In this document: one piece after another, positions 1 through 64,000 of the stretch
Layout of the letters: every line of letters starts with the position of its first letter
Numbering within the stretch: the first letter of the stretch is position 1
IMG/VR virus record: IMGVR_UViG_3300032315_001715
Location: 248,001 to 312,000 of that record
Direction: 5' to 3' (one strand)
DNA: 64,000 bases
Program-made: the position numbers and the translations under genes
The notes under the pieces: generated by a model
Told to the model about the DNA's origin: nothing
What the model saw: the letters and a program-made list of their open reading frames with translations, nothing else
The model's database searches: none

Positions 1-1
1 G

Positions 2-589
2 TCACCTCCGCCTTCGAACATCAATCTATCTATTGGACAAAAGATCATATTGAATTTTACCAATCTAACAAATTTACCGCTGTACACCGCTTGCTCCCAG
101 GGTATCTATAAGGTCTATTTGGTATGCACCCAAACCAATTCTCCAAACGTTACCATTGAATGGTTCCCAAACAGCGTGTTGACACCGAGTGCTATTTCAG
201 ATGAGTTTGAGACCACCGGTATCTTGACGAATACCGCCAGTGGAGGATTTAGCACAACGCCCATTGCTCAGAACAACAAAAAGCCTGGTGCATTTTATTT
301 TGATTTAGTAAATGGACCAAATGATGCGGTATCTGACAAGGGGCCGTTCATGGCGGAATTTATCGCCAGCACATATACAGCGGCTAAGATGATTAAAGCA
401 TCGACGATTATTGCGCTTGGATCAAGCATCAATAACAGCATGTGGTTGAATGGAATCGGTACAGGTTCCGGATCGGCACGGCTTAATACCACAACAGCGT
501 GGACCAGCCTGGGAGTGATTCGGTTCGAACCGTCTGCATCGCCGAGCAGCGTCATGACCGGTACGGTTGTGATAGAACGGCTTGCGTAA
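2..589 (+). CDS. Virion structural protein (tail/baseplate-like), 5'-truncated by window edge
   Basis: Frame is open from nt 2 to the stop at 589; S/T/G/N-rich; lies directly before tail-fibre-like genes. Confidence 0.5.
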   Translation, partial: SPPPSNINLSIGQKIILNFTNLTNLPLYTACSQGIYKVYLVCTQTNSPNVTIEWFPNSVLTPSAISDEFETTGILTNTASGGFSTTPIAQNNKKPGAFYFDLVNGPNDAVSDKGPFMAEFIASTYTAAKMIKASTIIALGSSINNSMWLNGIGTGSGSARLNTTTAWTSLGVIRFEPSASPSSVMTGTVVIERLA

Positions 590-624
590 ATGTCACAGCA
601 TCCGCACCGTTCAAACTTCATGGA

Positions 625-630
625 TAAATA
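625..630 (+). promoter_or_regulatory. T4-like late promoter core TAAATA
   Basis: ggaTAAATAactc 28 nt before the ATG at 658; motif recurs before many structural and endonuclease genes. Confidence 0.6.
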
Positions 631-657
631 ACTCAACATAGACAAGGGTAATTACGA

Positions 658-1812
658 ATGGCTACCAACATTTATAACTACGATGGAACGTTGCTCGCAA
701 CGGTCCCTGATGGTAGTATCGATACCACCAGCGCCAGCATAAAGTTTCCGGGCCGAGGCTATGTAAATTACGGTGCACCGGTCAACGAGGATCTTCTGTG
801 GATCTTACAAAACTTTGCGTCTGGATCGTCGCCGGCTAACCCAACAAACGGTCAGCTCTGGTATGATACATCGACAAAATTGATCAAGGTCTACGACTCA
901 ACAGCCTTAGCATGGGTGTCAGTTGGCGGCGTTGTCAGATCAAGCACGGCACCGATCACTGGTTCAAATGTCGGTGCGCTTTGGTACGATACAACCAAAA
1001 ATCAGTTACACGTTTGGTCCGGAACGGCCTGGTTGCTTCTAGGTCCACTGGGGGCTAGCGATAATTTGGATCCGTTGAATCCCACCAACCCAACCTACAG
1101 TAGGATTGATTCAGCAAGAATATCTGATGGTACGACAAATCATCCAATTTGGAGGATAACCATCGGAAATACCGTCTTCGCTATCATCAGCAAGGATGCA
1201 TCGTTCGTTCCTAATCCGTCAATATCTGGATTCGCGCAGCTTAATCCGGGTATCAATTTCAACACCAACGTAGCGGGTGTCGGTATCACCGGCGACACCG
1301 CACTGTTTAAGAACAATCAAAATAACCTACCTATATCAAACAATGTTTATGATATGGGTAGCTCGACCTATAGATTTGCTAACATGTATGCAACTCTGTT
1401 TGACGGGGTTGCTACGTCAGCAAGGTATGCTGACCTTGCGGAAAGATATGAAGCTGATCGAGTTTATCCATCCGGGACGGTTGTGTGTCTAGGCGGGGCA
1501 AAGGAGATTACTGCATCTAATCAACCGGGTGATGATTCGGTGTTTGGGGTCATTTCGACATCACCCGCACACTTGATGAATTCGGGTGCCGGGGACGATG
1601 ACACACATCCAGCCGTTGCATTAACCGGACGTGTACCATGTAAGGTCGTTGGCCAGGTTAAGAAACATCAGCGATTGATGGCTAGCTCCATGGAAGGTGT
1701 TGCATGTGCGTGGGATCCGGCGTTTGGAATCCTTGCGATAATTGGCAGAACCCTTGTCGAAAAAACGACACACGGAGTTGATTTAATAGAGATCGTTGTA
1801 GGCAAGAACTAA
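658..1812 (+). CDS. Tail fibre/baseplate wedge-type structural protein
   Basis: N-terminal DGTLLATVPDGSIDT..GRGYVNYG..ENF-like module, two GQLWYD/GALWYD repeats, C-terminal ARYADLAERYEAD..GTVV module typical of jumbo-phage tail proteins. Confidence 0.7.
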   Translation: MATNIYNYDGTLLATVPDGSIDTTSASIKFPGRGYVNYGAPVNEDLLWILQNFASGSSPANPTNGQLWYDTSTKLIKVYDSTALAWVSVGGVVRSSTAPITGSNVGALWYDTTKNQLHVWSGTAWLLLGPLGASDNLDPLNPTNPTYSRIDSARISDGTTNHPIWRITIGNTVFAIISKDASFVPNPSISGFAQLNPGINFNTNVAGVGITGDTALFKNNQNNLPISNNVYDMGSSTYRFANMYATLFDGVATSARYADLAERYEADRVYPSGTVVCLGGAKEITASNQPGDDSVFGVISTSPAHLMNSGAGDDDTHPAVALTGRVPCKVVGQVKKHQRLMASSMEGVACAWDPAFGILAIIGRTLVEKTTHGVDLIEIVVGKN

Positions 1813-1813
1813 C

Positions 1814-2770
1814 ATGACTTATAGCCCCGGGCAACTGATATTAGCGGACGATTTCACGGCATTTAGGGGATCGATAGCTCCGAGCTCTCCGTATCCAAGC
1901 CTAGTGAACGCTGCAAATAAGGTAGCTGCCCTGGTAGGTGTCGGATATGGTAACCGCGGTTACGGCCAGATCTCAACACCGCTAACCGGGGTTTCAGTTG
2001 GCGATGTTGTGACAGCAAACACATGGAACTCGTTGTTTTCGGCCATGGGTTTGATTAATACTCACACCGGTAGTGCGCTGACATTGCCGGCATCTGTACT
2101 GGCTGGTAATGCGATACAAGCACTGAATGGCTCATTCAGTCGGCCTGATCTCTCAACGTTGATAACTACGCTTGATTCCAATCGAGCCCTTTATGCAATC
2201 GGACAGATGGCCCTGACCTCGCAACTAAGCAGCGCTCGCACCTCATCTTGGACAACACAAGTTACGCACGAATTTACCGTGACATTTCCAACCGAGAATG
2301 ATGCACGGTATTTTTTCAATACAGGTGGGCAGATCTACGCGGCCGCAAGCAGGACCGGCGGTACCAGCAGCGCGATTAACAACGCGATGACGGTGATGCT
2401 ATCCAACATGGGGACCATCAAGGTTGGATCAAATGCAACAACATACACCGGAACCGGGGGTACCGTTTATCCGATAGGGTATTACGGATTAACCGGAAGT
2501 TATCAAACTCTGTTTGTGCATACCGGCGGTAGCTATTCGTATTCATATGGATACAGCAACATAAGCTACACTCTTAAGGCTCGGGCAGAAAACGTGCTGG
2601 GCGTAAATGGTGGTAACGGTTCTCGTATTAGATTCCAAGCGGTGTTTGCTACGGGCGTGTCTTACTCGTACACGCTGGATGGAACGCTAACTAGCTCAAT
2701 TTCCCAGCTAAAAGCCGGCGGTGTTCTAACCGTGGCATCTCCAATTTACGCAACAACCACCCCACTTTAA
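1814..2770 (+). CDS. Tail-associated structural protein
   Basis: G/S/T-rich, GYGNRGYGQ and ARYFFNTGGQI motifs, in the tail gene run. Confidence 0.6.
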   Translation: MTYSPGQLILADDFTAFRGSIAPSSPYPSLVNAANKVAALVGVGYGNRGYGQISTPLTGVSVGDVVTANTWNSLFSAMGLINTHTGSALTLPASVLAGNAIQALNGSFSRPDLSTLITTLDSNRALYAIGQMALTSQLSSARTSSWTTQVTHEFTVTFPTENDARYFFNTGGQIYAAASRTGGTSSAINNAMTVMLSNMGTIKVGSNATTYTGTGGTVYPIGYYGLTGSYQTLFVHTGGSYSYSYGYSNISYTLKARAENVLGVNGGNGSRIRFQAVFATGVSYSYTLDGTLTSSISQLKAGGVLTVASPIYATTTPL

Positions 2771-2817
2771 TTGCGTCATCGCACCGATTGCGATAATAAT
2801 ATGGAAGGAGATCTGTC

Positions 2818-3183
2818 ATGGACGAACGAATTCAAAAAGCACTAGAGTTTTCAAATTATCGCTTGAGCTTATTCAATCTCAAGGAAAATATCAAGCTCAA
2901 GGTTGATAGCATGCTTGGATATGCTATCAATGGAGGATTGTTTAAATCTTCTCCGGCGCTGATCAGCTTTGTAAAATTGATCATTGATTCTGGCCGATCG
3001 TCGGCGGTTTTTATTGATATCAACGGTAATCCAATTGAGATTGCGGAGTTGCAACAGTTCTATGAGAATCTCATGGATCGGTATTTCCAAGCAAACAATT
3101 ATTATCACGTTGAATACACAAAATTGAAAGCAGCTAGAAGCGTTGCGGATCAGTTCAAGGAAATATTTTCAGAGGATAGCTAA
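2818..3183 (+). CDS. Hypothetical protein
   Basis: 121 aa ORF with GGAG Shine-Dalgarno, abuts the next gene. Confidence 0.7.
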   Translation: MDERIQKALEFSNYRLSLFNLKENIKLKVDSMLGYAINGGLFKSSPALISFVKLIIDSGRSSAVFIDINGNPIEIAELQQFYENLMDRYFQANNYYHVEYTKLKAARSVADQFKEIFSEDS

Positions 3184-4062
3184 ATGACCCAGGGATACTT
3201 GCTCCATGCTTACAATAACATGGAAATTGACTATGGATCCATGGCATTATGCTCAGCACTTTTGATCAAGAAAAATCTAAAGATAAATCAAACGGCTATC
3301 GTAACCAGCAACGATACCCTGGATTGGCTGAATAATCAGCACAGTGGAGAGTTGATCAATTCAGCGTTTGATCACATCATCATAACCGATAAGGACTACG
3401 ATGCTGCTAGTCGTACCTTTCGAGATACTAGGTACTCCAGCAAAGTACAACCGTATTTCAATACCAATCGAGTTGATAGTTTTCAATTAAGCCCGTTTGA
3501 TGAGACGATACTAATCGACGCCGATTACTTGGTCCTGGACAATTCACTGGATTCAACATGGGGGTCGGTCGAGGAGCTGATGGTCAATAAATCGGTTCGA
3601 GATCTAAGACACACCGTTAATTCGGCCGGATTTGATGCTAGATTTAACGAAATGAGCATACCTCTTTACTGGGCCACGGTGGTTTATTTTAAAAAGACCG
3701 ACAGGGCTAAGACGATGTTTGATTTAATGAGATTTGTAAAAGAAAATTACAGCTATTACAGAAATCTCTATCAGTTTTCCCCAAGCGGATATTTTCGCAA
3801 TGACTATGCATTGAGCATCGCACTGCACATGATGAATGGGCAATTGGAAAATCAAACGGTAATTAGCTTGCCAGAACCTGACATGTTGGTTGCAACCGAG
3901 CTTGACGACATGGTTGAATTTAAGGATAATCAGGCGATCTTTCTAAGCGAGTTCGAGCAAGGACAACACCAAATGCACAAGGTAATGTCGAATGTTCATG
4001 TGATGAACAAATGGAGCATTTTGCGCATGGCATCGAGGATAATTTCTTATGCGACCAATTAA
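3184..4062 (+). CDS. GT-A fold glycosyltransferase-like protein
   Basis: SPFDETILIDADYL (DxD), RNDYALSIA, HVMNK; paralogue of the next ORF. Confidence 0.55.
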   Translation: MTQGYLLHAYNNMEIDYGSMALCSALLIKKNLKINQTAIVTSNDTLDWLNNQHSGELINSAFDHIIITDKDYDAASRTFRDTRYSSKVQPYFNTNRVDSFQLSPFDETILIDADYLVLDNSLDSTWGSVEELMVNKSVRDLRHTVNSAGFDARFNEMSIPLYWATVVYFKKTDRAKTMFDLMRFVKENYSYYRNLYQFSPSGYFRNDYALSIALHMMNGQLENQTVISLPEPDMLVATELDDMVEFKDNQAIFLSEFEQGQHQMHKVMSNVHVMNKWSILRMASRIISYATN

Positions 4063-4930
4063 TGCGAGAAAGCAGGGATTTTTTACCATTGCACAAAATA
4101 ACAGCAAGGTTGACTATGTTAGGCTTGCATACGGTCTTGCCTTAAGCCTTAAGCACAGCCAGCGAGAGGTACCCTACCTAACCGTGGCAATAACTCCTGG
4201 CACCGAGGTCGATGAGAAATATGCATGGGCGTTTGATAACATTGTGGAGATACCCTGGGGAGATCAGGCTGCTGCAAGCGAGTGGAAGCTGGAGAATGAA
4301 TGGAAATCCATATGGATGAGCCCATACGACGAAACCATTAAGGTCGAAAGCGACATGCTGTTCTTTACGGATATTAGCGAGTGGTGGTCAGCTCTTGCGA
4401 ATCAACCCAGGGATGTCGTATGGACCAATGTGGTGAAAGATTGGAAAGGTCTAAACATAACCAGCGACTACTATCGAAAGCTTTTTACCAAGGATAAGCT
4501 TCCAAACATCTATACAGGGTTGGGATATTTTCGCAAGACCGATGCAGCATATGAGGTGTTCGATCTTGCTAAGATTATAAGCTGGAACTGGGAAACGTTT
4601 TTTGATCAATTTTTCCATGCTAGCTATCGCCCAACAAATCCCAGCACCGATGTGATATTTGCCCTGGCGATGAAATTAACGGACATCGATCAAAATGATT
4701 ATACACCCCATATGGTACCTACATTCACGCACATGAAAAGCCAGTTGCAAGGTTGGAACAATCATTCGATATCCGAGGATTGGCAGCAATATCTTCGAAC
4801 GTTTTTTACACCAAATGCTGAATGCAAAATTGGTAATCATCGGCAGGTATATCCACTGCACTATCATATCAAGGAATGGTTAACTGATGACATGATACAT
4901 GTATATGAAAGGCTAGTCGGCCGTGGATAA
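4049..4930 (+). CDS. GT-A fold glycosyltransferase-like protein (degenerate DxD)
   Basis: SPYDETIKVESDMLF, STDVIFALA, FTHMK, LHYHIK; aligns by eye with 3184..4062. Confidence 0.5.
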   Translation: MRPINARKQGFFTIAQNNSKVDYVRLAYGLALSLKHSQREVPYLTVAITPGTEVDEKYAWAFDNIVEIPWGDQAAASEWKLENEWKSIWMSPYDETIKVESDMLFFTDISEWWSALANQPRDVVWTNVVKDWKGLNITSDYYRKLFTKDKLPNIYTGLGYFRKTDAAYEVFDLAKIISWNWETFFDQFFHASYRPTNPSTDVIFALAMKLTDIDQNDYTPHMVPTFTHMKSQLQGWNNHSISEDWQQYLRTFFTPNAECKIGNHRQVYPLHYHIKEWLTDDMIHVYERLVGRG

Positions 4931-5387
4931 TGCGTGGGCATGTTTCAATCCAGAGACCGGCGACCTTACCGGTATATTCTGGGAAAAACCAACTGGCATT
5001 GTTTCTGCGGAAATACCCAGATCACTAGCCGAATCCTTTATGTCCGGTGATTTACGAATGGTCGGATTTACGGTCATTGAGGACAACGGTGTATATTGTC
5101 TGCGACCGTTAAATGAGGAACCTGTATTACCTGAATTTTGGAATCTACGCGAAGCCGAGATAATTCCGGATAACGCAGAGATCGTCGTATCCAATGATAC
5201 AATTGTGGTCCGAATGGAAAATCTACCTAGCGTTGCGAATCTGTTTGCAACGCTAAAAAATGCCCCATCATGGTTGATAAAAACATGGAATCTCCGAGAA
5301 TTTGAAGTGTTAGACGGGCATGTTACCATTAACTGGCCAAATGCTGATCAACATAGCTTTTACATGAGCAACGCCAATGAAGAATAA
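4923..5387 (+). CDS. Hypothetical protein
   Basis: 154 aa ORF overlapping both neighbours (coupled operon). Confidence 0.65.
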   Translation: MDNAWACFNPETGDLTGIFWEKPTGIVSAEIPRSLAESFMSGDLRMVGFTVIEDNGVYCLRPLNEEPVLPEFWNLREAEIIPDNAEIVVSNDTIVVRMENLPSVANLFATLKNAPSWLIKTWNLREFEVLDGHVTINWPNADQHSFYMSNANEE

Positions 5388-6291
5388 AATATCAGATTTT
5401 GATTTTGTATTTCTCAGCTTTGATGAACCGAACGCTGAACAACTATATGCCGATTTTCTCGACATGGTTCCATGGTGCAAACGGGTACATGGTGTAAAAG
5501 GATTTGATGCTGCTCATCGAAAATGCGCCGACACCGCTGATACTGATTTCTTCATAACCGTTGATGGTGATAATCTCGTTTATCCAGAGTTCCTAGACAT
5601 GGAAATTGATATCCATGATGATCAACACGATCACGCATGGACATGGTCTGGACGTAATCATGTCAACGGCTTGGTGTACGGCAACGGCGGATTAAAGCTA
5701 TGGAGCAAGAAATTCGTCTACAACATGCAAAGCCACGAAAACGCAAACGATTCGGCTAAATCAGTTGATTTTTGTTGGGATACCAAATATCACGATCTGT
5801 TTGGATGTTACAGCACTAGCATGATCAATGCCACTCCATATCAAGCATGGCGCAGCGGATTTCGAGAAGGTGTTAAGATGTGCCTTGATCAAGGCAACCG
5901 TGTTAGACCGCACGAGTTTAATGATCGAGTTTGGTTTGGCAACATAACTCGGCTTTGCATATGGGCCAGCATAGGCCAAGACGTGGAAAACGGGATATGG
6001 GCAATATATGGAGCTAGGATGGGCTGCCATCTAGCAGTGCTAACTGACAACGACCATGGGGTTATCAGCGATTATACGGGAATGGAGCGCATATGGAACG
6101 AGGTTTCCAATAAGGATCCCTATCAAGAATGTGCAAATCTAGGCGAACAACTCAGGATCAAGCTCGGACTGGATATATCGCTATTGTCTCCGGATGACTC
6201 TAGATTTTTTAAACGAGTGTACATGAATCTACCAAGACCCGTGATTCCACCGGAAAAGATCGCGCATTTCATGGCGTACAGGTATGTATGA
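5377..6291 (+). CDS. GT2-like glycosyltransferase
   Basis: FLSFDEPNAE, RVHGVKGFDAAH, FITVDGDN (DxD), YGNGGLKLW, AWRSGFREGVK. Confidence 0.55.
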   Translation: MKNKISDFDFVFLSFDEPNAEQLYADFLDMVPWCKRVHGVKGFDAAHRKCADTADTDFFITVDGDNLVYPEFLDMEIDIHDDQHDHAWTWSGRNHVNGLVYGNGGLKLWSKKFVYNMQSHENANDSAKSVDFCWDTKYHDLFGCYSTSMINATPYQAWRSGFREGVKMCLDQGNRVRPHEFNDRVWFGNITRLCIWASIGQDVENGIWAIYGARMGCHLAVLTDNDHGVISDYTGMERIWNEVSNKDPYQECANLGEQLRIKLGLDISLLSPDDSRFFKRVYMNLPRPVIPPEKIAHFMAYRYV

Positions 6292-6967
6292 TCTGTTTTT
6301 CGTAACGTATGAAGAACCGAATGCCAATTTAAATTGGGCAAAAATCAAAGACAGGTTCCCACATGCTAAGAGAGTACACGGAATCAAGGGAATCAATGAG
6401 GCACACAAACATTGTGCAACGAATTCTTTTACCAGCATGTTTTGGACGGTTGACGGCGATACCATCGTCGACGATTCCTGGGATTTCTCATATCTCCCGC
6501 CCGAATGGGATAGGACCTATCTACACTTATGGTATAGTCGCAATCCTGTTAACGGGTTAAGCTATGGATACGGATCGGTTAAGCTTTGGCCTAAGCAACA
6601 GGTATTAAAGCATGTTGGGCCTTGGTTAGACTTTACCACCAGCGTGGGTAACATCAAGATTGTGGAGCAAACCATTGCCACCACGATGTTTAACACATCC
6701 CCGTTTGAATCATGGAAAAGTGCGTTTAGGGAATGTGTGAAGTTAGATAAAAATCTCAAAAATAATCCAGCCGACGCTGAGTCATTAGCTAGATTAACCG
6801 CATGGCAATATACCGTTAGTGGTGCAGACTTTTCAAAATGGTGTAATTTTGGCGCCTTTGATGCATTATTGTGGGGTACCCAGCCTACTAGCCATCTTGC
6901 TATGATCAATGATTTTGGTTGGTTGAAGCACAAATTTTCGAGCTTATATCCTTGGTCCAGGATATAA
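6284..6967 (+). CDS. GT2-like glycosyltransferase (paralogue of previous ORF)
   Basis: FVTYEEPNA, RVHGIKGINEAH, WTVDGDT, YGYGSVKLW, WKSAFRECVK. Confidence 0.55.
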   Translation: MYDLFFVTYEEPNANLNWAKIKDRFPHAKRVHGIKGINEAHKHCATNSFTSMFWTVDGDTIVDDSWDFSYLPPEWDRTYLHLWYSRNPVNGLSYGYGSVKLWPKQQVLKHVGPWLDFTTSVGNIKIVEQTIATTMFNTSPFESWKSAFRECVKLDKNLKNNPADAESLARLTAWQYTVSGADFSKWCNFGAFDALLWGTQPTSHLAMINDFGWLKHKFSSLYPWSRI

Positions 6968-7077
6968 GCTCTTATTATTGTTTGATGTTTTATGATCAAA
7001 TACTCAACGATTTCTAGCGCCATGTCCTGATATTGAGATGGTAAATATCACAGTAAAAATTGAAGAGGTGGGCATTG

Positions 7078-7434
7078 ATGTCTAGATCTAGGACCAACCA
7101 AGATGCTTGGGATCAGATTTTTGATGATCTCATACTTGAAAATGAACCGCCGGTTCGATACATCAAGGATGCTTTGATCATCACAAAAAACGGCGCCCGT
7201 TTCAGGGTGTCTCCAGATGATTTTATCGATATTGTCGCTAGAGAAAAACATTTAGATCCCGACCAAAGTGACATACAGAGCTGCTCACTTAGCATTGATT
7301 TTGCAAGGATCAAGCGAGACGTTAACAGATGGACAAACAAGTTCATCGACGTTATCGAGGAAGAAGCGGCCAGAATGGTGGTCGAAGAAGCAGCAAAAAA
7401 GAAAACCCGACCCTCTCGAAAGAAGGTTGACTGA
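7078..7434 (+). CDS. Hypothetical protein
   Basis: ORF preceded by TAAATA (7042-7047) and GAGGTG Shine-Dalgarno; basic C-terminus. Confidence 0.65.
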   Translation: MSRSRTNQDAWDQIFDDLILENEPPVRYIKDALIITKNGARFRVSPDDFIDIVAREKHLDPDQSDIQSCSLSIDFARIKRDVNRWTNKFIDVIEEEAARMVVEEAAKKKTRPSRKKVD

Positions 7435-7483
7435 ATCCTAGCGACACTGGCATCATTGCGAATAAGCTTTAAAGGATGCTAGC

Positions 7484-8413
7484 ATGACTCTTAGATCTCA
7501 GGTCAAACACGACCCATATTATCTCCCACTACTTGATCACGGTTTCGTGGGACTCAAGGATGTGATGGGAAACGACAATGCCATCGTCGAGGCTGCACGG
7601 ACTAGCTATGGTGATGGTACCAAGAGTGTCAATGAGGATCGAGGATTGATCCGATATCTCATGCGGCATCAGCACAGCACTCCGTTTGAAATGGTGGTAT
7701 TCAAGTTCCATCTCAAGATGCCCATTTTCGTCATGCGGCAGCATGTAAGGCATCGCATGGCTAGCATCAATGAATACAGTGGGCGCTACTCGGTGATGAC
7801 CGACGAATTCTACATTCCAGAACCTGCTCGCCTGCAGTCACAAAGCTCCATCAACAAGCAAGGCAGTGGCGATCAACTTGAAGGTGATGAGATGGAAATG
7901 GCCCACAATACCATCCAGCGCATCAGCTCTGAGAACTACATGGATTATCTCAGCCTCATCAATGAGGAAGGTGGTCGAGATTACGACATCGAAAATCGGC
8001 AAGGCCTTGCCAGAGAGCTTGCACGTATGGTGTTGCCGGTGAACAACTACACCGAACTTTATTGGAAGATCGATCTCAAGAACCTGTTCCACTACATCAA
8101 GCTGCGTGCAGACCATCATGCGCAGAAGGAAATACAGGATCTGGCCAATGCTATCGGACATTTTGTCAAGCAGCGTTGTCCAGTTGCCTGGGAAGCGTTT
8201 GAGGATTACTGGCAGCATGCTATTACGGTTAGTCGACTGGAGAAGAATCTGCTTGCTGACACCATTGAATGCAGCAACCAAATTAAACTGCCGTTTGCCG
8301 AAGCATACGACTGGTTAACTAAGCAGGCCGGAGACAAGAAAGCACTGTGGACCAAGTATGGCATGAACAAACGAGAGCTTGGCGAATTTGAAGCTACTTG
8401 GAGATTGATATGA
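7484..8413 (+). CDS. thyX: FAD-dependent thymidylate synthase
   Basis: RHRMASINEYSGRY (RHRxxSxxxxSxR), HSTPFE, ARMVLP, HAQKEI. Confidence 0.95.
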   Translation: MTLRSQVKHDPYYLPLLDHGFVGLKDVMGNDNAIVEAARTSYGDGTKSVNEDRGLIRYLMRHQHSTPFEMVVFKFHLKMPIFVMRQHVRHRMASINEYSGRYSVMTDEFYIPEPARLQSQSSINKQGSGDQLEGDEMEMAHNTIQRISSENYMDYLSLINEEGGRDYDIENRQGLARELARMVLPVNNYTELYWKIDLKNLFHYIKLRADHHAQKEIQDLANAIGHFVKQRCPVAWEAFEDYWQHAITVSRLEKNLLADTIECSNQIKLPFAEAYDWLTKQAGDKKALWTKYGMNKRELGEFEATWRLI

Positions 8414-8862
8414 ACAAGAAAATACTAATCATGGGCCTGCCAGGCAGTGGTAAAACCACGCTGGCACGCCACCTGGCAATGAAACTCAACGCTGTACACT
8501 TCAACGCAGACGAGGTGCGCAGCAACATCAACAAGGATCTAGGATTTTCTATAGCTGATCGCATAGAACATGCGCGCCGCATGGGCTGGCTGTGTGATCA
8601 GGTGGTTAAAGCCAACCAGTGGGCAATAGCAGACTTTGTTTGTCCCACGGCGGACACGCGAACTGCATTCGGACCGGCATATGTTATTTGGATGAATACC
8701 ATCAAGGAAGGTCGGTTCGATGATACCAACAAGTTGTTTGAACGCCCTGCGTCCGAATGGTATAATCTTGTGATATTAGATCTTGATGCTGAAAATCATG
8801 CCGAGTACATCTACAATCAGCTGCAACGTGAACTGTTGCCAAACATCTTTGAGGTAAATTGA
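8410..8862 (+). CDS. Adenylylsulfate-kinase (CysC)-like P-loop kinase
   Basis: GLPGSGKTT, NADEVR..INKDLGFSIADRIEHARR, ADFVCPT. Confidence 0.7.
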   Translation: MNKKILIMGLPGSGKTTLARHLAMKLNAVHFNADEVRSNINKDLGFSIADRIEHARRMGWLCDQVVKANQWAIADFVCPTADTRTAFGPAYVIWMNTIKEGRFDDTNKLFERPASEWYNLVILDLDAENHAEYIYNQLQRELLPNIFEVN

Positions 8863-8863
8863 C

Positions 8864-9220
8864 ATGCACAACTGGGACAACAAGGCACCGACATCACTCA
8901 TGTTGGGAAGATATCAGCCATTCCATGACGGTCACCTGGCCCTGTTCAAGGCCGCACTTGATCGAACCGATCAAGTGTTGATTGCTGTCAGGGATACGGC
9001 AGGAACTGACGAAAAGAATCCGTTTGATTTTGAGTTTGTCAAAGCCCGGATCGAAGAAAAACTGATCGGATATGAAGGGCGCTATGCGATCATGTTGGTG
9101 CCAAACATTACCAATATCGTGTATGGCAGGGATGTTGGATATTTGATCGAAAAAGTTGACCTTGGAGAACAGATAGAATCCATTTCGGCAACCAAAGTAA
9201 GAAAAGAAATGGGCCTTTAA
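8864..9220 (+). CDS. HxGH nucleotidyltransferase (cytidylyltransferase-like)
   Basis: GRYQPFHDGH, NPF, ISATKVR. Confidence 0.75.
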   Translation: MHNWDNKAPTSLMLGRYQPFHDGHLALFKAALDRTDQVLIAVRDTAGTDEKNPFDFEFVKARIEEKLIGYEGRYAIMLVPNITNIVYGRDVGYLIEKVDLGEQIESISATKVRKEMGL

Positions 9221-9235
9221 AGGCCCATTTCTTTT
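9202..9235. terminator. Perfect 34-bp palindrome at the convergence of + and - gene blocks; probable bidirectional terminator
   Basis: AAAAGAAATGGGCCTTT|AAAGGCCCATTTCTTTT. Confidence 0.8.
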
Positions 9236-9495
9236 ATGATCATCGCCGGCTTTGGTCGATCTAGGTGTTCTACGGCAGCAATAATTACGGCTGCCGCTTT
9301 TATCAATGATTCTCGCTGCTCAGCGCGATCACTTTTGGTATGCTTACGATCTGCGCTGCGAGTTAGATATTGAGCGGCGATGGCGATCCAATCATTCATT
9401 GAGTGTAGTTGATCAAATTCGCTACCAGGAAGATTAAATTGACGATCTCGTTCTCCTGATATCTCGTCAAGTATCGTTTCCCTGGTATCGGTCAT
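9217..9495 (-). CDS. MazG-like all-alpha NTP pyrophosphohydrolase-type protein
   Basis: EISGERDRQ..DWIAI..RESLIKAAAVIIAAVE pattern; start reassigned to MTDTRE. Confidence 0.5.
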   Translation of the reverse strand: MTDTRETILDEISGERDRQFNLPGSEFDQLHSMNDWIAIAAQYLTRSADRKHTKSDRAEQRESLIKAAAVIIAAVEHLDRPKPAMIIKEMGL

Positions 9496-9496
9496 T

Positions 9497-10264
9497 TTAA
9501 CCAGAGACCTTCTTAGCCGCTGGCTTCTTAGCTGCTGCAGGCTTTGATGAAGATGGTTTCTTTGATTCGATGATCTTTTTTGGTTTAGAATCGATGGATA
9601 AAGATACGGGATAATCATCTACAATTTCTGTTGGTTGATACGATGCTTCTAGCTTAGGTGCCTTGACCTTGGGGGCTAGATTTGGATCAATCCGATACGC
9701 CTTCAGTCGCATGTTATGCGCGTCGGCTTCCATGAGTTCAGCCTGCCGAACGAGGCTAACAGCCTGTTCCTTGGCATTGGCACTGGCTTCTCCCTGCATG
9801 TTGTTAGCATGCACATTAAATCTCTGTAGATCGGCCGCAACTGCTGCACGTGTCTCTGGATCAAGCTCGTCAAAACCAGTCGGTTCGTCGGCCGTTGTTA
9901 TGTCCATGGCCTTGAGAACTTCGACCAACGGCCAGCGAACACCGCGTCGCGGTGTCATGATTACTAGATTTACAGGAACCTTTTCGAGTCGATCGGCCGA
10001 ATGAAATTTTTGTAGAAGCGTCATGTTTGATCCGTCTGGGCACGGCCGACGTCCCAAGACGTCTGCTAGGTTCTTGCTTTGCTGCCCTTCGACGCTTTCC
10101 ACCACCTTTCGAACGGCTTCGTTGTATTGGTCTGGCAGCGCATCGGTGTCTATGACCAATGCATGATTTGGATCCCCGGGAAGCCGCATGAACACGACCA
10201 CGACATTTTTACCCGTGTTATTAAGCACGCCAACGTGCTTGACCATTCCTTGAAAATCGCTCAT
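9497..10264 (-). CDS. Conserved phage hypothetical protein with Lys/Ala-rich tail
   Basis: Long ORF starting MSDFQG; C-terminal KPAAAKKPAAKK. Confidence 0.7.
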   Translation of the reverse strand: MSDFQGMVKHVGVLNNTGKNVVVVFMRLPGDPNHALVIDTDALPDQYNEAVRKVVESVEGQQSKNLADVLGRRPCPDGSNMTLLQKFHSADRLEKVPVNLVIMTPRRGVRWPLVEVLKAMDITTADEPTGFDELDPETRAAVAADLQRFNVHANNMQGEASANAKEQAVSLVRQAELMEADAHNMRLKAYRIDPNLAPKVKAPKLEASYQPTEIVDDYPVSLSIDSKPKKIIESKKPSSSKPAAAKKPAAKKVSG

Positions 10265-10268
10265 GGTA

Positions 10269-10595
10269 TTACGCTCCCACCTTTGGTACAAATGGCGGCG
10301 ACATTGGCGCCATCGGCTGAGGTGTCATTGGCGCCATCGGCTGGGGTGCCATTGGCGCAACTGGTTCCGCTGCATCATTTGATGCGGGTGCCGGCACGGT
10401 GGTCTGTAAAAACTGAGAAACTCGATCGAATACGGATCCGATCTGTCCTAGTTCGTTGCCCTTAAACGCACCGCGCTGAGTTGCTATATCCACGATTATC
10501 AGTAGATTTTGCAAATCCTGCAGGCTCAAGTTTGGACCTGAGGCTGGTTCTGAGACTCGAATTGGTTGTTGTAATTCGGTAGATATGGTAGACAT
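10269..10595 (-). CDS. Hypothetical protein with PMAPQ repeats
   Basis: AAGGAG Shine-Dalgarno before MSTIS; LSLQDL..IVD.ATQRGAFK motif; PMAPQPMAPMTPQPMAPM tail. Confidence 0.7.
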   Translation of the reverse strand: MSTISTELQQPIRVSEPASGPNLSLQDLQNLLIIVDIATQRGAFKGNELGQIGSVFDRVSQFLQTTVPAPASNDAAEPVAPMAPQPMAPMTPQPMAPMSPPFVPKVGA

Positions 10596-10649
10596 TGATG
10601 ATCTCCTTGGCTCCATCAAGCATAGCCAAGGAGATCACCTAATGTCAAC

Positions 10650-11204
10650 CTAATTACGATCCGGACGGATTACGGTTACCAGTCGGTCGTCCCAGTTTAG
10701 ATACTGCAACCATTTCTCGCTGGGAACCCTGATCGGCATCTTCTTTGCGTTGTCCAATAGCCTATAGTAATCCGGCTTCACTGGTACCGTGCGAGGCTTC
10801 ATGGTATTCTTGTGCCCCTTGATGCTGTTGCAGACATAGCAAGCACAGACCACGTTCTCCCACTTGGTCTTACCGCCCTTGACCCGTGGTATCACGTGGT
10901 CGATTGTGAGGTCGTGGCTTCCCAACGTTTTGTCACAGTACTGGCAAGTGAAGTTGTCTCGGATCAACAGGTTGGTGCGGCTGAACCTAACACCGTGCTT
11001 CTTCTTGATGAAGGTGGACGATATGATCACAGCTGGCACTGGCATGCTGGTGCTTGGGCTGTGTACCATCCAATCCTCATAAAATTCTACCGGCTTGGCA
11101 TGCCCGAGGAACGAGATCCTGATCGCGTCCTTCCAGCTGATGCTGCTGATGGGTATGATGCTAAGAGGATTGTAATCTGCGTTTAAGACCAGGGTTGCAG
11201 GCAT
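10650..11204 (-). CDS. HNH endonuclease (McrA-like)
   Basis: LVLNADY.PL, RDNFTCQYC, TIDHVIPRVKGG..WENVVCAC..CN..KG. Confidence 0.9.
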   Translation of the reverse strand: MPATLVLNADYNPLSIIPISSISWKDAIRISFLGHAKPVEFYEDWMVHSPSTSMPVPAVIISSTFIKKKHGVRFSRTNLLIRDNFTCQYCDKTLGSHDLTIDHVIPRVKGGKTKWENVVCACYVCNSIKGHKNTMKPRTVPVKPDYYRLLDNAKKMPIRVPSEKWLQYLNWDDRLVTVIRPDRN

Positions 11205-11233
11205 GTTTCTTCTACCATTCTACATGTACACTA

Positions 11234-11261
11234 ACTATAGTGTCAAACACACGCATGTCAA
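11234..11261 (-). promoter_or_regulatory. Sigma70-like promoter TTGACA-N16-TATAGT
   Basis: Read directly upstream of the HNH gene on the - strand. Confidence 0.65.
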
Positions 11262-11266
11262 CGATA

Positions 11267-11455
11267 TTAACTGAAGATATCATACCATAGCTTAATGGCC
11301 CCGCCGATGATGCTTACAAAGCTAACCCCAAAGACTGCTGTGCTTGCAATCAAGCTTTCGTAGATGTTCTCAATGCTTGATGCTAGATATCCTGCAATGC
11401 AAAATGCAAAAAATACGGCCAAAAATATGACGAGCTTTTGAAATACCCAATGCAT
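11267..11455 (-). CDS. Small membrane protein
   Basis: Two hydrophobic segments in 62 aa. Confidence 0.5.
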   Translation of the reverse strand: MHWVFQKLVIFLAVFFAFCIAGYLASSIENIYESLIASTAVFGVSFVSIIGGAIKLWYDIFS

Positions 11456-11521
11456 CGTGAGACCTTACTCCATATAAAAATTATTTATGTTTTTTTGATA
11501 AAATCTTATACTTGTAAAATC

Positions 11522-12298
11522 ATGAGAATTTTTGTCACAACACCGGTGGTAAAAGGTGGTAGCAGCATACTATCATGGCTCCTCGGACAACACAGCTATT
11601 TAAATCATTCTCCGCTCGTAGAAATGATTGAGCTCGGTGCCATGCTCAACGTTCTTGATCATGTGCCGAGATGGATCAGAGATCTCGGCCCCCATGGTCA
11701 AAGCGCAGGGAAGCCGGAGATATTGGACAAAATTAGGAATTTTACCGACGATTTGATCAATCCGCACGATCATCCATATGCTGCCGTTAAGTTTACAAAT
11801 TTTTCTTCCTACCAATGGCTACGACATGTGTTTCCAAACGATCGTATCGTGGTGATCGTGCGAGATCTAGCTGATTGGTATGCAAGCGTTAAGGGTTGGA
11901 ACACAACCAGGCACGGTGGATGGACCATCGGAATGGTTGATCGATTGATAACACTGTCCGCATCGAGCCTTCGAGATTTGCCAGACATAAAGATCGTGCA
12001 CCTCGAGGATCTAATACATCGTCCACACGATACCATGGCATTGGTGCATTCATATCTCGGGTTGCCGATCGAACCGATCAGCTTGATCGGACAAGAACAG
12101 ATTTTCAGCTCATATAGCAGCGATCCGACAAGTTATTCGGCACCTCCTTCTGAAGCCTTGATCTCCAGTCCAATCGGACGGAAGAATGCTCTAACCATCG
12201 AGGAACGTCTGCATGTTGATCGGATTAACAAGAATAATCGGCTGATAGCCGAGGTACTATATTCGGATTCTAGGCGATTATTTCATGCCGATCTTTGA
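11522..12298 (+). CDS. Sulfotransferase-family protein
   Basis: N-terminal PVVKGGSSIL (5'-PSB-like), IVVIVRDLADWYAS (3'-PB-like), VHLEDLIHRP..M..V..YLGL; isolated + strand gene. Confidence 0.6.
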   Translation: MRIFVTTPVVKGGSSILSWLLGQHSYLNHSPLVEMIELGAMLNVLDHVPRWIRDLGPHGQSAGKPEILDKIRNFTDDLINPHDHPYAAVKFTNFSSYQWLRHVFPNDRIVVIVRDLADWYASVKGWNTTRHGGWTIGMVDRLITLSASSLRDLPDIKIVHLEDLIHRPHDTMALVHSYLGLPIEPISLIGQEQIFSSYSSDPTSYSAPPSEALISSPIGRKNALTIEERLHVDRINKNNRLIAEVLYSDSRRLFHADL

Positions 12299-12841
12299 AT
12301 GCCGATGGTAGGTCTCGGCCGGATCCGTAAACTTCTTGGTTCCTAGATACAGGGTTTCTCGCATTGGAAACCTTTCGTTCATTTGTAGAAGGCTTTCGTG
12401 ATCACTTCTTGATTGCAACGCAACCAGGGAATTCATCGGAATGCGGTCAAACCACTCGATACCGTTGATATCGTTGCAACTGGTGTTTATTACCAACAGC
12501 TGATTAATGGGTTGCTGGTACATTAGATGATTGGCATCGGCAGTTACTATGCTAACACGATCACCTAGATAACCGAGCAACATCTGGCTGATGCGTGTAT
12601 GTTCTGGGTTGATGTCGTTGATGATCAATGATTCAAACGCTATGTTATAGCGCGACAGGATGAGGCCGATGTTGCCGTACCAAGCTCCTAGGACCACAAT
12701 GGCTTCAAATCCGCAGATCTGCTTCTTATCCATGGCATTGACAATTTCTTGGCATAGCCACATTTTGCTAAAAACAAGATCCTTGGTAAAAGACCCTTCA
12801 AATGTGTTCGGACTATCTTCGTTTAATGTAATACGGTTCAT
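12278..12841 (-). CDS. Class I SAM-dependent methyltransferase-like protein
   Basis: SKMWL, VVLGAWYG, NDIN, TADAN, INTSC; TAAATA (12848-12853, - strand) just upstream of MNRITL. Confidence 0.55.
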   Translation of the reverse strand: MNRITLNEDSPNTFEGSFTKDLVFSKMWLCQEIVNAMDKKQICGFEAIVVLGAWYGNIGLILSRYNIAFESLIINDINPEHTRISQMLLGYLGDRVSIVTADANHLMYQQPINQLLVINTSCNDINGIEWFDRIPMNSLVALQSRSDHESLLQMNERFPMRETLYLGTKKFTDPAETYHRHSKIGMK

Positions 12842-12845
12842 CAAC

Positions 12846-13145
12846 CTATTTATTTGGAGATGATTTTTCGTCGTCAAACAGCTGGCTGTAGATCTTGAGC
12901 TTTTCTTTCTTTTTCATCCTGTGCAGATTGAGCTCATACGAGCTGATACCAAATCGTTCTTGCACTATATCAATCATGGCCAGCACATCACCGATCTCCA
13001 TGGCAAGGAGATCTCGGTTAGAATGGGGATTTTGGCCCCTATTGGTCGAATCCGGTCCCCAACGCTTGATCTTGGATGCTGCTTGGATGACCTCGGCACA
13101 TTCCTCTTGTAGTATGTCTAGGGCTTGCATATCCAGAGAATTCAT
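12846..13145 (-). CDS. MazG-like nucleotide pyrophosphohydrolase
   Basis: ILQEECAEVIQA..LAMEIGDV. Confidence 0.75.
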   Translation of the reverse strand: MNSLDMQALDILQEECAEVIQAASKIKRWGPDSTNRGQNPHSNRDLLAMEIGDVLAMIDIVQERFGISSYELNLHRMKKKEKLKIYSQLFDDEKSSPNK

Positions 13146-13609
13146 GCCGTAGTTACCTCATCAAAGCCCTCGTCCTTGCTTGGACGTTCCAGCTGGCTCT
13201 TCATACCAAGCACCACGTTAGCTGGGATGTTTTTTCCTGGCCGAGATGCCAACCTACGTTTGAGCTCGTCATCATCAGGAGTAGCAAAGAAAACAGCTAC
13301 CTTGCGATAGTTCTCAGGGATCTCGGCCAGCTTGCTTGCTCGGCTTTTCTTCGTTAGATTCGTTTGGTCCCAGACGATGTTAGCACCATCCTTGATGGCC
13401 TGCTTGAGCTCTCGGTTCATCTGATGCGTAGCACCTTTGATCTCCTTCTGGAAGACCTCTGAATAGGTCTTGCCCTGTTCCTGCGCCTTGCGTTCGATGA
13501 CATTATCCGTACTGATCACACGGGTGTTGGTCCAATCAAACGATTGCTTGGCAAGCCAGGTGCTTTTTCCTGCGGCAGGGATTCCGATGAGCATGTACAG
13601 CGTGGACAT
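13142..13609 (-). CDS. AAA_33 / polynucleotide-kinase-like P-loop kinase
   Basis: LIGIPAAGKST, ISTD, WDQTNL..KSR, RPGKNIP. Confidence 0.8.
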   Translation of the reverse strand: MSTLYMLIGIPAAGKSTWLAKQSFDWTNTRVISTDNVIERKAQEQGKTYSEVFQKEIKGATHQMNRELKQAIKDGANIVWDQTNLTKKSRASKLAEIPENYRKVAVFFATPDDDELKRRLASRPGKNIPANVVLGMKSQLERPSKDEGFDEVTTA

Positions 13610-13623
13610 GTGATTCTCCTTGA

Positions 13624-13920
13624 TCATACTTTAATATCATCAACGGCATCTGTCGAGCTATTTTTCTCGGCATCCAATTCTTCTGAGGTCTTCCATTCGG
13701 TCTCCTCGCAATACTCGCAGTGGAATGCATCGCTGCCTTCTTCGCCCCACACGAACACGCAAGGGCCGTTCATGTCCCTGGTGAGGAAGATGTGATGGAA
13801 GATCAGCTTGCTGGGATTGCCGCCGAGATCCTCCATGAGCCGTGAGAGATCCTCCATGGTTTGATCCAGGATCTCTTCCGCCTTGGCGGGATCCGTGTTG
13901 TGCCACTGTAGCTGTATCAT
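13624..13920 (-). CDS. Hypothetical acidic protein
   Basis: ORF with ATGA overlaps on both sides. Confidence 0.6.
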   Translation of the reverse strand: MIQLQWHNTDPAKAEEILDQTMEDLSRLMEDLGGNPSKLIFHHIFLTRDMNGPCVFVWGEEGSDAFHCEYCEETEWKTSEELDAEKNSSTDAVDDIKV

Positions 13921-14246
13921 GTGCGTTTCCTGCTCCTGTTCCTGTTGGTCAGCTTCTTGATCTTCTCTCGATGCGTAAGCGTGGGATCGCTGAGTATTTC
14001 GTTGTTAATCCTCATGTTTTCTCGCATGCGATCAACACGTTCAAATGCACCGGTTTCATCTATGTGTTTTGCCCACGATCGTACTACCCACGGTTCAAAC
14101 GGAGAGCTCCAATTCGTCTCTCTGCGTTTAAACGCACGCTGATGGGCAGCACGTTGTTTTGCGGTGAGAAAATCCGGCTCCGGTTTGCCCGAACAGGTGT
14201 ATGGAGGTTTACGGCACCGCTTGGTACATTGTGCGCAGCTAGACAC
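13917..14246 (-). CDS. Hypothetical basic protein
   Basis: ORF in coupled gene run; N-terminal CxxC. Confidence 0.55.
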   Translation of the reverse strand: MSSCAQCTKRCRKPPYTCSGKPEPDFLTAKQRAAHQRAFKRRETNWSSPFEPWVVRSWAKHIDETGAFERVDRMRENMRINNEILSDPTLTHREKIKKLTNRNRSRKRT

Positions 14247-14249
14247 GAT

Positions 14250-14621
14250 TCAATCCCGCTGCAATGCAGCCGGAGGGGACTGATCCCCTCGCTGTTCAGC
14301 CTCGTTCATCACCCGCAGCATCCACTTGAGCATCTCAGGGTTGGGCCAATACTCAGCATAAGGCGTTCCTTTCTTAGGCGCCTTGAACACTTGGGCATAT
14401 TCGCAAAACACTCGAACATTGTGCCCGTTTTCATCAGCATACCAGGGCTCGCCGCCATACGTGGTCTTTTTCCAGTCATCAGGATCGTCGTCTCCCAGTA
14501 TCCCGTCTAGGCGGGCTTGCAGCCGATTGATCTCGTCGATTGCCATCTGATACCGCTCTTTTTCGATCACATACGGTGCGGTGGCTTTTGCAATCTCCAG
14601 TTTGTTTGCGATATCGTTCAT
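14250..14621 (-). CDS. Hypothetical protein
   Basis: GAGGA Shine-Dalgarno; tightly packed ORF. Confidence 0.65.
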   Translation of the reverse strand: MNDIANKLEIAKATAPYVIEKERYQMAIDEINRLQARLDGILGDDDPDDWKKTTYGGEPWYADENGHNVRVFCEYAQVFKAPKKGTPYAEYWPNPEMLKWMLRVMNEAEQRGDQSPPAALQRD

Positions 14622-14628
14622 GGTATCC

Positions 14629-14976
14629 TCAGCTATAGTGCGTGAACATGATCATGGTGAACGGCTTCTCCATGTAATGGGCAAACTGCGGCATCTTCTT
14701 CAGGAATTTGGCCTTGTAGCCGGCTTCCATCTCTGCAAACTTCGTGACATCAATCTCCTTGTAGACATCACCGCCTTCCATGCCCCAGCGGAAATCCCCG
14801 CTGTTATAGAGCTTGATACCAAGCACGTGATATTCGCCTGACATGTAATCAAACATATGCGAAGGAAGATCCTGCTCTCGATCATTTTCGAGATACTCTT
14901 CAAAGATCTCAAACAATTCGGCATCCCAAGGGAATCGTGCCCCGAGGAATCCGTAGATGTGTGTGGAAACGCCCAT
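14629..14976 (-). CDS. Hypothetical protein
   Basis: 115 aa ORF with phage-like codon usage. Confidence 0.65.
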   Translation of the reverse strand: MGVSTHIYGFLGARFPWDAELFEIFEEYLENDREQDLPSHMFDYMSGEYHVLGIKLYNSGDFRWGMEGGDVYKEIDVTKFAEMEAGYKAKFLKKMPQFAHYMEKPFTMIMFTHYS

Positions 14977-15196
14977 TTTACTCGTCCTTTTCTGTTACTA
15001 TGCGCACTACCGCGCTCATTGGATAGTGGTAATCGTTCAGCATTGGATCAACTTGAGGTCATCCTTGCACACTTAGATGCACATGTGATCATGCTTGATC
15101 ATTTGTTACCATTTGTGCTCGAGGTATTGCGATACAATTCCAGGAATTCGTTGATCTTGGTCTTGTCCAAGGAGTCACCATAAGCTTGCAGCTCTG

Positions 15197-15562
15197 CTAG
15201 GAGCTCTGGACTGATGTATCCTGCCTAACAGGTGGGGGTTCCACCTGTATAGGCTTCCACAGCTTGGCGAACTTCAGCACGTTTGGTAGCTGCTCATTTT
15301 CACAGGGCACAGGCACCGCACAGCTTTTTTCGCCGTTCAGCGTCTTGTTCTCATGCCCCAAATACACACCTGGCAAGGCCGCGATCTTCTCGAATTCCTT
15401 GCGGTTTACCCTGACCACACACTTCTTGAAGCTGTTCTTGAGCCAGGCATCATAATTTTCGTCTCCTGAATGTGCTAGATGTGCGCCCAATACCGCATGT
15501 GCCACCAAGGTGGGCGTCATGTGATCGGGAAACTCATCCAGCACTGCAATATATAGTTTCAT
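15197..15562 (-). CDS. PTH2-family peptidyl-tRNA hydrolase-like protein
   Basis: KLYIAV..VAHAVLGA..W..SFKKCVVRV..E pattern. Confidence 0.55.
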   Translation of the reverse strand: MKLYIAVLDEFPDHMTPTLVAHAVLGAHLAHSGDENYDAWLKNSFKKCVVRVNRKEFEKIAALPGVYLGHENKTLNGEKSCAVPVPCENEQLPNVLKFAKLWKPIQVEPPPVRQDTSVQSS

Positions 15563-16164
15563 GATTCAGCTCCATTGTCTCGATAACCCCACGCGGCATC
15601 TCCCCAGAGATGCCGCGCTTCGTTGACCCGGGTCTGCGTGCCGAGGTTCTTGCGAACCGTGTCAACCACTGCTGCGTGAAAATCAAAGTCCGAAGCGTCC
15701 CAGGCTCGGAAGATCACGCTGCGCAGATTCTGCTCAAACCCAGGCGCCCACTCCATGGCAAACGCCTTGCGATCAGCACCAAACACGTTCTTGGCACCGA
15801 TATACGCCAGCTGCCAGCGTCCAGCAGTATCCTGCACGCCATGCCAGAACGCACCCTCGAAACGCTCGAGATTGCGCCGATCATCCTCGGGCAGGAATGC
15901 CTTGACATCGTCAAGCTTCTCGTCGAGGATCATCTCGATCACGCCGTTCTCGCGCAGGATCTGATCCTTGGCCTTGTGGATGGTCACGTACTCCTTGCCC
16001 TTGAGCTTGAGCATGTGGCCGTCATCAAAGCGGATGATCCAGCCTTCCTGGCCCTGGAGATCATGGGTTTCCGCCAGCAGGTGCTCCATGCTGGCGGTGG
16101 TGCCGGGATACTGACGCACTACAGGAATATTGTACCTGTTGGCAAGGGTCTTCATGGTCATCAT
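15559..16164 (-). CDS. RNA ligase 1 (T4 Rnl1-like), C-terminal fragment
   Basis: Motif IV QEGWII and motif V MLKLKGKEY; MKTLANRYNIPVV continues the upstream fragment. Confidence 0.8.
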   Translation of the reverse strand: MMTMKTLANRYNIPVVRQYPGTTASMEHLLAETHDLQGQEGWIIRFDDGHMLKLKGKEYVTIHKAKDQILRENGVIEMILDEKLDDVKAFLPEDDRRNLERFEGAFWHGVQDTAGRWQLAYIGAKNVFGADRKAFAMEWAPGFEQNLRSVIFRAWDASDFDFHAAVVDTVRKNLGTQTRVNEARHLWGDAAWGYRDNGAES

Positions 16165-16168
16165 CTGC

Positions 16169-16174
16169 TAAATA
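16169..16174 (+). promoter_or_regulatory. Late promoter core TAAATA for the antisense GIY-YIG gene
   Basis: ctgcTAAATActctttGAGAGGtgttgtATG. Confidence 0.6.
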
Positions 16175-16192
16175 CTCTTTGAGAGGTGTTGT

Positions 16193-16816
16193 ATGAACAG
16201 TTACTACGTGTACTCTATAACAGACCCATTAACCTGTCAACCGTTTTATATCGGGAAAGGTTCAAAGAAACGGGCATGGTCACATACATCCAAAGATGCT
16301 AAATCAAAACGGGTTAGGGATAAAATCTCGTCAATACGCAAGCGTGGTCAAGAACCAATAGTTGGTATTATACAGGATCAGCTTGACGAGGACGCTGCAT
16401 ACGAATTAGAGAAATCATTGATTTCTAGATATGGTAGAAAAGACTATGATCCAAACGGAATTTTAATGAACATCTGTGAAGATAGTCGTCCCCCAAAGAA
16501 AAAATTTCAAACTTTGGAAACACGACGGAAGATTTCTCTAGGAATGCAGGGAAAGAACAAAGGTAAAACTACCTGGAACAGGGGTAAGAAATTTTCTAGA
16601 GGTTGTCAGTCTAGAAGCCAAACAACTAATATTATGAAAACGAGAATACTCAATCTTATGAATAGATTGTGGAGTCATTACGAAACTATTAATGACTCCA
16701 CAATCAAGCTTTCTAGGCAACAAGGTATCATTGCAAACAATTCACCCATATCCGAGGCTGCGATAATACATTTCTTTGGCCGCGCTATCATTCGTAAGGA
16801 AGATATTCTCCAGTAA
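16193..16816 (+). mobile_element. Free-standing GIY-YIG homing endonuclease inserted antisense inside the RNA ligase gene
   Basis: YYVYSITDP...PFYIGKG..KR, E..LISRYGR..G.LMN; AT-rich; fills the gap between the two ligase fragments. Confidence 0.85.
16665..16705. repeat. Perfect 16-bp inverted repeat with 9-nt loop inside the endonuclease ORF
   Basis: GATTGTGGAGTCATTA-cgaaactat-TAATGACTCCACAATC. Confidence 0.9.
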
Positions 16817-17408
16817 AGTTGTTCCTGATGGCAGTCAGGATGAGATTATCTTCTGGATAATCAATTACAATCCGTTGCTTCCTTGAGACCCATTCAAAAA
16901 TTGGGGTCAATCCATTTGATAGGCATTCACGGATGAACTGATCATAGTTCGGATGATCCACGAGCCACACCTCAGCCTGCATGCTGACATCGGTGACGCC
17001 CATCTTGGTGCCCAGGCGATATGCGTCACCGATGGGAACCGGGCGGACCATGCTGCCATCCAGCTTTTCCAGGATCACATGCGGTTGACCAAGATCAATG
17101 CGATCAATCTGGGTTTCGTCGCGCTCGTTCACGTTGAAGAACTTGTGATACGGGCGAGAGATCAACTGGCCAGACTTGTCAAAGATCAGGCCACGGCATT
17201 CACGCCGGATGGCCTTGGCACGGGTAGCCTCAGCACGCATGCGCGGCGAGCCACCAGCGGTATGGACGCCCGGAAAGGTGTCAGGACCGCTCACCAGGTA
17301 GTTCACCACAAAGCCCCATTCTCGCTCGGCAATGATGAACTCCTTGGCGTCCTTGACCACGGCTCGGACCTCATCTAGATGCTGTAGCTTGGGAAATTCG
17401 TAACGCAT
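16788..17408 (-). CDS. RNA ligase 1 (T4 Rnl1-like), N-terminal fragment
   Basis: ECRGLIFD, RPYHKFFNVNE, motif I EKLDGS, motif III TPIFEW, motif IIIa LILTAIR; stops at TGEYLPYE TGA TAG. Confidence 0.85.
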   Translation of the reverse strand: MRYEFPKLQHLDEVRAVVKDAKEFIIAEREWGFVVNYLVSGPDTFPGVHTAGGSPRMRAEATRAKAIRRECRGLIFDKSGQLISRPYHKFFNVNERDETQIDRIDLGQPHVILEKLDGSMVRPVPIGDAYRLGTKMGVTDVSMQAEVWLVDHPNYDQFIRECLSNGLTPIFEWVSRKQRIVIDYPEDNLILTAIRNNFTGEYLPYE

Positions 17409-17432
17409 GTTGCAGCCCTCTTTTGATACTGC

Positions 17433-17460
17433 ATATTAGCATCGACCCGATACAAGTCAA
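17433..17460 (-). promoter_or_regulatory. Sigma70-like promoter TTGACT-N16-TAATAT
   Basis: Directly upstream of the ligase N-terminal fragment. Confidence 0.65.
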
Positions 17461-17511
17461 TGGTATTTTACGGGTTTTCTTCCTTGTATTACAGTGGGTT
17501 ACAAAACTGCA

Positions 17512-17650
17512 TCAGTCCTGGCTGTAGTTTGGTGCGCTCTTGGTGACCTGCACATCATGTATGTGGCTTTCACGAAGTCCGGCCCCGGTGATACGCCGGT
17601 TCAAGCAGCACATCGTCAAATGCCAACGCTTCCTTGATGGTGATCTCCAT
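17512..17650 (-). pseudogene. guaB: IMP dehydrogenase relic: N-terminus joined out of frame to C-terminus
   Basis: [20 protein letters not shown] followed in another frame by [26 protein letters not shown]; these match GuaB termini (EALTFDDVLL.P and [23 protein letters not shown] in E. coli). Confidence 0.85.
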
Positions 17651-17967
17651 CACGTGATCTCCTCTATGATCCATTCATCAAGCACCACCTCAAGCATTTT
17701 GTATTCTCCGATGATACCGTGATCGAGATCCTTGGCACTATTGACTAGATGGTGCGTGTAATAATGCGTTCCAATCTGCTTCAGGCTCGGCCGTCTGGTA
17801 TATGCCTTGCCGTCCTTGCTGAGATTGCTCTTGATGTATCGCGGGATCAGCTCATAAACGGAAGAATCATCCGAGAGCTTGACCCTAACGTTGCGACTGT
17901 GGCAAAAATACATACCGGAAGGTAGATGCTTGATGCGATATACCGTTGGCATCAGACGATACCCCAA
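17650..17967 (-). CDS. Hypothetical protein
   Basis: 105 aa ORF; TGATG overlap with the guaB relic. Confidence 0.6.
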   Translation of the reverse strand: MGYRLMPTVYRIKHLPSGMYFCHSRNVRVKLSDDSSVYELIPRYIKSNLSKDGKAYTRRPSLKQIGTHYYTHHLVNSAKDLDHGIIGEYKMLEVVLDEWIIEEIT

Positions 17968-19133
17968 ACGGTGTTACCGGCCTTGGAGTCCAGCTCAACC
18001 CTAAGATGATGCACACTAACCACGTCTTTTACATTGATGGGTATCAACGTCCCGTCCCAATATTTTCCACCAGATGTGTAATATCTATCCCGTGTGTGCA
18101 GAGTTGCATCCAAATCATAGATCCCGGTTGCTAGTTCAGCTTCCTTAATCATCATGATGTTCTTGATTCCATCATTGCCAACATGAGGTAGGCCTATACT
18201 GCCATCTTTCAACCGTATTAGGCAAGTTTTGTCAACATAAGTGCGTTTCCACGGGTCGACATCATTGCTAGCGTTGATCAGGACAAGTCGCCAGCTCTGA
18301 TCTTTGATAGGATTTGCAACCGCTAGCAGGATATCTCGATACCCACTGTGGGATAGCACACAATCAGAATTTTGGATGGCTTCGTTGGCGATGATCTCTG
18401 CCTCAGCAACGGTAATCTCGGTACCACCAATCACTCTGCTGAGCTTAGGGCTGCCAAAAAAATGCAGCTCTCGACAAACGCCAGGAAGGTATGTCCGATC
18501 GGTTGTTGGCTTGAGTATCACATGCATCAGCTTGTTTGGACATTCAATCATGTTATCTTTTGATTTTGACGAGTCCCTGGATTTTTCCTGTAGAACATGC
18601 ATGCGGCCCAGGTACATGCCCTCGAACCCGTTTTGCAACACGATGTTATAGCCGATCTCAACATCCTTCCAGGATGCAGTGCTGGTGGCAATGCTGGTCA
18701 TTCTAACGGCTTCGATGTATTCCTCGCTTTCCACGGTGAGGAGAACGTTTTGTCCGCCCTGGCGTGCCCACACGCATTTGTCCAGGATCTCGCCCTTTTC
18801 CAGCGTGGTGTCGGCCAGCAGCATGCAGAGATTACCGCTGGAGATCTCCAGCTCAAATCCTCGCGGATCCTCGATGCGCCACTTGTCCTGTCCACCTTGC
18901 ATGCCGCGGCGGATATCGCCGCTCATCTTGAATCCTAGCATAGGCGTATTTTCAATCACTGAAGTTGGTAAGGATCCTTTTCGTGTGTTCGAGCACCAAG
19001 AATCCACGGTTGCCATGCGCTTCTGTGCGGCCTTGTCCTCGCCCCAGGGTGTGATGAATCCCAAGGGTATCTTGGATTCATTTCGAACCACCATGCCCAC
19101 GTAGTGCTTATTCGGTATGGTAACGCTTGACAT
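17952..19133 (-). CDS. Conserved phage hypothetical protein
   Basis: 393 aa ORF; WRIEDPRGFELEIS..NL motif. Confidence 0.7.
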   Translation of the reverse strand: MSSVTIPNKHYVGMVVRNESKIPLGFITPWGEDKAAQKRMATVDSWCSNTRKGSLPTSVIENTPMLGFKMSGDIRRGMQGGQDKWRIEDPRGFELEISSGNLCMLLADTTLEKGEILDKCVWARQGGQNVLLTVESEEYIEAVRMTSIATSTASWKDVEIGYNIVLQNGFEGMYLGRMHVLQEKSRDSSKSKDNMIECPNKLMHVILKPTTDRTYLPGVCRELHFFGSPKLSRVIGGTEITVAEAEIIANEAIQNSDCVLSHSGYRDILLAVANPIKDQSWRLVLINASNDVDPWKRTYVDKTCLIRLKDGSIGLPHVGNDGIKNIMMIKEAELATGIYDLDATLHTRDRYYTSGGKYWDGTLIPINVKDVVSVHHLRVELDSKAGNTVWGIV

Positions 19134-19384
19134 TATTCGTCATCTCCGTTGTCGCCGATCATCTGCAAAAGAAAGGCGTATTGTTGATCCAACTCTTCAA
19201 TCAATTCAAGATACGGTTTGGCTGCTGCCGAGGCAGCAGCCTTCTTTGCTTGATTCATCTCGGCAAGCAGCGCTTGCTTGTCATTCCACATGACCTTGAG
19301 GCTCTCGTTGGTGGCAATGGCCCTGGCTTCGCTGCCGCCAACCGCAGCAATGTTAGCACGGATCCTGTTTACTAGATCGGTCAT
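19133..19384 (-). CDS. Hypothetical coiled-coil protein
   Basis: ORF after a TTGACA-N17-TATCAT promoter. Confidence 0.65.
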   Translation of the reverse strand: MTDLVNRIRANIAAVGGSEARAIATNESLKVMWNDKQALLAEMNQAKKAAASAAAKPYLELIEELDQQYAFLLQMIGDNGDDE

Positions 19385-19414
19385 TATGCATGATACCTAT
19401 CATACTTGGCGGTG

Positions 19415-19843
19415 TCAAAATCTATGGAACAATTCTTTCCAGGCATGGCTGACTCCGCTGAAAAGAGGTTCAGGCAATGCGTGAAAATCACGAACAAACA
19501 TGATATCACTGGCCTTGTTGGGCTCCATGATCCTCGGGGTCTGCATGGTCCGTCCGTAACAATACAGGGTGATGTAGTGCTTGCCTGGGAAGAAATCCTC
19601 GGTAAAGATCCCGTCATTATTGCACCAATCAAGGGATACTCCGAGTTCTTCAAAAACCTCGCGCCGAGCACAGTCGAACACCAGTTCTCCAAACTCTAGA
19701 TGACCGCCTGGGAAGCTCCATTCGCCGGCACCATGGCTGCCCCGCCTCTTGAGCAATACCACGCTCTGTTGGCAAAGCACCATCACGCCGACACCGATCC
19801 GGGCCTGTGGCTGTTCAATCACTGGAAAACAACTTCCGTCCAT
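19415..19843 (-). CDS. Nudix hydrolase
   Basis: WSFPGGHLEFGE....CARREVFEELG Nudix box. Confidence 0.9.
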   Translation of the reverse strand: MDGSCFPVIEQPQARIGVGVMVLCQQSVVLLKRRGSHGAGEWSFPGGHLEFGELVFDCARREVFEELGVSLDWCNNDGIFTEDFFPGKHYITLYCYGRTMQTPRIMEPNKASDIMFVRDFHALPEPLFSGVSHAWKELFHRF

Positions 19844-20049
19844 TGGTTGAATTCCCCATGATCGGATGGAGATAACACGATTTCTCGTCCAAGATCCTGC
19901 TTGAGATTGTACGCGATTTCATCAGCAATTTGCTCACTCTTGACCATCAGTCGATCGTTGGACCAGACGATGTCGCCGGTGTTCCATTCTGACGTGTACC
20001 AACCACTCAATGAGCTTGAAATCTTGTCCTGTGCTCGCTTGGAAAGCAT
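19819..20049 (-). CDS. Hypothetical protein
   Basis: GAGGA Shine-Dalgarno; packed ORF. Confidence 0.55.
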   Translation of the reverse strand: MLSKRAQDKISSSLSGWYTSEWNTGDIVWSNDRLMVKSEQIADEIAYNLKQDLGREIVLSPSDHGEFNQWTEVVFQ

Positions 20050-20325
20050 TTAGTCCTCCTGATGCTTGTAATAGGCATCCATGATCATTTTCAATGCCTC
20101 CGGATGGTCCTCTCCCTGAACGGTTGAATCAATGTATTCTAGCTCGTCAATTTCACTGGGTTCGATGGCATTGAAGTTTTCAAACATAAACGACTCGGCT
20201 CCCATGCGTTCGACAAATGAGGTTAGCCACTTCATCATCTCAGGATCAATTTCCGGATTTTCCGGTTGATCCATGCGGATGTAGATGATCTTTGGGCGGA
20301 AATTCGAAGGATCTTCTGGTTCCAT
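20050..20325 (-). CDS. Hypothetical acidic protein
   Basis: AGGAG Shine-Dalgarno; TTGCAT-N17-TAAAGT promoter upstream. Confidence 0.6.
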   Translation of the reverse strand: MEPEDPSNFRPKIIYIRMDQPENPEIDPEMMKWLTSFVERMGAESFMFENFNAIEPSEIDELEYIDSTVQGEDHPEALKMIMDAYYKHQED

Positions 20326-20390
20326 GAATAGTTCTCCTATAGTTTACTTTAGCACACGACAAATGATCATGCAAGACCTTTGATCATCGA

Positions 20391-20861
20391 TCACGGCAAA
20401 GTGCCGTTAAGAGCGATGGCTGTCACGGCATTGAACGGACTACCGTTGATAAGCTTGGTACTCCATACCAGGTAAACCAGAACGTTTCTCTGAGAATCGA
20501 AGAATCGGGTGATCCTGGTTTCCTTGAAAAATACCGAGGTTCGTTCGGTGAATACCAGCTCACCGACCCGGCTTCGGTTGATGTTTCCTGTGATGCGTAT
20601 CGGTCCGGTAGCCCGGCATGCAATGCTAAATCGGCTTGGGTCCTCTGCCAAACCTACCATTCCTGCAAGCCCTCCGGCTTCTGCCCGGCTGAGATAGCAA
20701 CTCACTCCTTCGACCTTTGGATCGTCGAATCGCTCGACCACCACTTGATCGTTTGACCCTAGCATGCGCCAGGTGGTCGAGACCTCTCCGATCCTCTGCT
20801 GCGCCAGTGCAGGCAAGGCAATCAACGCCATGGCTGCCGCGGCTAAAATACGCTTGTTCAT
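20391..20861 (-). CDS. creA: CreA family periplasmic protein
   Basis: Signal peptide MNKRILAAAAMALIALPALA, then IGEVST..FDDPKVEGVSCYLSRA..GL.EDPS..SIACR..F.E.TSVFFK..RFFD..RNVLVYL. Confidence 0.85.
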   Translation of the reverse strand: MNKRILAAAAMALIALPALAQQRIGEVSTTWRMLGSNDQVVVERFDDPKVEGVSCYLSRAEAGGLAGMVGLAEDPSRFSIACRATGPIRITGNINRSRVGELVFTERTSVFFKETRITRFFDSQRNVLVYLVWSTKLINGSPFNAVTAIALNGTLP

Positions 20862-21052
20862 TTCTTCTCCAATGCTTCTCGAATGTTCTTCATGGCTAGA
20901 TCCAGCCGGCGACGTGGCTCGTATGTTTTGGCGTAGACGCTGTTCCAATAATAGCTTGAATCGCACGCGGCCAATTCACCTTCCGTGGCCGTTACGGCGG
21001 AGATGGCTAAATCGAGCTCGCGCATCAGTGCATTAACCTCAGCGTTGTCCAT
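20858..21052 (-). CDS. Hypothetical protein
   Basis: MDNAEV start; overlap-coupled to both neighbours. Confidence 0.5.
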   Translation of the reverse strand: MDNAEVNALMRELDLAISAVTATEGELAACDSSYYWNSVYAKTYEPRRRLDLAMKNIREALEKK

Positions 21053-22119
21053 CACAGCACCTTGACGATTATGCAGTTTTTGTTGAGCTTGCCATTGACC
21101 TCCCAGGTCTTGCCCTTGATGCCGCCGATCAATACCTCGAGCCGCTTGAGCGTGGTTGCTCGAATCCAATGCTGTAGATCGCTTTCGGGCTTGCGTATTG
21201 TTCGTCCGGTGCTGGTAGTTTCGTCAAAGTTAACGATACGAGCACCCTGGACGCTGAGCTTTGCTCCGGGTTTGGCCATGTAAACCTCGCAGTGTCGATT
21301 CTTGGTATTGAACACAACGGCTGCATCCGCACCAACGAGATTGGTTGGGTCAACGCTGTGGATGCCGAGATCGTCGTCCTCTTCCTTGTAGGACACCTTG
21401 CTAGCAGCTTTTTCACCCTTGCGATCCATGGTAGCTACCGTGCTGGTCAACCTACGTGCTTTTGCACCCTTTGCACCGGCACGGATGCTTGCCCGGTTGT
21501 TGAGCATGAGGTTAAGAGTCTCGGAGATGGTAGCCAGAGGCTTGATCCAGTCCTTGGTCGACTCCTCTTGCCGGGCCTCTAGGTATGCATCCTTGTAGTG
21601 TTCAACCAGTTGCTTGACAATGGCGGTCTTGGACTGCGAATAGGTTTGCACGATCTTGCGCACCTCACCTGCCAGTTCTCGCCGATCAAGTTTTCCGCGC
21701 AATACCAGGGTCTTGAGGTTGTCGATGCGACTATAGCAGTTTACATATGCCTTGATTGCCCTGGTTCGAACGGTCTCCGGGAGGTATTCCCACTCCGTTG
21801 ATGCACCAGCGTCCTTGGTATATGCTCGATCAAGTACCTCGTTGACCCGGTCGATGGACGTTAACGACAGTTTAGCACCCCTATTGAGGCAATATGCGAT
21901 CTTACCCTCAACACCGATCAAGTTGTTAGGGATCAGCGCAGCAGCCTCGGCTTTGCCCACGCTGCTTGCATATGTGATCAGCTCTTCCTTCAGCTGTGAA
22001 GCATCGATGGTTTGATGTATCAAATTGAGGATTGAAGCATACTCGGCAGCAAAGCTAGACGACGCATGGTCTAGCTTTGAGATTCGGTCGTCCATGTTTA
22101 ACGGTCCTGATTCGCTCAT
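21052..22119 (-). CDS. Conserved T4-like/jumbo phage hypothetical protein
   Basis: VVFNTKNR..VY..LSVQGARIVNFD..S..RTIRKPE C-terminal domain; promoter TTGACC-N16-TATGCT at 22126-22153. Confidence 0.7.
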   Translation of the reverse strand: MSESGPLNMDDRISKLDHASSSFAAEYASILNLIHQTIDASQLKEELITYASSVGKAEAAALIPNNLIGVEGKIAYCLNRGAKLSLTSIDRVNEVLDRAYTKDAGASTEWEYLPETVRTRAIKAYVNCYSRIDNLKTLVLRGKLDRRELAGEVRKIVQTYSQSKTAIVKQLVEHYKDAYLEARQEESTKDWIKPLATISETLNLMLNNRASIRAGAKGAKARRLTSTVATMDRKGEKAASKVSYKEEDDDLGIHSVDPTNLVGADAAVVFNTKNRHCEVYMAKPGAKLSVQGARIVNFDETTSTGRTIRKPESDLQHWIRATTLKRLEVLIGGIKGKTWEVNGKLNKNCIIVKVL

Positions 22120-22159
22120 AAACACAGCATAACACACCTTACGCTATGGTCAACCTAAA

Positions 22160-22342
22160 TTATCTGACGGCTGCATAACATAGCAGTGCAACAACCAACA
22201 GCGCTATCAACGGCAATCCAAAGACGGCAATCACAGAAAATGCCAGTAGCTTGAATAAGGTTCCAAATCCGATCAAAAGACCTAGAATTAAGCAAATCAG
22301 TAGAAATTTCATGCGTTCACAGTCCTTTATGTTGGCTATCAA
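22160..22342 (-). CDS. Small membrane protein
   Basis: Almost entirely hydrophobic. Confidence 0.5.
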   Translation of the reverse strand: MIANIKDCERMKFLLICLILGLLIGFGTLFKLLAFSVIAVFGLPLIALLVVALLCYAAVR

Positions 22343-22800
22343 AAATTGCCAGGAGCTACCTGGAGAACCCTGAGACCTCTGCTCCTGAACATATCTACGA
22401 CCCGCTGTCGATCATCCACTACCATGGTGGGATCGTAACCATCCTCCTGCATCTGATCAAGGATTTCGCCCTTGACGATGTCATCAGATCGGCTGTCTCG
22501 GCTCGGACGCATGTAGAGCTTTGAATAGAGGCCTTCGATTCCGGCCACATCACGTAACCAAGTTTCGGTGACTTCTCGATCGTCCTCACTTCTACCGCTG
22601 GCGATTAGGATAGTGCAACCAGCTGCGTGGAAGGTTCGTAACATCCACACGATGTCTGCGTGTGCAGTATCATGCTTCATGCCACGATTAAAGGCCGGCC
22701 AGTTCTTGGGCTTGCTGCGTACCCAGTGGGTCCTGTGCTCGCAGTTGGCTAGCGTGCCGTCGATGTCCCAGATTGTACAGATAGGCGTATTCCACATCAT
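22339..22800 (-). CDS. HAD phosphatase, Pnkp 3'-phosphatase-like
   Basis: WDIDGTLA, ASGR, LYMRP..D.RSD.IVK, VVDDRQRVVDMFR..G. Confidence 0.85.
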   Translation of the reverse strand: MMWNTPICTIWDIDGTLANCEHRTHWVRSKPKNWPAFNRGMKHDTAHADIVWMLRTFHAAGCTILIASGRSEDDREVTETWLRDVAGIEGLYSKLYMRPSRDSRSDDIVKGEILDQMQEDGYDPTMVVDDRQRVVDMFRSRGLRVLQVAPGNF

Positions 22801-22942
22801 ACAACTCTCTTTCTCATTTACAGACGTTCATTGGATTTTGTGTGCAGTATATCGTCGTTCATTTGCAGTGGATTATAACACACATACAAAACTCGCAATG
22901 TCATATCTTTCAAGTTTCAATTATTTCTTGTTATGAACGGAT

Positions 22943-23209
22943 TCAATTCTTATTGCGCGGCGGAGTTGTTAATTGATAAACTTTCGCCGAGTCCTCAAGC
23001 AGATCAATTTGCCGTTGCAGCTCGGTGACATCCTCTCGGTCGGCTAATCCTTGCTCTAGCTTTTTCTTGAAATATGCAATGTCGGCATCAATATCGATCT
23101 TGCCTTCGCCTTGCTTCTCGGTGATCATCTTCTTTTCTTGTTCTATCATGTCTTTCCCTTGTTTTATCGCCTGCCAGAATTTAAAATTACCGGTCATTTC
23201 TTCCTGCAA
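22943..23209 (-). CDS. Hypothetical coiled-coil protein
   Basis: 88 aa ORF. Confidence 0.5.
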   Translation of the reverse strand: MQEEMTGNFKFWQAIKQGKDMIEQEKKMITEKQGEGKIDIDADIAYFKKKLEQGLADREDVTELQRQIDLLEDSAKVYQLTTPPRNKN

Positions 23210-23356
23210 AACCTGATCAAATTCCCATAGACTTCCTAGATTTTTCTATCGCCGCATGACGAGCAGTAATCTCGCCATCGCTCGCCATCGCTCGTCATCG
23301 GTTGTATAGAATGCTACGGTCTTGCATGGCAAACAAACCGGAGGCCCTAGGCCCAT

Positions 23357-23767
23357 TTAGAGGTCGCCGTCCTTGCGGTTCTCGCTGCTATGCACATTGA
23401 ACGTGCCGCCCGGATAGCGGCTTTCCAGTTTGCGGACGTTTTCCTCGATGACGGCGTTTGGATCAACTCCAATGGCCCTGCAGGCGTTTACCCAATACCA
23501 AGCGATGTCACCCAGCTCACGGAAAAGATGGAACTTGGCGTCCTCGTTCCACGGCTTACCTTGGAAAACCATCTTCTTGATGATCTCGTCAAATTCACCG
23601 GCCTCCGATGCGAGACCAATACCTGCCGTCAGCAACAGGCTGACGTTTAGCTTGGGTTCCTGTGTGCTGAGGTCTCGCAGTCGATAGATCAGCTCGTTTA
23701 TGTCGTTGCTTGGCTGGCTGGTGACCTTTTCTACGAATTGCTCGTAAAGATTTAGATCCACGGTCAT
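23357..23767 (-). CDS. MazG-like nucleotide pyrophosphohydrolase
   Basis: GLASEAGEF.EIIKK..F.GK, ELGDIAWY, N..KL..RYP. Confidence 0.85.
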   Translation of the reverse strand: MTVDLNLYEQFVEKVTSQPSNDINELIYRLRDLSTQEPKLNVSLLLTAGIGLASEAGEFDEIIKKMVFQGKPWNEDAKFHLFRELGDIAWYWVNACRAIGVDPNAVIEENVRKLESRYPGGTFNVHSSENRKDGDL

Positions 23768-23835
23768 TGTTATCTCCTCAATGTGTATGTTGCCATAGCA
23801 TACCAAAGGAAGGTGAAGCACGCAATTTAATCATG

Positions 23836-23865
23836 ATAAACCCTGCCATGCCCGGCAGGGTTTAT
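23836..23865. terminator. 12-bp stem hairpin, terminator-like
   Basis: ATAAACCCTGCC-atgccc-GGCAGGGTTTAT. Confidence 0.6.
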
Positions 23866-23885
23866 GCTTCTCGTATCTTGGTAGT

Positions 23886-24059
23886 TTACTCGGCAGTTGG
23901 CAACCGGTGATTGTTGATCCAGTACTCATACGCACTGGTTGGGTCCTTCTTGTATTCGCTGCGGAAGAACTGCATGGTTCCCGCATCGTTGATGATGCCA
24001 GCATTTTTAGCATCTCGGATCGCTATGATCCAGTTAGTGATTGTTTCGATGATTCTCAT
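23886..24059 (-). CDS. Small hypothetical protein
   Basis: MRIIETIT start after a purine-rich RBS. Confidence 0.5.
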   Translation of the reverse strand: MRIIETITNWIIAIRDAKNAGIINDAGTMQFFRSEYKKDPTSAYEYWINNHRLPTAE

Positions 24060-24172
24060 TGTCTTTGGCCTTTCCGTTCTAGTCTGTGTTGTGCGCTGCA
24101 ACATACTTACCACGAAACAGAGAATTGCACAAGTGCGTTAGCTACGCTGTAGCCATGCGGTTAATACATAGC

Positions 24173-24415
24173 TTATCGACCGTGTTGCAATCGAAAGAAG
24201 GTTGCGTCCTCGATCGAAGAAAACAGAATGATAGCTTCGGTGGTTTGAGAATATGAATCCTGGGTCATTGTGATGGTGTAATCCTTGTAATCGCTTGAAA
24301 GTACCATTTCGATCATGGATATCCACGCCTCTCGATCCCTGCTTGGATAGAACGATGTTTTGCTTTGCTCCGGCTGGAATACTAAACTTACCGTTCTCAA
24401 CCTTAGATCATCCAC
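24173..24415 (-). CDS. Small hypothetical protein (F..xDA.xF.L family)
   Basis: C-terminal ILFSSIEDATFFRL. Confidence 0.55.
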   Translation of the reverse strand: MDDLRLRTVSLVFQPEQSKTSFYPSRDREAWISMIEMVLSSDYKDYTITMTQDSYSQTTEAIILFSSIEDATFFRLQHGR

Positions 24416-24420
24416 GACCC

Positions 24421-24696
24421 TTACATCTTACCTAGGAATTTCTTCGCGTATGCATCGGCATAGCTTTCAAGATTTTCTTCAAAATACTCAACCCCGCTTG
24501 GGCTGTGCAAGCTAGGCGCTTTAGCTATGGAATTAGCTATGATGTCAGGAAGCTGGCCCTCGATCATATCAAGAATGCGTTTTCTTTCGGACGGATCCAT
24601 GTCTCGGCTCCACCATGCTAGACGTTCGGCTACCATACCAGCTAATCTAACGGCTAGATCACCTAGCTGTGCATTAAAATCCCCGGGTGTTTGCAT
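24421..24696 (-). CDS. Hypothetical protein
   Basis: 91 aa ORF. Confidence 0.6.
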   Translation of the reverse strand: MQTPGDFNAQLGDLAVRLAGMVAERLAWWSRDMDPSERKRILDMIEGQLPDIIANSIAKAPSLHSPSGVEYFEENLESYADAYAKKFLGKM

Positions 24697-24797
24697 GTGT
24701 CAATACCTTATTGTAATTATTGATTCATGCTAGTAAGTATTATTTTGGAGATATTTTCAATAATCAGACGCTTAAAAAGCACCCGTCCGTTCAAATC

Positions 24798-25130
24798 TCA
24801 TCCATAACGGAGCTTAAATTCCACCAACCTGGGATCGTTCTCAGGTATTGAGAATCCAAAGCTGGGACTGTTTCGCGAAATGGCTTGCCAGTTTTCACCA
24901 ACATCGATCAACAGATCCCTGTTTGGATCTAGATGATATATCTGTGCTTGGTATCCTCGAGAAGCGATGAATGAGACAAACGCGGTTAGACCTTGACGAC
25001 CGACCGAAATGTATTGCATAGCCGATGCTTGATTTTGAAAATCAAATTCCTCGGTAAAATCTCGAACCATTTCCTTGACGAACTTGTCGGCTAGACCCTT
25101 TTGGGTCCGCCGACTGAGGTTGATCCGCAT
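24798..25130 (-). CDS. Hypothetical protein
   Basis: ORF after promoter TTGACG-N16-TATCAT (25166-25193); ends VEFKLRYG. Confidence 0.6.
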   Translation of the reverse strand: MRINLSRRTQKGLADKFVKEMVRDFTEEFDFQNQASAMQYISVGRQGLTAFVSFIASRGYQAQIYHLDPNRDLLIDVGENWQAISRNSPSFGFSIPENDPRLVEFKLRYG

Positions 25131-25209
25131 GTGTTATTTGTCCCTTATCATTGATTAATACACGAATGATAGTAGAATATGTCGGTACGTCAATCGGATA
25201 AATACTAAT

Positions 25210-25317
25210 GTGCGTTTGCCGCCGGAGTTCCCTTGGATGTTTTGTGCCATTGAACCAATCTTAGAATGATTCTAAAAACACATAATTCATCCAAGGGATC
25301 GAAATCAGACAGGGCGC
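25210..25317 (+). ncRNA. Candidate late-expressed structured small RNA
   Basis: Intergenic; TAAATA at 25199-25204; 11-bp stem TCCCTTGGATG/CATCCAAGGGA, inner palindrome TTAGAAT-G-ATTCTAA, closing GTGC-GTTTG/CAGAC-GCGC pairing. Confidence 0.4.
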
Positions 25318-25342
25318 TGGAAGATCTTTATGAGGCGTGGCG

Positions 25343-26617
25343 TCAAGCGGCCCCGACTTCGTTCACACCAACGCCTGTCGAATAATAAGCAAAGGCACCA
25401 AACGGAGGTTTCACCCGGGTCTTTGCACCCTCGGTGATCACCCATAGAGTATCGCAATAGTTGCTGGGACCCCAATCACCGCAGGGGAATCCGTCGGTGA
25501 ATACCATTGCTAGCTTGGGCTCGATCTGCTCATTCTTCCAGTGATTCCAGAAGCATCCAAAGTCCGTGCCACCACCGCCGCCGAGCTTGTACTTCAACAG
25601 ATCATCCATGGTATCCTTGGTAAAGGTACGATGATTGTAAACCTGTGTATCAAAGGTCAGCACACCAATCCTAAAATCAGAATACATGCCCATGATACCA
25701 TAGACCTCGCTGAGGAAATCCTTGCCCATGGCGTCGGAAATCGAACCACTCATGTCGATGGCAATTTCCAAATCAATGGTCTCATCCTTGTCAAGGGTAG
25801 GAAGGAAGATCCCGCTATACATGTGCTTGCGATTTGGGCGCATCCAGGTAAAGTCGTCGGTGATGCAGCTCTGGATGCTCTGCTTGAGCAGATCGCGCCA
25901 GTTGACCTTGGGCTCAACTAAATCATCGATCAATCGGCGGAGACTGGCCGGCATCTTGCCGGCAGCCGCGTTGGCAGCCTGCAGGACCTTGCCCTTCATC
26001 TCTTCTCGGATTTTCTTGAGATCCTCATCAGACACCTCGATTGGGATACCGTTCTTGGCGTTCTTTCCGCCAGATCCATCCTTGCCCATCTCAAGATGCA
26101 CGTCGAGGGTGAGTTCCTTCTTGACCTTGCGCTTTTCAAGATCGTCGTAAACGGACTCTGAGCTCCAGATCTTTGGCTTGGTATATCGCTCGTCGTATAG
26201 TCCAACTCGCTGGGTCTTGGTCTTGCGACCGCTTTCGTCGTTTTCCTCAACAGCAACACGCTCCTTGGGCATCTTGCCGATCTTGTCCTGCATCAGTGTG
26301 GCATTGATCACATAGTCATTGGCCATGTTCCACCAACCGGCGTCGCGATGGCTTCGACGACCAAAGTGGTCAAATGCAACGTGCAGGACCTCATGGCAAA
26401 GCACAAACTGGATCTCGTCGACGTCGAGCTTCTTGAAGAAATCCCGATTATAGTAGATGTAACGACCATCTACCGCTGCCGTTGGACACCATCCTGCATC
26501 AGTGGCATCTACCAACGGTAGATGCATGATCAAGGTACCAAAGAACGGCTGCCCAAATAGCAACTTGATTCGAGCTTGCTTGATTTTCGTTTCAACTGGA
26601 TCTCGCTTAGAGAGCAT
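25343..26617 (-). CDS. VWA-like domain / putative metallopeptidase (DUF2201-type), partner of the MoxR ATPase
   Basis: TAAVDGR, HEVLH zincin motif, IDMSGSIS MIDAS, GGGGTDF, FTDG. Confidence 0.85.
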   Translation of the reverse strand: MLSKRDPVETKIKQARIKLLFGQPFFGTLIMHLPLVDATDAGWCPTAAVDGRYIYYNRDFFKKLDVDEIQFVLCHEVLHVAFDHFGRRSHRDAGWWNMANDYVINATLMQDKIGKMPKERVAVEENDESGRKTKTQRVGLYDERYTKPKIWSSESVYDDLEKRKVKKELTLDVHLEMGKDGSGGKNAKNGIPIEVSDEDLKKIREEMKGKVLQAANAAAGKMPASLRRLIDDLVEPKVNWRDLLKQSIQSCITDDFTWMRPNRKHMYSGIFLPTLDKDETIDLEIAIDMSGSISDAMGKDFLSEVYGIMGMYSDFRIGVLTFDTQVYNHRTFTKDTMDDLLKYKLGGGGGTDFGCFWNHWKNEQIEPKLAMVFTDGFPCGDWGPSNYCDTLWVITEGAKTRVKPPFGAFAYYSTGVGVNEVGAA

Positions 26618-26645
26618 GATTACTGATCCTTCATATTATTGTTAG

Positions 26646-26673
26646 ATTATACCAAACGATTTAGATACGTCAA
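26646..26673 (-). promoter_or_regulatory. Sigma70-like promoter TTGACG-N16-TATAAT
   Basis: Between the ATPase terminator and the VWA gene. Confidence 0.75.
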
Positions 26674-26684
26674 TGCGATTGCCC

Positions 26685-26719
26685 AAAAAGGCGCTGGGAA
26701 AAAATCCCAGCGCCTTTTT
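26685..26719. terminator. Intrinsic terminator after the MoxR-like ATPase
   Basis: AAAAAGGCGCTGGGA-aaaaa-TCCCAGCGCCTTTTT. Confidence 0.85.
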
Positions 26720-26746
26720 CATCACATCAATCGCACGGTTCCCGCA

Positions 26747-27952
26747 TTAAACATTTGGGAGCAATTCCGCATACCGCTTGACAAACTCTTTCCAGTTCGT
26801 CAGTGCAGGGGCTTCGATCGGCAGCTTATAAGTACCAAGGATGGTCTTGCTACCAAAGACCGCCATCTCGTCCTCGAAGTTATCCATCACGAACCGGAAG
26901 AACGTATCGACCTGCCTCTGGAATTCATCCATGGGCTTGCGATCACCATCCTTCTGTGCTCGAAGCCCGCGCTCCGACTGGTCTTTCAGTTCGTAGCACA
27001 GTGCGGTCACCAATGCATACATGACGTCGATCTGCTTGGTGTTGAGCTTGGTAACCTTGCCAAGCAGCACGTCTCGCGCATGCGGTAGATTGGCAGCCTG
27101 GTTGCGATATGTCATGAACTTGACACCAACACCCTCACCAATGGTGCCCTTGATCATGTCACCGAGCACGTCGCTCGGAAGGGAGGTATCAATCAATCGA
27201 CCGTCCGTACCTTCCTCTTGCAGCAGCTCGCTGGCGAAGTACCAGCTACGAGGTGTTGCAAACGCATAACCTTCCATGCTGGGATTGAACTGATTGAGAT
27301 CGCCGCCCTGGAAGTTGATATAACCGACCACATCCTTGTGTACCCGATTCAACGTGGCCCATTCCAGCCAGTCATCCTTGTCAACTTCAAGGGTGAGATG
27401 AGTAAAGCGATTGGCCAACGGCATCGGCATGTTGTATGCCACACCCTTGTCCTTGACTCGGTTACCAGCTGCCACGATCACCACGTCCTTTGGCATAACA
27501 TAGTTGCCAATGCGGCGATTCAGGATGATCTGATAGGTTGCTGCCTGCACGCTGGGAGGTGCTGCGCTCATTTCATCGAAAAACACCAACGCACGGCTCA
27601 TTTCGTCCGTGGGGAGATCGCTCGGCGTGCTCCAACGAAACTGCTTATCAGTGATCGGAACGCCGTTGTCGTCGCGAACGAGATTACCATCCTTGTCGTA
27701 GACCTTGATATCTGCCAGATAGGGGATACCGCGGATGTCAGTGGGTTCCATCAGCGGCAAACGGATATCAATCAGCGGACGACCTTGTGCGCGGGCAACT
27801 TCTGCCACGATGTCGCTCTTGCCGATGCCAGGCTGGCCCCAGATGAACAGGGGACGCTTGCGAGAGATGCTGTGCTTGATAGCCAGCTTCAATCGACTTG
27901 GATTGACGGAGCTCAGCTCCAGAACCTTGTTGCGTGAACTATTAGACGCCAT
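26747..27952 (-). CDS. MoxR-like AAA+ ATPase
   Basis: WGQPGIGKS Walker A, FFDEM Walker B, AAGNR, LANRF. Confidence 0.9.
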   Translation of the reverse strand: MASNSSRNKVLELSSVNPSRLKLAIKHSISRKRPLFIWGQPGIGKSDIVAEVARAQGRPLIDIRLPLMEPTDIRGIPYLADIKVYDKDGNLVRDDNGVPITDKQFRWSTPSDLPTDEMSRALVFFDEMSAAPPSVQAATYQIILNRRIGNYVMPKDVVIVAAGNRVKDKGVAYNMPMPLANRFTHLTLEVDKDDWLEWATLNRVHKDVVGYINFQGGDLNQFNPSMEGYAFATPRSWYFASELLQEEGTDGRLIDTSLPSDVLGDMIKGTIGEGVGVKFMTYRNQAANLPHARDVLLGKVTKLNTKQIDVMYALVTALCYELKDQSERGLRAQKDGDRKPMDEFQRQVDTFFRFVMDNFEDEMAVFGSKTILGTYKLPIEAPALTNWKEFVKRYAELLPNV

Positions 27953-28020
27953 GAAGCAGTTCCTTGTTTGCTTGTAAATGATGCTGTGTTATGCCGTGGG
28001 TTTTCTCGGACGTCAAGTGT

Positions 28021-28422
28021 TTATTTTGGCGAACGGAAATCAACGAAACGATGCAGATCGCCATCGAACATCGACAGCTCAAAATATACCGATTGGTCCC
28101 ATACAAACATGGCAGTGTTGTTTACATGCCACGGACCATTGATGATGCGTCCGATGTTCATCAACACGCGTCCGTTGACCCTGGCGTTGGCCTCATGCTT
28201 GATGACGTATGTTTTGTATAGCCTCCCAAGCATGTCACGTCCAATTGCGGATAGTTGCCAACTGGTACCGGCGAAGATCTTAGATCGGTGTAGATTGATC
28301 TGCATGGATATATCGGTATCCACTGCTATGCTGCATAGATGGGAGAGCAGCTCCTGTCTCGATGACCAACCCGTTGGCAGGTCATTGAGATCATGCTTAC
28401 TTTTCAGAGATAACCGAGCCAT
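28021..28422 (-). CDS. Hypothetical protein
   Basis: ORF in the - strand run; start uncertain. Confidence 0.5.
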   Translation of the reverse strand: MARLSLKSKHDLNDLPTGWSSRQELLSHLCSIAVDTDISMQINLHRSKIFAGTSWQLSAIGRDMLGRLYKTYVIKHEANARVNGRVLMNIGRIINGPWHVNNTAMFVWDQSVYFELSMFDGDLHRFVDFRSPK

Positions 28423-28687
28423 TTGTGAGAAGATGCACACTAAACACCGTTGTCTTGAACAAGGCATTGAGCTTTTCGGCTAGATTGTGTGCATGACCTG
28501 GATTGGAAAAGCTCACCTTGCGATACTTTGGCCCAGGATAGTCCAACAGCTTGTTCAAGCTTCGAAGGTTAATGGGCTTGCCATCCATGAACACCGCGTA
28601 GATGCCATCGGCCGCAAGGATCTGCTCACTTTTGTAAGTTTTCGGATCCGTGTGATCTAACAATACTGTTGGTTTCGGCCTGCTCAT
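28397..28687 (-). CDS. Conserved phage hypothetical protein
   Basis: MSRPKPTVLL..GPKYRKVSFSNPGHAHNLA; GGAGG RBS and TAAATA upstream. Confidence 0.75.
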   Translation of the reverse strand: MSRPKPTVLLDHTDPKTYKSEQILAADGIYAVFMDGKPINLRSLNKLLDYPGPKYRKVSFSNPGHAHNLAEKLNALFKTTVFSVHLLTNGSVISEK

Positions 28688-28722
28688 CGTGTCCTCCATG
28701 ATATTTATCAGGAGGGCCCGAT

Positions 28723-29094
28723 TTAGGCGGCCACGGTGTCCTCGAACATCGGAACCACGTCGTCGAAGTTGCTGGGTTCCCAGGTTTCCATGATGGTAGT
28801 CATCTTTTTGAACATGAAATACGGTATTTTCAAATCAGGCTTCCTAATTTCCAAGCTATCTGGATTCAATGACATGATCAACTCTCGATCAAGATGATCT
28901 TCCATCAAGCGATGGTATATGACGGATTTGGTCAATGCCCAGACGATGAGAACCGCGCCAATGTTATATGGTACTATGAGATCAGAAAAGCTGGTGTATC
29001 GCCGACCGTTGGATTCGAAGTGATATACACGCTCACTGAGCTTTGAAAATAGTCTAGCGTCTTCCATTTGCGGATCGATCTCAGTAGTCGTCAT
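28723..29094 (-). CDS. Hypothetical protein
   Basis: 123 aa ORF. Confidence 0.6.
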   Translation of the reverse strand: MTTTEIDPQMEDARLFSKLSERVYHFESNGRRYTSFSDLIVPYNIGAVLIVWALTKSVIYHRLMEDHLDRELIMSLNPDSLEIRKPDLKIPYFMFKKMTTIMETWEPSNFDDVVPMFEDTVAA

Positions 29095-29728
29095 TTTGCA
29101 TCAGTTCCCCAATTAACGACCCATTGCGATGTGATTCTAGTAGATTGATCATGATATCCTTGGTTGGTTCAAAGCCGTATATGGAGTATTTTACGATCCT
29201 GCTTGCACCAGGAGATCGATCCAGTTCTCGATTCGAGCGCAGGATGTTAGCATCGCAATCTCTTATGGCATCCTGCGCGGCCACAAGCGTTGTACCATCC
29301 GTTGCAAATTTACAAACGGTCATGTCAAACTTGTTAAAGATCGCATCCATCGATCCGTGCCAGGTTTTGCAAACGGCTTGTACCGTTGCTATGTTAGGAG
29401 AAACTCGGCCGATTTGTATCTGATAGGTGCGCGCATGTTCGGTTACATAGGGATTTTCCCTCTGGCTGGCTTCGAGCCTAAGCTCGTTGCTACCGTGAGG
29501 TTCAATCTTGGTTATATGATTGTTGAGTCTCAAGCATGCAGCATCAAATGAGGATTGAGTTGGGAAAAAGACGTCCACATCGTGGTATTTCCACGTCAAT
29601 CCGTACCATAATCTGCGAGCACATCCACCGGCGATCCATGGACCGTTGTTAAGATCCAATCCTCCGACTATCTGTGCGATTGCTTTAATCTCTTTATCAG
29701 CGATCGGTTTTAAAACTCTGTCTGTCAT
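29081..29728 (-). CDS. Pol-beta superfamily nucleotidyltransferase (CCA/poly(A)-polymerase head-like)
   Basis: WIAGGCAR, DVDVFF, FDMTVCK, RIVKY; promoter TTGACG-N16-TATCAT at 29735-29762. Confidence 0.6.
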   Translation of the reverse strand: MTDRVLKPIADKEIKAIAQIVGGLDLNNGPWIAGGCARRLWYGLTWKYHDVDVFFPTQSSFDAACLRLNNHITKIEPHGSNELRLEASQRENPYVTEHARTYQIQIGRVSPNIATVQAVCKTWHGSMDAIFNKFDMTVCKFATDGTTLVAAQDAIRDCDANILRSNRELDRSPGASRIVKYSIYGFEPTKDIMINLLESHRNGSLIGELMQNDDY

Positions 29729-29758
29729 AGCGCCATGATATGACAAGCAGATTGGTCG

Positions 29759-29983
29759 TCAAGTGAAACTTCCACCGGTAACCTCCACGTCGTTGCGATC
29801 AGCCAATAGCTGATCTTGCAGGGATATTATACGTTCGTGTAGACCAACCGTGCTGGTCAACAGCAGCGCGATTGCTGTGCTGAGCTCTTCAGCTTCCAAC
29901 ATGGTTAATCGTATTTCCTTGCTGTTGTAATTCCTGGCCGTTTGATACTTTTTGATAAAGGTTTCCAATGGTGCCGTGCTCAT
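29759..29983 (-). CDS. Hypothetical protein
   Basis: 74 aa ORF with GAGGAGG RBS. Confidence 0.6.
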   Translation of the reverse strand: MSTAPLETFIKKYQTARNYNSKEIRLTMLEAEELSTAIALLLTSTVGLHERIISLQDQLLADRNDVEVTGGSFT

Positions 29984-30416
29984 GCATCCTCCTCAGATGT
30001 TGCCTAACTTGCATTAATATTTCACCGAGCATGTTTTCGCCCATGCCACGGCACACACCCCAATATGTGTCGCCCCAGATATTGCCTTCGACCAAGTTAG
30101 CATCGCCGGTATCTAACAATTTCTGTGCCAACCTTGGATGCGTGGAGAATTTCTTCCAAACCAATTCTGCCATGACACGGTCCCGCACATCCTCTGATAT
30201 CCAGCCGGATCTTAGCGTAACATGCTTGCCCAGCTTCTTGGCCATGCCCGGCGTTGTAGAACCACGAATGATCTCTCGCTCTTCAGGATCTAATGTTTTA
30301 GCTGCCTGGTAAGCATGCTCAACACTTGGATAAATCTGACCCTCGAAGCTAACAGCAGCCGGATGGAAATTGCTGAGGAAATGATAGATACCAGAAAATT
30401 CCTTGATCTCAGACAT
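29889..30416 (-). CDS. NADAR (YbiA-like) hydrolase
   Basis: FLSNF, YPSVEHAYQAAK, AKKLG, KF..HP.L...LL.TG...LVEGN.WGD.YWG..GEN.LG.ILM.VR. Confidence 0.9.
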   Translation of the reverse strand: MSEIKEFSGIYHFLSNFHPAAVSFEGQIYPSVEHAYQAAKTLDPEEREIIRGSTTPGMAKKLGKHVTLRSGWISEDVRDRVMAELVWKKFSTHPRLAQKLLDTGDANLVEGNIWGDTYWGVCRGMGENMLGEILMQVRQHLRRMHEHGTIGNLYQKVSNGQELQQQGNTINHVGS

Positions 30417-30885
30417 TGATCGTCTTGTTCCTGGAAGAGATCTGATGCTGCATTTCCAGTTTGGTCGTAAATGGTCCGATGTATTCGTACTCGGTTAACG
30501 TAACCAATTTTGGACAAAAACTCTGTGTCCATCCGTTTGGAAATCTAAGTCCGTAGTAACCGGCTGCATATCGATTCTCGCTCTTAGAGGTTCTCGTGTA
30601 GCTTGGCACCGGGTCCTCTAGGATGTTAAACCATTCGGTGTGCTTGATCGGATAGCCTCCCACCGACCCCTGTTCTTTCTCCGGAGCAAGCTCGATTGGC
30701 TGCTCGATGGTGATTTTTCCGCCCAGGGATGTGGCTAGCGACTGCATGTCATCGTGGATTCCTGGTGAGATTGGGCCGATGACCTTGAGTTTTTCATCTA
30801 GCTGGCTAACAAGCCCAACACGGCTACCGTTTGAAATTAATATCCAGCTAGTTTCCGTCAGCGGCTTTAGGGAAAACTTCGTCAT
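30409..30885 (-). CDS. Conserved phage hypothetical protein
   Basis: YAAGYY..F..GW..SFCPKL.TL..YEY.GPF motif. Confidence 0.7.
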   Translation of the reverse strand: MTKFSLKPLTETSWILISNGSRVGLVSQLDEKLKVIGPISPGIHDDMQSLATSLGGKITIEQPIELAPEKEQGSVGGYPIKHTEWFNILEDPVPSYTRTSKSENRYAAGYYGLRFPNGWTQSFCPKLVTLTEYEYIGPFTTKLEMQHQISSRNKTINV

Positions 30886-31408
30886 TTTCGATGACCTTCA
30901 TCAGTGAACGTTTCTGCCGGCTTCTCTGATCGCTTGTGTAGGTTTTTAAGAAGTTGGCTATGTTTGTGCATTTTTCATAGCTTACCGCACTAGAACCGGT
31001 GTGTCTAGTATCGTTGATTTCTATTGCGGATTCGAGGCTGTTACCGCTGAGGTTAAGCCCGATGTTGTAATCTACAAGTTCGTAGTCGAATCCGTGTTCT
31101 CGGCTCCATGACCAGACAATGTCAATCTTGCTATCAAGCCATATGGTCCACCAATTTGGTATTGGCTGTCCTGACCATCCGTATGCAACATTTGTCAAGC
31201 AAACATGCTTCATATGGCGAGCTTCGACGGATTTCCAAAAGTTAAACAACACACAAGTATCGTCATTTAACATGCGAGGACTGGGCAAAATGGTCTTTAT
31301 GTACCATTTTAGCCCTGGATGTTTACCATGTTGATAGTGGTATATCTCGGGATTGTAGCAATCCTCGATTGCGGTTAAAGCGGAATCAAGCTCTCGGTCC
31401 AGCACCAA
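30848..31408 (-). CDS. Hypothetical protein
   Basis: 186 aa ORF directly after the nuclease gene. Confidence 0.55.
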   Translation of the reverse strand: MVLDRELDSALTAIEDCYNPEIYHYQHGKHPGLKWYIKTILPSPRMLNDDTCVLFNFWKSVEARHMKHVCLTNVAYGWSGQPIPNWWTIWLDSKIDIVWSWSREHGFDYELVDYNIGLNLSGNSLESAIEINDTRHTGSSAVSYEKCTNIANFLKTYTSDQRSRQKRSLMKVIENDEVFPKAADGN

Positions 31409-32404
31409 TTATTTATCGGAAAGATCCTTGTTTAGGTTACCTGGATACGTCGTGCTGAGACATGGGCTAAATTCTCCGCTGCTTTTTTCGATCTTCACCA
31501 ACCCGTGGGTGTTGCAGAATCGCATAAGGGCCAATCCAACCTGCCTTCTAGGTTCCTTGATGATGGACTCGATTATGGATGCATCAAATTTTTCCATGAG
31601 ATCAGCCGGCTGCTGGGTTAGGTCGATCAACAGTCGATTGCGTTCGAAATCATCCTTAACTCGGTGCTCGACACCTTCGTGGTCGGTCCATTTGCTCAGC
31701 ATTAGGTTGTTCCATGCAAATCCCTTGGTTGCACGGTCGGCATACGCTTCCTGTAGCTTCTTTGTTCGAACGCCAGGGAATGCGCTCATCACGTTATCAC
31801 CGTCATCGCCGCGCAGGCATTTTTCAAACAGCAGCCAATCCGGATCCGGAACCGGTAGCTCATTACCATGCTTGTTTTTAGCAATGTGCCCGTCCTTGTC
31901 ATAGATGCCGGTATCTGTGTAAAGCAACGCAGCGATGCCATTATAGATCTTGACGTTTTTTGAAATCAGCTGCTGAAAATCACTGTCGCTGCTGATAACA
32001 ACATGTTGATCATTTGGATGTAACGCAATCCATCGTGCAACCATGTCGTCGGCCTCGGCTTCCGGATGGCGCAACACGGTGCAGTTGGTCTGCGTGCCGA
32101 TGAACTTGATGAAGTGATCCATCACTTCAAAGAAGGTATTGTCGTCCTCAACTTCTCGAGGTGTACGCTTGGCTGCCGTGACCTTGCGGTTTGCCTTGTA
32201 CGGCGCATAGACGTTTTTACGCCAGCTTCGTCCTTCGAGACAGAAAACCGTATGGCTACCATCAAACTGATTCCACACCTTCTTGATGCTGCTCATGATG
32301 ATGTGCAGCGCCAGGGCTAGCTGTTGATCGGTGTCGGGGGCCCGAACACCGTGCCGAACCCGCATGAAAAGGTTCTGACAGTCTATGACCAGGTAGGTGT
32401 GCAT
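31409..32404 (-). CDS. rnh: 5'-3' exonuclease / T4 RNase H (FEN-like)
   Basis: VIDCQN, EGRSWRK.VY..YKANR, EADD, SSDSDF.QL, GDDGDNV. Confidence 0.85.
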   Translation of the reverse strand: MHTYLVIDCQNLFMRVRHGVRAPDTDQQLALALHIIMSSIKKVWNQFDGSHTVFCLEGRSWRKNVYAPYKANRKVTAAKRTPREVEDDNTFFEVMDHFIKFIGTQTNCTVLRHPEAEADDMVARWIALHPNDQHVVISSDSDFQQLISKNVKIYNGIAALLYTDTGIYDKDGHIAKNKHGNELPVPDPDWLLFEKCLRGDDGDNVMSAFPGVRTKKLQEAYADRATKGFAWNNLMLSKWTDHEGVEHRVKDDFERNRLLIDLTQQPADLMEKFDASIIESIIKEPRRQVGLALMRFCNTHGLVKIEKSSGEFSPCLSTTYPGNLNKDLSDK

Positions 32405-32479
32405 TAATCTTTGCCTTTGAATGTTCTAACTGACTTTACAGCAGGTGTCGTCAATGATCAAGTCTTTTTACGGACTTGG

Positions 32480-33070
32480 TCACTCGTCGTCGGGGTTTGG
32501 TCCACCGGACCGGCGAGCAGACGAAACAAATGACTCCTCGTTTCCATATGATTCGGTTATAACGGATTCGCATATTTCGTTCATCCATTGATTAACCACG
32601 GCTGCATCGTCACCTTCGTAACCGTTGTCACGTAGCTGCTTGAGGAAATGATCGTTGTATTCAAGCTCAAAATACGCGCGAGCCTTGCCAGCCGGGTTCC
32701 AATGTATCCTTGGCATGCTAACCCAGGGTTCGCCGACAACGTCAGCTCGTCGCCGATCATGTTGCTCTTGCGTGATCTTACCAGATTTCAAGTCCTGTTC
32801 GAGATGCTCGAGCTTTCGTTGATTATCATCAATTGGCGCTAAGTCGATTATCTTGCGAGCAAACTCTTCCAGGGTGATGCGACCATAACTGCGTAGGATC
32901 GCGAGCTTTTCTCGTTCTCGATCGATCGCATCTGGGATGCGTATTTCGGCTAGCGCAAGTTCAAGATCGATGCCGGTCAGCTCGTATTCAGCCTTGGCGA
33001 TCTCTCTAGTCGTGCCTTTGAGACCCCAGTGTCCTGGCATCCATCCAAATGGTATCAATGGTTTCTTCAT
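32480..33070 (-). CDS. Conserved phage hypothetical protein
   Basis: PFGWMPGHWGL.G..R..A.AEYEL; EPWV..YFELE.ND.F. Confidence 0.7.
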   Translation of the reverse strand: MKKPLIPFGWMPGHWGLKGTTREIAKAEYELTGIDLELALAEIRIPDAIDREREKLAILRSYGRITLEEFARKIIDLAPIDDNQRKLEHLEQDLKSGKITQEQHDRRRADVVGEPWVSMPRIHWNPAGKARAYFELEYNDHFLKQLRDNGYEGDDAAVVNQWMNEICESVITESYGNEESFVSSARRSGGPNPDDE

Positions 33071-33249
33071 TTCTTTTCCTTATTGGTAGTTTCCAAGAGT
33101 AGCTCTGCAAACTTGTATATGAATGCATGTGGTATAACCACCTGTCTGGGCTCCCCTTGAGATTCCACAACTATTGCCGGCTCCAACGGCTCGAACAAAC
33201 TGTGTTTGATAGCCACATCAGCCAATTCTGCGATTTCTTGTTTTGTCAT
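33067..33249 (-). CDS. Small hypothetical protein
   Basis: 60 aa, overlap-coupled. Confidence 0.5.
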   Translation of the reverse strand: MTKQEIAELADVAIKHSLFEPLEPAIVVESQGEPRQVVIPHAFIYKFAELLLETTNKEKK

Positions 33250-33260
33250 TATGTGTCTCC

Positions 33261-34088
33261 TTAAGGAAGTGATGCATAGATGTGCTGTTGCAACTGCAAA
33301 GTGAACCCATGTCTCATGGCCAGCAGTGCTGCATATTCATGATTGCCCTGATTGCTACTTTGATCCAAGAGACCCGGTGTCCAGAATGAAATTCTTTCAT
33401 CAACCTCGCTGCGCATCTCCAAGCTGGCGTTGTTGCCCACCTTTTCCGGCGCACGGTTGTAGATGTTCATGGGACTCACGTAAACGCTGCGTGGACCCTT
33501 TTGCCGACGGAATTCATACGCAAACTCCGGAACATCGTGATGATTGCTAGCAGCGTCTGAGCTCACCACGAACTTCAGCACGTTTGCCCGTGCAAACACG
33601 TCGGGTCGGATGTCACCATAGCGATTGGTGGTTTCGTTGGCCTTTGGACTCACCACCAGGGTGGTTTCTGCGGGCAACGGACGAAGGAAGTCGCCATTGC
33701 TTTCGATCTGTGTGCGGAAACCCTGTGCGTGCAGGAATTCTAGGAAACTGGTTAGATTCTTTTGCAGCATGGGCTCTCCGCCGGAGACCACGATCAGCAA
33801 CCGATCCATGAAGCTTTCACGCACGATCCCGTTGCTTGCCACTTCCTTGTCCACCGCACCGTGGATCTTGGCCAGCACCTGGTCAAAGGTCAACACGTCG
33901 CCGCTATCGAACCAAGTGTCGCAGAACGTGCAAGCACGATTGCACTTGCTAAAACGAACAAACACCGCCGGCTCGCCGCTGAACGGCCCCTCGCCTTGCA
34001 GGGTTGCAAATACTGACGTTACCATCAGTTCATTCTCGGCCATGTTCTTGAAAAACGTGGGCGAGACTATTTCATTTTTACCAAACAT
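33261..34088 (-). CDS. queE: 7-carboxy-7-deazaguanine synthase (radical SAM)
   Basis: TLQGEGPFSG.PAVFVR..CNRACTFCDT (CxxxCxxC), SGGEPMLQ, IESNG, VVSPK, LQLQQH. Confidence 0.9.
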   Translation of the reverse strand: MFGKNEIVSPTFFKNMAENELMVTSVFATLQGEGPFSGEPAVFVRFSKCNRACTFCDTWFDSGDVLTFDQVLAKIHGAVDKEVASNGIVRESFMDRLLIVVSGGEPMLQKNLTSFLEFLHAQGFRTQIESNGDFLRPLPAETTLVVSPKANETTNRYGDIRPDVFARANVLKFVVSSDAASNHHDVPEFAYEFRRQKGPRSVYVSPMNIYNRAPEKVGNNASLEMRSEVDERISFWTPGLLDQSSNQGNHEYAALLAMRHGFTLQLQQHIYASLP

Positions 34089-34091
34089 CTA

Positions 34092-34382
34092 TCATTCATC
34101 TCCAAACATGCTTGCTATTCCCGCTCTGGTCGACAACATCATTGCCGGACGGTCTATTAATTTCTGTCCTTCGGATTCAAACCACCGCAGCTTGTATAGC
34201 ATTGATGCTGCGGTTGTTTTTAACGCGCATGTGAGTAATTCCTCACAATAACCCCAATCCGTACCGGCATCTAACGAGTGCCGTAACCAATCTATTCTTT
34301 CGTTTATTTCATCGGGTGTTAGCTTGTGCCAATCAAGTAACAACACGTCGCTACCAAAATCATTCGAGCCTGTCATTATCAC
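34092..34382 (-). CDS. Small hypothetical protein
   Basis: W.....DWG...ASMLYKLRWF pattern. Confidence 0.5.
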   Translation of the reverse strand: MIMTGSNDFGSDVLLLDWHKLTPDEINERIDWLRHSLDAGTDWGYCEELLTCALKTTAASMLYKLRWFESEGQKLIDRPAMMLSTRAGIASMFGDE

Positions 34383-34719
34383 TCCTAAGTTCCATCAGAA
34401 CGGCTTTGCTGATCCTAGTTTGCAGCTCCTGGTCGAGGCGGTCAATAAACTCGTCGCTGTCCATGATTTTTGCCATCTTCAAGCACTTCTCCATTGCGCG
34501 CCGATAGATGCGCTCCGCAGCAGCATTTCCAATGGTATCAAGATCTAATATTGAGCTAAATGACCTAATTAATGCTCTAGAACCTCGGCTTGGAGGGCCA
34601 TGCCATGCGATCTCACCATCAAACGTGATCTCTAGCAGAGGCCTGCCGCCGGCTGCCTTTAGGGTAAACGCAGATGGATTGGTATGAACTGATACCGATC
34701 CTTGACTGGTCGTGGACAT
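34360..34719 (-). CDS. Hypothetical protein
   Basis: GGAG RBS before MSTTSQ. Confidence 0.6.
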   Translation of the reverse strand: MSTTSQGSVSVHTNPSAFTLKAAGGRPLLEITFDGEIAWHGPPSRGSRALIRSFSSILDLDTIGNAAAERIYRRAMEKCLKMAKIMDSDEFIDRLDQELQTRISKAVLMELRSDNDRLE

Positions 34720-34720
34720 T

Positions 34721-34969
34721 TTATTCTCCGTGATTTGAAACAATTTTCAGCATGGTATGGTATTCTTCCCAAAGCTGGGCTAAAGTAGGGTATTCATACC
34801 GAAGGCACTGTTGTTGATATGCATGCTTCCCAAGTTCTCGTAGTTGATCCAGGGAGAACCAAACATCTGGTGCAACCTGTATTTGCCTATCTTGATCATG
34901 CTTGCCAAAAGGACGGCGATAAATGGTTTTACCGCCGTCGGGACTTTCATAGATCCACTTAGTGGTCAT
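34721..34969 (-). CDS. Hypothetical protein
   Basis: MTTKWIYESPDGGKTIYRRPFG motif. Confidence 0.6.
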   Translation of the reverse strand: MTTKWIYESPDGGKTIYRRPFGKHDQDRQIQVAPDVWFSLDQLRELGKHAYQQQCLRYEYPTLAQLWEEYHTMLKIVSNHGE

Positions 34970-35129
34970 TGACCTTGCGTGCAACCACCGCATCATCTCG
35001 TATTTCCCAGGTGATTTCATCACCTTCGGTCCATCCAAGATCATTTAGCATCGTCGGATCAAAAACAAGGATGATCTCACCATCTTCTTCGGCTACCTTT
35101 GCGGTATAGGTTTTTGGTTCAATGTTCAT
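34959..35129 (-). CDS. AbrB/MazE-like DNA-binding protein
   Basis: V.EEDGEIIL.F...MLNDLGW.EGD.I.WEI pattern. Confidence 0.55.
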   Translation of the reverse strand: MNIEPKTYTAKVAEEDGEIILVFDPTMLNDLGWTEGDEITWEIRDDAVVARKVNDH

Positions 35130-35629
35130 GAAAATAAATCCTCGTTCCATTCGCGATGTCCTTCGCGATACGCCATGTTTGACACGGTTTCTCGTACTTC
35201 AACGCGGAAGCACCAAAGTCGTGCAGCTTCGCCTGGACCCCATATTTCCGGTACATAAACACCATTGACATACTTATAAAGCATATCTGCCAGGCCTTCG
35301 CAGCCTAGACGAGGTAGAATCGTCAGCTTAGCCATCTTTTTTCTTTCCAGCATCTTGAACGTTTCAAGTTCCGGATCGTCGGCGGATACCAGTAGAGTAT
35401 GGTCAAATTGATCCTCAAGGATCTTCTTGAGTTCCTTGAGTCCGCCATAATCTGCTACCCAGTTTCTAACATCTAGATCATTGGTGCCAAAATAAAACTT
35501 CATCGAAAATGCATAACCGTGAATCATATTGCAATGACTGTCGGCACGCCATTGCCGATATGCACAGGGGAACGAATTGTGATATTCTTTAGTCGAAACG
35601 TATTTGTATGTGGTTGGTTCAGTTGTCAT
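35126..35629 (-). CDS. queD: 6-carboxy-5,6,7,8-tetrahydropterin synthase
   Basis: SHCNMIHGY (CxxxHG), WVADYG.LK..K..L..FDHT, GCEGLA, VEVRET. Confidence 0.85.
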   Translation of the reverse strand: MTTEPTTYKYVSTKEYHNSFPCAYRQWRADSHCNMIHGYAFSMKFYFGTNDLDVRNWVADYGGLKELKKILEDQFDHTLLVSADDPELETFKMLERKKMAKLTILPRLGCEGLADMLYKYVNGVYVPEIWGPGEAARLWCFRVEVRETVSNMAYREGHREWNEDLFS

Positions 35630-35786
35630 TGTTAAGATTTCCTTGCAGATATCCAAATGTAAACAGATCTTGCATCATACTATTGGATACGATAGAAGTC
35701 CATGACTGGTCTCCATTTTGCTGGAAAACGATATTGGCCTGCTTACCAGCATCATTGACAATTGGTATCTTAATTACTCGTGTCAT
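35619..35786 (-). CDS. Small hypothetical protein
   Basis: AGGAG RBS before MTRVIK. Confidence 0.45.
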   Translation of the reverse strand: MTRVIKIPIVNDAGKQANIVFQQNGDQSWTSIVSNSMMQDLFTFGYLQGNLNNDN

Positions 35787-35886
35787 CTCTTGTCTCCTGT
35801 TGAGCGATGTTTGATGACTGTGCAGAATGTTTAAAGTGGGTTGAGACAGTCCATAGTCCACTTGGATAGTATTTACGGAACCTCCG

Positions 35887-36339
35887 TCAAATGAAAATAT
35901 TCAATTCGTGTATTTTGTGAGCAGTGTTGTTTCTTATTTGATCAGCAACCATGTCAACTGTTTTGATCAACTCGTGGTCTTCGATAGCATAGCATTCTTG
36001 TTGATTCTGATTCATCGCCATCCTAGATTTACTGAGAAGATTTTTTGATATTTCCTCAGCGTCAGATGTAGCATCATTGGTATCAAGTATGATCTCAGCA
36101 TAAATTCTAAAATCTATGCCAGGTTGGTTTCGTCCCCGCATCAGCGCTGTTGCAAACTTACCTCGACCTATCTTGAGAGGTCCACGTGCTTCTTTGTTAC
36201 TTTCGTGATCGACAACATGCGCTCTTCCAAAGTAAAGAAGATATCTTTCCTTGCCAGGTTTTTCTATATCCCCGGATCGCAGCCCTTCGTTGATGATACG
36301 ATTGCTGCGATATTCTTGGTAGCCAATTCCTTTGGTCAT
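35887..36339 (-). CDS. Hypothetical protein, possibly GIY-YIG/T5orf172-like
   Basis: YLLYF..LKIGR..R..E..QECY spacing; weak. Confidence 0.4.
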   Translation of the reverse strand: MTKGIGYQEYRSNRIINEGLRSGDIEKPGKERYLLYFGRAHVVDHESNKEARGPLKIGRGKFATALMRGRNQPGIDFRIYAEIILDTNDATSDAEEISKNLLSKSRMAMNQNQQECYAIEDHELIKTVDMVADQIRNNTAHKIHELNIFI

Positions 36340-36346
36340 AGAGTCA

Positions 36347-36418
36347 TCACTTCATTCTAGCAACGATGTTGAAGAATTCTTGCTTGAGATGCGGATCTTC
36401 TCGAAACTTACCGCGCAT
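36347..36418 (-). pseudogene. folE: Displaced original 3' end of folE
   Basis: MRGKFREDPHLKQEFFNIVARMK*, 18/23 identical to the current folE end MRGVFREDPSLKQEFFNIVSKMP*. Confidence 0.85.
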
Positions 36419-36429
36419 GCCCAACGCAT

Positions 36430-37284
36430 TCATATTTTTCGTCCTTTTATTGTTCTTCCTCGAATATAACCAGTTGGAGTGGGTTCGTCTATTTTGCAAA
36501 GTAAATTCTTTCCAGTATCTTGATTTGTGAACCATACATGAGTTACCGGTCTACCTTTGATAAAATTAGGAGGCGGGTTTGACTTTTTAGGTATTTGCTT
36601 TTGTTCACCGGTAATCGGATTGTAAAACCATGAAGATGCACATCTATGTGGGTTTCCATGCTTCCAGCCATTTGGAATCATTTCACCGTCTTTAATCAAC
36701 CTACATTCATTAGTAAATGGATTATGCACCCACCTACGTCCCCTATTGAAATCATTGCTTAATCTTACATGCTTAGACGGATCATACTCTAAAGCATGTA
36801 TCATTTGGTGTAGTCCTAGATTTGAATCCAGCACGTGAATTCGACCTCTCAACGGAGATCCTTGGTACTTACGATTTTTATTATTCTGCGATCTTCCATA
36901 CCAAAATCCTGGTATTAACGGTTTATTACTTGCTATCATGGTATCTATAACACCATTTGTGATCCAAGAAAGTGATGGTGCATTTTCAAATACCGAATTA
37001 CATTGATTTAAAAATAACGGATTGATACGAGCATTGACCCGATTGAGAACTGAAATTTCGTATGATTTGGCATCGTCGGCAGTATTAAATATCCGTCTAA
37101 TTTTTGGTTCAAATGAATTGTGACCATATGCCTTTATCAAGGTTCGAACTAACTTTGACGATGTAAAATATCGAATCCATAGATCTTTTGAAATTGTTTC
37201 ATCGGTAAGATGTTTTGCGTATCTGCATCCAATATACCATTGTCCGGTAATCTTAAATCGAAGACTATAAACATACGCAACCAT
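36430..37284 (-). mobile_element. Free-standing GIY-YIG homing endonuclease with repeated C-terminal DNA-binding modules
   Basis: AYVYSL....GQWYIG.R, YFTSSK, E..VL, repeated W.TNG/WVHNP/WFYNP/WFTN..P.GW/F..GR units; TAAATA at 37307-37312 and GAGG RBS. Confidence 0.85.
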
Positions 37285-37335
37285 GAGAACCTCATACCTT
37301 TTAAGGTATTTAGTTCTCATGTCGCTTATCCAGTT

Positions 37336-38007
37336 TTATGGCATCTTAGACACTATGTTGAAAAATTCCTGCTTTAGGCTAGGATCTTCCCTAAACACGC
37401 CTCTCATGACAGATGTGGTCATCGCAGAATCGTGCTCCATAACACCGCGCATGGTCATGCACATGTGCTCAGCTTGTACCAATACTGCAATTCCTTCAGC
37501 TTCTGTTGCTTCCACTATTGCATCGGCAATCTGTACGGACATTTCTTCTTGGATCTGTGGCCGGGCTGAAATCCAATGTACCAAACGGTTAAACTTGCTG
37601 AGCCCGATCACGTTCTTTCCTGGAAAGACTCCGATGTAGCACTTGCCTCTGATACCCTGGAAATGGTGAGCACAGGTGCTGCGTATGCTGATCGGACCGG
37701 TAACATACACCTCATCATATTGATTGGCGTTAGGAAACGCGGTGATCTTTGGCTTTGGTAGGTAGCGGCCGGCAAATGTTTCTAGAACAAACATCTTTGC
37801 CACACGCCTTGCTGTGTCGTGGGTGTTGTGATCGTTGTCCGTGTCAATCACGAGGCTTTCGAGCACGCCCTGCATCTTTCCGGTAACCTCATCGATCAGG
37901 GCATCAAAATCAATGTCCCCAACCGCTTCGCTGATGTTGTCATTGCAGTAAAACCTGCTATCGCTTTCCTTGAGCCGATTACGGATCGTTTCGCTAGGTG
38001 TTGTCAT
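37336..38007 (-). CDS. folE: GTP cyclohydrolase I
   Basis: DTARRVAKM, STCAHHF, GLSKFNRLV..RPQIQE, AEHMCMTMRGV. Confidence 0.95.
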   Translation of the reverse strand: MTTPSETIRNRLKESDSRFYCNDNISEAVGDIDFDALIDEVTGKMQGVLESLVIDTDNDHNTHDTARRVAKMFVLETFAGRYLPKPKITAFPNANQYDEVYVTGPISIRSTCAHHFQGIRGKCYIGVFPGKNVIGLSKFNRLVHWISARPQIQEEMSVQIADAIVEATEAEGIAVLVQAEHMCMTMRGVMEHDSAMTTSVMRGVFREDPSLKQEFFNIVSKMP

Positions 38008-38067
38008 GTTGGTATCCTTTCTATAGGGAGTATAGCTAAAAGCGTGCTGGTAAGCACAAGATCTTTC

Positions 38068-38535
38068 CTAGACGGTTCCGTTTGCACCAGGGACTCGCAT
38101 TGGCTTGCTGTTCGGATATGACGTACTAATGGATGTCATCGTTGCAATGCTTGCCCCGATTGCCCCGGTTGCCCCGGTTGCTCCGATGGTCAACGGTGTG
38201 TAACCACCTGAAGCGCCGCCACCCGTCCATGTGATGGTCGTTGGAGCTAGAGCAATGCTGGCCATTGTCATGGAGTCCGTAAGGGTATCTACCCATAAGC
38301 TCGATGATAGATCAGATACATCATTCTTTAGCTTGGCCTCCACGGGATCCATTCCGGTTTCGACCATCACCGTGATGATCTTTCGCATGCCGTCAAGTTC
38401 TTTCTGCACGGCATGTGCTTTGGCCGTTAGCTCATCCATGGAAGCACGCACGGTTTTCATTTGCCGTGAAATGTCATCCAAGTCCTGTCGTGTTTGCCGA
38501 TATTCTTTAAAGTAGTCTAAAATTGCGTCATTCAT
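38068..38535 (-). CDS. Hypothetical protein (coiled coil plus low-complexity GAT tail)
   Basis: GGAGG RBS; GATGATGAIGA repeat. Confidence 0.55.
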   Translation of the reverse strand: MNDAILDYFKEYRQTRQDLDDISRQMKTVRASMDELTAKAHAVQKELDGMRKIITVMVETGMDPVEAKLKNDVSDLSSSLWVDTLTDSMTMASIALAPTTITWTGGGASGGYTPLTIGATGATGAIGASIATMTSISTSYPNSKPMRVPGANGTV

Positions 38536-39062
38536 AGTGGCGTATCCTCCGAGTATTTTCTCCATGGTGTAAAGACTTTTCGATCCTGTAACGTATGGAG
38601 ATCGTGGCACCAAACACCGGGATTGGTAGCATTGAAATCTTTGTCGTCGATCTTCAATGTGGCATTATAGCCAAGCAATCCAATGTAGGGTATTTTTACC
38701 GAGATCTGTGGAATGAAATTGGTCTTTTCACTGTATCCACCTTCGCACACCCAATCGACGTGCTTGACATCAAAATCAAGGGTCACCATGCAACCAAGAT
38801 CAAGCACGTCGTTGATCATCTTGTCCCAGCTTGCACTTTCAAGACTGGTACCGTCATGCCAATTTCCTGGATTGAAACTTTGATTAGCACCGAGATAGAT
38901 ATGATCACATCCAGATGCTGTAACATGATCTTTGATCGAACCGATATCGTGGATACCGACAACGAATAGTGTTTTCATTGCATATGCCGGTGTATGTTCA
39001 ACCTCAATGCCGGTGAAAAATTCCACGTCATTTCTAATACCAGTATCATATTCACGCTTCAT
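38532..39062 (-). CDS. Conserved hypothetical protein coupled to dpdA
   Basis: FFTGIEVEHTPA..MKTLFVVG, HIY.GAN.SF, LKIDD.DF.ATNPGVWCH; start overlaps the dpdA stop region. Confidence 0.75.
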   Translation of the reverse strand: MKREYDTGIRNDVEFFTGIEVEHTPAYAMKTLFVVGIHDIGSIKDHVTASGCDHIYLGANQSFNPGNWHDGTSLESASWDKMINDVLDLGCMVTLDFDVKHVDWVCEGGYSEKTNFIPQISVKIPYIGLLGYNATLKIDDKDFNATNPGVWCHDLHTLQDRKVFTPWRKYSEDTPL

Positions 39063-40692
39063 CAAAATCCTCCATTTCCATGCTGACGTTGTTATCGGCA
39101 TCCATCCCGGTAATATTACGCAGAAGCTTCTCATGCTTGTTGATGAGATCCATTGGACGCTCCGATGTTAGTATTTCTGGACACAAATCCTTAAACTCAA
39201 GAAGATCGGGAGTAACATGGTTATTCGCTTCTAACAGCGGTTGGTCTTGCCATCGGCAAGCATCCTGTATGGCCCGTATATGCAGCTCAACATTATGATG
39301 CATTGCGATCAAATACGAGAATCCATCCATCGAGCTGGGCCATTTAACCTGGTACTTTTCGTATTCCTTATCAAACGATCCTCCAAAATCAAATAGACCC
39401 CCGTTACCTCGATCGTGTGCGAGGTACTCCTTGTATGCGTCCGTCCATCGAAACTTGTCACCGCATCGACCTTCCGGAGTGGAGGGATACCAATCACTTT
39501 CAATTTCCTTCTTGGAGAATGGTATTTTCTTGTAATCCAAATCGTCGTATCCTCGAACACAGATATCGCCAACCGTGCAACGGCGGCCTATTTCCGTGGG
39601 CATGATCACACCCTTGCGATCATTTGCAATGACCCAATCATTGATCAGCATTTGGCTGTTCTTTAGGGACTTGTCATCCACGATTGAACCGCCCTTGAAA
39701 CGCATGTTGCGATGGCTGTTTTCATATCCATAATACATCTGACCCTTGGCTGTCATCACGAACGGCGATGCTGCATCAAAGCTCAGGGTGATGTTTGGAT
39801 TAATGAACTGCCTGATGTTTCTTTGCAGCGTGGTTAGTGCGCAACCGGCCTTGATCTTGCCATTACCTAGATAATGCAGCCAATCCCTGCCATCAAGATA
39901 TTTGCCGTCTCGCATGATGATCAACCTACGCAGATTGATGGCAAAGTTCGAAGCTTGCACGTTGGAGAATGCCCAGGTTTCAAACGGAAGGTCCTTGACC
40001 GCATCCCACCAAATGTCGCCTTCGGCTTCGTTTCTTCCCTGCAACACGTTGAGGAATTTGGTAGCACCTTCCTTGCGATGCTTGATGAAAAAATCGTAGT
40101 TTTCAAGCGACACGTTCAAACAGTCCCTGAAGGTCTTCATACCAGGATGCAGGCTTTCCCCGGTTACCGGATCGAATCCAAACTTAACCAGACCGTATGT
40201 AGGGACATCGAGCACCATGGAATAATCCGCGGTGTGTTCGAGCCACCGAAGGATTTTCATGCGCATCTTATCCTTGTCCTGCTCCCAGTCCTGATCTGTT
40301 TGCTTGCCTTTTTTGGTCCACGGCCATTTCAACACACCCGTGGCAATTTGGAATCCGCCCGAGTCTCCTAATATAACCGTGTTGGATCTATCCCTCTTTT
40401 GCACCATGCTTTCATAAATGTCACTGTCTGCTGGATCAAGATACGCATGACCAGCTGAGTAAAGTGCCGCCGGATAATACATCAGGCTGTTCTTTTGGTT
40501 TAAAAAGTCCAAATCAATGCGATCGTTATTAAGTCCGTCTGGTAACCGGTCTCGAACGGTGTATTCAGGCATGCTGACGATCTTGGCATAGATCGCACTG
40601 ATGCTTGGAAGGAATACGGCATAGTCCTTTTGTGACTCGGCTAAGTTCAACGCTTGTGGATGCAAGTCTAGTTGTTTGGAAAATAAATTCAT
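39052..40692 (-). CDS. dpdA: DNA 7-deazaguanine transglycosylase (TGT-like, DpdA2 type)
   Basis: LGDSGGFQ, MVLDVP, NVLQG, WLHYLG, SFDAASP TGT-fold motifs within a folE/queD/queE neighbourhood. Confidence 0.85.
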   Translation of the reverse strand: MNLFSKQLDLHPQALNLAESQKDYAVFLPSISAIYAKIVSMPEYTVRDRLPDGLNNDRIDLDFLNQKNSLMYYPAALYSAGHAYLDPADSDIYESMVQKRDRSNTVILGDSGGFQIATGVLKWPWTKKGKQTDQDWEQDKDKMRMKILRWLEHTADYSMVLDVPTYGLVKFGFDPVTGESLHPGMKTFRDCLNVSLENYDFFIKHRKEGATKFLNVLQGRNEAEGDIWWDAVKDLPFETWAFSNVQASNFAINLRRLIIMRDGKYLDGRDWLHYLGNGKIKAGCALTTLQRNIRQFINPNITLSFDAASPFVMTAKGQMYYGYENSHRNMRFKGGSIVDDKSLKNSQMLINDWVIANDRKGVIMPTEIGRRCTVGDICVRGYDDLDYKKIPFSKKEIESDWYPSTPEGRCGDKFRWTDAYKEYLAHDRGNGGLFDFGGSFDKEYEKYQVKWPSSMDGFSYLIAMHHNVELHIRAIQDACRWQDQPLLEANNHVTPDLLEFKDLCPEILTSERPMDLINKHEKLLRNITGMDADNNVSMEMEDFDEA

Positions 40693-40742
40693 GTTTTTCT
40701 ACCTTGTACCTAGTATGATCATCTAGGTGGTCTGAGTCAATT

Positions 40743-41864
40743 TTAAGATAACAAGGCGTTCATCAACGGAGTTGCCCTGATGTATCTATCCAGCATTGCT
40801 AGCTGGCTTAACATGCTAGTTCTGATGAAATTGCTATCAGAATGCTCCATGAGGCTGCGTATCTTTCCCATGAGTTTTTCTCGATTCTGCTCGTAGCTGG
40901 CAAAATCCTTGGTCCATTCTTCTGGATATTTTAACCCGGCATCATACATCTCGGTATAGCTCAGTCGATTTGGTACCAACGGTATTGCGCCGCATATCAA
41001 ACCTTCTATCATGCTGATGCCATACGTTTCCTGCAGATTGGCAGAAAATACCATCTTGCTTTGCCCGAGCATGGTATGATATTCGTGCTTGGATAGCTCG
41101 CGTTCCTGGCATACCACCCATTCATACTCTGGCATGTGGTTAGCAAGATCCTTAAAGATATCAAGTTGCTTCTCTGGAGCAAGACGATGTGGAAACGCGA
41201 TTTGATTCTTCTTTTCCATGGCCGTGTATGGCTCTAGAACGCTCTTTAGATAATCCATCGGCCAGCCGGTGATATCGACCTTGCGATTTACGATCCAATT
41301 GGCCTTAACCTCATCGAACGTCGGAGCAAATGCTTCATTGTAGAATGGTCCCCATAGATTTTCTATGAACATGTCTAAATGAAAATTGGTTGCAAACCAA
41401 TTGGTATCATACGCTGCCATCATGGCTTTTTCGGAATGTCGAACCCAGGGTGCGTTACCGATCAGTCTACCTAGGAAATCCTGTGGATCATAACTACCAG
41501 CATGCCACATACCATGGATTTCAACCGGTATGTTCAATAGTTCGCTCATGTATCGAACCGAAATTACCGATGGATTCCACGCATCGGTAAAGAGGAATCG
41601 ATCACCTGGTTTAACGCGACCATGCTGGAATTCAGCAGCTATAGCACCTAGCTGAGAGCTCTTGTAGATGTTTGTTGCACCAAAATCAAGAAATGCACCG
41701 GGCGTTGGAACCGGTGGTACTTGCTCACCGTCAACGACGATGATATCAATTTTCTTTCCCATGACCGCGGCCTGTTTCTCGAGGGAAACAGGGATATGTT
41801 CATACCATTGCCTGGTATATCTGGTGTCAATCGGTTCAATTGGTACGATATATATTCGTGTCAT
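40743..41864 (-). CDS. GT-B fold glycosyltransferase
   Basis: WHAGSYD, FPHRLAPEKQ, SANLQETYGISMIEG..GAIPLVP..SY.E (GT4-like ExFG/E motif). Confidence 0.8.
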   Translation of the reverse strand: MTRIYIVPIEPIDTRYTRQWYEHIPVSLEKQAAVMGKKIDIIVVDGEQVPPVPTPGAFLDFGATNIYKSSQLGAIAAEFQHGRVKPGDRFLFTDAWNPSVISVRYMSELLNIPVEIHGMWHAGSYDPQDFLGRLIGNAPWVRHSEKAMMAAYDTNWFATNFHLDMFIENLWGPFYNEAFAPTFDEVKANWIVNRKVDITGWPMDYLKSVLEPYTAMEKKNQIAFPHRLAPEKQLDIFKDLANHMPEYEWVVCQERELSKHEYHTMLGQSKMVFSANLQETYGISMIEGLICGAIPLVPNRLSYTEMYDAGLKYPEEWTKDFASYEQNREKLMGKIRSLMEHSDSNFIRTSMLSQLAMLDRYIRATPLMNALLS

Positions 41865-41929
41865 TTCTTATGATACCTTTCCTACGGGCTGACTGTCAAT
41901 GTAAATACACAACGATAGGGAGATAGGCT

Positions 41930-42670
41930 ATGCCTGAATTGATTCAACCACATAATCATGTTTGTAACTGGTGTCACAGACCGGCTAATTTTTTGAGCGT
42001 TAACGCTAAGAAATATCGATGTGTTAGCAGTATAACCAAATGTCCTGGCATTTCTGCTAAGGCTGAAGCAACTCGGAAATCAAGAATGTCAATCGATGAC
42101 AGACGAGATCATATGAAGAGAATGAATCAAAAAGCTAACGAAACTATTAAGAACCTCAGTGAAGATCCACAATGGAAAGAACGTAGATCATCAAAAATTT
42201 CAGAAGCGGTTAAGCTACGCGGCGGTCACATTGGTAAAAATAATCCAATGTATGGAAAGAAACATTCATCTGGAACCATTGATAAGTTAAAGGCCGCGGC
42301 ATCATCTAGAGATCATATCGCATATGAAAAAGCCACTAACACAAAGATATCAAACGGCAACGCAATTTCAAAGGATCTAAAATCAGCATATGAGCTCTAC
42401 GAAGAAGAGGTTGACCAAATTACTAGAAATTCTTGGATCAAACATCAATCATTAATCAATCCAAATGGATATACTAGAGGTAGCGATTATGAACTAGATC
42501 ACAAATATAGTAAGCATAATGGATTTATACATGGAGTTGATCCAACGGTGATAGGACATCATGCTAACCTAGCTTTGATTGCAAAATCATCTAATCGATC
42601 AAAAAGGATAAGATGTTCTATCACCTTAGATGAACTTCACTCTCTTATCGAGAGTGCTCCCACTTCATGA
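41930..42670 (+). mobile_element. Free-standing HNH-type homing endonuclease with NUMOD3, antisense in the dpd cluster
   Basis: N-terminal CxxC..C..C, GKNNPMYGKKHS (NUMOD3), YELDHKYS..G..NL..N.SK; AT-rich; TAAATA at 41902-41907. Confidence 0.75.
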
Positions 42671-43037
42671 GTGCTCCGTTTTCGTCGTCTTCAGACACAT
42701 CGATCCATACGTCTCTATTTGGCCACTTAGCCGATATCTTTTCATATAGATCTTCAGCTATCATTTCGCAGCTACGATAGTCTAGTTGCAATACCTTATC
42801 AGAATACAATTTCTCGAGGTATCGTTTTGCCTGAATAAATTCCACATCTCGATCATTATGCTCGACACTGATCCATACCTTGAAATGAAACATATGACGA
42901 TGGGGATAACCAAGATAGCTGACATCATATTCGTCGCCAGTTGCCAACGCAGGATCGGTCAATGCCACTGGATACTTGTGGATGCCTTCCTTGCTAAATT
43001 TCACATACACCATACGGCTGGTAGGTTCAATAGACAT
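42645..43037 (-). CDS. dpdL: QueD-paralogous T-fold protein, DpdL-like (putative CDG decarboxylase)
   Basis: YLGYPHRHMFHF (LxxxHRHxF), DVEFIQ, SCEMIAEDL, VSEDDENG. Confidence 0.65.
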   Translation of the reverse strand: MSIEPTSRMVYVKFSKEGIHKYPVALTDPALATGDEYDVSYLGYPHRHMFHFKVWISVEHNDRDVEFIQAKRYLEKLYSDKVLQLDYRSCEMIAEDLYEKISAKWPNRDVWIDVSEDDENGALMKWEHSR

Positions 43038-43095
43038 CTATAATGCTCCTTATCGTGTTTAATGATGATAGAGTATCATAGCTGAGGTTATCAAC

Positions 43096-44103
43096 TTACT
43101 TGTTGGCACGCACCGAAACTAGATTTTTTTCAAAGATATCAGTGCAGGCTTTCCATGTGAAACGCCTGCTGCTTTCCTCCACCATCTTTCGATCAAGATT
43201 TAAGCACACGTTTATGGCTTCGGAAAGATCGTCAGCTATACACCCGTCCACTCCGGGTGTGATGATATCGATCGGACCTGTTACCGGATATGCTGCTACC
43301 GGGGTGCCACATGCCATGCTTTCAAGCATCACCACGCCGAATGTGTCGGATCGGCTGGGAAATACAAACACGTCTGCATTGGCATAATATCGCGCTAGGC
43401 TGGCCCCTTTTTTATAACCAGCGAATATAACATCGGGATATTTAGATTTAAGAGTTTCAAGATACGGACCATCACCTACTAGTATCTTTGTTCCCGGTGT
43501 TTTGATCGAGCAAAAGTCATCAAGTCCTTTTTCGGGACTAGCGCGGCTAACACAAAGTAGAACCGGTTTTCCAGCAAGATTTGTTTTGCGCTGATCCGTG
43601 TTAAAAGTGTTATGATCGACGCCTCGGCTCCATATCACAAGATTGTTGAATCCTTTGCTGCGTAGCTCTTGTTCCATGGTAGCAGTTGTTACTAAAACTC
43701 GATGACTGAACTTGTGGAAGACTCGCATGAAAAAATAGCCCACCCTGACTGGTATTCCGTGGTGTATCTTGAGATATTCGGGAAACTTGGTGTGATAGCT
43801 GGTATTGTGCGGTATCTTCCTGTGCCTGACCTTGCAATACCACCTTGCGGCGATACCTAGTGGCCCTTCAGTGGCTATGTGTATGAAGTCAGGATTAAAA
43901 TTCTCTATCAATCTGCCAATTTTCCAAATATCCCATGATAATCTAACCTCAGGATATCCTGGCATCGGAATGGTACGGAAAAGTCCCGGTTCTATGACCT
44001 GTACCTCATATCCGCGTTGTTGCATTTCTAATACAGTGGCCCGCAAGGTAGTGACCACCCCGTTTACGTTATCCCAGGTGTCTGTTACCACTGTTAGTTT
44101 CAT
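43096..44103 (-). CDS. GT4 glycosyltransferase, Agt-like (glycosyl-diacylglycerol synthase)
   Basis: VTDTW.NVNGVVTTL, HIATEGPLG..AR, TSYHTKFPEY, WSRGVD, EKGLDDF, FVFPSRSDTFGVVMLESMACGTPVAAYPVTGP. Confidence 0.8.
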   Translation of the reverse strand: MKLTVVTDTWDNVNGVVTTLRATVLEMQQRGYEVQVIEPGLFRTIPMPGYPEVRLSWDIWKIGRLIENFNPDFIHIATEGPLGIAARWYCKVRHRKIPHNTSYHTKFPEYLKIHHGIPVRVGYFFMRVFHKFSHRVLVTTATMEQELRSKGFNNLVIWSRGVDHNTFNTDQRKTNLAGKPVLLCVSRASPEKGLDDFCSIKTPGTKILVGDGPYLETLKSKYPDVIFAGYKKGASLARYYANADVFVFPSRSDTFGVVMLESMACGTPVAAYPVTGPIDIITPGVDGCIADDLSEAINVCLNLDRKMVEESSRRFTWKACTDIFEKNLVSVRANK

Positions 44104-44876
44104 TTGTATGTTTCATAGATCTTCATTGATCCGTCCTCTTCCAACAATAATAGCTGAAATTCGCCATCATGCGTTTCGACAAGAACCGAGCATGTTTCTA
44201 CCCAATCGCCGTCGTTGGCATAAATCACGCCATTTATTGCTTTTATGGCAGGAGTATGTATGTGTCCGCATATGACACCGTGGAATCCATTGCTCTTGGC
44301 ATGTGCAGCCAAATGTTCTTCAAATTTGTAAATGAAATTAAGTGCTTGCTTGGTTCTACCTTTGACATATTTGCTGAGGCTCCAATAACCAAGACCAACT
44401 AGTTTTCTCATACGATGTATTAGACCGTTGCACATCAACAGGGCAGTATATGCACGATCACCTAGAATGCTCACCCATTTCCAATGCCGTGTTACCTGAT
44501 CGAATAGATCACCGTGTGTGACAAGCCATTTTCTACCATGTAAATCAACATGTGTGATTTGATTTGATATGGTGATATTTCCGGTCTTAAGACCATGCTT
44601 CAACCACGGACGAAGGAACTCGTCATGGTTTCCGATGATGTAGTGGATCTTTGTGCCTCTCTTGGCTTTGGTTAGAAGCCGGCGAACAACATTGCTGTGT
44701 TCTTGCGGCCAATGCCACCCCCTTGAGAGCTTCCACCCGTCGACGATATCCCCAACAAGATATAATGTATCCGAATTGTTGTTCTTGAGGAAGTTGCAAA
44801 GCTGGTCGGCTTTGCAACCTTTCGTACCAAGATGTATGTCTGATATCCAGATTGATCTATATTGCATTTTTCCCAT
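44100..44876 (-). CDS. plcP: PlcP-type metallophosphoesterase (phospholipase C; LpxH-like family)
   Basis: ISDIHLG, LYLVGDIVDGW, WPQ.H..VVR.LL.KA..GT, GNHDEFLR, HGDLFD, LGD.AY, YWSLS, GVICGHIH, NDGDWVETC. Confidence 0.8.
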   Translation of the reverse strand: MGKMQYRSIWISDIHLGTKGCKADQLCNFLKNNNSDTLYLVGDIVDGWKLSRGWHWPQEHSNVVRRLLTKAKRGTKIHYIIGNHDEFLRPWLKHGLKTGNITISNQITHVDLHGRKWLVTHGDLFDQVTRHWKWVSILGDRAYTALLMCNGLIHRMRKLVGLGYWSLSKYVKGRTKQALNFIYKFEEHLAAHAKSNGFHGVICGHIHTPAIKAINGVIYANDGDWVETCSVLVETHDGEFQLLLLEEDGSMKIYETYK

Positions 44877-44977
44877 CCAACAGCGGTCTTGATTATGTCA
44901 ACAACAATCATACCTATCATTGACGCAGAGAGATCGGTATATTTGCACCATTGAATGCTTATTGCAGTTTGGATGGT

Positions 44978-45009
44978 AAAAACGCCTGCCGATATAGCAG
45001 GCGTTTTTT
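44978..45009. terminator. Bidirectional intrinsic terminator
   Basis: AAAAACGCCTGC-cgatata-GCAGGCGTTTTTT. Confidence 0.85.
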
Positions 45010-45091
45010 AGACTACCAAATATAACGTCTAATATACTCTCGCCCATGCGTGTTATTTAGGCTTGGGCGATGGGAATAAACCTGTGGTTAA

Positions 45092-45835
45092 TCAGCGAAC
45101 CTTGGCCGGGAAGATGTATCGATAGGTACCAACACCGGTGTTCAGCGTGATCTGGATGGCTCCTTTGGTTGAAAACGCCATTTCACAATCACAAGTATCG
45201 GCTGCCTTGAGAACTCCCAGGACCTGCTGGATCTTCCACTTGTGCTGGCTTTCAAACGTTTCAGCACGTTCGCTAGCAAACACAACACCTCCTCGCTGGG
45301 TGGCTGCATTGTCCTCGCCAATGAAGAACTTGAGATCGCCATCAACGATCTTCGGAATGAAATACTGTTCATACGCAGCGAGACCATTAGCAGCCCATGC
45401 AAACTGCTGAACATTAGCCTTGGTCGGTGTAACGACCACGTCCCACTTGGGTTCCAAGAACTTAGGCTGCTCAGGAACCAAGGTCTTGCTCATGAAACGA
45501 TAGTTGATGTAGCTTTTGCTTCGATTCTCATAGGCCAGCTCGGTTGGTATGCGTTCGGCATTCTTGGTTTCATATACCACGGTCATCACGCTTTCCTTGG
45601 CGGTAAATTCCGGGTCATTGCAAATGGTTTGCAACAGGCTGAGATTGCTCAGGCCAAACTCGCCCTCGAGATCCACCAATGGCTTACTGAATTTGCCCTT
45701 GAGGATAACTTCCTTTTCCTTTTCCATCGCCTCAACGGAAATCTCCTTTGCGGTTGCGGTAACCTTGATCTTTTCAAAAAATCCAGCCGTTGCAACGTAA
45801 GTGGTGAGATCCTTAAAGTAATCTTTTAACGCCAT
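45092..45835 (-). CDS. Probable sliding clamp / polymerase processivity factor
   Basis: About 247 aa, two-domain alpha/beta pattern, ends GAIQITLNTG..YRYIFPA; near polB. Confidence 0.55.
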   Translation of the reverse strand: MALKDYFKDLTTYVATAGFFEKIKVTATAKEISVEAMEKEKEVILKGKFSKPLVDLEGEFGLSNLSLLQTICNDPEFTAKESVMTVVYETKNAERIPTELAYENRSKSYINYRFMSKTLVPEQPKFLEPKWDVVVTPTKANVQQFAWAANGLAAYEQYFIPKIVDGDLKFFIGEDNAATQRGGVVFASERAETFESQHKWKIQQVLGVLKAADTCDCEMAFSTKGAIQITLNTGVGTYRYIFPAKVR

Positions 45836-46038
45836 TGTATATCTCCGATCTTCTTCTGTTGTTCTTCTTGCATCTTCAGTTTCATGTTCTCTTCTACGAG
45901 CTCGTCGCTCCATCCGCAGAGATACTTGAGTATGAAGCGTTTAGACAAATATGACGGTGCTCCGTTGAGCGCGTCAACCAGGATCTTGAGCTCCTCTGGA
46001 GTATATTTCGGAGGCCTGGATACATTTTTTGCGGTCAT
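45826..46038 (-). CDS. Small hypothetical protein
   Basis: YLSKRFIL.KYLCGWSDE..EEN motif. Confidence 0.55.
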   Translation of the reverse strand: MTAKNVSRPPKYTPEELKILVDALNGAPSYLSKRFILKYLCGWSDELVEENMKLKMQEEQQKKIGDIQWR

Positions 46039-46220
46039 TTGGGTTCCTTTCTTAGGTATATCAGGTTATTCTTTAATACCCTGTAGACTATGAGTTTTCC
46101 GATATCAGCATCACGGACAAGTACGTATGACAGATCTGGATGATCCGTCATCTTGGTATTAAGTAGCGTGCCGCTAAAGCCCTGATCTACACGATAAAAC
46201 ATTACAAGGTCGGTCATGTT
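46035..46220 (-). CDS. Small hypothetical protein
   Basis: GGAG RBS before MTDLVM. Confidence 0.45.
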   Translation of the reverse strand, partial: NMTDLVMFYRVDQGFSGTLLNTKMTDHPDLSYVLVRDADIGKLIVYRVLKNNLIYLRKEPK

Positions 46221-46227
46221 GACTCCA

Positions 46228-47241
46228 TTAAAAACTGAATAGATCACCAAAACTGTTGGCTTCTTTGTTTGAATCTAAATCCCAGCGCAGCACGCCGAGG
46301 AGGTTTTTTACCTTCTTGTCTATCAATGCGGCTTCCATGGCCTCATCATCAAATGGTAACTGCTTGAACCATTCTGGCAAGGTAAGCTCATCGACCGGAT
46401 ATGCCACCGAAGTTAACCCGCTGGGATTTGGCCGAAGCTTGCAAACGATAACCTTAAATCCATCTTGGATTGGCATGGAGTAATGATCATTATGGATTTT
46501 TTTGAGCCTGTTCCAATTAATGGATGCAAGAACATGCCCGGGTATCATGGATTTCTTGCCTGGGTCTCCGCCCTTCCAATCAACCTTTCCCTGTAAGTCC
46601 ATCACGTTTTGATAATGGGTTATCTTGTTAGCACGTTTCGGTGAACCTTTCAACCATCCAGGCCAGCTACGGAATTCCTTACGGAATGCCAGTATCTTCT
46701 CATGAATGTCACCTTCTGTCGATCCGGTCAATACTGCCGTTAATATATCACTGAGAAAGTCTTGCACGATCTTAGGAGTATCACTGCGCTTGAGATCCAA
46801 TCCCATGGCCTTGATCTCGCCAGGCTTGCCGTTGAGATCCTTGCGCTTGCCTTCCTTGTCATAAATCAGCACCGCATAACGCTTCTTGGTGATGAATAAT
46901 CCCTTGTATGCACACAATTCTCGAGCAGCACGGATGATGGCACCGTTTTCTTCTGGACAATTGAATGCTTGGTTCATAAACTCAGGAAAGCTGTCGTTGG
47001 TCATGTCGCCGATGTTATCATACAGCTTGCTGACATTTTCCTTGGTCCACTCAAAGTCCTTGAACTCTGGCTGATCCTTCATCACTGGATATGCGCTGAA
47101 ATACCCAGAATTATGGACTAGTAATCCGTTAGCAAAAAAATATGGATGATTCGTATCCATTCCTACATCATATACATATTCGTCTTCAAATTCTCCAAGA
47201 TCCTCAACAGATGATATCTCTGTTAGGTAATGTTCCACCAT
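46228..47241 (-). CDS. polB: Family B DNA polymerase, C-terminal part preceded by C-intein
   Basis: After HN: SGYFS, GLFITKKRYA, KAMGLDLKRSDTP; AAGAGG RBS inside the endonuclease 3' end. Confidence 0.9.
   Translation of the reverse strand: MVEHYLTEISSVEDLGEFEDEYVYDVGMDTNHPYFFANGLLVHNSGYFSAYPVMKDQPEFKDFEWTKENVSKLYDNIGDMTNDSFPEFMNQAFNCPEENGAIIRAARELCAYKGLFITKKRYAVLIYDKEGKRKDLNGKPGEIKAMGLDLKRSDTPKIVQDFLSDILTAVLTGSTEGDIHEKILAFRKEFRSWPGWLKGSPKRANKITHYQNVMDLQGKVDWKGGDPGKKSMIPGHVLASINWNRLKKIHNDHYSMPIQDGFKVIVCKLRPNPSGLTSVAYPVDELTLPEWFKQLPFDDEAMEAALIDKKVKNLLGVLRWDLDSNKEANSFGDLFSF
47110..47241 (-). mobile_element. C-intein (44 aa) of a naturally split intein
   Basis: MVEHYLTEISSVEDLGEFEDEYVYDVGMDTNHPYFFANGLLVHN|S: block F VYD, block G FFANGLLVHN, Ser+1. 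Confidence 0.92.
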
Positions 47242-48266
47242 TTTACAACCTCTTTTATTACAGTGTTTGCATCTTTTATAAAGTCAGTTTCCCAGATTAT
47301 TTTTAACGAAAACCCCCTGGTAGTCGCAGCTTTTATCTTAGCATAATCATATGCCCAAATATTGTTAGCTGTCATTTTGAGATGAGGATGATAAAATGAA
47401 GATTCATACATCAATGGGTTACAATGCCAATAATCGCCATTGAATTCGATAATTTTCATACGTTGGCTATCTGTTATATCATAAAAACATGGAGATTGTA
47501 ATACATCGCTCCATATACAAAACTGATTGGTCTTTACTGTATATTGAAGTGATGCACCGAGACTACTTTCTACATATTCAATAAATGCGAGTTCGGCTTT
47601 AGAAGTATATCCTCTATTGTTTCTTTTGGATAAAATCTCTAAAGCTGTTGGTTTATCTACTGAATATTTTGACATTATCCAATCTATGTTAGAAGATTTA
47701 CCTTTTTCTCGATTGTAGTCGATCCATTTTTGGTATCCATCTAGTCCATATTTCTTTTCAAAATAATCTAAACTATTAGTGTATCGTTGTTTCTCAACAT
47801 AATTTTCCCATATTTGCAAGCCAACCTGCTCTCCATGACGAGCTATACATTTTTCCTCAGTTACGGCACGAGACCGGTTGAATTCGTTAAATTCCTCAAC
47901 AGACCAACCGTATTTTTCTTTCTTGGTTTCATAAAGATTTTTGACTCTTTGTTTTTCTCGATAAGATTCCCATTTCTGTAGGCCAATTTCGTTGCCATAT
48001 CTAGCTAGATATGTTTCTTTTGTCCGTCTGGTACTGTTTTGTCGTAGAAACTCAAATCTCTTAACAAGGTCAGTTAAGTCGTATGATACGAGATGACAAA
48101 ATGTATTATAGTAGCCGTTAATCAACGACACTCCGTTTGATATCATATGATCATACAACAGATGTATTTTTTCTACCTCACATTGAGAATATGATCGTTG
48201 ATTTGTAGCCGCTCTAAACCTAGCCGAGTTTATTACATCGTTGATGTTATCAATTTTCTTTGGCAT
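47223..48266 (-). mobile_element. Free-standing Vsr-like (PD-(D/E)xK) homing endonuclease between the polB halves
   Basis: Repeated YG...G...W..Y.EKQR units; SKAE..F; FYDI....KIIEFNGDYWHCNP; D..K...A..RGF.LKIIWE; TAAATA at 48289-48294. Confidence 0.85.
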
Positions 48267-48319
48267 GTTGTGCGCTCCTATTATGAGTTATTTATTCACA
48301 ATAGAAGCTGTATTGTGAC

Positions 48320-48667
48320 TCACAACGAAATTATTTTATCACCGACCGAAAGTTCCGTTGGCTTCTTGCTAACAAGCCGACCATCGTCGGTGACTACCAT
48401 GATCGAATGGTCAGCAGTGACGATCACGCTTTTGCCATCTGAGGTATTAACTCGATATTTCTTTTTAGATACCTTATGACGATATACGTAATTATACGTG
48501 GTCCAATCGGTGGTTTTCGAGGAATGATCATATCCAATTAATTTGATTTGGTCATTAACAGAATACTCTTTGTCTCCGTCATTCCAGAATAAACTACCAT
48601 TCAGAAACAGATCTTCGATGGTTCTTTTTCCGACTGAGGTTTCGATGATTGACGCAGAATCAACCGA
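48320..48667 (-). mobile_element. N-intein (115 aa) of a naturally split intein
   Basis: YGDTD|SVDSASII (block A, Ser1), VTADHSIMV (block B TxxH), KPTELSVGDKIISL*. Confidence 0.92.
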
Positions 48668-50566
48668 GTCAGTGTCTCCATAGATGCAGGAAATACCAAC
48701 ATGGTTGTAATCACCGGTGATGATCTCGTTGATCTTACCCTGCATGTGCTTGACGATGCAACGTCCACTTAGCGTAACGCTTTGTGCAACTCTAGGATCA
48801 TACCATCGACTACCGGGATTACCGATAGCGCCGTAGAGGCTGTTCAGCAGGATCTTCTTGATCAGCTGTCGTTGGTCATAGAAATCCGTAAGCTTTTTAT
48901 ACTCCGCTCGCTTGTCTGGATCGGTCTCCTCGTCTGCCATCTTGGCGTATTTCTTCATTTCAGCCTGTAGCTGCTTTCTCTCAGCATACCATCTAGCCAA
49001 CAATCCGGGTATGATGCCCTTTTTATCAAGCGTAAACAGCGTGCCATTTGCTGATATGATCAGCCTCTTGCCGCTTTTAAATACCAAATCATACAGCTCA
49101 CTTGCCGAAACCGTGGATGTTGACCCGTCCTCAAAATCCACGGTTATTGGCGTGAGATCCTGGTTCATCACCTGGTTGTATTCCAATGTGCCAAACATAC
49201 CGCTCCATGCATCAGCAAAGCTTTTCTTTTCCTGCTTCATGCGCTTGTAGATCAGCTTATCGGTGTATTCTGGACGTATATGGCCGATCACTGTTTCAGG
49301 GCTCATGTTTAGGGCACGAATCGCCGACGGATACAGTGAGTTGATATCAACACCACCGATCCAGTCGTGCATGCCTTCCTTGGGATCGGCAACGTATGCG
49401 CCGGCCACACCGGTAATGCCAACGTCACTGTCGTCATTATCATCGTCGTCGCCACCGCCATACGTTTCTCGTTCAGACTCGTCTCTCTTGCGATTTGGTA
49501 CCACCATTCCTAGATCATGTGCTTCATTAACAATGGCCTGATCGATCAATGCTACGGCACCCATGGTAGTTCCTAACAACACACAATTTTCATGTGCGAG
49601 GTTGCTGCTGAGCTCAATGAATTTGTTTTTTCGGTCAATTTTAACCAGCAGCATGACATCCTGCCGATTGTATTCGATAAACTTTGCAAAATCATTGTTA
49701 TAAAGCTTATCTAAGCTACCTTCATAGTGTATTTTCTTATCACCGACCTCATATTCTCCCACGAAATCAAGCCGATAACTATGCATCTCGTGATAGGTGT
49801 TCTTGCGGTAAAGCTGTAGATAATCCATGTGTATCCGACCGACGAGATCATATGTAATGGTATCTCGCCCGTAGCTTTCGTACTCACGTCGCTTTGGAAG
49901 TTTGTTCCACAGGCACAGCTTGCGGGTTTCTTCCTTACCAAGCAGTTGAACGATTCGATTGTGTATGTAAGGGATATCAAAGCCCTCGGAGTTCCAGCCC
50001 GATAGGATGTCAGCATCCTCAATCAAGTTGAGGAATACTTCCAACATCTCCTTTTCTGTGGCACACAAAACCGTGTCGTCAAAGTTGCTAACGATTTCCT
50101 GGGCATCCTCAACGCTTAATCCTTTCGGCTTGAGCACCATGGTGAAGTTGCGATCAAACCAGTTCAAATACACGGAGATAGCCGTGATCGGTGCAAATGC
50201 ATCATCAGGGCTTGAGAAGCCGCGCTCCGGGTCAAAGTCAACCTCAATGTCGAAAAATGCAAGATGCAGATCGGGACTTGGTGCTCCCTTGTAGTTGTCA
50301 TACAAGCAGCGGAATATTGGATTGATGTCGCTCTCATGTAACTGGCTTTTTGCCAGCATGCTGGTTTCGCGCTGGAATTCCTTGAGCTTGTTGGTCTGGA
50401 ATTTATCGCAAAGCTGTCCATGTATATTGGGAATCTTCCCCCGTGGGCTGGGCCAATATGCTATGTATTTTGCCGGGTATTCACGAAACTGGCGATTCCC
50501 GTTCTTGTCCCGTTCGGCAACAAGTATCTGATTTTTTTCTCGTTCCAAGAACGCATCTACATACAT
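48320..50566 (-). CDS. polB: Family B DNA polymerase, N-terminal part (3'-5' exonuclease plus motifs A-C) fused to N-intein
   Basis: FFDIEV, GWNSEGFDIPY, YNRQD, DINSLYPS, KILLNSLYG, YGDTD. Confidence 0.95.
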   Translation of the reverse strand: MYVDAFLEREKNQILVAERDKNGNRQFREYPAKYIAYWPSPRGKIPNIHGQLCDKFQTNKLKEFQRETSMLAKSQLHESDINPIFRCLYDNYKGAPSPDLHLAFFDIEVDFDPERGFSSPDDAFAPITAISVYLNWFDRNFTMVLKPKGLSVEDAQEIVSNFDDTVLCATEKEMLEVFLNLIEDADILSGWNSEGFDIPYIHNRIVQLLGKEETRKLCLWNKLPKRREYESYGRDTITYDLVGRIHMDYLQLYRKNTYHEMHSYRLDFVGEYEVGDKKIHYEGSLDKLYNNDFAKFIEYNRQDVMLLVKIDRKNKFIELSSNLAHENCVLLGTTMGAVALIDQAIVNEAHDLGMVVPNRKRDESERETYGGGDDDDNDDSDVGITGVAGAYVADPKEGMHDWIGGVDINSLYPSAIRALNMSPETVIGHIRPEYTDKLIYKRMKQEKKSFADAWSGMFGTLEYNQVMNQDLTPITVDFEDGSTSTVSASELYDLVFKSGKRLIISANGTLFTLDKKGIIPGLLARWYAERKQLQAEMKKYAKMADEETDPDKRAEYKKLTDFYDQRQLIKKILLNSLYGAIGNPGSRWYDPRVAQSVTLSGRCIVKHMQGKINEIITGDYNHVGISCIYGDTDSVDSASIIETSVGKRTIEDLFLNGSLFWNDGDKEYSVNDQIKLIGYDHSSKTTDWTTYNYVYRHKVSKKKYRVNTSDGKSVIVTADHSIMVVTDDGRLVSKKPTELSVGDKIISL

Positions 50567-50641
50567 TGGATAACTCCTATAATGAGTTTAAAATACTTGT
50601 TTTGTTTGATATCATCAATAAGACCACTAAGGGTCTTCTGA

Positions 50642-51646
50642 TCAATGGTAATGGAGACCAGCTGCTATCGTTTCCTGATAGGTTCTGCTGCTGTACCATT
50701 TATATGAATCTAATATTATATCAGTATTGGTTCTTTTTGGTTTCCATCCAATTGAATCACCGATGGCAGAAATATCAGCAATGCTAATCGGAGGATCACC
50801 GGTGCGCCAATCACCATAAAAGTATGGTAGATTTTTTCCCAGCAGTGATTCCGATAGATCGACCATTTCCTGCACGCTAGTGCCAGCGCCGCTACCGAGA
50901 TTCATTGCATAGGCACCTGGATTGGAATCTAACCAATCTATGGATTGCTCAACGGCTTCGGCAAGATCCATGACATGGAGATAATCTCGAATTGCTGTGC
51001 CATCCTTTGTGTTGAAATCATTTCCAAAGATCTCAAGTTTCTTACCAAATGCTGCACTTTCCATCATTTTTGGTACCAAAAACGGTGCGTTCTGTAGGTG
51101 ACCTAGATCGTACAGATTGTGAGAACCGGAAACATTAAAAGTTCTAAAACTTATGCTGCTAATTCCATGCGCAATGTAACAATCGCGCAGTAGATATTCG
51201 ATGCTGAGCTTTGATCGGCTGTTTGATTTCAACGGTAAGAGCTGACAATTTTCATTTTTAGGAGAATCTAAATTAGCATATACATCGGCGGTGCTGAAGA
51301 ATATGAATTTATTGATACCAAATTCTGCTGCGTATTTTAACAGCTCAACCGATTTGATAACGTTGTTTTCCCAGATCGATATTGGATCAAGCAGGGATTT
51401 TGTCGGGCCTAACTCCTCCGCACAGTGTATGATGGTATCCGGTCGATAGCTGCTTATGGCCTGTAATACCACATTGCTGGTTAGATCTTCGTCGGCAAAC
51501 AAATCACAGTATTTTGTAATATGCGGTAACACCGCTGCTTTTTTGTCGATCAGCATCACGCTGTGATCGGTGGTGCTTTTTAGATGGGCAGCAATGTGGC
51601 TACCAATATAGCCACACCCTCCGGTTATGAAGATCCATTTGGTCAT
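50642..51646 (-). CDS. galE: UDP-glucose 4-epimerase-like extended SDR (catalytic Tyr replaced)
   Basis: ITGGCGYIGSH, FRTFNV.G, IFGNDF.T.DGT.IRDYLHV.DLA, NLGSG.G.SV; YxxxK reads NSRSK. Confidence 0.8.
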   Translation of the reverse strand: MTKWIFITGGCGYIGSHIAAHLKSTTDHSVMLIDKKAAVLPHITKYCDLFADEDLTSNVVLQAISSYRPDTIIHCAEELGPTKSLLDPISIWENNVIKSVELLKYAAEFGINKFIFFSTADVYANLDSPKNENCQLLPLKSNSRSKLSIEYLLRDCYIAHGISSISFRTFNVSGSHNLYDLGHLQNAPFLVPKMMESAAFGKKLEIFGNDFNTKDGTAIRDYLHVMDLAEAVEQSIDWLDSNPGAYAMNLGSGAGTSVQEMVDLSESLLGKNLPYFYGDWRTGDPPISIADISAIGDSIGWKPKRTNTDIILDSYKWYSSRTYQETIAAGLHYH

Positions 51647-51918
51647 AAGGTATTATACAACCCAACCGCGTTAAAAATCGTATAAGTTACCATTAAAAAC
51701 ATCGGCCACGCTGTTGCTCTCATCCATGCGCTGGTGGCTAAGAACACGCTGCCGATCATCCAAAAAATAAAGACCCAAGAAAGGTCGATCACGTTTGGCC
51801 AAAAGCTAACCAGGACCGAAGCACAGATGCTGCTTGCGGTCCCGATCAATTCAAAACAAAATAGTGTTTTATTACAGCGCCAATCGATGATCCATTGATC
51901 GATCAGGCGGTTAGCCAT
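51643..51918 (-). CDS. Small membrane protein
   Basis: Three hydrophobic segments. Confidence 0.65.
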   Translation of the reverse strand: MANRLIDQWIIDWRCNKTLFCFELIGTASSICASVLVSFWPNVIDLSWVFIFWMIGSVFLATSAWMRATAWPMFLMVTYTIFNAVGLYNTL

Positions 51919-51919
51919 G

Positions 51920-52192
51920 TTACGCGCGTCCTGCAGCCATCAGTACCTGCTCAACTTCGTCAAGCTCCTCTCGGCTTTCCGTTAGCTTGTCCTTGTTTTG
52001 GCTGTTCTTATAGGCGATCTGAAGGGCCTTGTTAAGCACGGTCTTCTTTAGTTCCATCTCTTCGGCAATGCCTTCAATGGTTTCCTTGAGACCTTCTCTC
52101 ATCGTGGAGATATCAGTAAGTGTCTGAACCCCGTCGTCTAGCAACATCTTTAGACGGGCTTTGTCAGCAGTGGAAAGTGAACCAATTGACAT
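51920..52192 (-). CDS. T4 DsbA-like dsDNA-binding protein
   Basis: LK....G...L..I...E..KE.I..I.EE.E.KK..LNK...AYK pattern. Confidence 0.6.
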   Translation of the reverse strand: MSIGSLSTADKARLKMLLDDGVQTLTDISTMREGLKETIEGIAEEMELKKTVLNKALQIAYKNSQNKDKLTESREELDEVEQVLMAAGRA

Positions 52193-52256
52193 TTAACATG
52201 CTCCTTTAAGCGTTTATGCAAAACTAGCATTGTTGCTCCAGTCGAGTGCTGTCAAA

Positions 52257-53234
52257 TTATGCGTTGCCGGCGAATCCGGAAACGTGTAGACCGTTATTGG
52301 ACGGTGTCCATGAAATCAAGTCAGTGCTGGTCCATTGGGTGTACTGGGTTAGATTGCTTTTGGCAAATGCCATCCATTGTCCGCCGCCATCGTTTTCAAT
52401 GTAACCGATGCGATCAAACACATAGCCGGGATATGACCACGAGTTGAGATATAAACTATCCTGGCTGCTGTAGATCCTATCAGTGCCTGCGATAACCAGT
52501 GACCCATTTTGATAATTGATATCGGTTATCGGACCGGTGCCGTCAATGGAAACCTGATTCCACTCGGAAGAGTTCAATGTAGCTGATTTAAATATTTTGC
52601 CAGAGCTTCCCCAATACCAGTAATCAATTGTACCGATGGTTACCAGACCGACGCTGAAAATACGACCAATACCAGCCGGAATTATCACTTGGGTCCAACT
52701 GTTACCGCTATCTAGGCTATACCATGCATTTGCGGATGAACCAACGGCACCGACCGTCACCCACACGTTTGACAACACGGTGTTGGATATCGGCGCCGAT
52801 TGAAACCACCTTACTTGATACAGCTGGCTATTAACCTCTGGATTGCTCCATGCCATTGACCACGCACCGTCCGCTGCGGTTGCTAGGTGGATCTGCGACA
52901 CTTCGCTCATGGCACCGTATGGACCATACGAAGACGTGTATATGCGCTGGCCGACGGCTAACCATCGACCATTTTTATGGGAAATATCCTGTATTCCAAA
53001 TCCGTCACTGACCTCATTGGCTGAATAATTCAGCATGTCATACGAGGTTGCAACATAACCTCGTCCATTTGACACCGCAACTATGGTGCCGTTAGTTGCG
53101 ATACCGGTCGGTGCATCACCAACCTCAAACGGCGAGGAGGGGGTATCCCAGATAACCCCGTCGTCGCTTTGGCTAACGGCTGGCCAACTTCTAAACGGTT
53201 GGTATAAAACTCCGGTGATGAGCGTTTTCTTCAT
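52257..53234 (-). CDS. Beta-propeller-like (BNR-type repeat) protein, probably virion-associated
   Basis: Repeated S.D...W motifs (YSLDSGNSW, TSTDLISW); TAAATA upstream. Confidence 0.55.
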   Translation of the reverse strand: MKKTLITGVLYQPFRSWPAVSQSDDGVIWDTPSSPFEVGDAPTGIATNGTIVAVSNGRGYVATSYDMLNYSANEVSDGFGIQDISHKNGRWLAVGQRIYTSSYGPYGAMSEVSQIHLATAADGAWSMAWSNPEVNSQLYQVRWFQSAPISNTVLSNVWVTVGAVGSSANAWYSLDSGNSWTQVIIPAGIGRIFSVGLVTIGTIDYWYWGSSGKIFKSATLNSSEWNQVSIDGTGPITDINYQNGSLVIAGTDRIYSSQDSLYLNSWSYPGYVFDRIGYIENDGGGQWMAFAKSNLTQYTQWTSTDLISWTPSNNGLHVSGFAGNA

Positions 53235-53257
53235 GATGTGATATTTACCGACGGTGC

Positions 53258-53746
53258 TCAGCTAGAACTCGTGCCAGCTAAGAGCTCCACATAATCGGTG
53301 CAATATCCATAAACGCTGATCGATCCGGCATTCTCTAACTGACCACACCATTCCGGCATCACGCATACTGACAGCGGTGTTAAAAGCTTGCCCGGATAGG
53401 TCCACAGATAGCCGGTGCTGGTTATAACAACATCATCGGTTTGATGATAAAATAAATGGCCTTCCCATTTTAGCTTTTTCAGTTGATACAACGCTTCGAT
53501 ATTTTTAGCATGAATCCATAAATGGTGTCTATCCAAGTAGTTGTTGCGATCAACCGATGCTAACCAATCAATGCTGATTTCATGTTGCTGGCCGTCGTGG
53601 CCTAAGTACCAATTTTGGTTTGAAAACCACAGATCTATCTCAACGTCGTAGCCAAGTGATCTAGCCAGTTGAATGGTTTCTGGATGATTTTCAATGCTGG
53701 GATCTGGACCGGTTATCAATCCACGATGTGCGATCAATATTGTCAT
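53258..53746 (-). CDS. Glycerophosphodiester phosphodiesterase-like protein (short)
   Basis: LIAHRG, EN..ETI..A..GYDVEIDLW, YLGHD, WIHAKN. Confidence 0.65.
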   Translation of the reverse strand: MTILIAHRGLITGPDPSIENHPETIQLARSLGYDVEIDLWFSNQNWYLGHDGQQHEISIDWLASVDRNNYLDRHHLWIHAKNIEALYQLKKLKWEGHLFYHQTDDVVITSTGYLWTYPGKLLTPLSVCVMPEWCGQLENAGSISVYGYCTDYVELLAGTSSS

Positions 53747-53796
53747 AGGGATTTCCTCCTTTGGAAAGATACCAAAGAATAGCTCCTATTAGGCAA

Positions 53797-54399
53797 TCAA
53801 ACAATAATTGCGTTTCCAATCTTACCTGCATGGCCGACCGGAAATGCCTTGAACGTGATGTGCGGGAATTCCTGTTTTAGTTCCAAGAATGCACGGAGAT
53901 TATCCAAATGGTCATCAAACAATCTTGCTTCGGTATAATCACTATTGATTAAAAGATCCCTGATTATGACCTGCTTGTTGGCAGCTGAGCTACCGTGGTT
54001 GAGATTACCAGCACGAAACACATGTACCTTGTCCATGTTAAGACCGTGTCTTCTAAAGGTATCAAGGAATAGATCCCTATCGTCTAGATCGCGCCTAGCT
54101 GTGACTATGACCATTCTTGATCCCGGATGCTTGCCGATGTTATCCAGGGTATTTTGGGCGGTTTTCCAAATGTTTTCTATTGGTATGCTGGTGGCATAAA
54201 ACAACCGAGCGTCATCGAATTGGCAGAAATCGAATTCCTCATCCGGTGCTAACTCATAGCTATTAAACTCAGATCCGGTCAGTTCGATGGGAGGTCCGTG
54301 TTTTTTACGAACTATAACCCTGGCTGTGGTTTTAAACAAGGTATCGTCGATATCCCATATGGTCAATGTTGATCCCTGGGACGGTAAATTTAGATCCAT
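53797..54399 (-). CDS. HAD-superfamily phosphatase
   Basis: WDIDDTLF, IVTAR, K, LFDDH..NL. Confidence 0.75.
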   Translation of the reverse strand: MDLNLPSQGSTLTIWDIDDTLFKTTARVIVRKKHGPPIELTGSEFNSYELAPDEEFDFCQFDDARLFYATSIPIENIWKTAQNTLDNIGKHPGSRMVIVTARRDLDDRDLFLDTFRRHGLNMDKVHVFRAGNLNHGSSAANKQVIIRDLLINSDYTEARLFDDHLDNLRAFLELKQEFPHITFKAFPVGHAGKIGNAIIV

Positions 54400-54436
54400 A
54401 CACTATTTAATAGTGTCTATGTCTTGGTATGCAACC

Positions 54437-54985
54437 CTAGATTTCGCGGGAATTTGGATCTTCTTCTCGAACCTGCTTGCGCCCCCGGCAGTGCAAGCTC
54501 TTGTACCAAACGGCCCTCTTTTTAATGTTGTTGTTAACGTCTGGGTCATTGATTATCTGGGCTGCTCGACCGCATCCAATTTCACCACCGTATTTCCGTG
54601 CAACATAGTTTGCCAAGGTTGCAGAGCTTTGTCCAGGATATACCTTTCGGCGTTTCTTACCCGGCTCGCCCATTCTAGTGCGAGCTTCGTCAACATCGTC
54701 ATCATCATCGGTGGTCAGCGGAGTTGTTGGACCATCAACTTCTGAGGATGGCCCGACTTCCATTTTTGATAGCTCGTCGTAATAGTCGATGCGTTCGCCG
54801 AGATGATCAAGCGCAATTTCCATTGCAATCATGACGTTGCTGGTGTGTTCTAGCTCGACTATTATCCCAACAAACGTTTTATCAAACATCTCATCCAACG
54901 AGAGTCCGTACCGGTATGCCAATCCTTCGGGAGACGGGGTCTTTTGATCGAGGCTCGGTTGATCAATGAATTCTGATAACTTCAT
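54437..54985 (-). CDS. Hypothetical protein (possible head/internal protein)
   Basis: MKLSEFID start; IVELEHT..A.EIALDHL.E..DYYD.L motif. Confidence 0.65.
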   Translation of the reverse strand: MKLSEFIDQPSLDQKTPSPEGLAYRYGLSLDEMFDKTFVGIIVELEHTSNVMIAMEIALDHLGERIDYYDELSKMEVGPSSEVDGPTTPLTTDDDDDVDEARTRMGEPGKKRRKVYPGQSSATLANYVARKYGGEIGCGRAAQIINDPDVNNNIKKRAVWYKSLHCRGRKQVREEDPNSREI

Positions 54986-55147
54986 TTTGTTCTCTCATCA
55001 GTTTAAAGGTCCCAACACCCATGCGTTGAATGTCAAAATTGGTTGGCCATTCGAGCATGTTTGCGGATCATGCTGATATTTATGATATTGGCACCAAAGG
55101 TTGTAGACGTTTATAATATGTGCTCGTGTATTTAAATTGGAGGACAA

Positions 55148-55510
55148 ATGAGCAAGTATTGGGGTTATCACCTAGTTTTAGACTGCGGCGGTTGCGATCA
55201 CCAAAAGATATCCAGCCGCGAAAACATCAAGGCGTTTACTGACGAACTGATCAAACGAATCGATATGGTAGCATACGGTGATACTATTATCGAGCATTTT
55301 GCTACGCACGACCCGGCTAAAGCCGGTTATTCGATGATGCAGCTTATAGAAACCTCTAACATTGCTGCACATTTTGTCGAACTAGACAATACCATGTATC
55401 TTGATGTGTTCAGCTGTAAACCTTACGACAATCAAACCGTCATAGACACGGTTAAGGAGTTCTTCGGAGCCCAATCGGTCCGGGTTACCTACCTAACCAG
55501 GCAGGCTTAA
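55148..55510 (+). CDS. speD: S-adenosylmethionine decarboxylase proenzyme-like
   Basis: WGYHL.LD..GC, GYS.MQLIET|SNI..HF, YLDVFSCK; GGAGG RBS. Confidence 0.85.
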   Translation: MSKYWGYHLVLDCGGCDHQKISSRENIKAFTDELIKRIDMVAYGDTIIEHFATHDPAKAGYSMMQLIETSNIAAHFVELDNTMYLDVFSCKPYDNQTVIDTVKEFFGAQSVRVTYLTRQA

Positions 55511-55516
55511 CGTCTT

Positions 55517-55551
55517 CTGGATCTTCTGCCAAGAATAGGCAGAAGATCCAG
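55517..55551. terminator. 14-bp stem hairpin between convergent genes
   Basis: CTGGATCTTCTGCC-aagaata-GGCAGAAGATCCAG. Confidence 0.75.
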
Positions 55552-55562
55552 CCCTAGTAATA

Positions 55563-55889
55563 TTAAGCCGCTTCGAACGGCGGCGTCATCGCAACGATCG
55601 GCGGATTTTTGATGTATTCGATCTGAGACGCGATATTAGCTTGCAGTGCCGGTACATCCATTGTAGATTCCATCCACTGCTCGGTCATTTCCTCGGTAAT
55701 GTCTGCATACGGAACAAATTCGGTCGGATTCGGATCCGGCATAGAAGTTGTTCCGTAGTTCGACGCCGAAACTCCCGTGTCATCGACACCTGTATATCTC
55801 CAGTGTACCACCGATACAACATCGGTTAAACCGTCGTAGCTCGGCTTGGTATCAAATTGGCTAAAAATCCATGTATATGTTACCGTCAT
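55563..55889 (-). CDS. Conserved phage protein (tail-assembly-like)
   Basis: YTW....DV...VHWRY.G.D, F.PY.D.TE....W pattern. Confidence 0.6.
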   Translation of the reverse strand: MTVTYTWIFSQFDTKPSYDGLTDVVSVVHWRYTGVDDTGVSASNYGTTSMPDPNPTEFVPYADITEEMTEQWMESTMDVPALQANIASQIEYIKNPPIVAMTPPFEAA

Positions 55890-55907
55890 TAAATTAATCC
55901 TTTTGAA

Positions 55908-56372
55908 TTACGATGATGTGTTTGGAGAAAATTCTGGATCTATGCCTTGCACAGCCAATTTGGTAAATTCGAGAACCATTTCGGGAAATCGCCGCGGAGT
56001 TGTATCAACTGGCCAATCGTACGTCACTGACGTGTGGGCAATAAAATCCGGATATTCATGGGTACCGCCTTGCTCGATCATCCACTTATGTAACCTTGTG
56101 GCCTTTGGTGCATACAATTCCAGCGTTAGGGCCGGGCCAAGCTTTTTCCATCCAATGATTTTTGCCGGAACCATCAGTCTAGCGTCGTTTAATCTCGTTA
56201 GATGGATAACCGGTTTTTTACTGAACAGCACCGTGCAATGTAGCTTTCTTTCATCGATGCACGGTACACCGTTTTCAAAGCACCACTGTGATAAGTTTGT
56301 CGCGCTTGCATCACTGAGACATAACTTGGCTATTGTACCGTGCGCGTGATTTTCATATAGTTGCTGTCCCAT
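55908..56372 (-). CDS. acb1: 2H phosphoesterase, Acb1/T4 gp57B-like anti-CBASS nuclease
   Basis: KLHCTVLFS and FIAHTSVTYD (two HxT/S motifs), GGTHEYPDF. Confidence 0.7.
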   Translation of the reverse strand: MGQQLYENHAHGTIAKLCLSDASATNLSQWCFENGVPCIDERKLHCTVLFSKKPVIHLTRLNDARLMVPAKIIGWKKLGPALTLELYAPKATRLHKWMIEQGGTHEYPDFIAHTSVTYDWPVDTTPRRFPEMVLEFTKLAVQGIDPEFSPNTSS

Positions 56373-56409
56373 GATCGTTATATTATGGTTGATTTTCTAA
56401 AAATGGTCA

Positions 56410-56793
56410 TTATTTTTGTTTTTGTGCCGCTTCGATTATGTCGACAAACTTTCGAACCGGACTAGCAACATCTCTCCACGGAGCTTCTTGGCTCGGTGTT
56501 GCTGTTAATGCCTTTTTGTCAACACCCATGATCTTATTAGCAAGCACCAGTGTTTCATAATCCTCTGGCACGTAGCATACCACGGTTTGATTTTCTCCCC
56601 AAGCACTTTCATCGGTCATTGGAGTATCAGTATCCTTTTCTGAATTTGCCCTAGCAGCAGCCAATGCTACGAGATGCCTATATTGGCGATATGCATCATT
56701 ATTTGGAAGATCTGTCATGATATAAGTCGGGGGCAAGGTAAATTTTAGACCGTTTCGTATCTCGTAACCTTCTAATATGTCCTTGATTTTCAT
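56410..56793 (-). CDS. Hypothetical late protein, paralogue B
   Basis: MKIKDILE..YRQYRHLVALA..ASPVRKF. Confidence 0.7.
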   Translation of the reverse strand: MKIKDILEGYEIRNGLKFTLPPTYIMTDLPNNDAYRQYRHLVALAAARANSEKDTDTPMTDESAWGENQTVVCYVPEDYETLVLANKIMGVDKKALTATPSQEAPWRDVASPVRKFVDIIEAAQKQK

Positions 56794-57146
56794 CGGTTGT
56801 CTCCATCTGGATCAATAAATTTTCTCACTGGGCTCACAACATTTCGATTTTTAGATTCTTTGCTCGGTTGATTGACCAAATGCTTGACATTTTTTCCCAT
56901 TTTTTTCAAAACGTTTATCGAGTGCTCGCGCTCAACGTCGGTATATGGTACCATCAATGGACCGTTATGTATCGGACCATCGGTAGGTATGTTGCTGGAT
57001 GGAAAACCAGCAACCGCCACGAGGAATCGATAGTATTCGTAATACTGATCCATGCCAGGAGATGTGATGGCGTTTGGCATCGCATCCGTTGCGGTTTTTG
57101 GAAAGTCGACCCTATGTGTGGATTCAACAAGATCTTTGATCAGCAT
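56790..57146 (-). CDS. Hypothetical late protein, paralogue A
   Basis: MLIKDLVE..YEYYRFLVAVA..VSPVRKF. Confidence 0.7.
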   Translation of the reverse strand: MLIKDLVESTHRVDFPKTATDAMPNAITSPGMDQYYEYYRFLVAVAGFPSSNIPTDGPIHNGPLMVPYTDVEREHSINVLKKMGKNVKHLVNQPSKESKNRNVVSPVRKFIDPDGDNR

Positions 57147-57172
57147 TGTCTTACGGTTTCTCCATCGTGGTG

Positions 57173-57199
57173 TATTTATGGCCTGCACGGATATAAATA
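57173..57199. promoter_or_regulatory. Back-to-back divergent late promoters
   Basis: TATTTA (- strand TAAATA) at 57173-57178 and the full T4 consensus TATAAATA at 57192-57199. Confidence 0.7.
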
Positions 57200-57204
57200 T
57201 CAAC

Positions 57205-57741
57205 ATGAAGTACGACGACATCAACACCGATCACATCATATCCGAAGGCCGTTCAGCATACAGTACTAAGTCTGAGCTTATACATTGTCCCTACCGTCCT
57301 GACAGCCTAGCCGAAACGCTATGGATCACCGGATGGCAAGAGGGATTCTACGATGATAACTGGAGCGAAATACTTGAGGAAAGCTATGAGGACGATGAGC
57401 ATTTCTTCCTTAGGTACGGATGGATTGAGGATTCTGATGTGATTGAAGAAGCCGTTTACCAAGGTAAAACGGTGCCTTTGAGAAAAGTCATGAAGGGCAG
57501 TGTCAAGCGTCACAAGGTCTATGTTAACAGTGGCCGCAAAGATGCCCAAGGTCGAACGGTGGCTAAAAAGGTTGAATTTGGCAGTGAAAAGGGCAGCAAG
57601 CTGCGCGTCCGCAAGGGAGATGCTAAACGCCGCAAGAGTTTTGCCGCGCGTCATCATTGCGCAACCGCAAAAGATCCAAAGACCGCAAGGTACTGGAGCT
57701 GCCGAGCACCAAGTTCAAAGGTCAAGGGTGGTTATTGGTGA
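57205..57741 (+). CDS. Conserved T4-like late protein with N-terminal RMF-like motif
   Basis: G..AY....CPY......W..GW.EG; then EAVYQGKTV.L, KKVEFG, RRKSF.ARH.C..ARYWSC. Confidence 0.65.
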   Translation: MKYDDINTDHIISEGRSAYSTKSELIHCPYRPDSLAETLWITGWQEGFYDDNWSEILEESYEDDEHFFLRYGWIEDSDVIEEAVYQGKTVPLRKVMKGSVKRHKVYVNSGRKDAQGRTVAKKVEFGSEKGSKLRVRKGDAKRRKSFAARHHCATAKDPKTARYWSCRAPSSKVKGGYW

Positions 57742-57744
57742 TCC

Positions 57745-58434
57745 ATGCCGGTGTTTGAGCAGCTTCGAAAGAAATATAGTTTCAAACCAATTAAATTACG
57801 TGGATCAACAATTAGATCGAGACCTATTAACCGTACCAGCATCCTGGAAAGATTTTTAAAGTATTGGCAAGATGCTGATCGGCACGAATGGCCGAATCAA
57901 CCCTGGTACACCGGCACAGGATTGCATTATAGCCAAAGCTGTGGTATCATACCGTATTCAAAACAGCTTTGTGGTAATAGTGATAATCGGGCCGATTATC
58001 AGGATACACTGTCCTATGATCAAGAAGTTGTACCCGGGCTGTTAGATGGATTTGGATCATTTCCGATGGTACGATGCAAGATCACGCAGCTATCCGGAAA
58101 AAGCCTGGGAGCACGGATACGAGGTCATCTCGATTGGCATCGAGATGAATCACCGTTTGAGGTTCTCAGGGTGGTAATACCCCTGTCAAGTGACCTTACC
58201 TATCAATTCCAAATGGACAATTCTGCCCCCATGTCATTGATACCGGGGCACGCATATGCGTTTGATCAAAGCCGATTTCATCGGGTATATTCAAACGATG
58301 CAAGTGATCTCGATCGAACGCATTTGATTCTAAGCTTTGTTACCTGGTTTGATCAAGTGGACGGCGAATGGAAACCAAATCCATTCTTTGAAAAAATCCA
58401 TCCACTTGAGCTATTTGATCTCGTTGACCTATAA
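57745..58434 (+). CDS. 2OG-Fe(II) oxygenase, Asp/Asn beta-hydroxylase-like
   Basis: WHRD (HxD), RVVIPL, AYAFDQ.RFHRV.N..DRTHL. Confidence 0.7.
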   Translation: MPVFEQLRKKYSFKPIKLRGSTIRSRPINRTSILERFLKYWQDADRHEWPNQPWYTGTGLHYSQSCGIIPYSKQLCGNSDNRADYQDTLSYDQEVVPGLLDGFGSFPMVRCKITQLSGKSLGARIRGHLDWHRDESPFEVLRVVIPLSSDLTYQFQMDNSAPMSLIPGHAYAFDQSRFHRVYSNDASDLDRTHLILSFVTWFDQVDGEWKPNPFFEKIHPLELFDLVDL

Positions 58435-59367
58435 TGATTGGCTATTGATCACGGCGCGATTAATGATCTGTTCAATTATTTTAGGTTCCATCCCTTGTGC
58501 CCTCAATCTCTTGGAAATTGCAACCCAGGCTTTTTCTCCAAGACCGATTTTCATGGTTTGATAGAGCTCCATCACATGTGACTCCTTGATCACCGACATT
58601 AACCCTTCTTCCAAGTTTCGAACCCAGGCATCTGGACTGCTGTTGTTCTTCTCAGAGAAATGATTGTGTAGATCGCTCGGAGCACAACCGTCTTCTCGGC
58701 AGATCTGCTGCATTATCTCATCAATGGCCTTGTAATCCAAGGTTGATCCGTTTTTAACCATTGTATGTAACCTATTTTCGAGCTTGGTTACGCTGTTGTC
58801 AAGCAGCGTTGATCCTTCTCCGATCTCGGTCTTTGGACCAAGCATGGTTTTCATCTCGGTTACGGCTTCGTTGAATACCTGCACGCTGTTGATCAGCTGC
58901 TTGTTAAAATGCAAAAGTTTGTCGATCGAGTCCTGCACATCGTCGGCTTGCATGCCCTTATTTTCCCTTGACATGCGTTCAATCATGTCGACATCCTTGA
59001 CAAGGCTCTCAACGCGACCAGCTTCGTTTATGATCTTGGTTGGCAGGTATCCAATGCGTTCAGCACCGGCACCGGTTCTCACCATCTGTTGGCTGAACGG
59101 CTTTGATTCGTCATAATTATACACCCGGGGTGCGGTATTATCTGCTTCTAATACATTGGTGCCCAAGGTTACGACCGAAGAAAACAACGCTTTGAGTTCA
59201 TTGAGCTTTTCTTGTAGATCTGCGCAGTTTGGCAGTATCTTGCATAGCTCTTCTAGCCCTGATAAATGCTGCTGTATCGCAGGGCCCAATCTAGATGTCA
59301 CGTCGATGTCAATCCTGGACCGATCAATCAGTGGATTTGATCGGGTAGAAATCGTGCTGAGCTTCAT
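58429..59367 (-). CDS. Hypothetical late protein
   Basis: TAAATA upstream (59398-59403); GGAG RBS before MKLSTIS. Confidence 0.65.
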   Translation of the reverse strand: MKLSTISTRSNPLIDRSRIDIDVTSRLGPAIQQHLSGLEELCKILPNCADLQEKLNELKALFSSVVTLGTNVLEADNTAPRVYNYDESKPFSQQMVRTGAGAERIGYLPTKIINEAGRVESLVKDVDMIERMSRENKGMQADDVQDSIDKLLHFNKQLINSVQVFNEAVTEMKTMLGPKTEIGEGSTLLDNSVTKLENRLHTMVKNGSTLDYKAIDEIMQQICREDGCAPSDLHNHFSEKNNSSPDAWVRNLEEGLMSVIKESHVMELYQTMKIGLGEKAWVAISKRLRAQGMEPKIIEQIINRAVINSQSL

Positions 59368-59400
59368 TGAGCTACACTCCAATTAATATGTTTGCGATAT

Positions 59401-59601
59401 TTATCGCCATACCATCCTGAAGAGGATTGCATCAAATTGTGACTTGAACCAAAATGCTAGATCTTCTTGCCACCAGCCCTCTGACCACTCATCGGAGCAG
59501 TTTCTCTCACACCATTCTGCCATTTGTCGATGTTCGATCCATTGGTTGTTGACCAATGGATCGTAGACTCTGCTGACCCATACCGGATTCCAGTTGCTCA
59601 T
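59401..59601 (-). CDS. Small hypothetical protein (F.F....DA.LF.L.W family)
   Basis: EWCERNC..W..FWFKSQFDAILFRMVW. Confidence 0.55.
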   Translation of the reverse strand: MSNWNPVWVSRVYDPLVNNQWIEHRQMAEWCERNCSDEWSEGWWQEDLAFWFKSQFDAILFRMVWR

Positions 59602-59633
59602 GGTCAGCTTTGATATATCGGTGGTACGATATC

Positions 59634-60662
59634 TCAAATCTGTTCGAGCAGGGTTTTTGCTGCCATGTTCTTCCACTTAGCCTCCAGCATGATGTCCGCA
59701 TCGGGCCAGAATCCCAATGCCCATGTATTTACGGCGGTGTTCCAAGCATCATCACTATGGGCACGCAATCTAGACTTGTTGGATATCTTGTTTTCCAGCA
59801 GAGTGTTAACATCTGGCAGGGTATTGACACAGTGATTTACCAAAACATCTTCTCGGCTGAGGCTGTAATGGATCGTAGGGCGAACACCGCGCCAGCTGGC
59901 AACTACACGCTTCCATCGATCATCCTTGGGATCCATGTATTCTCCGCCGGTATGGATCAGGTGATGATGGATGTCAAGCACCAGCGCAACATCCTTTTCT
60001 AGCTCGAGGCAGTCATCGATGCCCCACTTCATTTCCTCGTTTTCGATGGTGATGAGATTGCGAGCCTCGGGAGACATGGCATGCAATGCACCACGGATAC
60101 CAAATGGTCCTTCGCGCCCGCTGATGTGGACGTTGATCTTGAATCCGTGGTCATGCCAGGAGGATCCATATCCCATCATGCGTGCCATGTCTACATGGTA
60201 TTCAAATTCCTCGATGCTGCGCATGACGATCTGCAGATCACTTGATGCTAGCACGCAGAACTGTCCAGGATGGAAACTCAACCGGATGTCATTGGCACGT
60301 GCGAATTCACCAATCTCGGCAAATTGTTTTTCATAAAATGATCGAACATCAGATTTCTTCCAAAAATATCCCCATGTGGATTCGGTGTACATCGGCAAGA
60401 GGTCTGAGGACAATCGCATCATGTGCAACCTTTTGTCCAAGGTTGCAACGCGGGCAAGAACGTTCTTCACGCTTTGCAGATTGTGCTGCATCACCTCCCA
60501 CAGGCGATCCTCGGCTACTGATACCGGTTGTCGATTGAGCCATGCTACTGTGGTACTGGAGGTGTTGAGTTCCCGTTCCGCCGCACGGATCTTCTTGTCC
60601 TTGCTTTCAGTGGTGGAATTCAGCCATTTGCAACAAAATCCAATTCTTTGATTAATCATCAT
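59634..60662 (-). CDS. uvsE: UV damage endonuclease (UvsE/UvdE)
   Basis: RIGFCC, MRLSSDLLP, RLSFHPGQFCVLAS, INVH, TIENEE, VLDIHH, AHSD, DIMLEAK.K. Confidence 0.93.
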   Translation of the reverse strand: MMINQRIGFCCKWLNSTTESKDKKIRAAERELNTSSTTVAWLNRQPVSVAEDRLWEVMQHNLQSVKNVLARVATLDKRLHMMRLSSDLLPMYTESTWGYFWKKSDVRSFYEKQFAEIGEFARANDIRLSFHPGQFCVLASSDLQIVMRSIEEFEYHVDMARMMGYGSSWHDHGFKINVHISGREGPFGIRGALHAMSPEARNLITIENEEMKWGIDDCLELEKDVALVLDIHHHLIHTGGEYMDPKDDRWKRVVASWRGVRPTIHYSLSREDVLVNHCVNTLPDVNTLLENKISNKSRLRAHSDDAWNTAVNTWALGFWPDADIMLEAKWKNMAAKTLLEQI

Positions 60663-60725
60663 ACACCTTTTGCAAGCAAATACATAAATACTTATAGCAC
60701 ACGCATTTTAAAGGTCAACTAGTCA

Positions 60726-61520
60726 ATGGCAAACACAACATTACAACTCAAACGAAAATATCATATAGTCTATAAAACCGTCAATTTGATTAACAACAAG
60801 TTTTACGTTGGTGCTCATTCGACGGATAATATCAATGACGATTATTATGGATCCGGATCAAACCTTATTTTAGCCATTAAAAAGTACGGGATAGATGCAT
60901 TTTGCAAAGAAATACTACACGTTTACGATAATCCATTGGAAATGTTTGAAAAAGAAAAAGAAATTGTAAATTTAGAGTTCATATCCAGATCAGACGTTTA
61001 CAATATTGTGGAAGGCGGCTATGGCGGATTTAACAAAGGCTCTAAAGGGTTAAAGCACATGCACAACCCGTCAACTAATGAACGAATTGCTGTCCATCCG
61101 GTCGTTATCAGTAGGATGATCGAAGAAGGTTGGATTGTAGGTCGAAATATGTCATCAACTACTAATACTGTATGGATACATTTGAATGAAGATAAGAAGA
61201 TGGTCAGCCCAACTGTTGCAGAAAAGTATATCTCCAATGGATGGACAATAGGACTTCCAAAATCTCCAACGCTTGGAAAAAATTGGATATATTTCCCATT
61301 AACTAACGAATATTCTCTCTGTGAGCCTAGTGAATTACCTATAAAATTAAAACAGGGATGGATTAAGAAAAAATGGTCTCCGATTGAAAAAGGTAAATCA
61401 TGCTGGATAAACAACGGATATCAAAACAAGAGAATATTAATAGATCAATTAAATTCTTGGATGTTAAACGGATGGAGTCGAGGATCTATTCAAAATCATA
61501 AAAATAGAAGTTCGTCTTAA
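60726..61520 (+). mobile_element. Free-standing GIY-YIG (Seg-like) homing endonuclease, antisense to neighbours
   Basis: IVYKTVNLINNKFYVGAHS..YYGSG..AIKKYG..F.KEIL; repeated W..GW modules; TAAATA at 60685-60690. Confidence 0.88.
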
Positions 61521-61852
61521 CCGTTGTTTGCTTTCTGATTTCTAATGAGAGTTTCAACAAGATTTGTAACCAATGCTTGGTCGCTGTCAAACTGGAACCA
61601 AAGGTGCCATGTCAACCTAGCAGGATCGTAGCTTTTCTCGATAGCAACATCGCCGCGGCATTCCTGCTCAATACAGCGCCTAATGAGGATTTTTGCCAAT
61701 CCCTGTATTGGAAAATCATATACGACGACATCGTATGGGAACAAATCGTTGGGCCATGGCTTATGTCGCTGGTCGTATCGTTGTAGATACCCTGGCAAGA
61801 TCCAGTCGTCGTCCAAATATGATAGTTGATCAAGCCTAATGAATCTTCCCAT
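61517..61852 (-). CDS. Small hypothetical protein
   Basis: ORF after TTGACA-N17-TAGGAT; WFQFDSDQAL. Confidence 0.6.
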   Translation of the reverse strand: MGRFIRLDQLSYLDDDWILPGYLQRYDQRHKPWPNDLFPYDVVVYDFPIQGLAKILIRRCIEQECRGDVAIEKSYDPARLTWHLWFQFDSDQALVTNLVETLIRNQKANNG

Positions 61853-61871
61853 GTCATATCCTAGCAGGTTT

Positions 61872-62177
61872 TTACAACCATGTCAATGTGAAAAGTGCGC
61901 GATCACCAGAGTTTGAGAACCAAAAAAGATACTGTCCAGAATTAAGCTCGTCGGGAAAATCACCCCAATCGCCGTCAAAATAATCAAGCCAGCCTTCCAT
62001 GGCCTCAAACAGGATGGATCCAGGACGATCATCACCAAACCTCTCCCTGCACCATGCTCGCATGTCTCCGATCTGCGTCATGCGTTCCTTGGGGATCGAC
62101 ACGCAATGTCCCAACACATATCGAATGAGATCTGGCCGGGAATACCCGGTGAAATCGTCCCGTTCGGTTTGCATCAC
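61872..62177 (-). CDS. Small hypothetical protein (F.F....D.ALF.L.W family)
   Basis: AWCRERFG..W..FWFSNSGDRALFTLTW. Confidence 0.6.
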   Translation of the reverse strand: MMQTERDDFTGYSRPDLIRYVLGHCVSIPKERMTQIGDMRAWCRERFGDDRPGSILFEAMEGWLDYFDGDWGDFPDELNSGQYLFWFSNSGDRALFTLTWL

Positions 62178-63322
62178 AGGAACCAGTGCGGTACCACGCG
62201 GCTGCGATCACGAACGATCTCCCGATCATGATCACGAACGATCATGCCGGCGGATTTGTTACCTACCACCCAGCTACCAATCACCGCATGATTACCGTCC
62301 TGCTTGAACAGGTTGGCACGCTGCTGATAGATCCTGCGGCCCTGGTAAATGCCATCGGTCTTGTCCACTACTTGCCCAGAGCTAACAATGTCAATGTTTG
62401 CGCCCTCGCGGCTCAGCAGAGGCTTGGCAACGTAATCCGTGGTCATCTCCTCGGCGGTCCACTTGGCCGGCAGGATGTTGGGGTGGTCCGGGAACATCTC
62501 ATGTAGGATTGGCAGGATGCCCTTGTTGCTAAGGATCATCTTCCAAACGGGCTCAACGATACCGCTGACGTCGTTGCGTGTATAGCTGCCGAAGTCATCG
62601 TCCGTCATCCACTCCCAGGGATAGAGCTTGAACCAATACTTGATCTGACGATCCTCTAGGTCCACGAACTTGCCATCCAGCCAGCCGATCTTGGCAAGAT
62701 CGATGAAATCCGTGTCCATGCCGGCCTGCGTGGCCAGGTCTTGTAGATACCGACAGGTTTGGCGCTCCTCCTCGTTTTCCTCGTAGCCAGCAAAGTAAAA
62801 GCGCTCACCCGGGGTCATGATGGTGCGAAGCTCACCAAATCGTTCCTGTAGCTTTTCGTGCAGGCTGTTGAACTGATCGCAGCCCTTGTGGGTGTCCTGC
62901 AACCAGAACCACTGCATCAGCGCGCTTTCAATCACCATAGTGGGCGTATCGGCGTTGTATTCCAGCATCTTGGGCAGCGACTTGCCATCGTAGGCAAAGT
63001 CAAAACGCCCATACAGGCTCGGATCCTGACGAGCCCAGCTCCACTGGATGTAATCGTGATAGAGCACGGGAATGCCCATCTTTTTCATGAGGTCGGTGTC
63101 CTTGAACACACGATCCACGGCTTCGATGCAGCGATCATGGCACTCTTCCGTGGCAGCTTCAAGCTCGTCCACTTCAGCAGCGGTGAACTCATAGGCCACG
63201 CTTTCGTCCCAATAGGTGCCATCGCCACCGTCGGCTGGCAATCCAGCCGTGTGGTAGGTAAACCCGATTTCTTCAGCCCGCTCGGTCCAATTAGCCCGAG
63301 GCTTAACCACATGTCGCTTCAT
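62174..63322 (-). CDS. Glutathionylspermidine synthase-like ATP-grasp ligase (YgiC family)
   Basis: YWDES..Y.F, LYGRFDF, KMLEYNADTPT, FNSLHE, FKLYPWE, EP.WKMILSNK.IL, KP.LSREGANI. Confidence 0.9.
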   Translation of the reverse strand: MKRHVVKPRANWTERAEEIGFTYHTAGLPADGGDGTYWDESVAYEFTAAEVDELEAATEECHDRCIEAVDRVFKDTDLMKKMGIPVLYHDYIQWSWARQDPSLYGRFDFAYDGKSLPKMLEYNADTPTMVIESALMQWFWLQDTHKGCDQFNSLHEKLQERFGELRTIMTPGERFYFAGYEENEEERQTCRYLQDLATQAGMDTDFIDLAKIGWLDGKFVDLEDRQIKYWFKLYPWEWMTDDDFGSYTRNDVSGIVEPVWKMILSNKGILPILHEMFPDHPNILPAKWTAEEMTTDYVAKPLLSREGANIDIVSSGQVVDKTDGIYQGRRIYQQRANLFKQDGNHAVIGSWVVGNKSAGMIVRDHDREIVRDRSRVVPHWFL

Positions 63323-63323
63323 G

Positions 63324-63941
63324 TTATGCTCCTGCTGCTCCCGAGCCTGCTCTGCCAAATCCACCACGTGCGGCTGCGCTCGGCGCTGCTACCGCTGCTC
63401 TACCTGCTGCAGGTGCGGGTGAACTGATGCCTGATCGCGCTGCACCTGAGCTCATACCGCTACCAAGGCTGCCAGAGGAGTAAGGAACGCCACCGCCGTG
63501 GAAGCTGCCGACAAACACCGCTGATCCGCCCGACCGTGTACCACCTGCTACCACCTGGCGACCGTCGCGTTCACGATCCGTGGCAGGATTTTGATATCCC
63601 TGCAGGTACACAGGCCTCGTGGTGTCTAATGCGCGGCCAACCATGAAACCGACCATGGCGGGAAGCCAAACGTCAGTTGAACCGGTGCTGACATTGTTGC
63701 AGCGCTCATGTCCGCGGTCCATGCAGGATTCCTGGCTGGAATATCGTGGACCAGTTGCGATGTGATTTCCAAGGGCTTGGGCATATCGTGTATCGCAATC
63801 AGTGCCGCCTGACGATCGACACTGTTCGATGGATTCATAAATGGCCTGTCCTTCTCGAGGGGTGTCGTCATTGCATGCCGCAAGGGCAACCGCACTGACA
63901 GTCCCAAGAAGTACCAAGGCAATCTGTCTTGAATGTTTCAT
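63324..63941 (-). CDS. DUF1190/YgiB-like lipoprotein with Gly/Ala-rich tail
   Basis: Lipobox LAAC, YESIEQC, PRY.SQESC..C, WLPAMVGFMVG, terminal RGGFG. Confidence 0.8.
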   Translation of the reverse strand: MKHSRQIALVLLGTVSAVALAACNDDTPREGQAIYESIEQCRSSGGTDCDTRYAQALGNHIATGPRYSSQESCMDRGHERCNNVSTGSTDVWLPAMVGFMVGRALDTTRPVYLQGYQNPATDRERDGRQVVAGGTRSGGSAVFVGSFHGGGVPYSSGSLGSGMSSGAARSGISSPAPAAGRAAVAAPSAAARGGFGRAGSGAAGA

Positions 63942-63958
63942 GTTGTCTCCGTAGTGCT

Positions 63959-63986
63959 ATTATAGCAGGTTCCTGCTTTCGGTCAA
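63959..63986 (-). promoter_or_regulatory. Sigma70-like promoter TTGACC-N16-TATAAT
   Basis: Directly upstream of the ygiB-like gene. Confidence 0.75.
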
Positions 63987-64000
63987 TGGTTTAATAGACC

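Follow-up and report, generated by a model that had tools for sequence, protein, structure and literature searches.

A glycosyltransferase linked to the predicted long-type DpdA of a phage 7-deazaguanine gene cluster

Gene content of the region

The locus analysed here raises the question of why a gene cluster predicted to replace guanine by 7-deazaguanine in phage DNA should also carry a glycosyltransferase, and whether this enzyme belongs to the modification system. The window, a stretch of 64,000 nucleotides of the IMG/VR record IMGVR_UViG_3300032315_001715, was described preliminarily as carrying on the minus strand, if an antisense HNH insert is ignored, a dpdL-like gene, a GT-B glycosyltransferase gene, dpdA and a translationally coupled conserved ORF of 176 codons. 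This observation was confirmed: all four ORFs exist at the positions given in Table 1. Genes for FolE, QueD and QueE lie downstream; no QueC was found.

Table 1. Features of the deazaguanine region and its surroundings, with positions in the 64,000-nucleotide window.
Position	Strand	Size	Assignment	Main sequence evidence
50642..51646	-		GalE-like UDP-sugar 4-epimerase	NCBIfam galE, 243 bits (cut-off 262)
44100..44876			LpxH-like phosphoesterase, coupled to the second GT4	
43096..44103			Second GT4	Strong GT4 Pfam hits
42645..43037	-	130 aa	DpdL, QueD-like T-fold protein	LxxxHRHxF motif; phrog_17812
41930..42670	+		Free-standing NUMOD3/HNH-like homing endonuclease	Pfam NUMOD3, E 3.8e-5; phrog_5104; DH...N...HH...N pattern
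41870..41899	-		Promoter-like site just upstream of the glycosyltransferase start, downstream of the endonuclease insert	TTGACA, 18 nt, TATCAT; 11 of 12 consensus matches
40743..41864	-	373 aa	GT4-like (GT-B, retaining-type) glycosyltransferase	EX7E, R227 and K232
39052..40692	-	546 aa	Predicted long-type DpdA (TGT-superfamily base-exchange enzyme)	Predicted TGT fold; conserved motifs
38532..39062	-	176 aa	Conserved ORF, translationally coupled to dpdA	Orphan alpha/beta fold (predicted)
38068..38535	-	about 155 aa	Coiled-coil, Gly/Thr-rich ORF	Likely ATG (38535) overlaps the stop of the 176-aa ORF as ATGA
37336..38007	-		FolE (GTP cyclohydrolase I)	Pfam, E 7.6e-49
35126..35656	-		QueD (6-carboxytetrahydropterin synthase)	Pfam PTPS, E 5e-15; NCBIfam QueD
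33261..34088	-		QueE (7-carboxy-7-deazaguanine synthase)	Pfam Radical_SAM; NCBIfam QueE models, E 2.6e-22; 40% identical to the ACP17 QueE

The DpdL-like protein carries the published DpdL signature (PMC10516641) as L-G-Y-P-H-R-H-M-F and is 50% identical to the ACP17 protein, 57% to the PA5oct protein and 33% to that of phiST. In the literature DpdL is predicted to decarboxylate 7-carboxy-7-deazaguanine. In relatives with the same gene order (locus L011) DpdL abuts the glycosyltransferase, whereas in the window a gap of 780 nt between them holds the antisense endonuclease ORF. The promoter-like site is a consensus match only, and the number of such sites in the region was not above that of the shuffled control.

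The glycosyltransferase of the window alone gave only a sub-threshold hit to Pfam Glycos_transf_1 (E 1.3e-3). However, 7 of 17 family members hit that model (best E 8e-12), and hhalign matched the enzyme to the window's own GT4. The EX7E motif (E279 and E287) and the donor-binding residues R227 and K232 were conserved in at least 121 of 122 homologues, so that the enzyme looks catalytically competent.

Assignment of the DpdA required structure-level evidence, since no Pfam, PHROG, NCBIfam or PDB sequence hit was obtained. The AlphaFold2 model (pLDDT 81.7) had TGT and DpdA (7ui4) structures as its top seven PDB matches in Foldseek, the top five at E of about 1e-5 and with the maximal match probability. 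The motifs DSGGFQ, LQG, HxLG and SFDxxS aligned to the ACP17/X1/ZZ01 DpdA family (hhalign E 1.7e-5). Residues D110, S, G, G, Q115, D162, G219, H273, G276 and D306, which include the two catalytic Asp positions of base-exchange enzymes, were conserved in at least 92 of 94 homologues.

The ATG of the 176-aa ORF (39062) lies 11 nt inside the end of dpdA, with a GGAGG 8 nt upstream, and homologues start at the same Met. The family has 805 representatives; homologues occur in ACP17 and, unlinked, in PA5oct. Its AlphaFold2 model (pLDDT 85.8) showed no fold match in the PDB.

Linkage of the glycosyltransferase to the deazaguanine genes

In order to find out whether the glycosyltransferase co-occurs with dpdA and dpdL, a prediction of the preliminary description, 80 viral loci from IMG/VR were chosen by the glycosyltransferase only. 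Of these, 78 had DpdL, 67 the long DpdA, 71 the 176-aa ORF and 62 FolE within 10 kb. DpdL or DpdA was the immediate same-strand neighbour in 60 of 78. The approximately 155-aa ORF was found in only 6 of the 80 loci and is not a conserved member. A GalE-like gene, whose product might supply the sugar donor, was found within 10 kb in 13 of the 80 and directly after the glycosyltransferase in locus L008, a loose association only.

The glycosyltransferase was also embedded in the deazaguanine cluster of six cultured phage lineages with different gene orders: PA5oct (DpdA-GT-DpdL), ACP17 (ORF176-DpdA-GT-DpdL-QueE), Phosso (DpdL-GT), X1 (GT-DpdA-DpdL-QueE), BCSR5 and the cyanophage BUCT-ZZ01 (DpdA-DpdL-GT). 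The 176-aa ORF is not a universal member: it is absent from Phosso, X1, BCSR5, BUCT-ZZ01 and the prophages.

A third, independent sample was provided by 41 bacterial genome loci, 33 of which had the glycosyltransferase together with the long DpdA. In alphaproteobacterial prophages and islands the two genes sit side by side, often with a queuosine-precursor transporter. One locus is a Methylobacterium prophage with DpdA, a Vut_1-like transporter, DpdL and the glycosyltransferase, but no FolE, QueD or QueE; another is an integrase-flanked island with Vut_1, the glycosyltransferase and DpdA. Some bacterial loci have the glycosyltransferase and the long DpdA without DpdL.

In contrast, of 80 loci chosen by the short DpdA3, 74 had DpdL and none had the glycosyltransferase. 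All six cultured DpdL phages that lack the glycosyltransferase use DpdA3, and one of them, phiST, has plain 2'-deoxy-7-deazaguanosine (dDG). In the DpdL tree the proteins of the two system types interleave, and at least three switches between the types are needed, so the association has re-formed independently. This argues against the suggestion, made in the preliminary description, that the DpdL-like enzyme may act differently here. We therefore regard the long DpdA, not DpdL, as the invariant partner of the glycosyltransferase, although one long-DpdA phage with a preQ1-type pathway, Vibrio phage 2.275.O, lacks the glycosyltransferase.

The linkage is far beyond chance. In the phage collection, 17 of the 22 tblastn hits were DpdL-positive records, where about 0.01 would be expected by chance. 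The enzyme could be an unrelated moron, for example one modifying a host surface polysaccharide, which hitch-hikes in a conserved replication-module neighbourhood: most of the 80 viral loci share ancestry and synteny, and JGI annotators called some homologues cell-wall glycosyltransferases. We consider this very unlikely, since the adjacency persists through at least eight gene orders, two DpdA subfamilies, T4-like phages, jumbo phages, cyanophages, temperate prophages and bacterial islands, and no DpdA3 locus of the 80 has the gene.

A second GT4, which the preliminary description did not mention, lies immediately upstream of dpdL, and could be the DNA-modifying sugar transferase instead of or in addition to the 373-aa enzyme. 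Its pI is basic (9.05). However, it was absent from all 80 related loci, its best NCBIfam matches are membrane glycolipid synthases, its coupled partner resembles LpxH, and a basic pI fits membrane association. This reading is also very unlikely.

Comparison with known systems

One of the closest known systems is the DpdL/DpdA3 system of Cellulophaga phage phiST (Hutinet et al. 2023, PMC10516641). As in the window, FolE, QueD, QueE and DpdL with the LxxxHRHxF motif are present and QueC is absent. However, phiST uses a short DpdA3 (about 260 aa) and has neither the glycosyltransferase nor the 176-aa ORF, while the window has a 546-aa DpdA of another subfamily.

Wroclawvirus PA5oct and relatives carry homologues of the long DpdA (32%), the glycosyltransferase (42%), DpdL (57%), the 176-aa ORF (44%) and QueE, with the same synteny with a split PolB and the sliding clamp. 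The gene order differs, the 176-aa ORF lies unlinked about 27 kb away, and there is no nucleotide similarity. PA5oct DNA has been reported to resist restriction enzymes whose sites contain G and to be sensed as hypermodified, the chemistry of the modified G being unknown (PMC12191111); that study named QueE and QueD but not the DpdA, DpdL or glycosyltransferase genes.

Phage GT-A and GT-B enzymes, including the T4 alpha- and beta-glucosyltransferases, glycosylate 5hmC or 5-hydroxycytosine in DNA (bioRxiv 10.1101/2023.12.21.572611; PMC13326640). These are also NDP-sugar-dependent enzymes embedded in a DNA-modification gene cluster, but no Pfam AGT or BGT hit was obtained for the enzyme described here, which has GT4-type EX7E signatures. 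Their acceptors are hydroxylated pyrimidines, and no purine or deazapurine acceptor is known.

HuiG of the huimycin pathway, genetically coupled to FolE/QueD/QueE-type 7-deazapurine synthesis, glycosylates a free 7-deazapurine base with UDP-GlcNAc, the only known sugar transfer onto a 7-deazaguanine-type base. It belongs to an actinomycete secondary-metabolite cluster with no transglycosylase, and its product is a free glycoside. In animal tRNA, QTMAN (GTDC1), a GT4-type enzyme, and QTGAL make mannosyl- and galactosyl-queuosine, adding sugar to a 7-deazaguanine derivative already installed by a TGT enzyme. There the substrate is RNA and the acceptor is the cyclopentenediol hydroxyl of queuosine, which is absent here; no DUF3524-type N-terminal domain was detected in the phage enzyme.

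Retaining GT4 GlcNAc-transferases with EX7E are also paired with LmbE/PIG-L deacetylases (MshA/MshB, BshA/BshB, PIG-A/PIG-L), with inositol phosphate, malate or phosphatidylinositol as acceptors. A PIG-L/LmbE-type deacetylase sits beside the homologues in BCSR5 and X1 and beside the distant relative in PhiXhv-12, the latter next to GlmS, which gives a hint at the donor. No deacetylase was found in the window.

Proposed role of the glycosyltransferase

The analysis establishes the gene identities, the folds and motifs, the conservation of the catalytic residues and the genomic linkage, while the DpdL reaction, the DNA target of DpdA, the sugar donor, the acceptor and the order of steps are inferred. 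The interpretation put forward in the preliminary description, in which the glycosyltransferase and the 176-aa ORF add a sugar or other group to the inserted base, is therefore supported only in part: the glycosyltransferase belongs to the deazaguanine module, but glycosylation of the base remains inference, and nothing indicates that the 176-aa ORF transfers a group.

The module might instead make a huimycin-like nucleobase glycoside acting as an anti-host or signalling metabolite, with the TGT-like protein not acting on DNA. This would agree with the HuiG precedent, with bacterial islands carrying a Vut_1 transporter, the glycosyltransferase, the TGT-like gene and a 585-aa protein, which look like conflict systems, and with an Aravind-lab preprint noting non-nucleic-acid roles for TGT-like domains. 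We consider it unlikely: PA5oct DNA is resistant at G-containing sites and targeted by sensors of modified G, the long DpdA is the only TGT-like gene found in the two PA5oct regions examined and no other is named in the published study, the genes sit in the replication module next to PolB, the sliding clamp and RNase H, and DpdA conserves both catalytic Asp positions.

It is also possible, though doubtful, that the glycosyltransferase works with the long DpdA without decorating the base, for example by glycosylating DpdA or another protein, or by making or consuming a small glycoside that regulates or feeds the exchange reaction; the DNA would then contain plain dDG. The invariant pairing is with DpdA rather than with any particular base pathway, overlapping or coupled reading frames are seen in several loci, TGT-family enzymes are known also to modify proteins, and 7-deazaguanine lacks an obvious O-nucleophile. 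The glycosyltransferase family is acidic (median pI 5.6), unlike T4 beta-glucosyltransferase, but the long DpdA is equally acidic and this evidence is weak. Against this reading, DpdA1, DpdA2, DpdA3 and bacterial DpdA work without any glycosyltransferase (PMC10516641), as would the long DpdA of Vibrio phage 2.275.O, and no precedent is known.

The explanation we favour, although it is about as likely as not, is that the window carries a seven-gene 7-deazaguanine DNA-modification system. FolE, QueD and QueE would make 7-carboxy-7-deazaguanine from GTP, DpdL would convert it to 7-deazaguanine, as proposed for phiST, and the long TGT-fold DpdA would exchange genomic guanine for that base. The glycosyltransferase, in this view an obligate evolutionary partner of this DpdA type, would use an NDP-sugar, possibly UDP-HexNAc or UDP-hexose, to attach a sugar to the 7-deazaguanine, either after insertion into DNA or on the free base before insertion. 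7-Deazaguanine has no hydroxyl group, so a sugar would have to go on N2, O6, N1/N3 or a ring carbon, which is unusual for a retaining GT4 enzyme, and the loci without DpdL indicate that the acceptor cannot depend on DpdL's product specifically. The 176-aa ORF would be an accessory partner of DpdA. The preliminary description knew of no glycosylated 7-deazaguanine in DNA, and no paper describing one was found. In either order of steps, virion DNA would carry a glycosylated 7-deazaguanine rather than plain dDG, and the linkage described here points to such an undescribed sugar-decorated guanine analogue in phage DNA.

Gene content of the deazaguanine region

The sequenced window is phage DNA: it contains a family-B DNA polymerase split by an intein/endonuclease region, a sliding clamp, RNase H, RNA ligase and many homing endonucleases. 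A nucleotide search of the region against 50,697 phage records returned no match. Between 33.2 and 43.1 kb, the minus strand carries, in transcription order, the genes from dpdL to queE listed in the table, interrupted by an ORF on the plus strand. The ATG of the 176-aa ORF lies 11 nt inside the end of the gene for the 546-aa protein and follows a GGAGG, and the next ORF, which encodes a coiled-coil followed by a Gly/Thr/Ala-rich tail, starts by an ATGA overlap with the stop codon of the 176-aa ORF; it was found in only 6 of 80 related loci. The coordinates and gene order given in the preliminary description are therefore correct, and its observation held.

At least five free-standing homing-endonuclease-type ORFs (HNH, GIY-YIG, NUMOD3) were found within 40 kb, two of them inside the deazaguanine cluster: one between FolE and QueD, the other between DpdL and the glycosyltransferase. 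The family-B DNA polymerase is in three ORFs: the N-part ends in an intein N-splicing region, the C-part begins with an intein C-splicing region, and the 347-aa ORF between them has a weak match to a homing-endonuclease PHROG. The same layout is present in PA5oct, where it is annotated as a Hef-like homing endonuclease. A T4-type RNA ligase 1 also appears split, with a GIY-YIG ORF on the opposite strand lying between its two domains.

Features of the window and of related loci (L-numbers are our labels for the loci; their coordinates are those of the locus)
Sequence	Coordinates	Strand	Feature
Window	42645-43037	-	DpdL
Window	41930-42670	+	NUMOD3/HNH-like ORF, antisense
Window	40743-41864	-	Glycosyltransferase, GT4-like, 373 aa
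Window	39052-40692	-	Long DpdA, 546 aa
Window	38532-39062	-	Conserved ORF, 176 aa
Window	38068-38535	-	ORF of about 155 aa
Window	37336-38007	-	FolE
Window	36430-37320	-	GIY-YIG endonuclease
Window	35126-35656	-	QueD
Window	33261-34088	-	QueE
Window	43096-44876	-	Second, canonical GT4 (335 aa) and LpxH-like metallophosphoesterase
Window	48320-50566	-	Family-B DNA polymerase, N-part
Window	47223-48266	-	347-aa ORF, homing-endonuclease type
Window	46228-47241	-	Family-B DNA polymerase, C-part
Window	16788-17408	-	RNA ligase 1, N-terminal domain
Window	16193-16816	+	GIY-YIG ORF
Window	15559-16164	-	RNA ligase 1, C-terminal domain
Window	10650-11204		Homing-endonuclease-type ORF
Window	11438-12298	+	Sulfotransferase-like ORF
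Window	20391-20966		CreA
Window	29889-30416		NADAR protein
Window	59634-60662		UvdE
Window	62174-63941		Glutathionylspermidine-synthase-like gene (E 1e-136) and DUF1190 gene; GC-rich right end (GC 0.56 against about 0.46 elsewhere)
L089, Burkholderia phage BCSR5	7357-12560		Block with PP-loop ATPase, deacetylase, small protein, glycosyltransferase and DpdA
L007, Xanthomonas phage X1	2843-6927		Block of the same sub-type
L090, Synechococcus phage BUCT-ZZ01	2450-8524		Cyanophage cluster with phosphoribosyltransferase and second weak glycosyltransferase
L092, Xanthomonas phage PhiXhv-12	4771-8005		GlmS, LmbE-type deacetylase and distant relative of the glycosyltransferase
L093, Vibrio phage Bakedbeans	7212-8363		DpdL as C-terminal domain of a 383-aa protein
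L095, Chryseobacterium phage MA9V-3	7467-8348		DpdL as C-terminal domain of a 293-aa protein
L219, Pseudooctadecabacter jejudonensis	9509-15414		Integrase-flanked bacterial island
L220, Methylobacterium sp. NFXW15	7593-11071		Prophage cluster

Identification of DpdL, the long DpdA, the glycosyltransferase and the 176-aa ORF

The identification of DpdL is secure. The protein carries the published LxxxHRHxF signature in place of the CxxxHGH of QueD (Hutinet 2023), and is 50-63% identical to the DpdL proteins of ACP17, PA5oct and Phosso and 33% identical to that of phiST; tblastn and BLASTP searches hit the phiST protein (CGPG_00067) at 33-35%. Its activity as a CDG decarboxylase is inferred and is also unproven in the literature, where heterologous expression gave no dDG.

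The 546-aa protein could not be named by any sequence library: scans against Pfam (including the TGT model PF01702), NCBIfam and PHROG gave no hit, and neither did sequence and profile searches of the PDB. A profile search of 5.8 billion proteins with the alignment of this family returned 2,462 relatives, and none of the 120 listed has a Pfam domain. Three lines of evidence identify it as a member of the TGT superfamily. An AlphaFold2 model built on 20 homologues (pLDDT 81.7, pTM 0.81) had bacterial TGT, QTRT2 and the DNA preQ0 insertase DpdA (7ui4) as its seven best PDB matches, the top five with E about 1e-5 and probability 1.0, although the TM-scores were modest (0.31-0.47). A profile-profile comparison aligned it with the 416-437-aa DpdA of ACP17, X1 and BUCT-ZZ01 over 190 columns (E 1.7e-5), placing DSGGFQ, LQG, HxLG and SFDxxS in register; DSGGLQ and SYDS are the corresponding motifs of that family. 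Finally, these residues are invariant in at least 92 of 94 homologues, among them D110-S-G-G-x-Q115 and D306 (in S-F-D-x-x-S), whose aspartates are equivalent to the catalytic D102 and D280 of the Z. mobilis enzyme. The zinc-binding CxCxxC...H subdomain was not found, the family alignment having only one invariant Cys (C378). The protein is a TGT-superfamily enzyme of a long, zinc-site-less subfamily, a new, unnamed branch which we call long DpdA.

The glycosyltransferase itself scores 18.8 bits against the Pfam Glycos_transf_1 model, below the cut-off of 26.4, while 7 of 17 relatives hit this model (best E 8e-12); hhalign to the window's own GT4 gives E 3.6e-5, and PDB profile hits are weak (E 0.03-0.9). 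E279, G282 and E287 (the EX7E motif), together with R227 and K232, are conserved in at least 121 of 122 homologues; by analogy with GT4 enzymes, the Arg/Lys pair is assigned to binding of the donor diphosphate. The N-terminal half matches nothing known: no Pfam hit was obtained in residues 1-200 for any of 17 members, so that the GT4-type acceptor domain Glyco_transf_4 was not detected, and the domain has its own invariant set of residues (E10, R15, Y16, D94, H121, D129, E145). By sequence the enzyme is not a member of the T4 alpha/beta-glucosyltransferase families (no Pfam AGT or T4 BGT hit at E up to 0.01), nor of the QTMAN/GTDC1 family, since the DUF3524-type N-terminal domain was not among the Pfam hits of any family member. 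On sequence evidence it is a GT4-like enzyme with a novel acceptor domain.

The 176-aa ORF encodes a real, conserved protein, with 805 representative clusters and a confident model (pLDDT 85.8). The Pfam, PHROG, NCBIfam and PDB searches returned nothing for it, and Foldseek of the model against the PDB and BFVD returned only its own ACP17 homologue, the other matches being partial beta/alpha fragments at E above 0.01. Among the 150 best of the 805 representatives, 26 carry an extra domain of about 100-180 aa, which is not DpdL, the glycosyltransferase or DpdA and has no informative Pfam match. The ORF is coupled to DpdA in the window, in ACP17 and in most viral loci, is unlinked in PA5oct, and is absent from Phosso, X1, BCSR5, BUCT-ZZ01 and the prophages; hhalign comparisons showed that the small neighbours of the glycosyltransferase in X1, BCSR5, BUCT-ZZ01, Phosso, PA5oct and the Methylobacterium prophage are not remote homologues of it. 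Its invariant acidic and aromatic residues (E20, E22, D96, K137, D139, D140, W151, W167) suggest a ligand-binding or catalytic site, and we regard it as an accessory without assigned chemistry.

The glycosyltransferase is associated with the deazaguanine genes

The preliminary description had named lack of co-occurrence with dpdA as a result that would refute it. Three independent samples were examined, and in all of them the glycosyltransferase was found with the deazaguanine genes.

First, 80 IMG/VR loci fetched with the glycosyltransferase alone contained DpdL in 78, the long DpdA in 67, the 176-aa ORF in 71 and FolE in 62, most misses being at contig ends. The common order is DpdA, 176-aa ORF, DpdL, glycosyltransferase. 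The second GT4 of the window (pI 9.05, best matches membrane glycolipid synthases), which lies directly upstream of dpdL and overlaps by 4 nt with the LpxH-like metallophosphoesterase, was absent from all 80 loci, and the phosphoesterase was present only in the closest one (L021). These two genes may form a host-envelope moron or add a second sugar step.

Second, in the phage collection the glycosyltransferase hit 22 records, 17 of which are among the 28 records with DpdL, where chance would give about 0.01; a profile search added BUCT-ZZ01. The gene is embedded among deazaguanine genes in PA5oct-like phages, Phosso, ACP17, X1/BUDD, BCSR5 and BUCT-ZZ01, each with a different gene order and with two different long-DpdA subfamilies. 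The BUCT-ZZ01 cluster also holds a phosphoribosyltransferase next to QueE and a second weak glycosyltransferase (447 aa) upstream of DpdA; a phosphoribosyltransferase homologue is also present in PA5oct and in 10 of 80 viral loci, which hints at a nucleotide-level branch.

Third, in bacterial assemblies sampled at one genome per species, 41 loci carry a homologue and 33 of them have the long DpdA beside it. In the Methylobacterium prophage the block consists of DpdA, a Vut_1-like protein, DpdL and the glycosyltransferase, located between capsid and lysis genes, with no FolE, QueD or QueE. In Pseudooctadecabacter, the island has Vut_1, the glycosyltransferase, the long DpdA, a 585-aa unknown protein and a second glycosyltransferase, with a C5 DNA methylase nearby and no DpdL; it may be a Dpd-like self-modification or defence system. 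Vut_1/YhhQ is the queuosine-precursor transporter family, and a homologue is present in 18 of the 41 loci.

The glycosyltransferase tracks the long DpdA rather than DpdL

The idea that the glycosyltransferase tracks DpdL was rejected. All six cultured DpdL phages without the glycosyltransferase (phiST-like, MA9V-3, D479, Ahp1, RHph_I1_18 and Bakedbeans) carry the short DpdA3 type. Eighty further IMG/VR loci fetched with DpdA3 have DpdL in 74, and none has the glycosyltransferase, the 176-aa ORF or the long DpdA. In two of the DpdA3-type phages, Bakedbeans and MA9V-3, DpdL is the C-terminal domain of a longer protein, whose N-terminal part has no Pfam match.

In a DpdL tree the two system types are clustered but not separate, and at least three well-supported switches are needed. 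On this tree, the idea that the DpdL of glycosyltransferase-type clusters is a separate clade with a different reaction was rejected. DpdL is therefore an interchangeable supplier, and the glycosyltransferase moves with the long DpdA, in agreement with the bacterial loci that have the pair but no DpdL. The pairing is very frequent but not absolute: Vibrio phage 2.275.O has a long DpdA with QueF, QueC and Vut_1 and no glycosyltransferase.

Proposed role of the glycosyltransferase

The preliminary description proposed that the glycosyltransferase and the 176-aa ORF add a sugar or another group to the inserted base, or to a product of a DpdL-like enzyme acting differently from simple decarboxylation; this interpretation is only partly supported. 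What the analysis demonstrates is a complete GTP-to-CDG gene set plus DpdL, a TGT-fold enzyme with intact catalytic aspartates, a glycosyltransferase with intact donor-binding and catalytic signatures, and tight operon-like linkage of these genes. No QueC, QueF or pyrimidine hydroxymethylase was found among the 50 window ORFs scanned, the window being only part of the genome. The remaining steps are inferred, namely decarboxylation by DpdL, the exchange of guanine in DNA by the long DpdA, and the transfer of a sugar to DNA or to a base as acceptor. In this view, the long DpdA would install a 7-deazaguanine that is DpdL-derived or, in bacteria, imported, and the glycosyltransferase would add a sugar to it, either on DNA, as in T4, or on the free base, as HuiG does in huimycin synthesis.

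Published observations bear on this view. In phiST, which has DpdL and DpdA3 but no glycosyltransferase, all G is replaced by dDG. PA5oct DNA resists enzymes that cut at G-containing sites, which is only indirect evidence for guanine exchange by this DpdA type, and is attacked by nucleases that sense hypermodified DNA, its modification having remained unidentified.

A hint at the sugar donor comes from neighbouring genes. In a sub-type of the cluster, represented by BCSR5 and X1, a conserved block contains a PP-loop ATPase (QueC/PAPS-reductase-like), a PIG-L/LmbE-like deacetylase, a small protein, the glycosyltransferase and DpdA, which suggests a GlcNAc-then-deacetylate route, perhaps with an amide link to the CDG carboxylate. 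In PhiXhv-12, a jumbo phage with no DpdL, a distant relative of the glycosyltransferase (24% identity) sits after GlmS and an LmbE-type deacetylase; this may be a different amino-sugar modification. These arrangements recall the GT4 GlcNAc-transferase and deacetylase pairs MshA/MshB and BshA/BshB. The window itself has a GalE-like epimerase 9 kb away.

Several points weigh against glycosylation of the base. 7-Deazaguanine offers no hydroxyl group, so that the bond would have to be N- or C-glycosidic or at O6; the acceptor must be common to systems with and without DpdL; and TGT-like enzymes can modify proteins. The glycosyltransferase family is also acidic, but whole-protein pI proved uninformative as a proxy for DNA binding, because DpdA is equally acidic. 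We are highly confident that the glycosyltransferase is a functional part of the long-DpdA deazaguanine module, whereas the proposal that the DNA ends up with a glycosylated deazaguanine is about as likely as not.

Novelty and implications

The biosynthetic half of the system is the known DpdL pathway; the long DpdA is a new branch of a known superfamily, and the glycosyltransferase is a GT4-like enzyme with a novel acceptor domain. Literature searches, which did not extend to subscription-only papers, found no glycosylated deazaguanine in DNA. The only paper found to use the term DpdL, in two versions, does not mention a glycosyltransferase, the PA5oct paper names only QueE and QueD, and papers on phage DNA glycosyltransferases treat pyrimidines only.

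A more far-reaching reading, which we hold tentatively and consider slightly less likely than not, is that the virion DNA of this phage and of a very large environmental group carries the first known glycosylated purine analogue in DNA. The group has at least 7,900 glycosyltransferase homologues and 2,400 long-DpdA homologues, and includes PA5oct-like therapeutic jumbo phages, a cyanophage, alphaproteobacterial prophages and bacterial islands. The proposed modification is a hexosyl- or HexNAc-7-deazaguanine, which would be made by a dedicated two-enzyme unit, the long DpdA plus the GT4-like transferase, possibly through an N- or C-glycosidic bond.

Independently of the chemistry, these results give a practical rule for annotating phage genomes: DpdL systems come in two mutually exclusive forms, DpdA3 alone or a long DpdA with the glycosyltransferase. 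The same pair of long DpdA and glycosyltransferase also occurs in bacterial islands with a queuosine-precursor transporter.

All known DNA sugar modifications sit on hydroxylated pyrimidines, and all eight known 7-deazaguanine DNA modifications are small. A glycosylated deazaguanine would join the two fields and add a new class of bulky purine modification. It would also give a candidate explanation for the unidentified G modification of PA5oct-type phages, which are used in phage-therapy studies, for the recognition of these phages by sensors of hypermodified DNA, and for the failure of ACP17 dpdL plus dpdA alone to give dDG in E. coli.

Follow-up and report, generated by a model that had tools for sequence, protein, structure and literature searches.

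Why would a giant phage carry two adjacent genes that look like a bacterial lipid-remodelling operon, and are they what they appear to be? An earlier note, made from the sequence alone, had described a plcP-like metallophosphoesterase gene that overlaps a GT4 glycosyltransferase gene, both with full motif sets, and had proposed that the phage could use them to mine phosphorus from the host membrane. To investigate this, we analysed a 64-kb stretch of DNA (the window), which is part of, and matches at 100%, the 452,799-bp IMG/VR viral contig UViG_3300032315_001715 from lake water. We found that the observation in the note is correct, and that its assignment of the two genes to the PlcP and Agt families is supported, whereas the physiological part of its proposal rests on inference.

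A plcP-agt pair in a giant lake phage

First, we examined the genes themselves. Both lie on the minus strand, where an ORF of 258 aa (44100-44876) is followed by an ORF of 335 aa (43096-44103). The junction reads ...acatacaaATGAaacta..., so that the TGA stop of the first gene overlaps the ATG of the second at 44100-44103 in an ATGA that would couple the two. The same zero-gap junction is seen in three relatives (L002, L004 and L087). Close relatives of the first protein begin at MQYRS and are 256 aa long, and the real start of this gene is therefore probably the second ATG, at 44867 rather than 44876. Pfam profiles assign Metallophos/Metallophos_2 to the first protein and Glyco_transf_4 plus Glycos_transf_1 to the second.

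The surrounding DNA is that of a T4-superfamily giant phage: it encodes a T4-type PolB, ThyX, an RNA ligase, MazG, a PNKP-type phosphatase and several homing endonucleases, it gives PHROG hits, and it occurs in lake-water sequencing runs. By PolB, the nearest cultured relatives are jumbo phages of Pseudomonas (PA5oct group), Salicola, Sinorhizobium and Agrobacterium, at 42-48% identity, none of which has the phosphoesterase. Near-identity DNA searches against GenBank phages found no close relative. No tRNAs were found that might point to a host, and our trees gave no clear bacterial donor.

Next, we asked how the pair might be transcribed. A strong terminator-like hairpin followed by a T run lies at 44978-45008 (minus strand), between the upstream 273-aa gene and plcP (-19.7 kcal/mol, z = -6.4), and is conserved in the 95%-identical relative L002, suggesting that the pair has its own transcription start. 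However, a sigma-70 promoter scan found fewer sites than in shuffled sequences, and an alignment of the upstream regions of seven phage relatives showed no shared motif beyond the closest relative. A search with the E. coli-type Pho box, which need not resemble that of the phage's own host, found no site in 44877-45091 and only chance-level hits across the window. Short contigs from a lake run labelled metatranscriptomic lie only over plcP-agt (43262-44704), but since that run is flagged as probably DNA and was found with this very sequence, we do not count it as evidence of expression.

PlcP and Agt rather than LpxH or another GT4

The note had set clustering with LpxH or with other GT4 clades as the result that would overturn its reading, and we therefore tested both proteins for it. 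As reference sequences we used Burkholderia, SAR11-family and Pseudomonas operon members, as stand-ins for SMc00171, Atu2297, MED193_17359, PA3219, PA3218 and WP_008545403.1. On the NCBIfam LpxH equivalog model the phage phosphoesterase scored 49.9 bits against a cut-off of 190, while in a control run E. coli LpxH scored 389 and the phosphoesterases from Burkholderia and SAR11-family plcP-agt operons scored 36 and 47. BLASTP against E. coli LpxH aligned only 120 residues, at 25% identity. In contrast, the phage protein is 49% identical (72% similar, E = 5e-90) to a Burkholderia protein that is also deposited under B. cenocepacia, a species in which plcP-agt-dagK (BCAL2364-66; the characterised K56-2 plcP is BCAL2364) has been shown genetically to drive glycolipid formation under phosphate limitation (PMC13691135). 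Characterised PlcPs are themselves only 46-47% identical to one another (PMC8528852). In a maximum-likelihood tree E. coli LpxH sits on a branch of about 10 substitutions per site, and the phage protein lies inside the PlcP family.

The metal-binding motifs of the metallophosphoesterase (D13-x-H15, G42-D43, G82-N83-H84-D85, H121-G122-D123 and G204-H205-x-H207) are all present and invariant among 30 homologues. An AlphaFold model (pLDDT 85) predicts a calcineurin-like core plus a helical insertion at about residues 124-195, and its best PDB fold match is LpxH bound to lipid X (TM 0.57-0.60, 19-23% identity), which fits a lipid-directed phosphoesterase. We therefore regard it as a PlcP-family (LpxH-like) protein and a predicted intracellular phospholipase C.

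For the second protein we turned to the definition of the Agt/GTcp clade of GT4 by Wei et al. (PMC8231724): a His104-Asp256 dyad, with Asp where other GT4 enzymes have Glu; the GRVAxEKN and FPSxTDTFG motifs and a Gly-rich motif; and the DAG-contacting residues Thr162, Arg163 and Trp320. These residues were shown to be needed by mutagenesis of SAR11 GTcp. At the aligned positions the phage protein has G15, G80, G83, H104, S159, R160, R187, K192, D253, T254, F255, G256, E261 and W317, each conserved in at least 58 of 62 operon-linked homologues; for H104, D253, R187, E191, K192, the FPSRSDTFG motif, E261, G15, G80 and G83 the figure is at least 60 of 62. The exception is position 159, equivalent to Thr162, which is Ser in 31 sequences and Thr in 24; this Thr-to-Ser change is the only departure from the residues shown to be essential. 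The protein is 46% identical over 330 residues (E = 3e-103) to B. cenocepacia Agt, which alone makes MGDG and GADG in E. coli (PMC13691135), and at most 22% identical to any solved GT4, in keeping with the 40-58% identity seen within the clade and under 25% to other GT4. Its weak NCBIfam hits show the same pattern as those of bacterial Agts, and its model (pLDDT 91) has a predicted GT-B fold with GT4 structures as the best matches. We conclude that it is an Agt-clade retaining glycosyltransferase, predicted to be a diacylglycerol glucosyl/glucuronosyl(/galactosyl) transferase, although its sugar cannot be predicted because characterised members differ in specificity (PMC8231724; PMC8528852).

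Linkage between the two families is also found in bacteria. A scan of species-representative genomes returned at least 598 bacterial relatives of the phosphoesterase, the best of which are 48-56% identical and come from Alpha-, Beta- and Gammaproteobacteria. In 55 of the best 80 loci, a GT4 that is 40-48% identical to that of the phage lies directly downstream, and these include lineages in which plcP and agt have been characterised experimentally. This is the plcP-agt operon described by Sebastián et al. (PMC4796936). We looked for dagK in one Burkholderia locus (L075), but the ORF after agt there has no Pfam hit.

Conservation and spread among phages

To ask whether these are working phage genes, we compared them with their relatives. 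Against relatives at 94-95% protein identity both genes have a dS of about 0.6 and a dN/dS of about 0.05, indicating strong purifying selection; relatives at 65-75% identity could not be used because synonymous sites were saturated. Independent assemblies from several samples, including a 485-kb JGI contig and an abundant lake-phage type seen in over 100 contigs, keep the same order of epimerase, PolB, clamp-like gene, plcP, agt and then the FolE cluster, with 65-76% protein identity. A single 56.6-kb contig in the source run spans the region at even depth. The epimerase (50642-51646, minus strand) is GalE-like, scoring 243 bits on the NCBIfam galE model against a cut-off of 262; it is only a possible supplier of the sugar donor, as a link to the pair is not shown. 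PDB sequence searches with the three downstream neighbours of the pair returned nothing.

Related copies are common in uncultured phages. Pelagibacter phage Mosig has a 54%-identical copy next to pstS, annotated as UDP-2,3-diacylglucosamine hydrolase, and an alignment-based scan of IMG/VR confirmed at least 581 stretches that encode PlcP relatives. Of the best 80 of these, 23 have agt directly downstream. In a 160-kb contig, PlcP and a GT2/GT21 (Pgt-like) lipid glycosyltransferase sit between the two RNR subunits; in a 118-kb contig the order is PhoX, PstS, PlcP, Agt, close to a homing endonuclease and a fatty-acid desaturase; and a 353-kb contig carries the pair in yet another context. All 32 viral Agts sampled fall on one side of a branch with SH-aLRT 98, which suggests long residence and phage-to-phage spread. 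The 83 viral PlcPs need only two label changes on their tree, with five bacterial rows nested among them, two of which are long-branch rows. Because sampling was biased towards sequences similar to our query, viral monophyly remains provisional.

In the roughly 8.4 million papers and preprints searched, we found no report of phage plcP or agt, so the note's statement that no phage version has been characterised holds within that literature, although uncharacterised copies are clearly frequent. Viromic surveys do list viral 'lpxH (K03269)' under LPS biosynthesis, and NCBI names Burkholderia PlcP as LpxH. We suspect that viral PlcP is probably hidden under that label. The enzymes are ordinary members of known families; what is new is the carrier and the viral clade.

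Predicted function and comparison with known systems

We propose that the pair converts host phospholipid to glycolipid during infection. In this view PlcP, a Mn-type metallophosphoesterase with an LpxH-like lipid-binding cap, would cut host glycerophospholipids to diacylglycerol plus a phospho-headgroup, and Agt, translationally coupled to it, would transfer glucose, glucuronate or galactose from a UDP-sugar onto the diacylglycerol, thereby refilling the membrane with phosphorus-free glycolipid. The headgroups (glycerol-3-phosphate, phosphoethanolamine) can enter host metabolism, but since PlcP does not itself release inorganic phosphate, a further phosphatase step by the host or another phage gene would be needed to free it. 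This would lower the phosphorus locked in membranes while a genome of 452,799 bp, which holds about 906,000 phosphorus atoms per copy, is replicated. A bacterial cell holds on the order of 10^6 to 10^7 phospholipids, and by this estimate, which is not a result, the pool is quantitatively relevant. Our analysis establishes family membership, intact catalytic residues, purifying selection and conservation in phages, whereas phospholipid hydrolysis, glycolipid synthesis and other activity in infected cells, sugar specificity, and phosphorus economy as the selected benefit are inferred without biochemical or lipidomic data. We are highly confident of the enzyme families and fairly confident of lipid remodelling in infected cells, and although phosphorus saving is the favoured benefit, we put the chance that it is the main one at about even. 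The note's suggestions of independence from the host PhoB response and of effects on superinfection or lysis timing likewise remain inference.

The strongest alternative, which we consider plausible though less likely, and not exclusive of the first, is that the chemistry is the same but the altered envelope is what is selected, by blocking superinfection, changing receptor display, stabilising the membrane while host phospholipid synthesis is shut off, or tuning lysis. Lipid remodelling and aminolipids have been linked to phage attachment and to predator-prey trade-offs (PMC9938194, PMC9457565, PMC9804370), no E. coli-type Pho box lies upstream, and the 64-kb window holds no PhoH, PstS, alkaline phosphatase or other phosphate-regulon gene. 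However, in other phages the module sits next to PhoX-PstS or pstS, which points to phosphorus stress. Much less likely, the pair could belong to the neighbouring 7-deazaguanine/pterin cluster, with the GT4 glycosylating a modified base or a pterin and the phosphoesterase working on nucleotides, since it lies beside FolE, PTPS, a radical-SAM protein, a TGT/DpdA-like protein and another glycosyltransferase, and the GT4 gives weak PDB hits to tetrahydrobiopterin glucosyltransferase (BGluT). These hits are local only (residues 177-306, E = 6e-10; 18-19% identity in the fold alignment), while the Agt match is full length at 46% with the DAG-binding residues kept apart from the Ser for Thr; moreover, the deazaguanine cluster has its own virus-specific glycosyltransferase, and in other phages PlcP-Agt occurs without that cluster. 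The JGI and NCBI names, which would make the genes LpxH of lipid A synthesis and a cell-wall or LPS glycosyltransferase, are rejected on the LpxH scores, alignment and tree given above, even though LpxH is the nearest solved fold. Inert passenger DNA or mis-assembled bacterial DNA, for which we found no specific support, is rejected on the purifying selection, the conserved position in independent assemblies and the even depth of the spanning contig.

A broader possibility, which we put forward only tentatively, is that a virus-specific lineage of PlcP-Agt (and PlcP-Pgt) has spread among many large aquatic phages, letting them strip phosphorus from the host's own membrane and refill it with glycolipid, and that it has gone unnoticed because annotation pipelines call the genes LpxH and 'LPS biosynthesis'. 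If so, infected cells in phosphorus-poor lakes and oceans would have a distinct lipid make-up, and giant phages could afford their large genomes. Lipid remodelling is a major bacterial response to phosphorus scarcity and phage replication is phosphorus-hungry. A phage-encoded PlcP-Agt would be a new class of auxiliary gene. It would alter how viral 'lpxH' hits in AMG surveys are read, and it bears on phage-host-grazer interactions, which depend on membrane lipids.

Finally, we compared the pair with the closest known systems. The phosphoesterase shares its predicted fold and metal-binding motifs with PlcP (SMc00171 of Sinorhizobium meliloti, MED193_17359, PA3219, BCAL2364), the LpxH-like phospholipase C of phosphorus-stress lipid remodelling, and sits immediately upstream of agt as in the bacterial operons, but it is encoded by a giant phage, has no recognisable Pho box, overlaps agt by ATGA instead of being separated by a 30-440-nt gap, has no dagK, and falls in a phage-dominated branch of the family. 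The glycosyltransferase is like Agt/GTcp (Atu2297, SAR11 HTCC7211 WP_008545403.1, PA3218 and PA0842, BCAL2365) in length (335 vs 334 aa), in the His104/Asp256-type dyad, in the R..EK and FPSxxDTFG donor motifs and in the DAG-binding Arg and Trp, and differs in the replacement of Thr162 by Ser, as in half of the family, and in the separate clade formed by the sampled viral copies. LpxH (UDP-2,3-diacylglucosamine diphosphatase) shares a calcineurin-like core plus a helical lipid-binding cap with the phosphoesterase, but at only 19-25% identity and with an equivalog score far below the cut-off. The phosphorus-stress auxiliary genes of cyanophages and pelagiphages (pstS, phoA/phoX, phoH) are likewise host-derived genes carried by aquatic phages and linked to phosphorus supply, and are physically adjacent to plcP in Mosig and in the viral contig L186; however, those genes import or scavenge external phosphorus, whereas this module would redistribute phosphorus already inside the cell and rebuild the membrane.

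Fractured and apparently split genes in the window

PolB is a fractured gene (46228-50566, minus strand). A 748-aa N part ends in an intein N block and is followed by a free-standing 347-aa ORF (phrog_22677), after which a 337-aa ORF begins with the intein C block (...LLVHNS) and continues as the PolB C part. The relative L004 has one uninterrupted 924-aa PolB. This may be a naturally split intein with its endonuclease as a separate gene. The T4-type RNA ligase 1 (15559-17408) also appears split, with the N domain at 16788-17408 (minus strand), the C domain at 15559-16164 (minus strand), and a GIY-YIG endonuclease ORF on the opposite strand between them (16193-16816).

A putative DNA-modification cluster and other genes in the window

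The region at 33261-41864 (minus strand) looks like a 7-deazaguanine DNA-modification cluster. It holds a radical-SAM protein, PTPS/QueD (35126-35656) and FolE (37336-38007), a 546-aa protein with a DSGGFQ motif whose nearest language-model clusters are viral TGT/DpdA-like, and lastly a 373-aa virus-specific GT-B transferase whose structural neighbors include tRNA-queuosine mannosyltransferase. The DNA base may be glycosylated. A GalE-like UDP-glucose 4-epimerase (50642-51646, minus strand), which scored just under the NCBIfam cut-off (243 vs 262 bits) and is syntenic upstream of PolB in all relatives, could supply UDP-galactose to one of the glycosyltransferases. Glutathionylspermidine synthase-like and DUF1190 genes (62174-63941, minus strand) lie in a stretch of 55.8% GC, against about 45% elsewhere, and may be a recent acquisition.

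Relatives of plcP-agt in other sequences

A lake run labeled metatranscriptomic holds short contigs at 91–99% identity over plcP-agt only (43262-44704) and none on the flanks, although the run is flagged as probably DNA. Among bacterial sequences, the PlcPs at three loci from Hyphomonas and Pseudomonadota MAGs (L006, L011 and L012) nest inside the viral PlcP group and lack a downstream agt, which may reflect phage-to-bacterium transfer, a prophage or a binning error. Two human faecal phage contigs (MT836169.1 and MT835982.1) encode phosphoesterases 41% and 23% identical to the window's PlcP, and the family may also occur in gut phages. Finally, other large IMG/VR phages carry PhoX-PstS-PlcP-Agt together with TerC, two guanylate cyclases and a fatty-acid desaturase, and others carry PlcP with a GT2/GT21 transferase wedged between the RNR subunits (L186, 6267-11907 and 17625-18350; L153, 74-5464).

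Follow-up and report, generated by a model that had tools for sequence, protein, structure and literature searches.

Fractured genes, as set out by Dassa in 2009 (PMC2677866), encode a conserved enzyme in two ORFs that carry the halves of an intein; between these ORFs lies a free-standing endonuclease ORF. In these genes, the 3' end of the endonuclease ORF overlaps the downstream C-intein ORF by 6–69 bp, and hairpins occur in the 5'-UTR before the endonuclease (PMC2677866). Motif C of polB is a host site studied after the 2009 set, and the arrangement has already been published for Aes123, CP21, LCGC14, GOM-OPS-1, and MIJ3/PA5oct. The Aes123 PolB1 intein is biochemically active and forms the basis of the engineered inteins CL and CLm. 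Only the Aes123-derived CL and CLm, together with LCGC14, are described in the literature consulted as highly efficient cysteine-less split inteins (PMC12707363), and a tendency to aggregate and poor splicing by the purified fragments are frequent among relatives of this type (PMC11923092, PMC12707363).

The locus described here, in a 64,000-nucleotide stretch of phage DNA (the window), shares the fractured-gene organization and is a real new example of it, leaving the known workings of such elements unchanged. It is best read, with a probability of roughly 85%, as a composite selfish element in motif C of a jumbo-phage polB, that combines a class-1 intein, split in its natural state, with a free-standing gene for a Vsr-like (EDxHD) homing endonuclease. 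This reading draws directly on the anatomy of the locus, conservation of catalytic residues, purifying selection, a junction identical to that of empty alleles, and the signature of a recent, precise transfer; splicing, endonuclease cleavage activity, and the endonuclease target enter it as predictions. The arrangement is also common in IMG/VR.

Table 1. Features of the split polB locus, in positions of the window.
Feature	Coordinates	Strand	Description
polB N-extein	48668..50566	-	residues 1-633; exonuclease domain and palm domain; last residues are catalytic motif C YGDTD
N-intein	48323..48667	-	115 aa; Ser1; block B TADH; NX motif RH (in YRHKV); no Cys
Spacer hairpin	48274..48308	-	RNA hairpin (13 bp) within the 53-nt spacer from N-intein to endonuclease
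Putative homing endonuclease	47223..48266	-	347 aa; own start
C-intein	47110..47241	-	44 aa; block F VYD; block G NGLLVHN; no Cys
polB C-extein	46228..47109	-	293 aa, starting at Ser+1 (SGYFSAYPVMKD...); coordinates include the stop codon

Three ORFs on the minus strand, each in a different frame, make up the locus (48320–50566, 47223–48266, and 46228–47241). YGDTD forms residues 629–633 of the first ORF and is followed directly by the N-intein, which ends in KIISL before a TGA stop at 48320–48322. The N-extein matches Pfam DNA_pol_B_exo1 (E 1e-21), DNA_pol_B (E 5e-29), and the DNA polymerase family phrog_262 (E 1.4e-155). Both polymerase fragments match Pfam DNA_pol_B; the C-extein additionally matches the DNA polymerase families phrog_1918 and phrog_262 and is collinear with residues 632–924 of an intein-less polB (P0126). 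Shine-Dalgarno sequences precede all three starts, AGGAG at polB-N and the endonuclease and AAAGAGG at the third ORF. The endonuclease 3' end overlaps the C-intein ORF by 19 nt (47223–47241), within the range reported for fractured genes (PMC2677866). ORF translation thus agrees with the original prediction of a polB-N ending in YGDTD, a 115-aa N-intein with TADH, and a 44-aa C-intein ending in LVHN ahead of the SGYFS of polB-C.

The gene for the family-B replicative polymerase is interrupted within motif C, between Asp and Ser of YGDTD/S. Splicing is predicted to leave the junction YGDTDSGYFSAYPVMKD, the exact sequence found in intein-less polB of close relative phages, which read IYGDTDSGYFSAYPVMKD, identical to the predicted splice product. 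P0126, one of these relatives, shows 88% identity across the N-terminal part. The rebuilt motif C YGDTDSGYF that had been proposed is therefore an exact match to intein-less relatives, and a seamless spliced polymerase is predicted to contain 926 aa. A neighboring site, YGD/TDS, is used in phage KP13-7 and in P0164 and represents a different allele; P0164 carries a contiguous mini-intein there, without an endonuclease.

The free-standing endonuclease has two regions. Residues ~1–221 are all-helical and contain repeated R[YH]G..[IV]GLQ.WE.Y.EKQ modules, at least two of them clear (residues 89–106 and 143–160), presumably for DNA binding. Residues ~222–347 form a Vsr-like EDxHD catalytic domain with D263, E274, D278, H281, and D307; across 46 homologues, D263, E274, and H281 never vary and D278 and D307 almost never do. 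The EDxHD constellation is recognized by residues matching Vsr Asp51, His69, and Asp97 together with a family-specific Glu at Vsr position 62. A profile comparison with Vsr (E 0.02) places the catalytic residues on Vsr D51, H69 (in a GCFWH segment), and D97. An AlphaFold2 model (pLDDT 91.5) returned 1vsr, 3r3p_B (I-Bth0305I), and 1cw0 as its top three Foldseek matches at a probability of 0.91–0.98 and target TM-scores of 0.43–0.64, with weak E-values (~0.3), so that the support lies in rank, probability, and residue alignment. The protein also matches phrog_22677 (E 5.6e-48) and is homologous to the "putative VSR endonuclease" of Aes123 and CP21. The 347-aa Vsr-like endonuclease anticipated between the intein halves is accordingly recovered by homology, catalytic residues, and fold, and catalytic residues, profile, and modeled fold together assign it to the Vsr-like EDxHD homing family. 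It shares the D...E...D..H...D constellation and Vsr-like fold of I-Bth0305I and the EDxHD family (PMC3239194) but differs in an N-terminal domain built of its own helical repeats. Pfam searches at E up to 10 gave no match anywhere in the protein, including NUMOD in the N-terminal domain.

Upstream of this gene, the spacer resembles the 5'-UTR of fractured genes (PMC2677866) in carrying a hairpin. The surrounding 81 nt (48255–48335) fold with a minimum free energy of −20.7 kcal/mol (z −3.85), a value reached by none of 200 shuffled sequences. Both stem arms are invariant in three relatives (L004, L005, and L007), and no covariation is seen in the stem, where the aligned relatives are all identical. 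Because its 3' arm contains the Shine-Dalgarno AGGAG of the endonuclease, the hairpin probably restrains endonuclease translation. The late-promoter element TATAAATA, reported for some fractured-gene loci, is unsupported at this locus.

The N-intein, endonuclease, and C-intein are all under purifying selection, with dN/dS against the related locus L012 of 0.07, 0.14, and 0.06, respectively. The cassette has a GC content of 0.34–0.40 compared with 0.46–0.47 in the exteins, and its distribution is sporadic: an extein tree of 90 tips shows 23 state changes, versus a shuffled mean of 25.7. Comparison with a second metagenomic phage, L010, shows 98.8% nucleotide identity over exactly 47110–48667, against 85% and 76–82% in the polB flanks; outside the cassette, the first mismatch comes 4 nt beyond the intein end on the upstream side and 8 nt beyond it on the downstream side. 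This pattern is the population signature of a recent, precise transfer of the cassette. With the sporadic distribution, it gives indirect evidence for the predicted site-specific double-strand cleavage of empty alleles. Identity to L012 and L004 is instead mosaic within the cassette, and some transfers therefore moved less than the whole unit. Here the block of high identity comprises the 3' two-thirds of the endonuclease and the C-intein, excluding the N-intein, and synonymous divergence from L012 is 0.31 in the endonuclease and 1.16 in the N-intein, suggesting partial conversions inside the cassette.

That the N-intein is left out of the block, and is so much more diverged at synonymous sites, would also suit an endonuclease whose target is not intein-less polB: it might home into endonuclease-free intein alleles, which exist in the clade as contiguous mini-inteins (P0164, at the neighboring site), or it might be inactive, with the cassette spread by ordinary recombination. 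Both variants are improbable. In the L010 comparison the whole cassette moved, with breakpoints at the intein ends; the catalytic residues are intact and the gene is under purifying selection. Endonuclease similarity, moreover, tracks the type of intein and its insertion site and not the host polymerase, as in L055 (79% extein but 34% endonuclease identity) and L014 (65% and 48%).

The element is completed by intein halves that retain the residues of splicing chemistry. Ser1 immediately follows YGDTD and Ser+1 immediately follows LVHN. The C-intein (YVYD...FFANGLLVHN) has the block F Asp, the penultimate His of block G, and the terminal Asn; the N-intein has block B as VTADHS. Its YRHKV aligns with the KH of Aes123 and the RH of PA5oct, corresponding to the NX motif, an [R/K]H pair specific to Ser1 inteins (PMC10189870). 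In a survey of 48 distinct split inteins extracted from 80 IMG/VR loci, the block B T..H and the NX motif are present in every one, as is Ser1 combined with Ser or Thr at +1. The N-fragment matches the Pfam profile Intein_splicing (PF14890) with E 1.8e-10 and 41.2 bits (curated cut-off 35.8), and the C-fragment with E 8.8e-4, the 44-aa half alone scoring 19.5 bits and falling short of the cut-off. Among PDB sequences, the N-intein is matched best by 9hth (E 1.3e-10), whose aligned stretch agrees with the Aes123 sequence; for the C-intein, the matches are the PolB16 intein (E 1e-5) and, at E 0.0018, 9hth. As had been claimed, neither half contains Cys (0 in 115 + 44 residues). These features place the intein in the cysteine-independent Ser1/Ser+1 subgroup of class 1 (HINT), with predicted splicing activity. 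Electrostatic pairing of a basic N-intein with an acidic C-intein, also part of the original prediction, holds locally but not overall. The C-intein carries a net charge of −10, and residues 56–115 of the N-intein, including RHKVSKKKYR, carry +5; its N-terminal lobe carries −5. The N-intein has a net charge of 0 and is not net basic, so that electrostatic steering would involve one of its lobes only.

Precedent exists for fragmented phage enzymes that assemble without splicing (PMC3045599), and the halves could in principle have become a tight non-covalent dimerization module joining the polymerase fragments, the role that protein-interaction remnants have in the fragmented NrdA of phage Aeh1. 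This is very improbable here: Ser1, TADH, the RH of the NX motif, the block F Asp, His-Asn, and Ser+1 are all kept, the chemistry residues persist in 48/48 distinct relatives, and intein dN/dS is 0.06–0.07. In addition, a HINT domain of ~160 aa retained within motif C would sit between the catalytic aspartates and the strand that follows, where disruption of the active site would be expected.

Although the sequence comes from a metagenomic contig, an intein that is really contiguous, contains the endonuclease as a nested domain, and was broken up by assembly or sequencing frameshifts is effectively refuted by the three frames, a separate start and Shine-Dalgarno for each ORF, 100% identical copies from different samples (the IMG/VR contigs L009 and L011), and the same layout in at least four further independent assemblies of one close relative and in the cultured phages Aes123, KP13-7, and PA5oct. 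The frame downstream of the N-intein stop contains many stops, which together with the three frames makes a contiguous intein or read-through impossible, and the layout, which recurs in those assemblies and in 79 of 80 IMG/VR loci examined, is no assembly artifact.

In the proposed mechanism, the two polymerase fragments would be translated separately, and the positive C-terminal lobe of the N-intein and the acidic C-intein would associate and fold into a HINT domain. Ser1 and Ser+1 would then splice via oxyester intermediates to yield the seamless polymerase (...YGDTDSGYF...). Endonuclease synthesis would begin at a start of its own, with the ribosome-binding site sequestered in the preceding hairpin. 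During co-infection, the endonuclease would cut intein-less polB alleles near the insertion site, and repair would copy in the whole cassette.

The locus is a further, well-documented example of an essential enzyme of replication that is predicted to need repair by protein splicing, and the related contigs supply direct population evidence for precise movement of the cassette between phages with polymerase genes that have diverged to ~80% identity. Its main use would be as a candidate protein-ligation tool. The proposal of a new cysteine-less tool is fair, although this intein is one of many: 9 of the 48 surveyed inteins are wholly Cys-free, and four relatives have already been characterized biochemically (PMC12707363). 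Efficient cysteine-less tools are scarce and the sequence is as diverged from Aes123 as LCGC14 is, making it a plausible candidate for a third, orthogonal system; efficient splicing in vitro cannot be assumed, because relatives often tend to aggregate and to splice poorly once purified as fragments (PMC11923092, PMC12707363). A more ambitious view, speculative and unlikely, is that the intein is efficient, non-aggregating, and orthogonal to CLm and LCGC14, providing a third thiol-free ligation handle, and that the window and L010 record the homing of intein and endonuclease as one unit, almost without extein co-conversion. If true, this pair would be an unusually clean natural record.

The predicted match to the fractured arrangement of Aes123 PolB1 (Aeromonas phage Aes123, JN377899) stands up to comparison. 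The insertion point is the same DTD/S (YIDTD/S in Aes123), with Ser1/Ser+1, Cys-free halves, the NX motif (KH in Aes123, RH here), and TADH. The split position is typical in both (120/39 aa versus 115/44 aa here), and the halves are 35% (N) and 46% (C) identical, ~40% overall. A homologous Vsr-like endonuclease (28.6% identity) lies between the Aes123 halves and likewise overlaps the downstream ORF. Aes123 is a T4-like phage, whereas the host here is a jumbo phage related to PA5oct; Aes123 polB is further split into gp43A and gp43B, a division absent here, and the +2 residue is Val there and Gly here. The closest cultured polB genes are those of the Pseudomonas jumbo phages MIJ3 and PA5oct (47–48% identity; PMC6892783), which share the DTD/S site, Ser1 and Ser+1, and Cys-free halves, with 40% (N) and 49% (C) intein identity. 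Their intervening endonuclease differs, being a 560-aa "Hef-like" protein (HNH in the MIJ3 paper, PMC6892783), and an extra N-terminal extension of ~40 aa brings their C-intein ORF to 85 aa, compared with 44 aa here. CP21 PolB1, LCGC14 PolB2, and GOM-OPS-1 PolB2 (PMC12707363) represent the same gene and element class, with fragments of 115–120 and 42–46 aa. Among cultured phages, CP21 has the endonuclease that best matches the one here (33.7% identity), and its intein is ~39% identical; those of LCGC14 and GOM are clearly non-identical, although the string YVYRHKVSK is common to this intein and the published LCGC14 construct, as given in machine-read supplement text. Two cysteines are substituted in the LCGC14 and GOM constructs (C24S and C57S), whereas the intein described here is Cys-free as found.

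The fractured polB locus in the window is real and was correctly read. The first of its three ORFs encodes the exonuclease and polymerase domains of a family-B DNA polymerase as far as YGDTD (catalytic motif C, residues 629-633); the 115 residues that follow constitute the N-intein, which begins with Ser, contains VTADHS, and is closed by a TGA codon. In the third ORF, a 44-residue C-intein that terminates in ...FFANGLLVHN precedes the remainder of the polymerase, which opens as SGYFSAYPVMKD.... Neither intein half contains Cys. The Pfam intein-splicing model recognizes the N-fragment at 41.2 bits (curated cut-off, 35.8) and the short C-fragment with an E of 8.8e-4, and the [R/K]H 'NX' motif, a reported signature of Ser1 inteins (PMC10189870), is present in the N-intein as YRHKV, within the basic patch recognized earlier. 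The three ORFs lie in three different frames and have their own starts, preceded by a Shine-Dalgarno AGGAG in the polymerase and endonuclease and by AAAGAGG in the C-fragment, and several further stops close the frame beyond the stop of the first ORF. The original description of a split polB with cysteine-free intein halves and an endonuclease is, therefore, exact to the residue. Neither a second copy of the intein or endonuclease nor a tRNA was found in the 64-kb window.

Features of the fractured polB locus and its surroundings (window coordinates)
Feature	Position	Strand	Size or remark
polB N-extein + N-intein ORF	48320-50566	-	748 aa
Endonuclease ORF	47223-48266	-	347 aa
C-intein + polB C-extein ORF	46228-47241	-	337 aa
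Endonuclease N-terminal domain, residues about 1-221	47604-48266	-	all-helical, repeated modules
13-bp hairpin in 53-nt spacer	48274-48308	-	3' arm holds endonuclease AGGAG
Sugar-modifying genes flanking polB	43096-44876 and 50642-51646	-	

Uninterrupted relatives provide insight into the predicted splice product. Searching at protein level recovered the N-fragment of the window itself, on a 452,799-bp contig (P0121), together with numerous split alleles (740-750 aa) and numerous polymerases without interruption (918-927 aa). The closest of the latter, with 86-88% identity across the N-extein, read ...CIYGDTDSGYFSAYPVMKD..., the exact sequence expected from joining the two exteins of the window. 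An intein-less locus, L090, has neighboring genes as in the window, and its site differs from the window flanks by synonymous changes only. The order of epimerase, polB, and two small downstream ORFs is kept both there and in the intein-containing locus L004. The genes flanking polB encode an NAD-dependent epimerase/dehydratase, a calcineurin-like metallophosphoesterase, and a GT4 glycosyltransferase; the metallophosphoesterase and a full-length glycosyltransferase were seen only in L004, not in L090. A 1085-aa metagenomic relative (P0164) contains a contiguous mini-intein without an endonuclease. It was considered as a contiguous ancestor of the window intein and rejected as a different allele because it is inserted two residues upstream, at the neighboring site YGD|TDS, ends in Lys-Asn instead of His-Asn, and contains Cys. 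It could represent the state of the YGD|TDS allele before an endonuclease fractured it.

The endonuclease could be assigned to a family only with a profile of 46 sequences and a structure prediction. Pfam gave no match, even at E values up to 10 and with the C-terminal domain alone, and a single-sequence PDB search returned chance matches only. In PHROGs, the protein belongs to phrog_22677 (E 5.6e-48), of unknown function, with a marginal match (E 7.4e-4) to a family whose annotation is homing endonuclease. All 46 homologues share D263, E274, and H281, and almost all share D278 and D307; these residues lie in the string IIEFNGDYWHCNP. The best PDB match of the profile is E. coli Vsr (E 0.02), in an alignment that pairs D263 with Vsr D51, the GDYWH segment with GCFWH (H69), and D307 with D97. 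The three best Foldseek matches of an AlphaFold2 model (pLDDT 91.5) are Vsr (1vsr, 1cw0) and the catalytic domain of I-Bth0305I (3r3p), with probabilities of 0.91-0.98 and E-values of only about 0.3. This residue pattern is the one that defines Vsr-like 'EDxHD' homing endonucleases (PMC2677866, PMC3239194). The first ~220 residues presumably form the DNA-binding or recognition part. Their modules, 'R[YH]G..[IV]GLQ.WE.Y.EKQ', are clearest at residues 89-106 and 143-160, and G91, Y102, N110, K115, N130, R133, G145, Y156, and Q160 are highly conserved across homologues; the domain matches no Pfam family, and no tie to NUMOD motifs was established.

The junctions between the ORFs carry two features typical of fractured genes (PMC2677866), a 19-nt overlap of the endonuclease and C-intein ORFs and the spacer hairpin. 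The 81-nt stretch around the latter folds at -20.7 kcal/mol (z -3.85), and no shuffle folds as well. The stem is invariant in three relatives and thus displays conservation without covariation. A T4-type late promoter in the loop (AATAAATA compared with TATAAATA) was rejected, given that the 64 kb contain a single TATAAATA, where 2.1 would be expected; variation of the loop among relatives also disfavors it. The string 'CATAATAGGAG', shared by the regions ahead of the polB and endonuclease genes, falls short of significance: 7 of 100 shuffles yield as many matches. A second, small 6-bp hairpin (GUUGUG/CACAAC, 48312-48326, minus strand) overlaps the TGA stop of the N-fragment, directly upstream of the hairpin sequestering the ribosome-binding site.

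Comparisons with related loci bear on the mobility of the cassette. Its three segments are AT-richer than the host gene (GC of 0.40, 0.34, and 0.34 for N-intein, endonuclease, and C-intein; 0.47 and 0.46 for the exteins), and dN/dS against the relative L012 (84-93% amino-acid identity) is 0.07, 0.14, and 0.06, respectively. The IMG/VR contig L010 shares 98.8% DNA identity with the window across exactly 47110-48667, a block that starts with codon 1 of the N-intein and stops with the final codon of the C-intein, while its adjoining extein DNA is only 85% identical upstream and 76-82% downstream; the closest flanking mismatches fall 4 nt and 8 nt beyond the ends of the intein. This pattern is the signature of recent, precise transfer of the whole cassette between diverged polymerases, a useful by-product for understanding the spread of fractured genes. 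L012 and L004 are instead mosaic with respect to the window: identity is about 80-87% in the N-intein and 93-95% in the spacer and endonuclease start, dips to 70-80% at about 48070-48190, and is 92-100% over the 3' two-thirds of the endonuclease to the end of the C-intein. Partial gene conversions inside the element evidently also occur. In a 90-tip N-extein tree, the intein type of the window is found in 8, the neighboring-site type in 20, and none in 62; 23 changes are needed to explain these states, a count only modestly below the mean of 25.7 for shuffled labels, and 16 of 200 shuffles score as low.

Fractured polB genes are common in IMG/VR, where 388 loci encode relatives of the endonuclease; intein halves flank it in 79 of the 80 fetched. 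The 48 distinct split inteins extracted from these 80 loci all have Ser1 with Ser+1 or Thr+1, and all contain RH and T..H; insertion is at DTD|S in 12 and at YGD|TDS in 36, and nine are cysteine-free throughout. In three loci (L024, L025, and L066), YGDTDS followed by C or L (e.g., DTDSCVG) is read some 10 codons upstream of the N-intein match. This reading is suggestive of a third insertion register that lies one residue further on and has Cys1; if so, motif C hosts inteins at three adjacent positions, YGD|TDS, DTD|S, and DTDS|. In L012, a 330-aa ORF on the opposite strand (1425-2417) with a Vsr-like motif, EIDGEYWH, and no evident intein halves breaks polB a second time near residue 545. A second break of this kind appears to be common, judging from the many polB N-fragments of 553-569 aa that the protein search returned; it is absent from the window (compare 48668-50566).

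The interpretation of the locus as a fractured polB with a split intein and a Vsr-like endonuclease is correct, and the element is not of a new kind: the arrangement has been published for environmental loci (PMC2677866), for the Pseudomonas phages MIJ3 and PA5oct (PMC6892783), and for Aes123, CP21, LCGC14, and GOM-OPS-1 (PMC12707363, PMC11923092). No match to the 4.3-kb region was obtained by megablast among 50,697 phage records; the phage has no close cultured relative, and protein-level searches were therefore needed. The closest polymerases are those of Pseudomonas jumbo phages of the PA5oct/MIJ3 group (47-48% identity), and homologues of the middle ORF are the 'putative VSR endonuclease' that Aeromonas phage Aes123 encodes between its polB halves and the corresponding protein of Campylobacter phage CP21. 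Among solved structures, the N-half matches 9hth best (E 1.3e-10), with an aligned stretch that agrees with the sequence of the Aes123 intein, and the C-half matches the cysteine-less PolB16 intein best (E 1e-5). Aes123 and PA5oct contain homologous split inteins with the same break, DTD|S, at 35% and 40% identity to the window in the N-half and 46% and 49% in the C-half, whereas the break in Klebsiella phage KP13-7 falls two residues earlier, at YGD|TDS. The main value of the window intein is practical, as a naturally cysteine-free split intein. Its relatives are often aggregation-prone (PMC11923092, PMC12707363), and splicing efficiency is for that reason not predictable from sequence. Over the whole intein, identity is ~40% to Aes123 and 39% to CP21, by a calculation that gives 55% for Aes123-CP21, close to the published 52.4% (PMC12707363). 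The window intein has diverged from Aes123 about as much as LCGC14, which proved orthogonal to the engineered Aes123-derived intein CLm.
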